This document shows, piece after piece, positions 1 to 20,000 of a DNA stretch of 20,000 bases (positions are counted from its first letter, which is position 1; each line of letters opens with the position of its first letter). Position numbers and translations under genes: made by a program. The DNA is from Candidatus Limnocylindrales bacterium. Lineage in GTDB: Bacteria > Moduliflexota > Moduliflexia > Moduliflexales > JAUQPW01. The notes below the pieces were generated by a model. It worked only from the letters and a program-made list of their open reading frames with translations. It had not been told where the DNA came from and did not search any database. The stretch is taken from assembly GCA_035559535.1 (NCBI GenBank), contig DATMBG010000039.1, forward strand, positions 56,816 to 76,815, in the 5' to 3' direction.

Positions 1-1
1 C

Positions 2-1492
2 GAGTTCCTCTACGAGACCAGTCTCTTCCCGGATCTGGAATACACGTTCAAGCATGCCTTGACCCACGAAGTGGCCTATGGAAGTTTGCTGCAAGAACGA
101 CGGCGGATACTTCATAACCAGATCTTGAGGGCCCTGGAAACGCGGTCATCCGATCGGCTGGATGAGAACGTGGAACGACTGGCGTATCATGCACAACGGG
201 GCGAGGTTTGGGATAAAGCCTTGATCTACTTCCGTCAGGCGGGGTCCAAAGCGGCTGCCCGCTCAGCCAACCGGGAGGCAGTATCCTGCTTCGAGCAGGC
301 ATTGGTTGCTCTCCAGCATCTGCCAGAGAGTCGTGACATGCTCGAACAAGCCATCGACCTCCGGTTCGACCTTCGGAACGCGCTTTTTCCACTTGGAAAA
401 TATGAACAGATTCTCAACTTCCTTCGCGAGGCGGAAACTCTTGCTAAAACTTTGGATGATCAGAGAAGGTTGGGTTGGGTCTCTAGCTACATGACCCACT
501 ATTTTTGGTGGAGGGGTAAGCTGGATCAAGCTGCCGAATCCGGCCAACGCGCCCTCGCAATTGCTACAACCTTTCAGGATTTTGGACTCCAGGTTGCAAC
601 GAACCTCTTCCTGGGGCAAGTCTACTATAACTTAGGTAACTATCCCCAGGCGATGGAATTTCTCAGGAAGAATGTGGAGTCCCTCCAAGGAGATCTGATC
701 TATGAGCGCTTTAACGTGGCTACCCTGCCTTTTGTTGTCTCCCGTCACTGGCTAATCCGCTGCCTTGCTGAGGTTGGAGAGTTCACCGAAGGAAGGATTC
801 GGGCCGAAGAAGCCTTTCAGGTTGCTGAAGCAGCCAATGATTCATTGGGTCTTTTCGCCGCATATTACGGGACCGGTTTTCTTTACCTCCACAAAGGAGA
901 GTTTCAAAAGGCTATTTCTCTATTTGAACGGGGCCTTGCGTTCAGCCAGACCTGGAATATCTCGTTCTTCTTACATTACATCAATTCGGCCCTGGGCTAT
1001 ACGTATGTACTTTCTGGACGTGTTGCGGAAGCGATTCCTCTTCTAGAGCGGGCTGTGGAGCAGATGGTTTCTATGAAAACAATGGGTGGCTTGTCGCTCC
1101 TGGTTGGCTGGCTGAGTGAATCCTATCTATTGGTAGGCCGAAGAAGCCTTGCCCTGGAGCTTGCCCTGCACGCCCTTGACCTCTCTCGTAACCACAAAGA
1201 ACGTGGACATGAGGCCTGGGCTCTCCGACTCCTGGGTGAGATCCACGCCCATCAGGCTCCTCCCCATGTCGAAGAAGCTGAAGATTATTATCGTCAGGCT
1301 TTTGGGCTGGCTGAGGAGCTGGGGATGCGTCCGCTCGTGGCTCATGTTCACTTTGGCCTTGGGAGTCTCCATCACAAGGTAGGAAGATCGGAGGAAGCAC
1401 GAGCTGAACTGTCCCAGACTATCGAGTTGTTCCGTTCTATGGAGATGACATTCTGGTTGAACCGGGCCGAGGCTATATTTGTGGGAAGTTAG
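2..1492 (+). CDS. C-terminal part (5'-truncated by the window) of a multidomain NTPase-TPR protein, adenylate/guanylate cyclase-AAA ATPase-TPR type
   Basis: The frame is open from base 2 (EFLYETSLFPDLEYTFKHALTHEVAYGSLL...), so the track's start at 59 is internal. The Y.FKHAL..EVAY.SLL...R..LH and LA.H...GE.W.KA..Y...AG motifs followed by TPR-like helical repeats are typical of this family. The cyclase and ATPase domains would lie outside the window and are inferred. Confidence 0.85.
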   Translation, partial: EFLYETSLFPDLEYTFKHALTHEVAYGSLLQERRRILHNQILRALETRSSDRLDENVERLAYHAQRGEVWDKALIYFRQAGSKAAARSANREAVSCFEQALVALQHLPESRDMLEQAIDLRFDLRNALFPLGKYEQILNFLREAETLAKTLDDQRRLGWVSSYMTHYFWWRGKLDQAAESGQRALAIATTFQDFGLQVATNLFLGQVYYNLGNYPQAMEFLRKNVESLQGDLIYERFNVATLPFVVSRHWLIRCLAEVGEFTEGRIRAEEAFQVAEAANDSLGLFAAYYGTGFLYLHKGEFQKAISLFERGLAFSQTWNISFFLHYINSALGYTYVLSGRVAEAIPLLERAVEQMVSMKTMGGLSLLVGWLSESYLLVGRRSLALELALHALDLSRNHKERGHEAWALRLLGEIHAHQAPPHVEEAEDYYRQAFGLAEELGMRPLVAHVHFGLGSLHHKVGRSEEARAELSQTIELFRSMEMTFWLNRAEAIFVGS

Positions 1493-1503
1493 TTCTTAAC
1501 TTC

Positions 1504-2391
1504 ATGGGAAAGCAACTTACTTTTATGGACCGACTCTACAGTCTGATAGACAGGCTTTTCGATAAGTTAGAAAAAATCTGGGAAAGCATCTATACCCAGC
1601 GGATAGTCACCGATTTACTGGTTCTTGCCTTTGTAATTGGATTAATCGTTATTGAACTGAATCGAAAGGGAGTACTTCCAGAAACTCTCAGCGAGTGGGT
1701 CCCCCGCAACCATTTCTACGCAGTAGGTTTGGCCTTTACCTTACTTCTGTTCCTGGAAGCCATTGGGTTGGTCTTTGCACTTGCTCATTCCGTGGCTGAC
1801 TCTCTGGGTAAGCAATTTCAGGTGCTCTCTTTGATTCTTTTACGTAAACCTTTCAAAGAGTTTATATACTTCGACGAACCTATCACCTGGACCCAGGTCT
1901 CCAGTCCTGTACTTCATATTCTTGCCGATGCGAGCGGTGCATTACTTATCTTTGTTGCCCTGGGGTTCTACTATCATGTGCAACAGCATCGTCCCATCAC
2001 CAAGGATACCCTGGAGCAGTTTAGATTTACGGCAGCTAAGAAGTTAGTGTCTCTACTCTTATTAACCCTTTTTGTAATGATTGGAGTAAATCATCTTCGG
2101 AGTTACCTGGTTCAAGGATCTATCAACAGTTTTTTCGATACCTTTTATACTCTCCTTATCTTTAGTGACGTATTGATTGTATTGATTTCGCTACGGTATA
2201 GTTCGACCTATAAGGTCGTCTTTCGCAATTCCGGTTTTGCTTTAGTTACGGTGGTGATTCGGCTGGCCTTAACCGCTCCGCCTTATATTGATGTAGGCCT
2301 TGGGCTATGTGCAGCCATTTTGGCCTTGGGATTTACGCTGGCATATAATGCCTTTGAGCCTGTGGTACGGGAACGCATTGAAAAAGACTAA
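1504..2391 (+). CDS. Polytopic membrane protein of unknown function (about 7-8 hydrophobic segments, possibly two PsiE-like repeats)
   Basis: 295-aa ORF starting 11 nt after the previous stop, with multiple long hydrophobic stretches. Confidence 0.75.
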   Translation: MGKQLTFMDRLYSLIDRLFDKLEKIWESIYTQRIVTDLLVLAFVIGLIVIELNRKGVLPETLSEWVPRNHFYAVGLAFTLLLFLEAIGLVFALAHSVADSLGKQFQVLSLILLRKPFKEFIYFDEPITWTQVSSPVLHILADASGALLIFVALGFYYHVQQHRPITKDTLEQFRFTAAKKLVSLLLLTLFVMIGVNHLRSYLVQGSINSFFDTFYTLLIFSDVLIVLISLRYSSTYKVVFRNSGFALVTVVIRLALTAPPYIDVGLGLCAAILALGFTLAYNAFEPVVRERIEKD

Positions 2392-2424
2392 AGAACTTTG
2401 TCAGGTAGGATAAAAAGGGAGGGG

Positions 2425-2447
2425 AATCCTTGGGATCAAGGATTTTT
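2425..2447 (+). terminator. Possible intrinsic terminator between convergent genes
   Basis: AATCCTTG-ggat-CAAGGATT 8-bp hairpin followed by Ts, in the gap between stops at 2391 and 2483. Confidence 0.4.
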
Positions 2448-2482
2448 AATTCTTTTCAAAATCAAACGGGACGTTTAACCTA

Positions 2483-2866
2483 CTAATCGGAGTTTCCCTC
2501 TGAAAGCCATCTAAGAATTCTAAAGTGCAAGGCCGCACTATTAAGATCTTCCATTTCACAAAATACTTTCATAAACTCGCGGCCTTCTATAAGGTAGCAC
2601 AGATCCTTAAAAAATAACGCAATAATAACCCCTTTACAGGTTTCTGGATCGATGGATTTATTTTTTAAGTATCGGACCAGAGTCGGATAGATTTTATCAC
2701 GCAAATACTCCCAGGATTTATCCACGGGCAAAACAACTTCATAAAAAAGAACTTTATCCCCGGACTCTTCCTGGGTTTTAGATAATTCTTCCAAAGTTTG
2801 GTTGTAAGCGATACCCGGTATGATTTTAAAGGCTTTTGAGAATAAAAGCTCACGAAAATCGGCCAC
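2483..2866 (-). CDS. Hypothetical soluble protein (127 aa), last gene of the HPF-sigma/anti-sigma/baeRF1 unit
   Basis: GTG start with AGGAGG RBS (2875-2880), 33 nt after the baeRF1 stop. Globular alpha/beta-like composition. Confidence 0.8.
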   Translation of the reverse strand: MADFRELLFSKAFKIIPGIAYNQTLEELSKTQEESGDKVLFYEVVLPVDKSWEYLRDKIYPTLVRYLKNKSIDPETCKGVIIALFFKDLCYLIEGREFMKVFCEMEDLNSAALHFRILRWLSEGNSD

Positions 2867-2899
2867 AGTTGGAACCTCCTCAAGTAAGATTTCTCCTCG

Positions 2900-4075
2900 T
2901 CAAGCCGGTGGTAAAGCTCGAAGGGAAGCCGGCATTTTAAAGCGGAGTAAAGCTCCGATCCTTCCCAGTTGTTTTAAAATAGGATTATTTGGGATATGTT
3001 CCACTTCTCCCCGTTGGCGGTAGACTTCTTCAATAGCTTCATCTACCACATCGGGGACCTCTTCAAGGGGTCCTTGACAAATCGGGCAGGATTTTTCTTC
3101 CACCGTGGTTAAAAGTCCACAATTCCGGCACTCTAAGCCGGGAGCCGAAAAATCTTCCTCTACCAACAGGGTATGGATATTTCCTACATAAAGGGCTTTT
3201 AAGGTATCGTGTAACCCGGAGACCCCAAAGCCTCCCGTAGCCACTTCTTCCATAAGTCGGGTTACCAGTTGCACTTCCTGCTTCTGTTCCACATCTCTTT
3301 CGATCTGAAGGATTTGAGTCTTAATTTCCTGGATGGGGGTTTCCACATCCAGATCCAGCCGGGCGACCAATCTTTTTATGAGGAAGCTATGTAAACATCT
3401 TTCAAATTCCGGGAGGATATCGCTTCGTCCTCCAATAACAAGATAGTCGAAGCGCTTCTCTTTGAAGAAATCAAAGACCCGATCGGCAACCTGTTTAAGA
3501 TGCCGATAAACATGGTATTCAATATGACGCTCGATGCGTTTTTCTTCCAGACCGTACCACCCGGCTATCCGAACTTTTCCCGGAACCTCCTCATCAAAGA
3601 CTTTAAAATGCTCTAGAATTTCGCCTAAATACACCTCAAAGATTCTGGCTTTATCGCGACTGACCAGGACTAAACAATAGCGATGATATTCATCCAGGAG
3701 AACGGTTAGAGGGCGTATGTAGGGATCATTTCCAACCACGAGAACATTCTTAACAGGTCGGGGAAGCCGATATACTTGCCAGAAATCCTTTCCACTACAG
3801 GAGAAAATAGCCAGACCTCTGGTATTATTTCGTTTAAACTCTTCTCCTACAAAACGCTCGATTTTTTCAAAATCTTCTTCCAGGGATTTCATGACCCCAT
3901 GGGGTAGGTGTTCTGCTTCCAGCTCCAGCCGCCGTTCTTTAATTAAATTTTTAGTGATTGTTTCATAATCCCGGGGGGTATATTTACTTCCATCTACATT
4001 CAGATAAAAGCTACAGGTCTTATAGGTTTCTCCCTTAAAATTTAAAAGTTTCTCTATATCTGCCGAAGAAATCAT
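2900..4075 (-). CDS. Bacterial archaeo-eukaryotic release factor homolog (baeRF1, family-10-like / Balon-like) with a C-terminal Zn ribbon
   Basis: aeRF1-like three-domain layout: N-domain (SFYLNVDG...GLAIFSC), linker PYIRPL, middle domain (LVLVSRDKARIF...LVIGG), C-domain (G.SGL..TL.AL..G.I.TLLV, CRNC...CPIC, IGALLRF). ATG at 4075 is preceded by GGAGGTAAGGAG; the track's TTG at 4078 is the alternative. Confidence 0.88.
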   Translation of the reverse strand: MISSADIEKLLNFKGETYKTCSFYLNVDGSKYTPRDYETITKNLIKERRLELEAEHLPHGVMKSLEEDFEKIERFVGEEFKRNNTRGLAIFSCSGKDFWQVYRLPRPVKNVLVVGNDPYIRPLTVLLDEYHRYCLVLVSRDKARIFEVYLGEILEHFKVFDEEVPGKVRIAGWYGLEEKRIERHIEYHVYRHLKQVADRVFDFFKEKRFDYLVIGGRSDILPEFERCLHSFLIKRLVARLDLDVETPIQEIKTQILQIERDVEQKQEVQLVTRLMEEVATGGFGVSGLHDTLKALYVGNIHTLLVEEDFSAPGLECRNCGLLTTVEEKSCPICQGPLEEVPDVVDEAIEEVYRQRGEVEHIPNNPILKQLGRIGALLRFKMPASLRALPPA

Positions 4076-4139
4076 CAACTTCTCCTTACCTCCTTGTTGG
4101 TATCCTGGGATAGTCCGTTAAAGAAATCAGATTTCTTTG

Positions 4140-4376
4140 TTATTCTCGATTTTCTAAAGCTTGCTGAATCAATTTTTCCACCCGCTCTGAATAACCTTCC
4201 GGAAGGTCTACTTCTTCTAAAGTTGTAAAGAACTCTTCCGCCAGATTTAAAAGGGTCAGACGCTCTTCACAATTTGGGCACTCTTTAATATGTTCGGCAA
4301 TATCTTGAAGCAGGTCGGGGTGGAGTCCCTTATCCATATATTCTGAGAGGTAATTTATCACCAACTGACATTCCAT
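4140..4376 (-). CDS. Soluble zinc-binding anti-sigma factor (ZAS / zf-HC2)
   Basis: M.C......LS.Y.D..L.......HIKECPNC gives the HxxxCxxC signature. No TM helix. GGAGGTGA RBS. Lies directly downstream of an ECF-like sigma gene. Confidence 0.88.
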   Translation of the reverse strand: MECQLVINYLSEYMDKGLHPDLLQDIAEHIKECPNCEERLTLLNLAEEFFTTLEEVDLPEGYSERVEKLIQQALENRE

Positions 4377-4421
4377 AAACTTCCTTCACCTCCGTATCGG
4401 ATTCTTCTAAGAAAAGAAGCC

Positions 4422-5435
4422 TTACACGAGTTCTGTTTCTTCCAACTTTGCTTGTAAGAATTCCCGTGCAGATTGAATTTCTTTTCGTACCTCATCAACG
4501 GATTTTCTCCTCACCCAGGCCACTTCTTCCAGGCTGAAGCCTTCCACGCTGTAAAGTATAAAAGATTCCCGCCAGCCTTTGGGGAGTTGACTCAAGGTTT
4601 GATGAATATATTTTTGAATTTCTTGACGGGTTACGATCTCTTCAGGAGTCGGCATCTTATCATCCGGTACGAGATCTTCCAGTTTTAGAGTTTCATCCGG
4701 TTGCCAGAAATCCAGTATTTCACTTCCCAGGGTAGAGACGGCCTCTGTAGGCTCCGGTTCTGGAATTTCGGTTTCAACAGGAACTCTGGCCTCTCGCTCT
4801 GCTTTAATTTTCTCAACTTCCCGTTCCAAAATATCCAGGGCAATCCGATATAACCAGCGATCCAGGGGAAAGGAATCCGGCTTCTGATCAAAGTTTCTTA
4901 CTGCAAACAGAACAGTCTCATCTACTACGTCGGTAATCGTCAGATCATAGGGTTCTATATCTTCTATGAGTTGATGGTAGATGATCTCCCTTCGGACAAA
5001 ATTATAGAGTTTCTTAAGTTGAGGAAGGATCAGGTCGGTAAGTGCCTTAGCTTCATAGGTCTTTTCATAAGGAGCCATTCCCGAAACAAGTTCTTGAACT
5101 TGGAATTTAGCCCGCTTTCGCTTATAGGCATCTTCCATTCGGAGCTTACTTTTAACATCTTCCAGTTGCTTGAGGAGCTCTCCACAGACTTCTTTCAAAA
5201 CATGCCGAAGGTTCTTACCTTGCTCCTCGGCATGGAGTTGTCGTTTGGGAAGGGAAAGGGTGAAAAGAGCTGCATACTCCTCTTTTCTTGGGTGTTTCTC
5301 CAGGGTTACATGTAGAAATACTTGATCTTCCGGGAACTTTAAGGTTCGCCGTTCTATTCTTTTAATCTGTCTTTCCAGATAGTTCTTAATCGAAAACGCC
5401 GGCTCCAGATTCTTGTAGAAAACTTCGTGTCGCAA
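4422..5435 (-). CDS. Fusion of an HPF/RaiA (S30AE) ribosome-hibernation domain and an ECF-type sigma-70 factor (sigma2 + sigma4)
   Basis: The N-terminal ~100 aa fit the HPF beta-alpha-beta-beta-beta-alpha pattern (RHEVFYKNLE...IKNYLERQIKRIER...LHVTLEK...LSLPKRQLHAEEQG.NL...L..QL...K.KLR). Then sigma2-like LYNFVRR...DVVDET...WLYRIA and sigma4-like LSQLP..WRESFIL..VEGFSLEEVA. The likely start is TTG at 5435, 5 nt after GGAGGTGA (the track uses GTG 5453). Confidence 0.82.
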   Translation of the reverse strand: MRHEVFYKNLEPAFSIKNYLERQIKRIERRTLKFPEDQVFLHVTLEKHPRKEEYAALFTLSLPKRQLHAEEQGKNLRHVLKEVCGELLKQLEDVKSKLRMEDAYKRKRAKFQVQELVSGMAPYEKTYEAKALTDLILPQLKKLYNFVRREIIYHQLIEDIEPYDLTITDVVDETVLFAVRNFDQKPDSFPLDRWLYRIALDILEREVEKIKAEREARVPVETEIPEPEPTEAVSTLGSEILDFWQPDETLKLEDLVPDDKMPTPEEIVTRQEIQKYIHQTLSQLPKGWRESFILYSVEGFSLEEVAWVRRKSVDEVRKEIQSAREFLQAKLEETELV

Positions 5436-5741
5436 CAGACTCACCTCCGACACTCAATCCAACAGGATGAGAAGGGGATACTGGATTTGGAGGGAAACTG
5501 CCTTCCTTTCAGGGTTTTTTTCTTGACTTTGGGTTGTATTTGTGGGCTCTGGTCTTCAACCTGTTTGGGTCAGGTTAAAGGATCCAGAGCGCACGGGGTA
5601 GGGGTTTTCAGAAGGTTGATTCGGAAAAGCTACCTTCTCTCCCCTTTCTTAACATGGGCCAGGAAATTTACCCGTTGAATCGGATTCGGATCAACTGTTA
5701 TTGGATATCCTATACCTTTGTAGTGCCTTTACAGGCTTCCT

Positions 5742-7466
<1,725 letters not shown>

Positions 7467-7485
7467 TGGATCCTTCTCGGGACGG

Positions 7486-7773
7486 CTATTCTAGAATGGC
7501 TAAGACATCATCTTCTCGTAGGATGAGATACTCTTCCTCATCGAGTTTAACTTCAGTTCCCGCATATTTGCCGAAGAGAACTTTCTGACCAACCTGAACT
7601 TCCAGGGGCAATTGTTTACCGTTTTCTAACCACTTCCCCTTTCCAACCGCAATAACTTCACCCTGTTGAGGTTTCTCCTTGGCGGTATCTGGGATGATGA
7701 TCCCTCCTTTCCGAACTTCGGGTTCTTCTATTCTTTTAACGACGATTCGATCATGAAGTGGAGTAATTTTCAT
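7486..7773 (-). CDS. groS: Co-chaperonin GroES (Cpn10)
   Basis: [32 protein letters not shown] and KYAGTEVK motifs. AGGAGG RBS. Confidence 0.99.
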
Positions 7774-7891
7774 CGTTACTACCTCCTTTCAGGTGCAGTT
7801 TGACCATGGATTTTTAGAAAATTCTCTGACTTTAAGGTAAACTCTCAGGTATACCCAGGACGGTTGAAGGTTTTAGATGAGATTCACTTTT

Positions 7892-7920
7892 ATTATAAAA
7901 TCTTAGTCCGAATTTATCAA
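7892..7920 (-). promoter_or_regulatory. Sigma-70 type promoter for groES-groEL
   Basis: Minus strand reads TTGATA-N17-TATAAT (-35 at 7915-7920, -10 at 7892-7897), about 120 nt upstream of groES. Confidence 0.7.
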
Positions 7921-8025
7921 GTCTTTTTCTAATAACTTTAGAAAGTTAAATTCCCTCCTAAGGGTTATCCCCCTTCCCTTTTGTAAAAAATAGAGTAAAA
8001 AAACTTTGTTTATTTTTAACTGGGA

Positions 8026-10053
8026 TTAATCCTGGGTATAGAGTTGACGTATGTCATCTTCACGCCCCAATACGACCAGGATATCTCCTTCTTCCAGTTT
8101 TCGGTTGGGGTCTGGGAAGTGTCGCTGTTCCTTTCCATTTCGCCCGGGACTGATCACCGCTAAAACATTGAGGTGGTATTGAGTTCGGAGATTAGTTTCC
8201 CCAATGGTCCTACCGACCAGTTCAGGAGGTACTACAATTTTATCGATTCGGAATCCTTCCGGTAGCTCCAGACGATCGGTTAAAAGTTTATCTTCAGACC
8301 TGGTCACAAATCGGGACAGGAGCATTTTCCTTCGAAGGGCTTCCCGATCCAGGGTACTTAGGACATCCCGGCGGGTTACAATACCGAGAAACTGTAAAGA
8401 ATCTTTGCTTCTAACTACGGGCAACTCTTCCAGATCTTGAAGCCAGAACTTCTCTAAAACGTCTGCAAGTCGGTCCATAGGGTAGGCCACCGAGACCGGA
8501 GTGGCAAGGTCTTTGGCTATAACAAGGGTTTCAAGGTCTTTCTCAGAGAGGAACTCCTTGATATCGTGCAGGTTGATGACCCCTAAGAGATTTCCTCGCT
8601 GGTCTCCTACGTACAGATAGTCACTTCGGGAGGCATAAAATCGTTTTAGGATTTCATCGAAACGGAGATTTTCCGGGAGAAGCGAAACGCCTGTTTTTAA
8701 AATATCCTGAACCCGCATCGAATAGAGGACCATCTCTTCCATCCCACGGCTGAGTTGAATTCCGCGTTGTTTAAGTCTTTCGGTATAGATAGACTCTGGT
8801 TTGATCTTGCTGGCCACATAACTGCTGAGGATGCAGGAGAGCATTAAGGGAAGGATAATTCCGTAATCCAGTGTCAGCTCAAAAATGATCAGAATGGCCA
8901 TGATAGGGGCATGGGTTGTTCCGGCCAGCAGACATCCCATACCTACCAGGGCATAAGCCCCTGAGGGGGCCGTCAAGAGAGGAAAGAAATAGTTAACCGC
9001 ATTTCCTACTGCCCCTCCGAGGGCGGCTCCCACGAAGAGGCTGGGAGTAAAGACTCCTCCAGAACCGCCGGAGCCGACAGTGATGGCCGTGGCAATAATT
9101 TTTAAGAAAAAGAGGATCAGTACCAGGGGTCCGGGAAGCTGCTGATTTAAAATTCGGCTTGCGACTTCATAACCATTACCCCAGACGTGGGGAAAACTTA
9201 ATCCGAGGATTCCTACGAGGAATCCTCCCAAAGGAATCTTAAAATAAGCAGGAATTTTAATTTTTTTGAAAATTTCTTCTCCTTTAAAGAGGGCCTCAAT
9301 AAACAAATAGGCTGCAAATCCAGCCAGGATTCCCAGAAAGACATAAAAAATGAGCTCGAAATGGCTGACCATGGAAAAGGGTGGGATACGGTAGGTCGGT
9401 TGATTGCCCATGACTCCCCGGGATACAAGGGTTGCAGCAACCGAAGAGATCACCACAGGGGCAAAAATATCGGTAGCAAAGTTTCCCATGATAATCTCTA
9501 GAACGAAAATGGCGGCAGCGATGGGGGTATTATAAGCCGCTGCCATACCCGAGGCAACCCCACATCCCACCAGGATGCTCAGCTTGATTCTGGATATGCG
9601 GAGTAATTGCCCGAATTGGGAAGCAAGCATGGCCCCGATTTGTACGATAGGTCCCTCTCGGCCAACCGATCCGCCTGAACCAATGATCATCAACGACGAA
9701 AGGGATCTGAAAAGGACCGAACGAACTTCGATCTCTCCCCCCCTTAAAGAGACTGCCTCCATGATGTCAGAAATTCCGTAGGATTTAGTTTTTTTGGCCA
9801 GGGAATAGAGAATAAAGCTGGCCAGGGTTCCCCCTGCCGTGGGAACTAAAATCCGGTAATACCAGGGAAGTTGAAGGGCCGCATCCAGCAGATTTTCCCA
9901 AGAGCCTAGAAAGAGTCTTTGAACGATAGCCGTCAGATACTTAAAAATAATAGCTCCAAAGCCTCCCAGTATCCCTACGATGCCTGCATAGAGAAATAAA
10001 AGGGTCGTTTCATCCGGTCGGATTTGCCTGGGTTCTCTCAGAAAGACTCGCAT
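8026..10053 (-). CDS. CLC-family anion channel/transporter with a C-terminal CBS pair and a TrkA-C (RCK_C) domain
   Basis: GSGGSVGREGP, GxFxP (GGVFTP) and SIYT motifs with many TM helices. CBS-like repeats follow (G.LLGVI...DI; LPVV...LGIVTRRDVL), then an RCK_C-like tail (LVGRTIGETNLRTQY.LNVLAV...P.P...LEEGDILVVLG). Confidence 0.93.
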   Translation of the reverse strand: MRVFLREPRQIRPDETTLLFLYAGIVGILGGFGAIIFKYLTAIVQRLFLGSWENLLDAALQLPWYYRILVPTAGGTLASFILYSLAKKTKSYGISDIMEAVSLRGGEIEVRSVLFRSLSSLMIIGSGGSVGREGPIVQIGAMLASQFGQLLRISRIKLSILVGCGVASGMAAAYNTPIAAAIFVLEIIMGNFATDIFAPVVISSVAATLVSRGVMGNQPTYRIPPFSMVSHFELIFYVFLGILAGFAAYLFIEALFKGEEIFKKIKIPAYFKIPLGGFLVGILGLSFPHVWGNGYEVASRILNQQLPGPLVLILFFLKIIATAITVGSGGSGGVFTPSLFVGAALGGAVGNAVNYFFPLLTAPSGAYALVGMGCLLAGTTHAPIMAILIIFELTLDYGIILPLMLSCILSSYVASKIKPESIYTERLKQRGIQLSRGMEEMVLYSMRVQDILKTGVSLLPENLRFDEILKRFYASRSDYLYVGDQRGNLLGVINLHDIKEFLSEKDLETLVIAKDLATPVSVAYPMDRLADVLEKFWLQDLEELPVVRSKDSLQFLGIVTRRDVLSTLDREALRRKMLLSRFVTRSEDKLLTDRLELPEGFRIDKIVVPPELVGRTIGETNLRTQYHLNVLAVISPGRNGKEQRHFPDPNRKLEEGDILVVLGREDDIRQLYTQD

Positions 10054-10318
10054 AACTATGGCTTCTTCAATAAAATAAAATCAAGACATCCTACTGATAG
10101 AATAGATAGGTACAAGGAGTACCCTGCACTTTCAACGTGCCTCGTACTCTTTCTACCTTATCCCCTCCTTCCTATAGGCATCAAGATAAGGACCGGTCGG
10201 GGGGCGTGGGTGTCTTGCCACCTCATCCCCTCCCCTGGGGCTTCAGGAAAGGGAATGCGGTGAAGGATTTTAGATTTCGGTCAATTTCTTTTTCTCTTGA
10301 TCTGGACCTCTATTTATC

Positions 10319-10348
10319 TTGACGGTTTTACAGGCTTATGGTTACATT
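10319..10348 (+). promoter_or_regulatory. Possible sigma-70 promoter of glnE (would give a leaderless transcript)
   Basis: TTGACG (10319-10324)-N18-TACATT (10343-10348), ending 6 nt before ATG 10355. Confidence 0.4.
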
Positions 10349-10354
10349 ATTTCC

Positions 10355-13300
10355 ATGTCGGATTTTAAAAATTATCTTCTTCAGGAATTATCAGATCTTT
10401 TACTCAAGTATCCCTTTAAGGATTCCCGAAAAGCCTCTCAAAATCTCAACCATATCCTCGAAAGGGTCAAGGGGAATTTTAAATCTGTTTCCACGTTGAA
10501 AACCTCAGGCGTTTCAGTGGGGGTCAATTCAACCAAGGGTTCAACTCCAGACTCGGCCCTAAACTCCCTACCTGATTTTTTTTTGGAAAAGCTGCTGGAA
10601 GCTGCTCACCAGGCCCCTGATCCGGATAGTGCCCTTAATAACCTGGAAAGATATCTCGAGGCCATCCCCAGACCCGGTGACTTCCTATCTAAAATAGAGG
10701 AAAATCCAATGGTTCTGCAAGTCCTCATGAATCTTTTTGGTACCAGTCCCTATCTCTCCGATATTTTGATTCGGAATCCCCACTACCTGAGTTGGCTGGC
10801 GGATTTGGATAAGCTTCGGTTTCCCAAAAGTAAGGAACTTCTCTACCAGGAACTGACTGCGTTTCTGAGTGGAGATGGAGCTCCCTCACCTTTATCCAAG
10901 AAGGAAAAGCTGGCTCTCCTTCGTATTTTTAAAAAAAGGGAAATTTTACGGATCGGGGTTCGGGATATTCTCCGATATGGAGGGGTTAAAGAAATTACCG
11001 AAGAGCTCTCAGATTTGGCAGATGTTCTTATCCAGGGAGCTTATGAAATCTGCGATGCAGAGTTAAAGGAAAAATACGGAACCCCTTACTATCCAGATCC
11101 TCAAGGAGGATGGCGAGAGTGTAAGTTTACTGTATTGGGGATGGGCAAGTTAGGTGGAAGGGGGCTTAATTTTAGCTCGGATATCGATCTGATGTATTTA
11201 TACTCTGCAGATCCGGGAGAGACCTCCGGTTCCAGGGAAGGAAAGCAAAAACACTCCCTCAGCAATCCTGAGTATTTCAGAAAGCTTTCCACCGAAATTA
11301 CTTCGGCCCTCTCCGATGTAACCCCGGAGGGATATGTGTACCGGGTGGATTTAAGATTACGGCCGGAAGGTAAGAGTGGTAATATTGCTTACTCTTTACG
11401 CAGCTATGAGATTTACTATGAATCGTGGGGGGAGACCTGGGAACGGCTGGCTTTAATCAAAGCGCGCCCTGTAGCTGGGGATATGGAACTGGGGGAAGCT
11501 TTTTTGAAGATGATACGACCCTTTGTTTATCGAAAATATATGGACTACGGAGCTATTAACGAAATCAAAGCACTCAAGGACCGGATCGATCGAAAGGTAT
11601 TTATCAGTGGCGAAAAAAACCTCCATGTCAAATTAGGTTTTGGAGGGATTCGGGAGATAGAATTCAGTATCCAGGTTTTACAATTGCTATATGGAGGCAA
11701 AATTCCACAAATCCAGGAGAGAAATACCCTGCTGGCTCTTGAAAAGCTTCGCCAATACAATCTCCTGTCCCAGGAGGATTATACTCACCTGCGGGATGCC
11801 TATCTCTTTTTACGAGATGTAGAGCATAAGCTTCAGATTGTTCATGAATTCCAAACCCATACCCTTCCCACTGATCCTGAAAAACTGGAATTATGTGCCC
11901 GAAGGCTGGGCTATCGTCCTATCCCTGGGGAACGAACTTCCACAGCCACCGAGCAGTTCATGCACGATTATCGACTTCATACCTTCCGGGTCAACAGAAT
12001 CTTTCAGAGTTTGTTTGAGGGTTCCTTAGATCGTTCCGCCTCGGGTATCGGACTTTCCAGTCAAATGACTCCCGAAGTGGCCATGATCCGAAATCAGGAT
12101 TTTCCCAAGGAGCAGGCCTATCAAATTTTACAAAAGTATGGATTTCGAGATATTCCCAGGGCCTATCACATCATTCTCCTTTTGAGAGACGGCCCTGTGT
12201 TTGTTCACTATTCAGCCAAAACCCGGGGACTTCTGGCTACTATCATGCCTTTTATTCTTGAATATGCCGGCCAGTCCCCCGATCCCGACCAGGCCCTTAA
12301 CCATCTGGAGAAGTTTGTTTCTGTAGCCGGTGCCAGAACCACCCTTTATGCACTTCTTGCCAATAATCCCAAGGTCATTGAACTGCTCCTTCGGCTTTTC
12401 GGTCATAGCGATTTTCTCTCGGAAATTCTCATCCGATATCCGGATATGTTGGATGTACTTCTCAACCCGGAGGTTATAGAACAGGCCAGATCCCGGGAGC
12501 AGATGTATCAGGAACTTCAGATAGCCGTCGGTTTGAAATCTCCCCCTACACCGGAAGCCGGTCCAGGTTCCGTTCCTACCGATTTGCCTTCTCGAATAAG
12601 TAAACTACGGCAGTTCAAGCAAGCGGAGACTCTTCGGATCGGATTGAGGGATATCTTGGGTAAGGCTGACTTTCCGACAACTTTGAAGGCCCTTTCGGAT
12701 TTAGCAGATGTCTGTGTGCAGGTCGCCTATGAAATAGCCCAGAGAGAACTCCAGGGTCGGTATGGAATTCCCCAGGCTGATGGAAAAGAATGCGCATTCG
12801 CCATTATGGGACTGGGGAAATTGGGGGGGCAGGAGTTGAACTATACGTCAGATTTGGATGTGTTGTATGTGTACGATAAAAATGGGATGACCACTGGCGT
12901 GGGACAGAGCCTGGATCTACCCGAGAAGATCTCCGAACCTCCCATCCAGATCGAAAATTATCTTTATTTTTTAAAGCTCATTGAGTTTTTAAATAAAATT
13001 CTCGGGGAACCCGGCGTGGATCCTGTTGCTTTCAAACTGGACCCGCGTCTTCGCCCTGAGGGTCGGAAAGGACCTCTGGCCATTCCCTTTGAAAATTATC
13101 GTGAATACTACCAAACCCGGGCAGAAACCTGGGAACGTCAGGCCCTGATTAAAGTCCGATTTATTGCCGGAAGTGAAAACCTCGGTCATTCATTTATCCG
13201 AATGGCCCATGGCTATATTTACCGAAAGGATGTTGATGTCTACAGGAAAACACCTCTTCAAGTGGAAATTCGGGAGATGAAGAAAAAGATGGAGGCTAAA

Positions 13301-13717
13301 ATAGCCTGGGAGATTTTGGAACGAAGTCATCATGTCAAGCTGGGGAGTGGCGGTATCGTAGATATCGAATTTATGGTTCAGTTCCTGCAACTCCAATATG
13401 GACCTCAAAATCCTTCTGTCCGTCAGGCCGGTACCTTACCGGCCTTAGAAAGTCTTTATCGAGAGGGATTTCTTCCCGAGGCAGATTACAAACAGCTTAA
13501 AGAATCTTATGTCTTCCTGCGAACGGTGGAAAACCGCTTGGGAATTGTTCAGGAACTTCCCATTAAAGTTCTTCCAACTTCACCCGAAGACAGGCTTAAA
13601 CTGGCAAAACGCATGGGTTATATGGGAGATCAGGCCGGTGAAACTTTCCTGAAGGATTATGAAAAACATACTACCGCAGTAAGGGAATTGTATAAGAAGA
13701 TTTTCTGGAGTTCATAG
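10355..13717 (+). CDS. glnE: Bifunctional glutamine synthetase adenylyltransferase / adenylyl-removing enzyme
   Basis: Two nucleotidyltransferase modules: GMGKLGG..LNFSSDIDL...RVDLRLRPEG...WERLALIKAR...KLG.GGIREIEF and GLGKLGGQELNY.SDLD...D.RLRPEG...WERQAL.K.R...K...GGIVDIEF. The start is uncertain (ATG 10355 preferred over TTG 10319). Confidence 0.96.
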   Translation: MSDFKNYLLQELSDLLLKYPFKDSRKASQNLNHILERVKGNFKSVSTLKTSGVSVGVNSTKGSTPDSALNSLPDFFLEKLLEAAHQAPDPDSALNNLERYLEAIPRPGDFLSKIEENPMVLQVLMNLFGTSPYLSDILIRNPHYLSWLADLDKLRFPKSKELLYQELTAFLSGDGAPSPLSKKEKLALLRIFKKREILRIGVRDILRYGGVKEITEELSDLADVLIQGAYEICDAELKEKYGTPYYPDPQGGWRECKFTVLGMGKLGGRGLNFSSDIDLMYLYSADPGETSGSREGKQKHSLSNPEYFRKLSTEITSALSDVTPEGYVYRVDLRLRPEGKSGNIAYSLRSYEIYYESWGETWERLALIKARPVAGDMELGEAFLKMIRPFVYRKYMDYGAINEIKALKDRIDRKVFISGEKNLHVKLGFGGIREIEFSIQVLQLLYGGKIPQIQERNTLLALEKLRQYNLLSQEDYTHLRDAYLFLRDVEHKLQIVHEFQTHTLPTDPEKLELCARRLGYRPIPGERTSTATEQFMHDYRLHTFRVNRIFQSLFEGSLDRSASGIGLSSQMTPEVAMIRNQDFPKEQAYQILQKYGFRDIPRAYHIILLLRDGPVFVHYSAKTRGLLATIMPFILEYAGQSPDPDQALNHLEKFVSVAGARTTLYALLANNPKVIELLLRLFGHSDFLSEILIRYPDMLDVLLNPEVIEQARSREQMYQELQIAVGLKSPPTPEAGPGSVPTDLPSRISKLRQFKQAETLRIGLRDILGKADFPTTLKALSDLADVCVQVAYEIAQRELQGRYGIPQADGKECAFAIMGLGKLGGQELNYTSDLDVLYVYDKNGMTTGVGQSLDLPEKISEPPIQIENYLYFLKLIEFLNKILGEPGVDPVAFKLDPRLRPEGRKGPLAIPFENYREYYQTRAETWERQALIKVRFIAGSENLGHSFIRMAHGYIYRKDVDVYRKTPLQVEIREMKKKMEAKIAWEILERSHHVKLGSGGIVDIEFMVQFLQLQYGPQNPSVRQAGTLPALESLYREGFLPEADYKQLKESYVFLRTVENRLGIVQELPIKVLPTSPEDRLKLAKRMGYMGDQAGETFLKDYEKHTTAVRELYKKIFWSS

Positions 13718-13721
13718 TACG

Positions 13722-13958
13722 TTGTAAAGTTAAATTTGGACAGCTCTTCTGCCCTCCCCTAACCCCCTCTCCCGAAGCCTCGGGAGAGGGGGCACTTGGG
13801 GAGTTGACCTGGAGATTTGCCGGTTCCCCTCTCCGCCCCCACCCTTTCCCCCCGTCCACGGAGGGAATTCCCCCGCGAGTGGGGGAAGAGGGGAGGAGGG
13901 TGAGGGAGGGGGAGAGGGGCTGGGGATGAGGGAGAATCACACGGAACTGGCTTTACAA
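13722..13958. repeat. GC-rich nested inverted-repeat element (MITE/REP-like) downstream of glnE
   Basis: Terminal TTGTAAAG (13722-13729) and CTTTACAA (13951-13958). Sub-terminal CCCTCCCCTAACCCCCTCTCCC pairs imperfectly with GGGGAGAGGGGCTGGGGATGAGGG. Internal hairpin CCCCCTCTCCCGA-agcc-TCGGGAGAGGGGG. Confidence 0.7.
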
Positions 13959-14328
13959 AGTAATATAGTTTGTTAAAGTTCCAGGTATCCCCCTTGACAA
14001 AGCCTTCAAGGGTAGTTTTTTAGTTGGGAAGGGGGAACTTTGGAATTACCTGGGTCTCAACTCTTTCCTTCCTTAGGAGGGAAAGGGAGTCAGAGAGGCT
14101 AGATCCAAAAAACCTGCCCCAGAAAGCCCTGACAAAGGAAGAAGATTTCTCATCTTCTCTTTATGGTAAACTATCGATTTTATTTATCCATGAAGAAGGT
14201 AGAAGTCTGAGGGGTAGAGGCGTATCGGTGTGAATTCTCCTACCATGCTCCTACTTCCCCATTTTTCAGGATCCTTCATGGATTTATGGTTAAAAACTGC
14301 AAAAGTAAAAGGAGCGTCAAGGATTCCT

Positions 14329-14937
14329 ATGACAGCAGTATTGAAAATCGGCGTTGGTGGCCCAGTAGGGTCAGGTAAAACCGCTTTAATTGATACCCTT
14401 TGTAAAAGGATGCGAGATACTTATCAGTTAGGGGTAGTAACCAATGATATCTATACCAAGGAGGATGCAGAATTTTTGATTCGAAGTGGGGCTTTACCTC
14501 CGGACCGGATTATCGGTGTTGAGACAGGTGGATGTCCCCATACGGCTATCCGGGAGGATGCTTCCATTAACCTGGAAGCTATTGAAGAGTTAATAACCCG
14601 AATTCCCCAACTTCAAATTATTTTTGTAGAAAGTGGAGGAGATAACCTGGCCGCCTCTTTCAGTCCCGAGTTGGTAGATGCCTGGATCTACGTGATTGAT
14701 GTTTCTGAAGGAGATAAAATACCTCGAAAAGGGGGTCCCGGAATTACCCGTTCTCATCTCCTGATAATCAATAAAATCGACCTAGCTCCTTATGTAGGAG
14801 CCAATCTTGAGGTCATGCGGAGAGATTCTTTGAAGATGAGAAATGGAAAACCTTTTATCTTTACCAATTTAAAAACCGGCGAAGGAGTCCAGGATGTAAT
14901 CCGATGGATTCAGCGAGAACTGCTTTTTGAGGCCTGA
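14329..14937 (+). CDS. ureG: Urease accessory GTPase UreG
   Basis: [13 protein letters not shown]-loop, [21 protein letters not shown] (Ni-binding CPH), ESGGDNL, RKGGPGI and NKID. The start is placed at ATG 14329 (MTAVLKIG...) because the track's extra 33 aa do not look like UreG. Confidence 0.96.
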
Positions 14938-15072
14938 TACCGTAATTTAATCTCCATTCCTATTCCTTAACAGGGAGGAAAGGCCCCCTGCCGACCCAGG
15001 AAGGGGCGCTGGAGGAGACAGGTCCAAAAAACTTACCCCAGAAAAGGGAGGGAAGGAGAGGTCATACCTTTC

Positions 15073-15939
15073 ATGGAGGCTTACTACAGGCCTGGGAGGG
15101 CCGGGATATTACGATTAGAATTTGAAAAGCATAACGGAAAGACCGTTTTAGTCCGTTCTTATTCAAAACTTCCGTTACAAATTTTACGTCCTTATCCCTT
15201 CCGCGAACCGGATTTAGTCTATCTTCCTTTGATTAATCCTACCGGAGGAATTGTAGGTGGGGACACTTTCCATATTCACATCTCCCTCAGAAAAGGCGCT
15301 CGGGTTTATCTCACAACCCAATCTGCTACCAAGATCTATCGAATGATAAAGGGAGAAGAGAGTGTTCAGCAAATAACCTTTGAAATCGAGGAAGGGTCTG
15401 AGCTGGCTTATCATCCCGACAAAGTCATCCCCTTTGGAGGATCTTCCTTTCGCCAGACGCTTCACGTTCACCTGGATGTCACCAGTCAGTTTTCTATGTC
15501 TGAAATTCTTACGCCGGGTCGGCTCTTCAGAGGGGAAAAATTCTCGTTTCAAAGATATTACAGTCGTACCGAAATACGCGAGGAAAATACCCTGGTGTTT
15601 CTGGATACGTTGGATCTCCAACCTGAAAAAGAAAACCTCCTGGAACCGGGTTGTCTGGAGGGATTTGAGTATCTGTATACGGCTTACTTTCATTATAAAA
15701 AAATCCTGCGGAGTTCGGAAAAACCCCGGAACTTCTTAACCTATCTTCTCCAGGAACTTCAACGTCTCTCAACCCCTTCCTTTCAGAAAGAAAACCAAAC
15801 CGAAGGTCCCCAATCCCTCCTCCTGGGTTCTGCAACGACTACCCACTATGGCGGAATCCTGGTCAAGGTTTTATCCCATTCCTCTGTTTTATTAGATGAA
15901 TTTTCCCACCGTGTCCGAGATCATCTATATCCCGCCTGA
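15073..15939 (+). CDS. ureD: Urease accessory protein UreD/UreH
   Basis: G.L.L.F....G.T.L......PL, NPTGGIVGGD, LTTQSATKIY, P...IPF.GS and EI..PGR...GE.F motifs. Adjacent to ureG. Confidence 0.9.
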   Translation: MEAYYRPGRAGILRLEFEKHNGKTVLVRSYSKLPLQILRPYPFREPDLVYLPLINPTGGIVGGDTFHIHISLRKGARVYLTTQSATKIYRMIKGEESVQQITFEIEEGSELAYHPDKVIPFGGSSFRQTLHVHLDVTSQFSMSEILTPGRLFRGEKFSFQRYYSRTEIREENTLVFLDTLDLQPEKENLLEPGCLEGFEYLYTAYFHYKKILRSSEKPRNFLTYLLQELQRLSTPSFQKENQTEGPQSLLLGSATTTHYGGILVKVLSHSSVLLDEFSHRVRDHLYPA

Positions 15940-15954
15940 TTCAGGAAATATCCT

Positions 15955-16008
15955 TTAACAAAACTTTAACTGCGGAGTAATAGAACTGTAATCATTTTAC
16001 CGTATTTT
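15955..16008 (+). promoter_or_regulatory. Putative Pho box (four direct repeats at 11-bp period) and -10 element for the porin gene
   Basis: TTAACA (15955), TTAACT (15966), GTAATA (15977) and GTAATC (15988) are exactly 11 bp apart, followed by TATTTT at 16003-16008. Confidence 0.65.
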
Positions 16009-16051
16009 TAAGCTGAATTCTGTAAGAGGGAGTTTTCTTTCCATTAAGGAC

Positions 16052-16079
16052 GTAGGGGCGTACGGCCGTACGCCCGTAC
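16052..16079. repeat. GTAG-type REP-like palindrome
   Basis: GTAGGGGCGTACGG|CCGTACGCCCGTAC is a 28-bp palindrome with one mismatched pair. Confidence 0.7.
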
Positions 16080-16119
16080 TTGAAGTTAGAACTTTAAAAA
16101 CTAAAAGGAGGATACAGGC

Positions 16120-17319
16120 ATGATTCATAGAAAGAAGCAATCCATTGAAAAATTCAAGATCTTATTGATTCTCATAACCGGTTTAGTTTTATCGGATTCT
16201 GTATTTGCAGCGGAAGACAAAAAGCAGGAGAAAAAGGAGGAAAAAAAAGAGGAGGCGAAACCAAATGTTTTTTCAGCAGCTGCAAACAAGATTACTTTCG
16301 ACGGGTATTTTCAATTACAGTTTTCAACCAGTTCGGTAGATAAAAAAGATGATCCTGCCACACCCGATAAGAATGAGGGAGTTGTGCAGGATTCTTTTGA
16401 GATTCGTCGAGCCAGGCTTGGATTGCGGGCTAATTTTACAGACTGGATCATCGGACGCCTCCAAATAGATGCGGCGGCTTCTACTGCTATCTTGCGAGAT
16501 GCTTATCTAGATCTGGGATTTGATCCCAAATTTGAATTAAGATTTGGTCAATTCAAGAAACCTTTTAGCCGAATTCAGCTTCTCTCTTCCAGTGTATTTC
16601 CCATGATCGAAAGAGGGATTCGAATTCGGGGGGTTAGTCAGAAAGCCCTGGATAATAGCCTGGAAGATCTAAAATTTAGCGAACGAGACATTGGAATCAT
16701 GGTTTTCGGAAATTTTAAGGAAGCCTTTGGTAAAGATACCGGTATAGGCTATCAACTGGCCCTGGTAAATGGAGCGGGTCGAAATGTGGTTCCGGATACC
16801 AATAACGGAAAATTGATTAATGGGCGAATAAACGTAATTCCTGTGAAGGGATTAGAGTTTGCCGTGAGTGTTTCCAATAATACCATCAATGGAGATCCCC
16901 TTGCAATTGACTCTACCAATGTGCAGGCTTATGGGTTTGATTTCCAATATCGTCCCGATCCCAATAACGGAATCTGGCTTATAGGGGAAGTCGACTTTGC
17001 AGACAACTTTGATCCGGCCACCGGTGGGTTTTTGAGAGGAGATGATACCGCTCATCTCTTTGGTGTAACGGGAATAGCAGCTTACCGTTATCCTCTTACC
17101 ACCAACAAGCGATTGGTGGCCATTGAGCCTGCCTTTCGAGTTGATTTTACAGATCCTGATACCGACAAAAGTGATAATGCAGCGACTTTAATTACGCCAG
17201 GACTTAATCTTTATTTTCACAAGAGTGTACGATTGATGTTTAATTACGACTTTGTGGTGTTTCAGGATAATCGCGATACCGAATCTGCCTTTCAATTTAG
17301 GGCCCAATATATTTATTAG
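16120..17319 (+). CDS. Outer-membrane porin, phosphate-selective OprO/OprP-like
   Basis: Signal peptide ending SVFA. Motifs F.IRRARL, LRDAY.D, GQFK.PFS and RDIG. Alternating beta-strands and an aromatic C-terminus (FRAQYIY). AGGAGG RBS. Confidence 0.85.
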   Translation: MIHRKKQSIEKFKILLILITGLVLSDSVFAAEDKKQEKKEEKKEEAKPNVFSAAANKITFDGYFQLQFSTSSVDKKDDPATPDKNEGVVQDSFEIRRARLGLRANFTDWIIGRLQIDAAASTAILRDAYLDLGFDPKFELRFGQFKKPFSRIQLLSSSVFPMIERGIRIRGVSQKALDNSLEDLKFSERDIGIMVFGNFKEAFGKDTGIGYQLALVNGAGRNVVPDTNNGKLINGRINVIPVKGLEFAVSVSNNTINGDPLAIDSTNVQAYGFDFQYRPDPNNGIWLIGEVDFADNFDPATGGFLRGDDTAHLFGVTGIAAYRYPLTTNKRLVAIEPAFRVDFTDPDTDKSDNAATLITPGLNLYFHKSVRLMFNYDFVVFQDNRDTESAFQFRAQYIY

Positions 17320-19110
17320 TTAAATTGCAATGGGAAACACCAATCGAACCGTGGTTCCCTTCCCGACCTGGCTTTCAATCCGCATGGACCCTTCATGAAC
17401 CTCTACCAGGTGTTTAACAATGGCCAGGCCTAACCCGGTTCCACCTTCAGCCCGGGACCTAGCCTTATCGACTCGATAGAAGCGCTCTCCCAATCTCGGA
17501 AGGGCGCTTTCAGGAATTCCAATTCCAGTATCTTTGATGGCTATTTCTATCCGATGGGGTTGATCTTCTTTCACCCGGGCTTCAATACTTACCCTTCCTC
17601 CTTTTTCCGTGTATTTAATTCCATTATCCACCAGATTCACCAGAATCTGGATCAACCGATCTCGATCAGCCAAAACAGGGGGAAGGTCCTTGGAGGCCTC
17701 GAAGGTAAGTTGAATCCCTTTATCCAGGGCCTTCTGTTGCAACATGAGAAGCACGCTCTGAACCACCTGTTCCACGGGCACCGCACTTCTCTCGATTTTT
17801 ATCTTTCCCAGCTCGATGTTGGAGAGGGTTAGAAGGTCATCTAATAATCGGCTCAAGCGATCACTATGGCTGGCCACGATTTTTAGAAACCGGATGGCAT
17901 GGTCTTTATCGTCTATGGCTCCATCCAATAAGGTTTCGACAAATCCTTTAATGGCAGTTAGTGGAGTCCTCAGCTCATGGGAGACATTGGCTACAAAATC
18001 AACCCGCATCTGTTCCAATCGTTTTATTCGCGTGACATCCCGAAAAACCAGGATGGTTCCCTCTGGACTCTCCTCTTCTCCTTTAATAGGAACTGCCTCC
18101 ACGGCAAGGTCTGTTTTTCGGGGAGATAAAATTTGAAGCTCATCGGAAACTTTGGATTTTTTTTCTTGAACCTCTCCAATGAGATTTTGGATGGTTTGAC
18201 TTTGAAGGACCTCCAGGAGCTTAGAAGTATCCGGACCAAAAAGTTTTTCCATTACAGGATTGCTTAAGATAATTTTACCGTGCTTATCAATGACCAGAAC
18301 CCCATCGGTCAGACTTGCAAGAATGGTTTCTTTTTCCTTTTTTTCTTCGAAGACCGCTTTCAGTTCTTCTCCTAATTTCTCGGCCATCTGGTTCAAATTC
18401 TGGATTAAAGTTCCCCATTCATCCTGGGAGGTTACCTTCATGCGCTCTTCCAGCTCTCCGCGGGCAATCCGTTGGGTAAAAGCTATAATGCTTAAAATTT
18501 TACTTTCCAGGGAACGGGCCAGAGAGATTCCTAATATGACTGCAAGGAGCATAGCCATCAGAGAACCCAGCATAATTTTGTTTTGTATTTCCCGCAGATT
18601 ATGTTCGACTTCTGTCAGAGGAAGTGCCATCCGAAGAAATCCGATGAGTTTTGGGGCTTCCGAAGTTCCTGAAGTTTCTAAAGCCCGACTTGATTTTTTA
18701 ATAGGTAAGGCCACGTAAATCAGGTTTTGATGAAGGGTTGAACTGAATCGGATAGCCGTTCCTCTACCCTTCTGAAGGGCTTCTTGGATTTCTGGCCTGA
18801 AAAGATGGTTCTCCATGGAAGACGATGCTTGATCGGAATCTCCAAGTACCTTACCTTCTGAATTTAGGATGGTAATTCTGGCTTCAACCCGATGCTTTAA
18901 AGATCGAGCGAACGCGTCTAGAGAAGGGTCCTCTGAAAGATCGGGGAGATAGGATAAGAGGAGGTTAGCTTCAGAAAAGAGATGTTGTTCAATTTGGGTG
19001 ATAAAAAAGCTTTTTAAAGTAAAGGTGAGATAAAGCCCCAATACCCCTGTACATAGGAGGATCACCAGCAGGTAGCTGCCCAAAAGTTTCCAACGAATTC
19101 GTTTTCTCAA
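17320..19110 (-). CDS. phoR: PhoR-like sensor histidine kinase (TM-sensor-TM-HAMP-PAS-HisKA-HATPase)
   Basis: MENH..RPE sensor motif, DFVANVSHELRTPLT.IKGF.ETL H-box, NLVDN.IKYT, DTGIGIP and ERFYRVDKARSR..GGTGLGLAIVKH. The TTG start overlaps the regulator's TGA. Confidence 0.9.
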   Translation of the reverse strand: MRKRIRWKLLGSYLLVILLCTGVLGLYLTFTLKSFFITQIEQHLFSEANLLLSYLPDLSEDPSLDAFARSLKHRVEARITILNSEGKVLGDSDQASSSMENHLFRPEIQEALQKGRGTAIRFSSTLHQNLIYVALPIKKSSRALETSGTSEAPKLIGFLRMALPLTEVEHNLREIQNKIMLGSLMAMLLAVILGISLARSLESKILSIIAFTQRIARGELEERMKVTSQDEWGTLIQNLNQMAEKLGEELKAVFEEKKEKETILASLTDGVLVIDKHGKIILSNPVMEKLFGPDTSKLLEVLQSQTIQNLIGEVQEKKSKVSDELQILSPRKTDLAVEAVPIKGEEESPEGTILVFRDVTRIKRLEQMRVDFVANVSHELRTPLTAIKGFVETLLDGAIDDKDHAIRFLKIVASHSDRLSRLLDDLLTLSNIELGKIKIERSAVPVEQVVQSVLLMLQQKALDKGIQLTFEASKDLPPVLADRDRLIQILVNLVDNGIKYTEKGGRVSIEARVKEDQPHRIEIAIKDTGIGIPESALPRLGERFYRVDKARSRAEGGTGLGLAIVKHLVEVHEGSMRIESQVGKGTTVRLVFPIAI

Positions 19111-19805
19111 ATCTGCTCTGCGAATTTATATCCGATGCCTCGAACCGTTTTAATATATCGAGGGGCCGCGGGATTTTCTTCAATTTGAGATCGCAAGCGT
19201 GTAATGTGGACATCGACCGTTCGAGGTTCTACAAATACTTCGTCTCCCCAAACGGCTTGAAGCAACTGATCTCGGCTATAAACCCGTCCTCGATTCATCG
19301 CAAGAAATTTTAATAACTTAAAATCCGTAGCGCTTAAGTTAAGGGGCTGTCCTTTAAAGAGAACCTGATATTTCTCTGTATCGATGGAGAGATCTCCAAT
19401 TTGAATAACAGGGGTTTCGGTGATTGCAGCCTCTATGCGTCGTAATACCGCTTTAACTCGAGCCACCAGCTCTCGGGGGCTAAAAGGTTTTGTAATATAA
19501 TCATCTGCCCCGAGCTCTAAGCCGAGGACTTTGTCCATCTCTTCTGCCCGAGCTGTTAACATAATAATAGGGATTTTTGAGGTTGCGGAGTTATTTTTTA
19601 ACCGTTTGCAAATCTCAAAGCCCTGGATACCGGGTAGCATCAAATCTAAAATAATGAGGGAAGGAAGTTCTTTCTGAATGAGTTTGAGGGCTTCTACCCC
19701 ATTCTGCGCACTGTAAACGTTAAATCCTTCCTTTTTTAGATTATAGGCAACTAATTCTATCAGGTCGCTTTCATCATCGATAATTAAGATTTTTTTTGAT
19801 AACAT
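19107..19805 (-). CDS. phoB: OmpR/PhoB-family response regulator (PhoP/PhoB-like)
   Basis: ILIIDDE, LDLMLPG, IMLTA, GADDYITKPFSPREL and the winged-helix RTVDVHI.RLR...IKTVRGIGY. ATG 19805 has a GGAGG RBS at 19808-19812. The track's extension to 19841 runs into the IS end. Confidence 0.9.
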   Translation of the reverse strand: MLSKKILIIDDESDLIELVAYNLKKEGFNVYSAQNGVEALKLIQKELPSLIILDLMLPGIQGFEICKRLKNNSATSKIPIIMLTARAEEMDKVLGLELGADDYITKPFSPRELVARVKAVLRRIEAAITETPVIQIGDLSIDTEKYQVLFKGQPLNLSATDFKLLKFLAMNRGRVYSRDQLLQAVWGDEVFVEPRTVDVHITRLRSQIEENPAAPRYIKTVRGIGYKFAEQI

Positions 19806-19828
19806 AACCTCCCAATCCATCTTTCTTA

Positions 19829-20000
19829 CTGATCTTTGCATAAATATCTAATAAAATCCAAGCTGTTTAATACAACCTTGGATCACATGAATTTTATGTC
19901 GTAAACGTTCCTTAGCCTTACGAAGTTCATACCGTAACTGACAAAGATGTTGACAACTCAAATTCTTCAACTCAACCCGTTTCAAGTAGTTCCAGATCCC
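19829..20000 (-). mobile_element. Right end of an IS630-family insertion sequence (continues beyond the window)
   Basis: Carries the transposase C-terminus (see next feature). A candidate terminal repeat CTGATCTTTGCATAA starts at 19829, next to a TA dinucleotide (19827-19828), the IS630 target site. Confidence 0.7.
19848..20000 (-). CDS. C-terminal 50 aa of an IS630-family DDE transposase (partial; not in the ORF track)
   Basis: Manual translation from 20000: GIWNYLKRVELKNLSCQHLCQLRYELRKAKERLRHKIHVIQGCIKQLGFY*. This resembles the (NP.E).IW..LK....N helix that follows the catalytic Glu of IS630 transposases. Confidence 0.75.
   Translation of the reverse strand, partial: GIWNYLKRVELKNLSCQHLCQLRYELRKAKERLRHKIHVIQGCIKQLGFY

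What the first reader, a model, noticed from the sequence alone, without database searches (positions are those of the whole stretch)
2483..5435. Candidate ribosome-dormancy/transcription switch: HPF-ECF sigma fusion + Zn anti-sigma + Balon-like baeRF1 + unknown protein
Seen: four co-oriented genes with gaps of 45, 64 and 33 nt, each with a strong RBS, directly downstream of groES-groEL. Established: HPF/RaiA blocks tRNA sites on idle ribosomes; GGQ-less aeRF1 homologs such as Balon act as A-site hibernation factors and baeRF1 genes are known to neighbour hpf and stress genes; ZAS proteins sequester ECF sigmas and often sense redox or Zn. Inference: this is one module in which ribosome state or redox stress controls both ribosome shutdown and a sigma-type output, with the 127-aa protein as an uncharacterised fourth part. 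I know of no experimental description of this combination but cannot rule one out.
Basis: partly seen in the sequence, partly recalled or inferred. Interest (0 to 1): 0.85.

Follow-up and report, generated by a model that had tools for sequence, protein, structure and literature searches.

The report
HPF-sigma, anti-sigma, Balon-like stress cassette
Downstream of the chaperonin genes, this bacterium has a sigma factor fused to a ribosome-silencing domain, followed by a zinc anti-sigma factor and a release-factor-like ribosome plug; the pairing was noted computationally in 2025 but has never been tested.

Summary
Four co-oriented minus-strand genes follow groES-groEL:
- g1, an HPF(S30AE)-ECF sigma fusion (5435..4422);
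- g2, a 78-aa zinc anti-sigma factor (4376..4140);
- g3, a GGQ-less baeRF family-10 protein (4075..2900);
- g4, a 127-aa STAUR_1299-family protein (2866..2483).

g1 belongs to a large family: 371 cluster representatives at E<=1e-30. The family includes orf11 of the enterobacterial heat/chlorine-resistance island tLST/LHR.

Next to g1 relatives, in 34 surveyed loci:
- a baeRF10 gene in 10;
- a ZAS gene in 8;
- a Zn-ribbon thioredoxin in 2, and also in tLST.

A complex model places g2 between sigma2 and sigma4 of g1 (0.81, best control 0.00).

g4 is not a conserved part. It is absent from five other genomes that carry g1. Only 1 of 52 metagenomic g4 loci has g3 beside it.

HPF-SigE chimeras beside Balon genes were described computationally in a 2025 preprint. 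I found no mention of the ZAS/thioredoxin partner or the tLST orf11 identity. No experiment exists.

My best reading is a thiol-gated sigma/anti-sigma pair whose sigma also carries a ribosome-docking domain, co-deployed with a non-catalytic A-site factor.

The parts
7892..7920 (-). sigma-70-like promoter match upstream of groES (TTGATA-17-TATAAT)
   Evidence: 11 of 12 consensus positions. Consensus match only; the total number of promoter-like sites in the region does not exceed the shuffles.
7486..7773 (-). groES
   Evidence: ORF (95 aa). 55% identical to the annotated GroES of the Paraburkholderia plasmid locus L003.
5742..7364 (-). groEL
   Evidence: ORF (540 aa). 66% identical to annotated GroEL in L003.
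5436..5741 (-). 306-nt groEL-g1 spacer. No terminator-like site on this strand. Predicted RNA structure is more stable than shuffles.
   Evidence: no minus-strand terminator here. (MFE -91.7 kcal/mol, z -3.4, 0 of 100 shuffles as stable). (no Rfam match).
4422..5435 (-). g1: HPF(S30AE)-ECF sigma fusion, 337 aa (HPF-SigE / tLST orf11 family)
5136..5435 (-). g1 residues 1-100: HPF/YfiA-type N-terminal domain
   Evidence: PF02482 32.1 bits vs cut-off 23.7. The AF2 model matches solved HPFs (8uu7_w TMt 0.81, rmsd 2.4; 4hei_A TMt 0.87). Domain pI 9.59 against 9.95 for the genome's canonical long HPF.
4788..5066 (-). g1 residues ~124-216: sigma region 2-like helices
   Evidence: TIGR02937 spans residues 137-337 of the 343-aa form. 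Fold matches to SigW, CnrH and RpoE (TMt 0.71-0.76). Pfam Sigma70_r2 itself is not matched.
4647..4787 (-). g1 residues ~217-263: low-confidence sigma2-sigma4 linker carrying the family-signature acidic motif (SEILDFWQPDETLKLEDLVPD)
   Evidence: Conserved block in A1. Also aligned in Klebsiella orf11. pLDDT 49-60.
4425..4646 (-). g1 residues 264-337: sigma region 4 (HTH)
   Evidence: PF08281 26.0 vs 25.7. phmmer hits to sigma-H, AlgU and sigma-E chains, E 9e-9 to 6e-7.
4140..4376 (-). g2: soluble 78-aa zinc anti-sigma factor (ZAS)
   Evidence: zf-HC2 28.3 vs 22.2. C3, H29, C33 and C36 are invariant in 9 of 9 homologues. Complex model with g1 scores 0.81 vs best control 0.00.
2900..4075 (-). 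g3: baeRF family-10 aeRF1 homologue, GGQ-less, with a Cys4 zinc ribbon in the C-terminal domain (Balon-like)
2483..2866 (-). g4: STAUR_1299-family protein of unknown function. It is a lineage-specific neighbour, not a conserved member of the cassette.
   Evidence: NF041086 124.6 vs 50. (distribution). (confident model, no PDB fold match).
2422..2447 (.). hairpin between the convergent ends of g4 and the + strand gene 1504..2391; likely end of the transcription unit
   Evidence: One search lists it as a + strand terminator-like site. Read on the minus strand, the same stem is followed by ...cccttttta. That it terminates in both directions is my inference.

Best explanation
This is a local version of a widespread stress cassette built around an HPF-sigma chimera.

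g1 has an intact HPF/YfiA-type ribosome-binding domain joined by a long helix to a complete ECF sigma (sigma2, an acidic linker motif, sigma4). g2 is a soluble RsrA-type zinc anti-sigma factor.

Proposed working, all inferred unless stated otherwise:
1. In unstressed cells, Zn-bound g2 clamps sigma2 and sigma4 of g1 and keeps it off RNA polymerase.
2. Thiol oxidation (oxidants, chlorine, heat-linked proteotoxic stress) releases zinc and frees g1.
3. Free g1 drives transcription of a proteostasis/dormancy set. Through its HPF domain it also docks in the 30S decoding channel, so sigma availability and ribosome occupancy are coupled.
4. g3, a release-factor-shaped protein with no catalytic GGQ, occupies the A site of idle ribosomes as Balon does beside RaiA.

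g4 is a small neighbour of unknown function, confined to this genus and its near kin. It is probably stress-related (Hsp20 is a recurrent neighbour elsewhere) but not dedicated to this cassette.

Shown here: domain identities, family size, recurrent gene linkage, invariant Zn ligands, absence of GGQ, and an in-silico g1-g2 interface.

Not shown: co-transcription, redox sensing, RNAP binding, the regulon, and ribosome binding of g1 or g3.
For: Domains: searches give scores above curated cut-offs for S30AE, sigma70-ECF, Sigma70_r4_2, zf-HC2, baeRF_family10, eRF1_3 and STAUR_1299.

Structure: the g1 AF2 model has pLDDT 87.4 and pTM 0.61. Its N-terminal domain matches solved HPFs (TMt 0.81-0.87). 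The rest matches ECF sigmas in anti-sigma-bound form (SigW/RsiW 0.71-0.72, CnrH 0.72, RpoE/NepR 0.76).

Family: a profile search finds 371 cluster representatives at E<=1e-30, and most of the 150 listed align from the HPF part through sigma4. Of 54 members scanned, S30AE is found in 47 and Sigma70_r4_2 in 48. Full-length relatives occur on 285 plasmid records. In Klebsiella pKPN-262 the relative is the 'hypothetical' gene between hdeD-GI and trx-GI of the heat-resistance island. hhalign against it gives probability 99.95%, E 2e-38, 338 columns.

Linkage:
- baeRF10 lies within the locus in 7 of 18 genome-contig loci and directly downstream in 3 of 16 loci from a second sample. These fall in at least four separately supported clades of the g1 tree and carry three different baeRF10 loop types.
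- A ZAS ORF with HxxxCxxC lies directly downstream in 8 of 18 loci and 0 of 16.
- A Zn-ribbon thioredoxin takes that position in L007 and L017 and in tLST.
- Other neighbours are proteostasis genes: GroESL/DnaK/Hsp20, Hsp20 and DegP, BON, PsiE, FtsH, Hsp20, and the HdeD-type DUF308.

g2: C3, H29, C33 and C36 are invariant in 9 of 9 homologues.

Complex model: score 0.81, best of 3 controls 0.00. That mark was reached by 58 of 80 solved complexes and 2 of 110 mismatched pairs. The runs agree in at least 73% of contacts and partner pLDDT is at least 82. g2 contacts g1 residues 125-180 and 270-332. Like complexes (ECF sigma with ZAS) are solved, so the pass may reflect likeness.

g3: the aRF1 GGQ aligns to AGWYG. 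No Gln stands at the aligned GGQ position in the 45 database-derived rows of A6 (the window protein and its closer relatives); the Gln flagged in 16 of the 50 rows lie at other loop positions. It is homologous to M. smegmatis Balon 8v9j (E 3.4e-8).

Genome: a canonical long HPF is kept elsewhere, as the 2025 preprint says of chimeric HPFs.

Precedent: Nat Commun 2026 PMC13392368 shows another HPF chimera (HPFcold) bound in the 30S decoding centre (passages).
Against: - No RNA data: no listed run is on record as RNA, so co-transcription is untested.
- The 306-nt spacer between groEL and g1 could hold a separate promoter or a processing site.
- No shared promoter dyad was found upstream of g1 relatives (best 3 of 14 sequences; shuffles reach 3-4), so there is no sign of autoregulation.
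- Pfam Sigma70_r2 is not matched in g1 and matches only 5 of 54 family members.
- Linkage is partial: 24 of 34 g1 loci show no baeRF10 and 24 of 34 show neither ZAS nor Trx2 (some loci are truncated). One g1 clade sits next to an aminotransferase instead.
- A close relative (L024; groEL 91% identical) has lost g1 and the 5' part of g2 but keeps g3-g4 right after groEL. g3 therefore does not strictly need g1.
- g3 is far below the NCBIfam cut-offs for the three Balon-type hibernation-factor families (78.9 vs 330, 65 vs 480, 42.1 vs 320).
- Burroughs and Aravind regard family 10 as possibly catalytic.
- In E. coli, deletion of tLST orf11 did not change membrane lipid oxidation after chlorine (PMC8407380, passage).
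- The complex model does not involve the HPF domain, so nothing links redox state to ribosome binding.
Confidence: 0.55

Rival explanations
1. g1 is only a hibernation factor. The sigma-like half no longer binds RNA polymerase and replaces the lost dimerisation domain of long HPF. g2 binds it to switch ribosome silencing on or off with redox state. There is no transcriptional output.
For: The 2025 preprint reads the chimeras this way (section 10). Pfam Sigma70_r2 is not matched in g1 and is matched in only 5 of 54 members. No autoregulatory promoter motif was found. HPFcold shows that a foreign C-terminal domain can serve ribosome binding.
Against: g1 passes the curated sigma70-ECF cut-off (50.7 vs 42.9). 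Both sigma domains fold like working ECF sigmas. The canonical sigma4 LPxxxR...EG pattern is conserved (P285, R289 and L294 are nearly invariant in 54 sequences). A dedicated anti-sigma partner is kept in 8 of 34 loci.
Confidence: 0.2
2. g1 is only a sigma factor. The HPF-like domain is an N-terminal regulatory or stabilising extension (autoinhibition, dimerisation or a degron) and does not bind ribosomes. The baeRF10 gene is simply one of its regulon members.
For: N-terminal extensions that regulate ECF sigmas are known (ECF121 BldN, ECF36 SigC; PMC7826278, passage). The S30AE score is modest (32.1 bits). The Klebsiella orf11 protein has no Pfam-detectable S30AE at all.
Against: The domain keeps the full HPF fold (TMt 0.81-0.87) and a basic pI of 9.59, close to the canonical HPF. 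S30AE is detectable in 47 of 54 members. The recurrent partner is another ribosome A-site-type protein, the same pairing as RaiA with Balon.
Confidence: 0.15
3. g3 is an active rescue or release factor that frees stalled ribosomes during heat or oxidative stress. It is not a passive hibernation plug.
For: Burroughs and Aravind single out family 10 as keeping a conserved Gln and possibly being catalytic. The g3 homologues beside g1 in L005, L006 and L019 carry ...WSQK... in the loop. g3 keeps all three aeRF1 domains and an intact zinc ribbon.
Against: In the window's g3 and its closest subfamily the loop reads (A/G)GW(Y/G)G with no Gln at the GGQ position. No NIKS motif is present in the sequence. 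Balon homologues share exactly these losses (PMC10901736, passage).
Confidence: 0.15
4. The four genes are neighbours by chance or by shared heat-shock expression only, with no physical or regulatory interplay.
For: g4 is clearly an unrelated passenger. Linkage of g1 with g3 or g2 is absent in most loci.
Against: baeRF10 is single-copy in a 5.6-Mb genome, so a ±7-kb flank would hold it by chance about 0.25% of the time, against 10 of 34 observed. The linkage recurs in separate g1 clades with different baeRF10 subtypes. The g1-g2 interface model passes its controls.
Confidence: 0.05

Closest known systems
HPF-SigE chimeric hibernation factors next to Balon genes (bioRxiv 10.1101/2025.11.04.686544; also named in PMC13392368)
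   Same: Same architecture: an HPF N-terminal domain, no long-HPF dimerisation domain, and a SigE-like C-terminal half. It coexists with a canonical HPF elsewhere in the genome, is adjacent to a Balon-type gene, and also occurs on enterobacterial plasmids.
   Different: That work is purely computational and treats the protein as a hibernation factor. Its main text does not contain 'anti-sigma', 'thioredoxin' or 'heat resistance' (figures and supplements not seen). Here the fusion has a dedicated ZAS partner and sits behind groESL.
Balon with RaiA on hibernating ribosomes (Psychrobacter urativorans; Nature 2024, PMC10901736; M. smegmatis MSMEG_1130, PDB 8v9j)
   Same: A GGQ- and NIKS-less aeRF1 homologue is encoded beside an HPF-family gene in a stress cluster with chaperones and an alternative sigma factor. 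g3 hits 8v9j at E 3.4e-8.
   Different: g3 is far below the NCBIfam cut-offs of all three Balon-type families. It carries an intact Cys4 zinc ribbon. The HPF partner is fused to a sigma factor rather than free-standing RaiA. No ribosome data exist.
RsrA-SigR type zinc anti-sigma redox switch (ZAS family; mechanism recalled from general knowledge)
   Same: A small soluble anti-sigma factor encoded directly downstream of its ECF sigma, with the C-x25-H-x3-C-x2-C ligand set. The best NCBIfam hit is antisig_RsrA. The model places it between sigma2 and sigma4. A thioredoxin replaces it in other loci.
   Different: It scores 25.8 against the 62.5 cut-off of the RsrA equivalog, so it is not an RsrA orthologue. 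Its sigma carries a 120-residue ribosome-factor domain. Redox sensing is untested; many ZAS proteins are not redox sensors.
[quoted passage not shown]
   Same: orf11 is a full-length homologue of g1 (26% identity over 95% of the query; hhalign probability 99.95%), including the linker motif. It shares the neighbour types HdeD/DUF308, Trx2, PsiE, DegP, FtsH and Hsp20.
   Different: tLST has a thioredoxin instead of a ZAS gene, and no baeRF10 gene lies in the 13-kb stretch inspected. The tLST reviews call orf11 a protein of unknown function. S30AE and sigma domains are not Pfam-detectable in orf11.
HPFcold (HPF N-terminal domain fused to a cold-shock domain; Coxiella burnetii CBU_0020, PMC13392368)
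   Same: Another HPF chimera in which the dimerisation domain is replaced. This genome also encodes two such proteins (C41, C37).
   Different: HPFcold has been seen on the ribosome, with its extra domain binding the anti-Shine-Dalgarno sequence. In g1 the extra domain is a sigma factor with its own protein partner.

Membership tests
HPF/RaiA/YfiA (Pfam PF02482 Ribosomal_S30AE) | S30AE domain above the curated score | tested here: met
   32.1 bits vs 23.7, residues 13-105 of the 343-aa form.
HPF/RaiA/YfiA (Pfam PF02482 Ribosomal_S30AE) | beta-alpha-beta-beta-beta-alpha fold superposable on solved HPFs | tested here: met
   8uu7_w TMt 0.81, rmsd 2.4 over 100 columns; 4hei_A TMt 0.87; 2rql 0.85. 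Predicted model only.
HPF/RaiA/YfiA (Pfam PF02482 Ribosomal_S30AE) | C-terminal dimerisation domain of long HPF | tested here: not met
   Residues 124-337 are ECF sigma. The genome's canonical long HPF is a separate gene on C22.
HPF/RaiA/YfiA (Pfam PF02482 Ribosomal_S30AE) | binds the 30S decoding channel | not testable with these tools
   Only indirect evidence: domain pI 9.59 vs 9.95 for the canonical copy.
ECF sigma factor (NCBIfam TIGR02937 sigma70-ECF) | superfamily model above the curated score | tested here: met
   50.7 bits vs 42.9, residues 137-337 mapped to model positions 2-165.
ECF sigma factor (NCBIfam TIGR02937 sigma70-ECF) | sigma region 4 HTH | tested here: met
   PF08281 26.0 vs 25.7. 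Matched in 48 of 54 family members. PDB sigma-H, AlgU and sigma-E hits.
ECF sigma factor (NCBIfam TIGR02937 sigma70-ECF) | sigma region 2 | tested here: inconclusive
   Pfam Sigma70_r2 is not matched in g1 and matches 5 of 54 members. However, TIGR02937 covers the region and the model superposes on whole ECF sigmas (TMt 0.71-0.76).
ECF sigma factor (NCBIfam TIGR02937 sigma70-ECF) | binds core RNAP and recognises a promoter | not testable with these tools
   A search for a shared dyad upstream of 14 g1 genes gave nothing above shuffles.
HPF-SigE chimera / tLST orf11 family | collinear full-length homology (HPF domain, sigma2, linker motif, sigma4) | tested here: met
   hhalign of the 54-sequence profile vs Klebsiella orf11: probability 99.95%, E 2e-38, 338 columns. 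371 cluster representatives at E<=1e-30.
HPF-SigE chimera / tLST orf11 family | coexists with a canonical HPF at another locus | tested here: met
   Four S30AE genes in G000. C22 encodes a 185-aa long HPF.
Zinc anti-sigma factor (ZAS, Pfam PF13490 zf-HC2) | zf-HC2 above the curated score, with HxxxCxxC and an upstream Cys | tested here: met
   28.3 vs 22.2. C3, H29, C33 and C36 invariant in 9 of 9 homologues.
Zinc anti-sigma factor (ZAS, Pfam PF13490 zf-HC2) | encoded next to, and binds, its sigma factor | tested here: met
   The gene lies 45 nt downstream of g1. Complex model score 0.81 vs best control 0.00, with contacts on sigma2 and sigma4. This is in silico only, and like complexes are solved, so the pass may reflect likeness.
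RsrA (NCBIfam TIGR03988 equivalog) | equivalog score | tested here: not met
   25.8 vs 62.5. It resembles RsrA but is not an orthologue.
baeRF-1 family 10 (Pfam PF18854) | family model above the curated score, plus an eRF1 C-terminal domain | tested here: met
   100.3 vs 27.1; eRF1_3 32.7 vs 25.8.
baeRF-1 family 10 (Pfam PF18854) | conserved catalytic-loop glutamine, as described for family 10 in PMC6514570 | tested here: not met
   The loop reads AGWYG aligned to the aRF1 GGQ. No Gln stands at that position in the 45 database-derived rows of A6; the Gln flagged in 16 of 50 rows lie at other loop positions.
Balon-type ribosome hibernation factors (NCBIfam NF052287, NF052288, NF052289) | equivalog scores | tested here: not met
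   78.9 vs 330; 65.0 vs 480; 42.1 vs 320. The alignments are near full length, so g3 is homologous but not a member at this level.
Balon-type ribosome hibernation factors (NCBIfam NF052287, NF052288, NF052289) | aeRF1 shape without GGQ and NIKS | tested here: met
   (GGQ). Neither string occurs in the sequence printed.
Balon-type ribosome hibernation factors (NCBIfam NF052287, NF052288, NF052289) | binds the A site of vacant ribosomes, with EF-Tu and RaiA | not testable with these tools
STAUR_1299 family (NCBIfam NF041086) | subfamily score | tested here: met
   124.6 vs 50, residues 8-117. The family has no known function.

The most novel reading that the evidence does not exclude
The ribosome acts as a second anti-sigma factor. 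Vacant 30S/70S particles capture the HPF domain of g1, so this sigma reaches RNA polymerase only when the ZAS lock is oxidised and ribosomes are occupied (or the converse). This would give a direct protein-level wire from translational state to transcription of a proteostasis/dormancy regulon. The same device would be carried by tLST orf11 in heat- and chlorine-tolerant enterobacteria.
Probability: 0.15. Interest if true: 0.85.

Novelty: new variant of a known kind. Interest (0 to 1): 0.55.

Why it matters
A sigma factor physically fused to a ribosome-silencing domain is a rare candidate for direct cross-talk between the transcription and translation machineries. Nobody has tested what it does.

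This work adds three handles.
1. The fusion has a dedicated RsrA-like zinc anti-sigma factor, or in other loci a Zn-ribbon thioredoxin in the same position. That points to thiol stress as the input.
2. It is the same family as orf11 of the tLST/LHR heat- and chlorine-resistance island. It can therefore be studied in laboratory E. coli, and it may explain an unassigned gene of an island relevant to food and hospital hygiene.
3. A natural deletion variant shows that the Balon-like gene can persist without the sigma/anti-sigma pair.

The work also removes the 127-aa protein from the proposed module.

Tried and rejected
- Shared promoter. I enumerated 5-mer/4-mer dyads with 15-18 nt spacers in the 300 nt upstream of 14 g1 genes. 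The best dyad occurred in 3 of 14, and 30 shuffles reached 3-4.
- CIRCE/HrcA operator. No match in the window with up to 3 mismatches (consensus recalled from memory).
- Rfam on 2300..8100 at E<=1: 0 matches.
- RNA thermometer over the g1 RBS (5425..5492): z 0.02, with 104 of 200 shuffles as stable. Rejected.
- Expression. No RNA holder is listed among 11 sequencing runs.
- g4 function. Foldseek against the PDB gave a best E of 0.1. VIA-align against 48,161 chains gave a best Z of 3.7. The Atlas best score was 0.82, below its own noise line. There is no Pfam match.
- PADLOC: 0 matches for all four proteins.
- Search for NF041086 in 301 genomes of the phylum of the 'Myxococcales' MAG G009: 0 over the cut-off and one weak hit. 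This was uninformative for g4's context.
- The search for related loci with the 54-sequence alignment failed because no stretch was conserved enough. It was repeated with the 8-sequence alignment, so the genome contigs survey favours closer relatives.
g3-g4, g1-g3 and HPF-domain contacts were not tested.
- Earlier-findings look-ups by place and by sequence returned nothing.

Full report
**Observation**

- g1, 5435..4422. TTG start 5 nt after GGAGGTGA; an upstream GTG at 5453 is less well placed.
- g2, 4376..4140.
- g3, 4075..2900. ATG start; TTG at 4078.
- g4, 2866..2483.

The gaps are 45, 64 and 33 nt. groES (7773..7486) and groEL (7364..5742) precede them on the same strand, with a 306-nt spacer. 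The consensus scan lists no minus-strand terminator-like site between groEL and g4. A hairpin at 2422..2447 sits between the convergent ends of g4 and the + strand gene 1504..2391. A sigma-70-like match (11 of 12 positions) lies upstream of groES.

**Domain identities**
- g1: Ribosomal_S30AE 32.1 bits (cut-off 23.7), Sigma70_r4_2 26.0 (25.7) and NCBIfam sigma70-ECF 50.7 (42.9).
- g2: zf-HC2 28.3 (22.2). Its best NCBIfam hit is antisig_RsrA, below that model's cut-off (25.8 vs 62.5).
- g3: baeRF_family10 100.3 (27.1) and eRF1_3 32.7 (25.8). It aligns over nearly its full length to the three NCBIfam Balon-type 'ribosome hibernation factor' families, but far below their equivalog cut-offs (78.9 vs 330, 65 vs 480, 42.1 vs 320).
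- g4: no Pfam match. It is a clear member of NCBIfam STAUR_1299 (124.6 vs 50), a family without known function.

**What g1 is**

An AF2 model built on 54 family members has pLDDT 87.4 and pTM 0.61.
- Residues 1-100 superpose on solved HPF/YfiA N-terminal domains (8uu7_w TMt 0.81, rmsd 2.4 Å; 4hei_A 0.87).
- Residues ~124-337 superpose on whole ECF sigma factors in their anti-sigma-bound shape (SigW/RsiW 0.71-0.72, CnrH 0.72, RpoE/NepR 0.76).
- Two stretches are of low confidence: 101-130 and 217-260. The second is the sigma2-sigma4 linker. It carries the most conserved sequence block of the family...EILDF(Y/W)QPDExLKLEDL..., which I cannot explain.

Pfam's Sigma70_r2 model does not match g1. 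It matches only 5 of 54 family members, whereas S30AE matches 47 and Sigma70_r4_2 matches 48.

The HPF domain is basic (pI 9.59), like that of the genome's canonical long HPF (9.95). The two HPF-cold-shock-domain chimeras the genome also encodes are not (6.84 and 6.19).

**The family is large and already partly known**

The word-based search found only 8 relatives. An exhaustive profile search found 371 cluster representatives at E<=1e-30. By my reading of the table, most of the 150 listed align from the HPF part to sigma4.

Full-length relatives (26-32% identity) lie on 285 plasmid records, chiefly Klebsiella 114, Enterobacter 74, Acinetobacter 31 and Escherichia 17.
- In Klebsiella pKPN-262 the relative is the 'hypothetical protein' between hdeD-GI and trx-GI of the heat-resistance island. 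This corresponds to orf11 of the tLST/LHR gene order given in PMC8290217 (passages).
- Profile-profile comparison confirms collinear homology: probability 99.95%, E 2e-38, 338 columns.
- The tLST papers describe orf11 as less than 30% identical to anything of known function, and place it in the 'oxidative stress module' needed for chlorine resistance.
- Deleting orf11 did not change membrane lipid oxidation (PMC8407380, passage).

Section 10 of bioRxiv 10.1101/2025.11.04.686544 (read in full) reports HPF chimeras fused to 'SigE'. One example is on plasmid pEc78. [quoted passage not shown] PMC13392368 (passages) repeats the name HPF-SigE and shows by cryo-EM that a sister chimera, HPFcold, binds the 30S decoding centre.

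The baeRF-1/HPF neighbourhood was reported in PMC6514570 (passages). Balon next to RaiA, chaperones and alternative sigma factors is in PMC10901736 (passages and the Fig. 2 legend).

Four earlier notes of this scan, from other genomes, reached the same pairing.

**Gene linkage**

First survey: 18 loci from genome contigs, found with the 8-sequence alignment.
- g3 relatives lie in 7 of 18 loci: L004, L005, L006, L007, L008, L019 and L021.
- A small ORF with HxxxCxxC follows g1 directly in 8 of 18: L004, L005, L006, L008, L009, L010, L012 and L013.
- In L007 and L017 that position is taken by a thioredoxin with an N-terminal zinc ribbon, as in tLST.

Second survey: 17 of 201 sampled genomes of the phylum of G010 have a relative at E<=1e-25. 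This tally includes one unpublished genome, G362, which I did not analyse. I fetched 16 loci.
- baeRF10 lies directly downstream in 3 of 16: L106, L107 and L112.
- No ZAS motif was found.
- One clade has an aminotransferase downstream instead. Pfam confirmed this in 5 loci (L018, L104, L105, L108, L114). L109 was labelled by ORF size and position only.

Overall, baeRF10 is linked in 10 of 34 loci, ZAS in 8 of 34 and Trx2 in 2 of 34. Several loci end within 1-2 kb of g1, so these are lower bounds.

The g1 tree has 33 rows. I left out the partial matches L017, L019, L020 and L100, and L096. In it the baeRF10-linked genes fall in at least four separately supported clades.

The linked baeRF10 genes have three different catalytic-loop types. 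The window's g3 is 26-34% identical to those beside other g1 genes, but up to 57% identical to database proteins whose context I could not see. The association therefore looks old or repeatedly re-formed, not a single inherited block.

Other neighbours of g1 relatives are proteostasis or tLST-type genes:
- GroES, GroEL, DnaK and three Hsp20;
- Hsp20 twice and DegP, BON and DegP, PsiE;
- FtsH, Hsp20 and an HdeD-type DUF308 protein.

**g2**

Nine homologues share invariant C3, H29, C33 and C36. This is the ZAS ligand set, with the spacing I recall for RsrA. The protein is 78 aa, and by eye it has no hydrophobic segment.

The complex prediction gave 0.81 against a best control of 0.00. That mark was reached by 58 of 80 solved complexes and 2 of 110 mismatched pairs. 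The runs agree in at least 73% of contacts, and partner pLDDT is at least 82. g2 touches g1 residues 125-180 and 270-332, that is sigma2 and sigma4, and not the HPF domain. ECF sigma/ZAS complexes are solved, so this shows likeness to them rather than proving binding.

**g3**

In the alignment to archaeal aRF1 (8hku), the GGQ aligns to AGWYG. In the 50-sequence alignment the loop of the window's subfamily reads (A/G)GW(Y/G)G. The Gln flagged in 16 of 50 rows lie at other positions. In the database-derived rows they sit before the conserved VPG or in the downstream helix. In the five rows taken from g1-linked loci they sit in or after a differently built loop (...WSQK...).

The zinc-ribbon cysteines are kept in 50, 50, 50 and 39 of 50 rows. 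The sequence contains neither NIKS nor GGQ. g3 hits M. smegmatis Balon (8v9j) at E 3.4e-8.

This fits a non-catalytic A-site binder. It runs against the description of family 10 as Gln-conserving, so the family is heterogeneous. The genome has a single baeRF10 gene.

**g4**

Only 9 genomes are held for the window's phylum. g4 occurs in 2 of them, both of the window's genus. It is absent from 5 of 5 other genomes that carry g1 relatives, three of which have g1 next to baeRF10.

Of 52 metagenomic g4 loci, only L024 has g3 beside it. Recurrent neighbours elsewhere are 2-oxoacid:ferredoxin oxidoreductase subunits (12 and 11 loci), Hsp20 (10 loci) and a CMD/AhpD-like protein (8 loci).

Its model is confident (pLDDT 89.5, pTM 0.81) but has no PDB match.

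L024 is instructive. In a relative with 91% identical GroEL, groEL is followed by a hairpin, then a start-less remnant of g2 (residues 29-76), then g3 and g4. g1 is gone.

**Reading**

The descriptive core is solid. The window holds a conserved HPF-sigma / anti-sigma / baeRF10 cassette embedded in a heat-shock cluster, and g1 is a member of the HPF-SigE/tLST-orf11 family.

The mechanism is inferred from the families involved: a thiol-gated anti-sigma lock on a sigma factor that can also dock on ribosomes, deployed together with a Balon-like A-site factor.

Weaknesses:
- no expression data;
- no promoter motif;
- partial linkage;
- the L024 deletion variant;
- g3's distance from the characterised Balon families;
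- no evidence that the HPF domain and the redox switch communicate.

**Novelty**

The pairing of an HPF-sigma chimera with a Balon-type gene is in print, as computation only. I did not find the ZAS/Trx2 partner or the equation with tLST orf11.
- The 2025 preprint's main text has no 'anti-sigma', 'thioredoxin' or 'heat resistance'.
- The ECF reclassification's main text has no 'ribosom', 'S30' or 'hibernation'.
- Full-text searches for ECF+sigma+S30AE and for baeRF1+sigma factor returned 0 papers.
- 'Locus of stress tolerance' + 'hibernation' returned 1 unrelated paper.

Figures and supplements were not visible to me, so these points may be shown there.

Noticed in passing
G000 contigs C22:123703-123969, C41:2436-2729, C37:124774-125043 (outside the window): The genome has four S30AE genes: a canonical 185-aa long HPF (C22), two HPF-cold-shock-domain chimeras of 182 and 178 aa resembling the published HPFcold (C41, C37), and g1. 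All three published HPF architectures therefore coexist in one genome.
   Followed up: partly
L024:4500-6400 (metagenome contig; groEL 91% identical to the window's): A natural deletion variant. groEL is followed by a GC-rich hairpin, a start-less remnant of g2 (residues 29-76), then intact g3 and g4. g1 is absent.
   Followed up: partly
window 4647-4787 (g1 residues ~217-263): The sigma2-sigma4 linker is predicted disordered, yet it holds the best-conserved block of the whole family (EILDF[YW]QPDExLKLEDL), also present in Klebsiella tLST orf11. It may be a short linear motif for an unknown partner.
   Followed up: no
window 5436-5741: The groEL-g1 spacer folds more stably than shuffles (z -3.4, 0 of 100), including a long imperfect hairpin around 5550-5595. 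No Rfam family matches it.
   Followed up: partly
L018, L104, L105, L108, L109, L114: One well-supported clade of g1 relatives (27-30% identical) is followed within 6-59 nt by a class I/II aminotransferase instead of stress genes. Pfam confirmed this in five of the six loci. Either the subfamily has a different role or the link is a lineage accident.
   Followed up: partly
L005, L019, L106, L107, L112, L021 versus window 3540-3590: baeRF10 genes beside g1 relatives carry three different catalytic-loop types (GWYG; TGxDHIWSQK; GRSDG[FY]AGYD). All keep the zinc-ribbon cysteines. Family 10 is heterogeneous with respect to the putative catalytic Gln.
   Followed up: partly
L025-L075 (g4 family loci): STAUR_1299-family genes recur next to 2-oxoacid:ferredoxin oxidoreductase subunits (12 and 11 loci), Hsp20 (10 loci) and a CMD/AhpD-like protein (8 loci). 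This hints at a redox or heat-stress role for this family, which has a confident model but no PDB fold match.
   Followed up: partly
window 8026-10053 (-), 10319-13717 (+), 14230-15939 (+), 17320-19841 (-): Surroundings of the cassette: a ClC chloride channel with CBS and TrkA-C domains just upstream of groES on the same strand; GlnE adenylyltransferase; a CobW/UreG-type GTPase and UreD; a phosphate-selective porin; and a histidine kinase/OmpR-type response regulator pair.
   Followed up: no
window 2-1492 (+) and 1504-2391 (+): The C-terminal TPR/MalT-like part of a large protein that is cut by the window edge, followed by a 295-aa multi-pass membrane protein with no Pfam match. Both converge on g4.
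   Followed up: no

What the first reader, a model, noticed from the sequence alone, without database searches (positions are those of the whole stretch)
4422..5435. One polypeptide joining a ribosome-hibernation domain to an ECF sigma factor
Seen: an uninterrupted ORF with an HPF-like N-terminal ~100 aa (about 5120-5435), then sigma2, an acidic Pro-rich linker (ETEIPEPEPTE...LDFWQPDETLKLEDLVPD) and sigma4. Inference: vacant ribosomes could sequester the sigma, making it a sensor of translational idleness. Alternatively, the anti-sigma could gate HPF activity, or the protein could tether RNA polymerase to dormant ribosomes. Such fusions may already be in databases but I know of no functional study.
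Basis: partly seen in the sequence, partly recalled or inferred. Interest (0 to 1): 0.8.

Follow-up and report, generated by a model that had tools for sequence, protein, structure and literature searches.

The report
HPF-domain fused to sigma-factor module
A real, widely conserved gene joins a ribosome-silencing (HPF-type) domain to a sigma-factor-like module. This kind of chimera was already described in 2025-26, but nobody has yet tested what it does.

Summary
Window 4422-5435 (-) encodes one 337-aa protein. It has an S30AE/HPF-fold domain with a basic tail, then sigma2, a conserved acidic linker and sigma4 (Pfam, NCBIfam, AlphaFold2 and Foldseek all agree).

It is no artefact. 118 of the best 150 cluster representatives carry both halves, and 64 of 98 public loci are fused. 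Fourteen loci, all in one clade, encode the halves as two genes coupled by an ATGA overlap.

The family includes the "hypothetical" orf11 of the enterobacterial heat-resistance island (tLST/LHR). It is the "HPF-SigE" chimera named in bioRxiv 10.1101/2025.11.04.686544 and in PMC13392368. This scan has also met it before on other DNA.

Here it heads a cluster after groES-groEL: fusion, soluble zinc anti-sigma (ZAS), Balon-type aeRF1-like factor, and a 127-aa unknown.

Both halves keep their fold but have lost hallmark residues:
- HPF: 7 of 14 basic columns kept.
- Sigma2: 7 of 23 conserved columns kept, and the invariant Gln is replaced by Asp.
- Sigma4: 16 of 24 kept, and the generic recognition-helix residues are lost.

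My best reading is a RaiA-like partner of the Balon-like factor on hibernating ribosomes, with a sigma-derived, redox-gated handle. A true ribosome-linked ECF sigma remains a serious rival. It is a new member of a known, functionally untested kind.

The parts
4422..5435 (-). HPF-sigma chimera gene, 337 aa from TTG 5435; stop codon at 4422-4424
   Evidence: ORF. SD GGAGG at 5448-5444. The start codon is TTG here and GTG in the related genome. Domains.
5142..5435 (-). S30AE/HPF-fold domain, residues 1-98 (beta-alpha-beta-beta-beta-alpha)
   Evidence: PF02482 at 32.1 bits, above 23.7. Model elements E2-8, H14-30, E40-47, E54-61, E66-73, H76-98. Solved HPFs align at TM 0.81-0.88. An HMM built from 32 canonical HPFs scores 26.6 bits over residues 5-100.
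5064..5141 (-). Basic helix and low-confidence tail, residues 99-124. This is where the split forms end the first gene.
   Evidence: Helix 101-117; pLDDT below 50 at 114-121. Split junctions fall just after the 'WKRRxRRE...' segment.
4788..5063 (-). Sigma2-like domain, residues 125-216
   Evidence: TIGR02937. Helices 125-216. ECF sigma structures match. Only 7 of 23 columns conserved in the genome's own ECFs are kept.
4647..4787 (-). Acidic Pro-rich sigma2-sigma4 linker, residues 217-263; the best-conserved stretch of the family
   Evidence: Consensus. It aligns to the AlgU linker.
4425..4646 (-). Sigma4-like domain, residues 264-337
   Evidence: PF08281 at 26.0 bits, above 25.7. 16 of 24 ECF-conserved columns are kept; the HTH-turn Gly and a recognition-helix Arg are lost.
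4140..4376 (-). Soluble zinc-binding anti-sigma (ZAS), 78 aa, with C3 and H29xxxC33xxC36
   Evidence: PF13490 zf-HC2 at 28.3 bits, above 22.2. Weak RsrA match, E 8.2e-6. Sequence.
2900..4078 (-). Balon-type aeRF1-like protein (baeRF family 10), 392 aa, with a CxxC...CxxC insert and no GGQ or NIKS motif
   Evidence: PF18854 at E 1.5e-28. NF052287 Balon family scores 78.9 bits, below its 330 cut-off. Solved Balon MSMEG_1130 (8v9j_z) matches at E 3.3e-8. Motifs read.
2483..2866 (-). 127-aa ORF of no known family, last gene of the same-strand cluster
   Evidence: ORF. No Pfam match. 98% identical in the related genome.
5742..7773 (-). groES (7486-7773) and groEL (5742-7364), directly upstream on the same strand
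   Evidence: Translations. Sigma70-like promoter at 7920-7892 upstream of groES, 11 of 12.

Best explanation
The gene is a member of the HPF-SigE / tLST-Orf11 family.

Shown: two intact folded modules. One is an HPF fold with a basic tail. The other is a sigma2, acidic linker and sigma4 module. They are kept as one polypeptide in most lineages and as two ATGA-coupled genes in one clade. Here the gene is followed on the same strand by a soluble ZAS protein and a Balon-type factor, after groES-groEL.

Inferred mechanism:
1. The N module docks in the 30S decoding channel, as HPF/RaiA and the sibling chimera HPFcold do. It plays the RaiA role beside the co-encoded Balon-like factor on idle ribosomes.
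2. The roughly 27-residue basic tail lets the C module sit outside the channel, as appended domains of other HPF forms do.
3. The sigma-derived module is the regulated handle. The ZAS protein holds it while its Zn-thiolate site is reduced. Thiol or proteotoxic stress releases it.
4. What the freed module then does is open. It could bind RNAP core, with or without promoter-specific initiation.
For: HPF identity of the N domain:
- The fold and profile are HPF.
- The family's N-domain HMM matches all 32 canonical HPF ORFs from 32 loci end to end.
- The N domain is basic: median net charge +5 against +1.5 in canonical HPFs. It keeps K/R in 7 of 14 canonical basic columns family-wide and 9 of 14 in this protein.

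Ribosome context:
- The Balon paper says Balon genes most often sit next to raiA and that the two bind one ribosome together (PMC10901736, passages). Here and in 19 of 95 loci a baeRF10 gene is a neighbour of the chimera.
- The preprint notes the same adjacency, and notes coexistence with a canonical HPF. This genome has three other S30AE genes.
- The sibling chimera HPFcold is seen by cryo-EM in the decoding centre, with its extra domain outside (PMC13392368, passages).

Sigma module unlike an ordinary ECF:
- It lacks hallmark residues: sigma2 keeps 7 of 23 conserved columns and sigma4 16 of 24.
- Its family-specific linker is the best-conserved part.

Redox control: the gene immediately downstream is a ZAS in 10 of 82 loci and a zinc-ribbon thioredoxin 2 in 27 of 82.
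Against: - Canonical HPF signature residues are not kept either: T6, H9, T13, E57, Y77, D81 and K86. Two of them show charge reversals. Ribosome binding is therefore not assured.
- Sigma-only relatives exist: 5 internal loci without an N domain, and 32 of 150 representatives. The C module can evidently stand alone, as a real sigma would.
- A cognate ZAS is the classic partner of a working ECF sigma.
- The module passes the TIGR02937 cut-off and resembles AlgU/RpoE over its whole length.
- Neither ribosome binding nor RNAP binding was tested.
- Deleting the distant relative orf11 changed neither heat nor chlorine resistance in E. coli carrying the island (PMC8407380, passages). This argues against any strong role there.
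Confidence: 0.42

Rival explanations
1. It is a working ECF-type sigma factor related to RpoE/AlgU. The ZAS protein holds it inactive and thiol oxidation frees it. It then drives the operon and proteostasis genes (Balon-like factor, chaperones). The HPF-derived N-terminal extension either parks it on vacant ribosomes, or autoinhibits it.
For: - TIGR02937 and PF08281 both score above their cut-offs.
- The family profile matches AlgU at E 1.3e-20 across sigma2, linker and sigma4.
- The fold matches ECF sigmas, including anti-sigma-bound forms at TM 0.69-0.77.
- A ZAS gene is adjacent.
- Sigma-only family members exist.
- Neighbours are stress genes: Hsp20 in 13, ClpB-like in 14, DnaJ in 7 and Trx2 in 31 of 95 loci. 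groESL lies next door here, and GroES-GroEL-DnaK lie next door on a Paraburkholderia plasmid.
Against: - The invariant Gln of sigma2 'DLVQE' is Asp in the family (0% Gln), and the 'IArN' Asn is kept in 3%.
- The HTH-turn Gly is kept in 4% and a recognition-helix Arg in 7%.
- Only 10 of 82 loci have a ZAS directly downstream.
- No shared two-block promoter motif was found upstream.
- Deleting orf11 gave no heat or chlorine phenotype in E. coli.
Confidence: 0.3
2. It is a physical tether between the two machines. The HPF domain sits in the 30S and the sigma-like module holds RNAP core, so that transcription and translation machinery are stored or silenced together under stress.
For: - The parts of the C module that are best conserved are not the generic DNA-reading residues. 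They are the first sigma2 helix and the acidic linker, which aligns to the AlgU linker.
- The fold of both halves is intact.
- In one clade the two halves are made in coupled 1:1 fashion from ATGA-overlapping genes.
Against: - In split forms the two halves are not covalently joined, so a tether would need a non-covalent contact for which I have no evidence.
- The invariant sigma2 Gln is replaced. From recalled knowledge of region 2.2, this residue lies in the main core-binding region.
- No experimental hint exists.
Confidence: 0.12
3. It is a PhyR-like sigma mimic. The degenerate sigma-like module titrates the ZAS anti-sigma away from another, real sigma factor, and the HPF domain acts as the input domain.
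For: - Weak matches to PhyR sigma-like models: PF22233 at E 0.00099 and NF006623 at E 8.1e-7.
- PF22233 is precomputed on 4 of 8 homologues.
- Hallmark sigma residues are lost.
Against: - PF22233 scores 19.3 bits, below its 27 cut-off.
- PhyR structures match only the sigma4 part, whereas AlgU/RpoE match sigma2 and the linker as well.
- There is no receiver domain.
- No second sigma gene is in the window or among the conserved neighbours.
Confidence: 0.07

Closest known systems
'HPF-SigE' chimeric HPF isoforms (bioRxiv 10.1101/2025.11.04.686544, section 10 read; named again in PMC13392368, passages)
   Same: An N-terminal PF02482 domain without the long-HPF dimerisation domain, joined to a SigE-like module. 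It coexists with a canonical HPF and is often next to Balon. All three points hold here.
   Different: In the parts I read, the papers give no test of function, no mention of a ZAS or Trx2 partner, and no mention of split forms. Their supplements could not be opened.
[quoted passage not shown]
   Same: Same family and same two halves. tblastn gives E 7e-15 at 26% identity over 95% of the query. The family N-HMM matches residues 1-103 at 33.3 bits, and the C-HMM matches 141-349 at 153.7 bits. The neighbour set is similar: Hsp20, ClpB/ClpK-like, HdeD/DUF308, Trx2 and PsiE.
   Different: orf11 is followed by thioredoxin Trx-GI rather than a ZAS, and no Balon-like gene is annotated in the stretch read. 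It is so diverged that Pfam sees only a weak sigma4 (E 0.022). It is carried on plasmids and islands, whereas this one is chromosomal beside groESL.
HPF / RaiA (YfiA) / long HPF ribosome hibernation factors
   Same: Same fold, Pfam family and size of the N module. A basic tail follows helix 2, as in RaiA-sized proteins; that comparison is recalled.
   Different: Several signature residues are replaced and half of the conserved basic columns are weakened. The C-terminal partner is a sigma-like module instead of a dimerisation domain.
RpoE/AlgU-type ECF sigma factors with ZAS anti-sigmas (for example SigR-RsrA)
   Same: Sigma2-linker-sigma4 layout without sigma3, an AlgU-like acidic linker, and an adjacent HxxxCxxC protein.
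   Different: It carries an HPF domain at the N terminus, has a 45-residue conserved linker, and has lost the invariant sigma2 Gln and the generic sigma4 recognition residues. All NCBIfam equivalog models score far below their cut-offs.
HPFcold (HPF-cold-shock-domain chimera, Coxiella burnetii; PMC13392368)
   Same: A sibling chimera: an HPF domain plus a foreign C-terminal domain on a short linker. Cryo-EM shows the HPF domain in the decoding centre.
   Different: The appended domain is an RNA-binding cold-shock domain that grips the anti-Shine-Dalgarno sequence. It is not a sigma-like protein-binding module.

Membership tests
S30AE / HPF-RaiA (PF02482) | Profile match above the curated cut-off | tested here: met
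   32.1 bits, above 23.7. The family profile matches solved HPFs at E 5e-16 to 1e-9.
S30AE / HPF-RaiA (PF02482) | Beta-alpha-beta-beta-beta-alpha fold | tested here: met
   Model elements. Foldseek TM 0.81-0.88 to 8uu7_w, 4hei_A and 2rql.
S30AE / HPF-RaiA (PF02482) | Conserved basic surface and signature residues of canonical HPFs | tested here: inconclusive
   7 of 14 basic columns are kept at >=60%, 5 partly, 2 lost. The window protein has K/R at 9 of 14. T6, H9, T13, E57, Y77, D81 and K86 are not kept.
S30AE / HPF-RaiA (PF02482) | Binds the 30S decoding channel and blocks translation | not testable with these tools
   Needs binding assays or cryo-EM.
ECF (group IV) sigma-70 factors | Sigma2 plus sigma4 only, recognised by family models | tested here: met
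   TIGR02937 at 50.7 bits, above 42.9. PF08281 at 26.0, above 25.7; PF04542 (sigma2) was not among the matches at E<=1. Fold matches.
ECF (group IV) sigma-70 factors | Hallmark sigma2 residues (DLVQE Gln, IArN Asn) | tested here: not met
   7 of 23 columns conserved in this genome's 11 ordinary ECFs are kept. Gln is kept in 0% (Asp instead) and Asn in 3%.
ECF (group IV) sigma-70 factors | Generic sigma4 HTH recognition residues (G-T-V-K-S-R...R-A-R) | tested here: not met
   16 of 24 conserved columns are kept, but the turn Gly is kept in 4% and an Arg in 7%.
ECF (group IV) sigma-70 factors | Adjacent cognate anti-sigma | tested here: met
   zf-HC2 protein 45 nt downstream. Family-wide this holds in only 10 of 82 loci.
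ECF (group IV) sigma-70 factors | Own ECF-type promoter or autoregulation; RNAP binding and initiation | tested here: inconclusive
   No shared upstream motif. Biochemistry is not testable here.
HPF-SigE chimera / tLST Orf11 family | HPF domain plus SigE-like module, no dimerisation domain; a canonical HPF elsewhere in the genome; homology to orf11 | tested here: met
   118 of 150 representatives have both halves.
PhyR-type sigma mimic | PhyR sigma-like domain above cut-off, plus a receiver domain | tested here: not met
   PF22233 at 19.3 bits, below 27; no receiver domain.
Balon (neighbour gene 2900-4078) | Equivalog-level match to Balon families; aeRF1 fold without GGQ/NIKS | tested here: inconclusive
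   NF052287 at 78.9 bits, below 330, and NF052288 at 65, below 480. However, PF18854 matches at E 1.5e-28, solved Balon 8v9j_z matches at E 3.3e-8, and no GGQ or NIKS is in the sequence.

The most novel reading that the evidence does not exclude
The sigma-derived module is neither an ordinary promoter-reading sigma nor an inert tail. It is a redox-gated adaptor, controlled by ZAS or Trx2, that brings RNAP core to HPF-occupied ribosomes or releases it from them. One protein would then report ribosome idleness to transcription, or store both machines together. The pattern of conservation leaves this open: the fold, the first sigma2 helix and the acidic AlgU-like linker are kept, while the generic DNA-contact residues are lost. 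So does the existence of translationally coupled split pairs.
Probability: 0.15. Interest if true: 0.85.

Novelty: new member of a known kind. Interest (0 to 1): 0.45.

Why it matters
If the chimera really binds both ribosomes and RNA polymerase, or binds ribosomes and an anti-sigma, it would be a direct protein link between the state of translation and stress transcription or dormancy.

The family is large: 523 cluster representatives at E<=1e-10. It reaches clinical Enterobacteriaceae, because it includes the unexplained orf11 of the heat and chlorine resistance island. Plasmid matches number 285 records, among them Klebsiella 114, Enterobacter 74, Acinetobacter 31 and Escherichia 17.

For this window itself the result is mostly a clean annotation. 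It is a redox-linked hibernation and proteostasis cluster (groESL, chimera, ZAS, Balon-like factor) in a deep-branching, uncultured lineage.

Tried and rejected
- **Complex prediction.** I tested the sigma part (122-337) against the N domain (1-118), both as alignments. The result was no support, score 0.00 against a mark of 0.32. This is no evidence either way.
- **Two-block promoter scan.** I scanned 41 non-redundant upstream regions for two-block motifs. The best pair occurred in 8 regions, against 5-6 in the reverse-complement and shuffled controls.
- **AGTTTC candidate motif.** A candidate 'AGTTTC...TATCC' motif is shared with the nearest relative's upstream region, and partial 'AGTTTC' matches occur in L017 and L023. 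AGTTTC occurs in 7 of 41 regions on the forward strand against 1 on the reverse. Genome-wide, AGTTTCC-N10-14-TATCC gives 14 hits. Eleven cross an open frame of more than 250 codons, and the only relevant downstream gene is the chimera itself. I rejected it as a regulon motif. It also lies in a hairpin.
- **Footprinting against the related genome.** The intergenic DNA is 87% identical, which is too close to be informative.
- **CIRCE element near groES.** 0 matches with up to 3 mismatches.
- **Sigma2 column comparison by hmmalign.** The ECF rows fell into insert columns. I redid it with MAFFT.
- **ZAS protein against solved structures.** Nothing below E 0.18.
- **ECF classification papers.** The main texts have 0 occurrences of 'ribosom' or 'hibernation' (PMC7826278, PMC7671368, PMC8999054). 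Their supplementary tables of N-terminal extensions could not be opened.
- **Tree search.** The careful search did not finish in 268 s, so the quick tree was used.
Full report
**What is there**

The - strand of window 4422..5453 is one open frame of 343 aa from GTG. A GGAGG at 5448-5444 lies 8 nt before TTG 5435-5433. That codon is GTG in the related genome, whose protein is 94% identical.

Pfam finds Ribosomal_S30AE at 32.1 bits (cut-off 23.7) and Sigma70_r4_2 at 26.0 bits (cut-off 25.7). NCBIfam finds sigma70-ECF over 137-337 at 50.7 bits (cut-off 42.9). Every equivalog model for named sigmas scores far below its cut-off.

An AlphaFold2 model built on 101 family members has mean pLDDT 87.1 and pTM 0.59. 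Its parts are:
- a strand-helix-strand-strand-strand-helix domain (2-98);
- a helix (101-117) with a low-confidence stretch (114-121);
- a helical sigma2 (125-216);
- a partly disordered linker;
- a helical sigma4 (264-333).

Foldseek aligns the first part to solved HPFs: 4hei_A at TM 0.88 and rmsd 2.1, and 8uu7_w at TM 0.81. It aligns the rest to ECF sigmas, best to anti-sigma-bound compact forms at TM 0.69-0.77. The family profile matches AlgU (E 1.3e-20), RpoE and CnrH. Separately it matches Listeria, Thermus, Vibrio and E. coli HPFs at E 5e-16 to 9e-13.

**It is a family, mostly fused**

A word-indexed search gave 8 relatives. Seven cover the whole query at 33-94% identity. The exhaustive search gave 1211 cluster representatives at E<=1e-3, 523 at <=1e-10 and 73 at <=1e-30. 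Of the best 150, 118 carry both halves and 32 only the sigma part, some of them fragments.

Eighteen species genomes hold a relative: Acidobacteriota, Nitrospirota, Nitrospinota, Binatia, Myxococcales, a Sedimenticola and unclassified MAGs. Eighty metagenome loci were added. Among 41 genomes near the window's own, only 2 have the full protein, its own and its congener. The other hits there are ordinary ECFs matching sigma4 only.

Across the 98 public loci:
- the two halves are in one frame in 64;
- they are adjacent in different frames in 18;
- the N side is cut by a contig end in 11;
- it is absent internally in 5.

In 14 of the 18 adjacent cases, the first ORF's TGA overlaps the ATG of the second (ATGA). 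The break falls right after the basic helix and before the first sigma2 helix. These are natural two-gene versions with translational coupling. The other four are irregular breaks.

On a quick IQ-TREE tree of the sigma part (74 rows, SH-aLRT support only, careful search unfinished), all 14 split forms fall in one starred clade of 24 rows. That clade also holds 6 fused forms, and every other clade is fused. Six duplicate loci were left out of the tree and of the neighbour counts.

**Link to the heat-resistance island and to print**

tblastn against plasmids found 285 records, 282 of them covering at least 80% of the query and all below 60% identity. They include Klebsiella 114, Enterobacter 74, Acinetobacter 31 and Escherichia 17.

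In a Klebsiella plasmid the match is the 'hypothetical protein' between hdeD-GI and trx-GI. That is orf11 of the locus of heat resistance / tLST. Pfam sees only a weak sigma4 in it. My family HMMs match both halves: the N-HMM at 33.3 bits over residues 1-103 and the C-HMM at 153.7 bits over 141-349.

A review calls orf11 less than 30% identical to anything known (PMC8290217, passages). In a set of 13 single knock-outs, orf11 is not among the 7 genes needed for heat or chlorine resistance (PMC8407380, passages).

The architecture itself is already in print. A preprint describes HPF isoforms that lack the dimerisation domain and are fused to Csp, 'SigE' or CBS domains. It says they coexist with canonical HPF and often lie next to Balon (bioRxiv 10.1101/2025.11.04.686544, section 10 read). 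A 2026 paper names 'HPF-SigE' (PMC13392368, passages).

I found no functional study. The searches were 'ECF sigma' + 'hibernation promoting factor' + 'fusion', 'extracytoplasmic function' + 'S30AE' with 0 papers, 'ECF' + 'N-terminal extension' + 'sigma 54 modulation protein' with 0 papers, and 'locus of heat resistance' + 'orf11'. The ECF classification papers do not mention ribosomes or hibernation in their main text, and their supplements were closed.

This scan has met the family before on other DNA. Those notes agree with mine. One of them prompted me to test whether the sigma part is degenerate.

**Context**

On the same strand the order is:
- groES (7486-7773) and groEL (5742-7364);
- a 306-nt gap with no sigma70-like promoter or terminator on that strand;
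- the chimera;
- a 45-nt gap, then a 78-aa soluble ZAS with C3 and H29xxxC33xxC36;
- a 61-nt gap, then a 392-aa baeRF-family-10 protein;
- a 33-nt gap, then a 127-aa unknown.

The baeRF protein has a CxxC...CxxC insert and neither GGQ nor NIKS. It matches the solved mycobacterial Balon at E 3.3e-8. It stays far below the Balon equivalog cut-offs, so I call it Balon-type rather than Balon.

I clustered neighbours over 95 loci; related loci are not independent. The recurring same-strand neighbours are:

| Neighbour | Loci of 95 |
|---|---|
| Zinc-ribbon thioredoxin 2 | 31 |
| baeRF10 | 19 |
| Phosphoglycerate kinase | 17 |
| ClpB-like | 14 |
| Hsp20 | 13 |
| PsiE | 12 |
| DUF308/HdeD | 11 |
| BON | 10 |
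| DnaJ | 7 |
| MerR | 7 |

This is the parts list of the tLST.

The gene directly downstream could be judged in 82 loci; 13 had too little sequence:

| Gene directly downstream | Loci of 82 |
|---|---|
| Trx2 | 27 |
| ZAS | 10 (the window's clade) |
| MEDS histidine kinase | 8 |
| PGK | 5 |
| baeRF | 1 |
| Other or none | 31 |

The genome has three other S30AE genes of 178-185 aa.

**How intact are the two halves?**

The family's N-domain HMM matches all 32 canonical HPF ORFs from 32 loci end to end.

For the column comparison I used 101 family members against 32 canonical HPFs:
- 14 columns are at least 60% Lys/Arg in canonical HPFs.
- The family keeps 7 of them, keeps 5 partly (0.34-0.50) and has lost 2.
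- This protein has Lys/Arg at 9 of the 14.
- Canonical signature residues are not kept: T6, H9, T13, E57, Y77, D81 and K86. D81 and K86 show charge reversals.
- The domain is nevertheless more basic, with median net charge +5 against +1.5.

For the sigma module I compared the family with this genome's 11 ordinary ECFs:
- In sigma4, 16 of 24 conserved columns are kept. The HTH-turn Gly (4%) and a recognition-helix Arg (7%) are not.
- In sigma2, only 7 of 23 are kept. The invariant Gln of 'DLVQE' is Asp (0% Gln), and the Asn of 'IArN' is kept in 3%.

The strongest conservation lies in family-specific pieces. These are the first sigma2 helix (LxxLYxFVRRE) and the acidic linker (EILDFYQPDExLKLEDxxPD), which aligns to the AlgU linker.

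**Reading**

Both halves are folded and under selection, yet neither is a textbook copy.

I rank first the reading that the protein acts at the ribosome as the RaiA-like partner of the co-encoded Balon-type factor. Three points support it:
- Balon genes sit most often beside raiA, and the two bind one ribosome (PMC10901736, passages).
- The sibling chimera HPFcold sits in the decoding centre with its extra domain outside.
- The sigma-derived module could serve as a handle controlled by Zn-thiolate proteins (ZAS here, Trx2 elsewhere).

I give this 0.42.

A working, ZAS-gated ECF sigma with an HPF-derived extension is a close rival at 0.30. It is favoured by three things:
- sigma-only relatives exist;
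- the whole-length likeness to AlgU/RpoE;
- the classic anti-sigma neighbour.

An RNAP-ribosome tether (0.12) and a PhyR-like mimic (0.07) are not excluded.

Every mechanistic step beyond domain identity, gene order and conservation is inference.

**Verdict**

The architecture is already described though functionally untested.

- the fused/split census and its clade structure;
- the ZAS/Trx2 alternation;
- the residue-level divergence of both halves;
- an independent confirmation of the orf11 link.

Noticed in passing
window 5558-5576 (- strand), between groEL and the chimera: A hairpin, AACCTG-ACCCAAA-CAGGTT, whose 7-nt loop is exactly reverse-complemented (TTTGGGT) in the related genome while both stem arms are unchanged. 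This may be a small inversion within a stem-loop.
   Followed up: no
G000 contigs C22:123703-123969, C41:2436-2729, C37:124774-125043 (loci L031-L033): The genome carries three further S30AE/HPF genes of 185, 182 and 178 aa besides the chimera. Two of them (L033, L032) score closer to the chimera's N-domain HMM than the best canonical copy does.
   Followed up: partly
related loci L016, L026, L035 and 24 others: In most of the family the gene right after the chimera is a thioredoxin 2 with an N-terminal zinc ribbon, not a ZAS protein. Two different Zn-thiolate proteins occupy the same slot in different clades.
   Followed up: partly
loci L050-L056, L059: In one soil clade the chimera is followed by a MEDS-domain histidine kinase instead of ZAS or Trx2.
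   Followed up: no
window 2483-2866 (-) and 1504-2391 (+): Two ORFs of 127 and 295 aa have no Pfam match. The 127-aa one closes the chimera-ZAS-Balon-like cluster and is 98% identical in the related genome.
   Followed up: no
window 7892-7920 (-), upstream of groES: A near-consensus sigma70-type promoter (TTGATA-17-TATAAT, 11 of 12) with no CIRCE operator within 3 mismatches. groESL here does not look HrcA-controlled.
   Followed up: partly
locus L036 (Paraburkholderia phenoliruptrix plasmid pSYMBR3459, 110681-111832): A cultivable plant symbiont carries a family member. It is annotated 'sigma factor-like helix-turn-helix DNA-binding protein' and sits between three Hsp20 genes and GroES-GroEL-DnaK. 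It could serve as a handy experimental model.
   Followed up: partly
loci L087, L090, L102, L107: Four loci have the two halves in different frames without the clean ATGA junction. These may be frameshifts, decayed copies or assembly errors.
   Followed up: no

Follow-up and report, generated by a model that had tools for sequence, protein, structure and literature searches.

A ribosome-hibernation domain and an ECF-type sigma module in one gene, next to a predicted ZAS anti-sigma factor, a Balon-like gene and groESL

What might a bacterium gain from joining a ribosome-hibernation domain to a sigma factor in one protein, and do both halves still work? The question is raised by a gene in the 20,000-nt stretch of DNA analysed here (the window), which comes from a Candidatus Limnocylindrales bacterium. 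Our tentative answer, to which we give somewhat less than an even chance, is a two-headed HPF-ECF-sigma protein, of which one head would act on idle ribosomes together with a Balon-like partner and the other would be a sigma factor gated by a ZAS anti-sigma. The gene and its domains are as follows.

4422..5435, minus strand: HPF-ECF sigma fusion gene, 337 aa from TTG 5435
5121..5435, minus strand: HPF/RaiA-type domain, residues 1–105, beta-alpha-beta-beta-beta-alpha (PF02482, AF2, Foldseek, phmmer)
4788..5069, minus strand: sigma2-like domain, residues 123–216, three helices (TIGR02937, AF2, Foldseek)
4647..4787, minus strand: acidic Pro-rich sigma2-sigma4 linker, residues 217–263, predicted disordered (AF2 pLDDT)
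4437..4646, minus strand: sigma4 domain (helix-turn-helix), residues 264–333 (Sigma70_r4_2, AF2, Foldseek)

An earlier note on this DNA had described an uninterrupted ORF at 4422–5435 with these domains; coordinates, domain order and lack of stops all agree with our analysis, and the linker quoted there, ETEIPEPEPTE...LDFWQPDETLKLEDLVPD, is found in the translation. It is thereby confirmed that one ORF joins an HPF domain to an ECF-type sigma2-linker-sigma4 module. The longest form of the ORF spans 4422..5453 on the minus strand (GTG start at 5453, 343 aa, no stops inside). The in-frame TTG at 5435 lies 8 nt past a Shine-Dalgarno sequence, GGAGG (5448–5444), and gives the same length of 337 aa as the 94% identical homologue P0001; in the near-identical contig L001, GTG replaces TTG at this position.

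Pfam Ribosomal_S30AE (PF02482) matches residues 13–105 of the 343-aa form with 32.1 bits (cut-off 23.7), and the fusion scored 35.6 bits with this family in a whole-genome profile search. The AF2 model of the head (pLDDT about 90) comprises the elements E2-8, H14-30, E40-47, E54-62, E65-73 and H76-117, with the second helix extended, as a basic helix, up to roughly residue 117 (position 5085). It superposes on solved HPFs in Foldseek (4hei_A, TMt 0.87; 8uu7_w, TMt 0.82; rmsd 2.2–2.4), so that the HPF-like fold previously proposed for the N-terminal ~100 aa passed its structural test. Listeria HPF (8uu4_w) aligns to residues 3–100 in phmmer (E 3.5e-4), and the head is alignable end to end with the HPF N-domains from Listeria and S. 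aureus. The fusion shares its N-terminal fold, with alignable sequence, with both long HPF and short HPF/RaiA, but has the sigma2-sigma4 module in the place of the C-terminal dimerisation domain of the long form. Among 54 Terriglobales sequences with a mean identity of 66%, HPF columns are mostly at least 90% conserved. The head would bind the decoding region of idle 30S or 70S ribosomes in the fashion of HPF/RaiA.

For the C-terminal part, the order sigma2, acidic Pro-rich linker and sigma4 is borne out by NCBIfam TIGR02937 (sigma70-ECF; 50.7 bits, cut-off 42.9, residues 137–337), by Pfam Sigma70_r4_2 (26.0 bits, cut-off 25.7, residues 282–333), by the AF2 model with sigma2 helices at residues 123–156, 167–180 and 191–216, and by Foldseek matches to SigH, SigE, SigW and CnrH. 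Since the scores of the domains exceed the curated thresholds, the matches are not due to chance. Pfam Sigma70_r2 (PF04542) was absent from the window protein at E<=1 despite the sigma2-like fold, and in the sigma-only relative P0016 it scores 21.2 bits, under the cut-off of 24. The linker between sigma2 and sigma4, with pLDDT below 50 at residues 221–242, bears an F-x-QPDE motif (QPDE at 4692–4703) that is also present in the sigma-only relatives P0011–P0018. In the 54 Terriglobales sequences the sigma2 helices match the HPF domain in conservation, and the recognition helix of sigma4 belongs to the more variable regions. Sigma2 is retained from Acidobacteriota to Proteobacteria, as are R289, E298, G299, A323 and R324, the hallmark residues of sigma4.

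N-terminal regulatory extensions of sigma factors have precedents. BldN (ECF121) and SigC (ECF36s4) resemble the fusion in having one ahead of sigma2, in some cases together with an anti-sigma; according to the accessible part of the ECF classification (PMC7826278), these extensions are short and, in contrast to the fusion, do not form a folded ribosome-binding domain. The words S30AE, ribosom- and hibernation are absent from the main text of that classification as accessible.

Relatives of the fusion were found in 409 of 185,579 species genomes scanned, with QPDE as one of two search patterns, and 307 plasmids bear one; the window's own GTDB phylum consists of only 9 species genomes. A profile search returned 508 cluster representatives at E<=1e-30, and 111 of the best 150 span both halves. 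We rejected an assembly or frameshift artefact, as fused homologues occur in many independent assemblies. The earlier note had allowed that homologues might always be two separate genes; they are overwhelmingly single fused genes, and the fusion is genuine. One copy, L012, is frameshifted or split, with its halves in different frames, which may be a sequencing frameshift. We also withdrew QPDE as a family-wide invariant: it is invariant in alignment A2, whose loci were partly picked by QPDE itself, and among the best 150 representatives of the unbiased profile search 76 carry QPDE and 8 QPDD, with 38 giving no x-QP-xx match by regular expression, some of them fragments.

The two heads are connected by a basic linker with pLDDT below 50 at residues 117–124. 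By analogy with BldN (ECF121), whose N-terminal extension is proteolytically removed before anti-sigma control sets in (Casas-Pastor et al., PMC7826278, in its accessible part), the protein could be a pro-sigma factor or polyprotein that is cleaved in this disordered region to yield HPF on its own and the mature ECF sigma. The low AF2 confidence of residues 105–125 and the natural copy L012 would fit such cleavage. We nevertheless hold it to be very improbable: a protease gene is not consistently linked to the fusion, the L012 split is possibly the sequencing error mentioned above, and the conserved residues L98, R99, W104 and R106 in the linker helix favour a function over a mere cleavage spacer.

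The architecture itself is not new, and the window locus joins an already described family. A 2025 bioRxiv preprint (10.1101/2025.11.04.686544) presents "SigE-HPF" chimeras, which consist of an HPF N-domain without dimerisation domain and a SigE-like module, are often encoded beside Balon genes and alongside a canonical HPF in the same genome, and are scattered by horizontal transfer, plasmids included. The window fusion fits this definition in its domains, in its Balon-like adjacency and in the presence of a separate canonical HPF, a long form located after rpoN in the window's genome. The accessible text of the preprint is confined to architecture, mentions no binding or transcription experiments, and does not mention an adjoining ZAS, groESL linkage or, by name, tLST orf11. 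The suspicion that such fusions sit in databases without a functional study agrees with the literature found, in which this one preprint (10.1101/2025.11.04.686544, as accessible) gives the architecture only and no experiment on the role of an HPF head attached to a sigma factor came to light.

A further relative is Orf11 of the enterobacterial heat-resistance island tLST (also LHR), which by tblastn and BLASTP is a full-length homologue from the same family (26% identity, E 3e-24, residues 1–334 in BLASTP, F-x-QPD motif included); Pfam returned zero families for Orf11 at E<=0.01. Its gene sits in an island concerned with heat and oxidative stress, with hdeD-GI and trx-GI on either side. In contrast to the window fusion, orf11 is very divergent, has neither a ZAS nor a Balon-like neighbour, and is located on plasmids or islands. 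In E. coli MG1655 lacZ::LHR, orf11 was outside the 7 of 13 genes whose deletion showed them to be required for heat or chlorine resistance, and its deletion left membrane lipid oxidation unchanged (PMC8407380, accessible part).

The genes and the spacer around the fusion in the window are all read from the minus strand.

2483..2866, minus strand: 127-aa ORF, 33 nt after the Balon-like gene, kept in L001
2900..4078, minus strand: Balon-like aeRF1 homologue (baeRF family 10 plus eRF1 domain 3), 392 aa, without GGQ (PF18854)
4140..4376, minus strand: soluble ZAS anti-sigma, 78 aa (zf-HC2), 45 nt past the stop codon of the fusion
5436..5741, minus strand: spacer between groEL and the fusion, 306 nt (sequence)
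5742..7364, minus strand: groEL (translation), directly upstream of the fusion, 99% identical in L001
7486..7773, minus strand: groES (translation)

Directly after groES-groEL, the order is therefore fusion, soluble ZAS, Balon-like gene and 127-aa ORF, the last of which matched no Pfam family. Because the Balon-like gene lies two genes downstream and groESL upstream, we place the fusion in a module of hibernation and proteotoxic stress. The Balon-like protein matches PF18854 with 100.3 bits (Pfam cut-off 27.1) and M. smegmatis Balon (8v9j_z) with E 3.3e-8 in phmmer. It belongs to baeRF family 10 and stays far under the NCBIfam cut-offs for three Balon-type families (AOC03_06830, 78.9 bits against 330; MSMEG_1130, 65.0 against 480; Rv2629, 42.1 against 320). 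The catalytic GGQ is absent, as the window copy reads AGWYGLEE opposite GGQSQ of archaeal aRF1, and Terriglobales copies have GGHAQ or GGHAE at this loop. In 57 of 80 related loci the fusion is followed by a baeRF10 gene in the same orientation, and 53 of the 57 have a gap of 24–43 nt. Balon and RaiA occupy the same ribosome, and raiA is the commonest neighbour of Balon genes (PMC10901736, accessible part). The window resembles that system in its GGQ-less aeRF1-like factor beside an HPF-family gene, but differs in that a sigma module is attached to the HPF partner. In our preferred reading, the HPF head would work beside the co-expressed Balon-like factor under proteotoxic or oxidative stress.

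The ZAS protein matches zf-HC2 with 28.3 bits (Pfam cut-off 22.2) and TIGR03988 (RsrA, NCBIfam) weakly. All 7 orthologues keep the zinc ligands C3, H29, C33 and C36, and inspection of the 78-aa translation revealed no hydrophobic segment. The sigma module and ZAS are predicted to form a complex with ipSAE values of 0.83, 0.83 and 0.84, against 0.00 for the best of three controls, with a partner pLDDT of at least 88 and at least 89% contact agreement between runs. Solved complexes attained this ipSAE mark in 58 of 80 cases and mismatched pairs in 2 of 110; as the pair is a textbook one, the pass may reflect only a resemblance to solved sigma/anti-sigma complexes. The predicted ZAS contacts touch both sigma2 (128–180) and sigma4 (270–332).

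Anti-sigma factors of known systems hold their sigma off RNA polymerase. As in the SigR-RsrA type, the window ZAS is a small soluble protein bearing C...HxxxCxxC, and it is likewise predicted between sigma2 and sigma4; unlike that type, its sigma carries a 120-residue HPF extension, and an ECF-type autoregulatory promoter was not found. In our preferred reading, the C-terminal head would be a still-competent ECF-type sigma2-sigma4 module that Zn-ZAS would clamp while the cytoplasm is reduced, and that thiol oxidation would free for RNA polymerase binding. A ZAS gene lies directly downstream of the fusion in 6 of the 80 loci, all within the eight closest relatives, and 74 loci have no adjoining anti-sigma.

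Could the C-terminal module instead be a sigma mimic, an anti-anti-sigma which, like PhyR, titrates ZAS away from another, true sigma? Its sigma4 region matches PF22233 (PhyR_sigma-like), the window protein reaching 19.3 bits and relative L019 28.9 bits against a cut-off of 27, and in some family members PhyR_sigma-like and Sigma70_r4_2 score about equally. The variable DNA-recognition helix points the same way. In PhyR-like mimics, however, a sigma-like domain is fused to a receiver domain and partnered with NepR and EcfG, whereas the fusion has no receiver domain in Pfam or NCBIfam searches. The module contains no second sigma gene, and an anti-sigma is missing from the neighbourhood of most family members. 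We hold this reading to be highly improbable.

ECF sigma factors typically, though not universally, autoregulate from an ECF-type promoter of their own. No ECF-type autoregulatory promoter was found upstream of the fusion in 53 Terriglobales loci; 51 of them carry a sigma70-like element, cgGGTGTA(c/g)AAT, preceded by a TTGcc/TTGAC-like box. The upstream regions of the ZAS clade, just 5 divergent sequences, contain Shine-Dalgarno-like words only and no common bipartite motif. The idea of a classical self-activating sigma is weakened by the promoter type in the 51 loci, and also by the comparatively variable sigma4 recognition helix and by the published orf11 deletion, which is not among the resistance-required genes (PMC8407380, accessible part).

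A rival reading is a pure hibernation factor, in which the sigma-derived C-terminus would no longer direct transcription and would stand where long HPF has its dimerisation domain, serving in regulation, oligomerisation or partner docking. This is essentially the reading of the preprint, which in its accessible text treats such proteins as HPF variants without a C-terminal dimerisation domain (10.1101/2025.11.04.686544). In line with it are the sigma70-like promoter without visible ECF-type autoregulation, the variable recognition helix, the missing Sigma70_r2 match, the tight coupling to the Balon-like gene and the lack of a phenotype of the orf11 deletion in short (5-minute) heat and chlorine challenges (PMC8407380, accessible part); the benefit of hibernation factors is typically visible only after prolonged stress (PMC10901736, accessible part). 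On the other hand, the sigma2 and sigma4 hallmark residues are preserved across the phyla named above, the clade keeps a dedicated ZAS with intact zinc ligands that is predicted to lie over the sigma2 and sigma4 surfaces, and stand-alone sigma relatives occur. We regard a pure hibernation factor as a possibility to be taken seriously, albeit somewhat unlikely.

In the two-headed protein that we prefer, the fusion would tie ribosome hibernation to the control of sigma and RNA polymerase, as a working model. The analysis shows its architecture and folds, the conservation of the two halves, the linkage of the genes and a predicted interface between sigma and ZAS; from these we infer binding to ribosomes and to RNA polymerase, promoter-specific transcription and the direction that regulation would take. 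In the form of a two-input switch that physically couples both machines of gene expression, the HPF head would sense vacant ribosomes and the sigma head, gated by the thiol-sensitive ZAS, would engage RNA polymerase; either the occupancy of ribosomes would determine how much sigma is available, or hibernating ribosomes would serve as a parking place for RNA polymerase. We think this version unlikely. A distinctly unlikely reading, put forward in the earlier note, has vacant ribosomes themselves act as the anti-sigma, so that the sigma would report translational idleness, or has RNA polymerase tethered to dormant ribosomes; that note also offered that the anti-sigma could gate HPF activity. Both heads seem intact and under selection, the 74 loci without a neighbouring anti-sigma leave room for another sequestering partner, and the flexible basic linker between the heads would suit such a role. 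Against it stand the same objections to sigma activity (promoter type, recognition helix, orf11 deletion), and, barring an inverted logic, the sigma would be off just when a stress regulon should be active.

If true, the two-input switch would be the first sigma factor under control of ribosome binding and would give a function to orf11 of tLST, an island that is clinically widespread. The window is a particularly informative variant, as the fusion is found there together with a dedicated, predicted redox-sensing anti-sigma and a Balon-like factor beside groESL, and this combination makes two questions testable with purified parts, namely the function of the sigma half and the crosstalk between ribosome state and transcription. 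Should the sigma half be inert, the locus would still illustrate in compact form how a non-canonical hibernation module is built.

Upstream of groES, a sigma70-like promoter matches at 11 of 12 positions (7920–7892), and a search for a CIRCE operator gave 0 matches there at <=3 mismatches. A generic sigma-70 scan returned zero matches on the minus strand of the spacer at 5436–5741, its total over the scanned region being 6 against a mean of 6.8 in shuffles; TTGAAG-15 nt-TACAAC was spotted by eye in this spacer and is not regarded as evidence. The sole near relative for comparing the spacer, L001, is too similar (88% column identity). The chaperone context recurs: groESL lies beside the fusion in the window and in L001, on a Paraburkholderia plasmid a relative has three Hsp20 genes, groESL and dnaK as neighbours, orf11 of tLST is found with sHSP, ClpK, HdeD and Trx, and Trx, HdeD, Hsp20 or DnaK genes are neighbours in L003, L010, L011, L012 and L031.

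The HPF–sigma fusion is encoded on the minus strand of the window, downstream of groESL and upstream of genes for a zinc-binding anti-sigma factor (ZAS) and an aeRF1-like protein:

7486-7773, minus strand: groES
5742-7364, minus strand: groEL
4422..5453, minus strand: fusion gene, longest ORF, 343 aa from GTG, no interruption
4422-5435, minus strand: fusion gene from the start chosen in the earlier note, an in-frame TTG, 337 aa
4140-4376, minus strand: soluble ZAS, 78 aa (zf-HC2, 28.3 against 22.2 bits), 45 nt after the fusion
2900-4078, minus strand: aeRF1-like protein, 392 aa (baeRF_family10, 100.3 against 27.1 bits, plus eRF1 domain 3), 61 nt after ZAS
2483-2866, minus strand: 127-aa ORF with no Pfam family, 33 nt after the aeRF1-like gene, 98% identical in the near-identical contig L001

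Inspection of the sequence shows a GGAGG at 5448-5444, 8 nt upstream of the TTG start at 5435, and initiation there yields the same length (337 aa) as that of P0001, a 94%-identical database homologue; in L001 a GTG replaces this TTG. The 127-aa ORF may belong to the module as its fourth gene. Read on the plus strand, the 306-nt groEL–fusion spacer has an 11-pair hairpin and then a T-run (5486-5513), at a place where no plus-strand gene ends; on the minus strand this hairpin would lie in the leader, preceded by an A-run.

The earlier note had described one uninterrupted polypeptide with an HPF-like N-terminus, sigma2, a linker and sigma4, and this architecture is confirmed; we regard the finding as real. 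PF02482 (Ribosomal_S30AE/HPF) matches residues 13-105 of the 343-aa form (32.1 bits, gathering score 23.7), Sigma70_r4_2 matches residues 282-333 (26.0 against 25.7 bits) and the NCBIfam sigma70-ECF family TIGR02937 residues 137-337 (50.7 against 42.9 bits), while the Pfam search reported no Sigma70_r2 match. An AlphaFold2 model built from an 87-sequence alignment (mean pLDDT 81, pTM 0.50) has an N-terminal beta-alpha-beta-beta-beta-alpha domain whose final helix reaches residue 117, three sigma2-like helices (123-156, 167-180 and 191-216), a disordered acidic linker (pLDDT <50 at residues 221-242) and a four-helix sigma4 (264-333). Foldseek searches of the PDB with this model retrieved solved HPFs (8uu7_w, TMt 0.82, rmsd 2.4; 4hei_A, TMt 0.87), the RaiA chain of the Balon–RaiA ribosome (8rd8_D) and ECF sigma factors (M. 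tuberculosis SigH 6jcy_F, E. coli SigE, SigW–RsiW and CnrH–CnrY). At the sequence level, residues 3-100 align with Listeria HPF (E 3.5e-4).

A word-indexed protein search with the fusion returned 18 matches, nine of which are 337-378 aa long and cover 89-98% of the query; precomputed Pfam assignments place both PF02482 and a sigma4 family in seven of these nine. The other matches are mostly sigma-only relatives of 265-273 aa, e.g., P0016 from Ramlibacter, which have the linker motif in common with it. Scanning one genome per species (n=185,579) gave 464 pattern matches; 409 of these encode a relative, and the 80 best were retained. They come mostly from Terriglobales and other Acidobacteriota, but also from Nitrospirae, several Gammaproteobacteria, Myxococcales, Desulfobacteraceae and Binatia. 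In a set of 1.84 billion cluster representatives, a profile search found 508 proteins at E<=1e-30 and 98,846 at E<=0.001, the bulk of the latter necessarily ordinary ECF sigmas. For the 150 best representatives, the match spans both halves in 111, is limited to the sigma part in 26 and to the N-terminal part in 13, with some fragments among these partial matches. Thus, homologues are not always two separate genes, the case in which the earlier note would have seen a fusion artefact, and we reject an artefact in favor of a conserved family, fused homologues being present in many independent assemblies.

The Binatia MAG locus L012 carries the HPF half (117 aa, 7603-7956) and the sigma half (255 aa, 7908-8675) on the plus strand in different, overlapping frames; the split is either real or due to a frameshift error. 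Cleavage of the fusion as a pro-sigma or polyprotein has, in our estimate, only a slim chance of being correct. Within the nine species genomes of the window's GTDB phylum, both genomes of the window's genus have the full-length fusion, and the other seven (77-97% complete) have no full-length match. This restriction to the window's genome and one congener points to horizontal acquisition.

One preprint (bioRxiv 10.1101/2025.11.04.686544, November 2025) has already presented the HPF–sigma kind, in the available text at the level of architecture alone. It deals with divergent HPF isoforms in which the dimerisation domain is missing and a Csp, SigE or CBS domain is fused; these chimeras are found alongside a canonical HPF, and their genes frequently adjoin those of non-canonical factors such as Balon. 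In line with the earlier note's guess that such fusions might be in databases without a functional study, homologues are present there and we found no binding, structural or transcription experiments on an HPF–sigma fusion in the literature searched. None of the terms S30AE, ribosom- and hibernation occurs in the main text on the re-classification of ECF sigmas (PMC7826278). The window locus adds a further member to the HPF–sigma kind, with a dedicated ZAS and a Balon-like partner adjoining groESL as an informative extra. The window's genome encodes three further HPF-family genes, four in all:

L081:1216-1773, minus strand: canonical long HPF, 185 aa, directly after rpoN
L082:1258-1806, minus strand (contig C41): HPF–cold-shock-domain chimera, 182 aa, C-terminus cold-shock-domain-like (...GYGF...)
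L083:1258-1794, minus strand (contig C37): HPF–cold-shock-domain chimera, 178 aa, C-terminus cold-shock-domain-like (...GYGF...)

For neighbour counts we retained the best 80 of the 409 relatives as loci; the counts are phylogenetically clustered. A homologue of the aeRF1-like gene lies downstream of the fusion on the same strand in 57 of these 80 loci; at least 1300 nt of downstream sequence was available in 78 of the 80. The 57 are dominated by one order, Terriglobales, and are not independent events. Their gap measures 24-43 nt in 53 cases; the remaining four have gaps of 79, 279, 344 and 1221 nt. The same pairing is seen again in L001 and L004 of the window's clade and in L003, a Blastocatellia MAG. 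Operonic association of HPF with bacterial aeRF1 families has been described by Burroughs and Aravind (PMC6514570, available text), and the accessible text of Helena-Bueno et al. (PMC10901736) names raiA as the most frequent neighbour of Balon genes and includes alternative sigma-70 factors among their operon partners. The window's aeRF1-like protein aligns with M. smegmatis Balon (E 3.3e-8). At the position of GGQ in an archaeal aRF1 it has AGWYGLEE, so that it is unlikely to act as a peptidyl-hydrolase. Its matches to NCBI's three Balon-type hibernation-factor families score far below the cut-offs, and we therefore call it Balon-like rather than Balon.

A soluble ZAS follows the fusion in six of the 80 loci (L001, L002, L004, L005, L006 and L008), all among the eight closest relatives, with four zinc ligands invariant in 7/7 sequences. 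A Trx2-type thioredoxin gene adjoins the fusion in L003, L011, L012 (41 nt downstream), L031 and the enterobacterial heat-resistance island tLST/LHR, and HdeD, Hsp20 or DnaK are encoded nearby in L011, L010 and L031; in other lineages the neighbours are unrelated. The recurring theme of these neighbourhoods is therefore ribosome hibernation together with stress of the proteotoxic or thiol type. Downstream of the fusion–baeRF pair, 47 of the 80 loci have an Asparaginase_2 (isoaspartyl peptidase-type) gene, e.g., L019:10439-11674 (+), and in L020 and L034 it lies directly after the fusion; this arrangement may be plain Terriglobales synteny or a protein-damage link. The 5' leader of the fusion–baeRF operon in Terriglobales carries a conserved hairpin, CACGGAA...TTCCGTG, e.g., L053:7880-7946 (+) and L024:7895-7961 (+), with compensatory changes in 3 of 14 predicted pairs (12 of 53 loci folded); its outer pairs overlap the CCGAGG Shine-Dalgarno region, and it may act in translational control or as an RNA thermometer.

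A tblastn search of 72,556 plasmids returned 307 records, 282 covering at least 80% of the query, including Klebsiella (126), Enterobacter (74), Acinetobacter (32) and Escherichia (22). The match on one IncP plasmid from Klebsiella is annotated 'hypothetical protein', has hdeD-GI and trx-GI of the heat-resistance island on either side and, by the gene order given in PMC8290217, is orf11 of tLST. The fusion and Orf11 share 26% identity (BLASTP, E 3e-24) over residues 1 to 334, including the F-x-QPD motif; Pfam found no family in Orf11 at E<=0.01, and we did not find a tie to the HPF–sigma family stated in the tLST literature. In PMC8407380, the orf11 deletion lies outside the 7/13 genes needed for heat or chlorine resistance (section 9) and leaves membrane lipid oxidation unchanged (section 10). 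On a Paraburkholderia symbiosis plasmid, the fusion is flanked by three Hsp20 genes and groES-groEL-dnaK. In L011, from a Bryobacterales MAG, hdeD (7071-7658, plus strand) is immediately upstream of the fusion and a thioredoxin gene nearby (6225-6662, minus strand), an arrangement that echoes the hdeD-orf11-trx order outside Proteobacteria.

Evidence for a working sigma comes from the sigma2 helices and sigma4 structural signature (R289, E298, G299, A323, R324) kept across phyla, with sigma2 in Terriglobales as conserved as the HPF head, from stand-alone sigma relatives, and from the clade's dedicated anti-sigma. Moreover, fusion residues 121-337 and ZAS gave a predicted complex with ipSAE 0.83, 0.83 and 0.84 compared to 0.00 for the best of three controls, passing a mark reached by 58/80 solved complexes and 2/110 mismatched pairs; both sigma2 and sigma4 are contacted (partner pLDDT >=88, contact agreement >=89%), although the pass may reflect only likeness to already solved sigma/ZAS complexes. 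The best-supported reading, in our tentative view, is a protein with two functional heads. The HPF head would occupy idle ribosomes together with the co-expressed Balon-like factor, and Zn-ZAS would hold the sigma head until thiol oxidation frees it to engage RNA polymerase. The model of the earlier note, in which the ribosome itself takes the part of the anti-sigma or RNA polymerase is tethered by the protein to dormant ribosomes, appears improbable to us.

In contrast, several observations speak against a working sigma. A conserved element upstream of the fusion in 51 of 53 Terriglobales loci, cgGGTGTA(c/g)AAT, lies ~65 nt before the ATG, itself preceded by a TTGcc/TTGAC-like box, and resembles a sigma70 promoter more than an ECF one. 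Within this order, few stretches of the protein are less conserved than the sigma4 recognition helix. Pfam misses Sigma70_r2, and deletion of tLST orf11 has no short-term phenotype in the sections of PMC8407380 cited. A protein that serves in hibernation only, its sigma-derived tail being inert, would fit these points and is the strongest of the rival readings, though rather unlikely in our judgement, given the kept sigma2 and sigma4. The PhyR_sigma-like family also scores about equal to Sigma70_r4_2 in some members; a PhyR-like sigma mimic seems highly improbable.

The otherwise disordered linker contains an F-x-QPDE-x-L-x-x-E motif (4692-4703, minus strand; residues 245-248), whose invariance in the alignment of fusion relatives from the loci is partly circular because one of the two peptide patterns that yielded the 80 loci contains QPDE; among the 150 best representatives of the pattern-free profile search, 76 have QPDE. 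No other short element of the sigma half is as conserved as this motif, which also occurs in the sigma-only relatives and in tLST Orf11 (QPDD) and lies outside the predicted ZAS interface.
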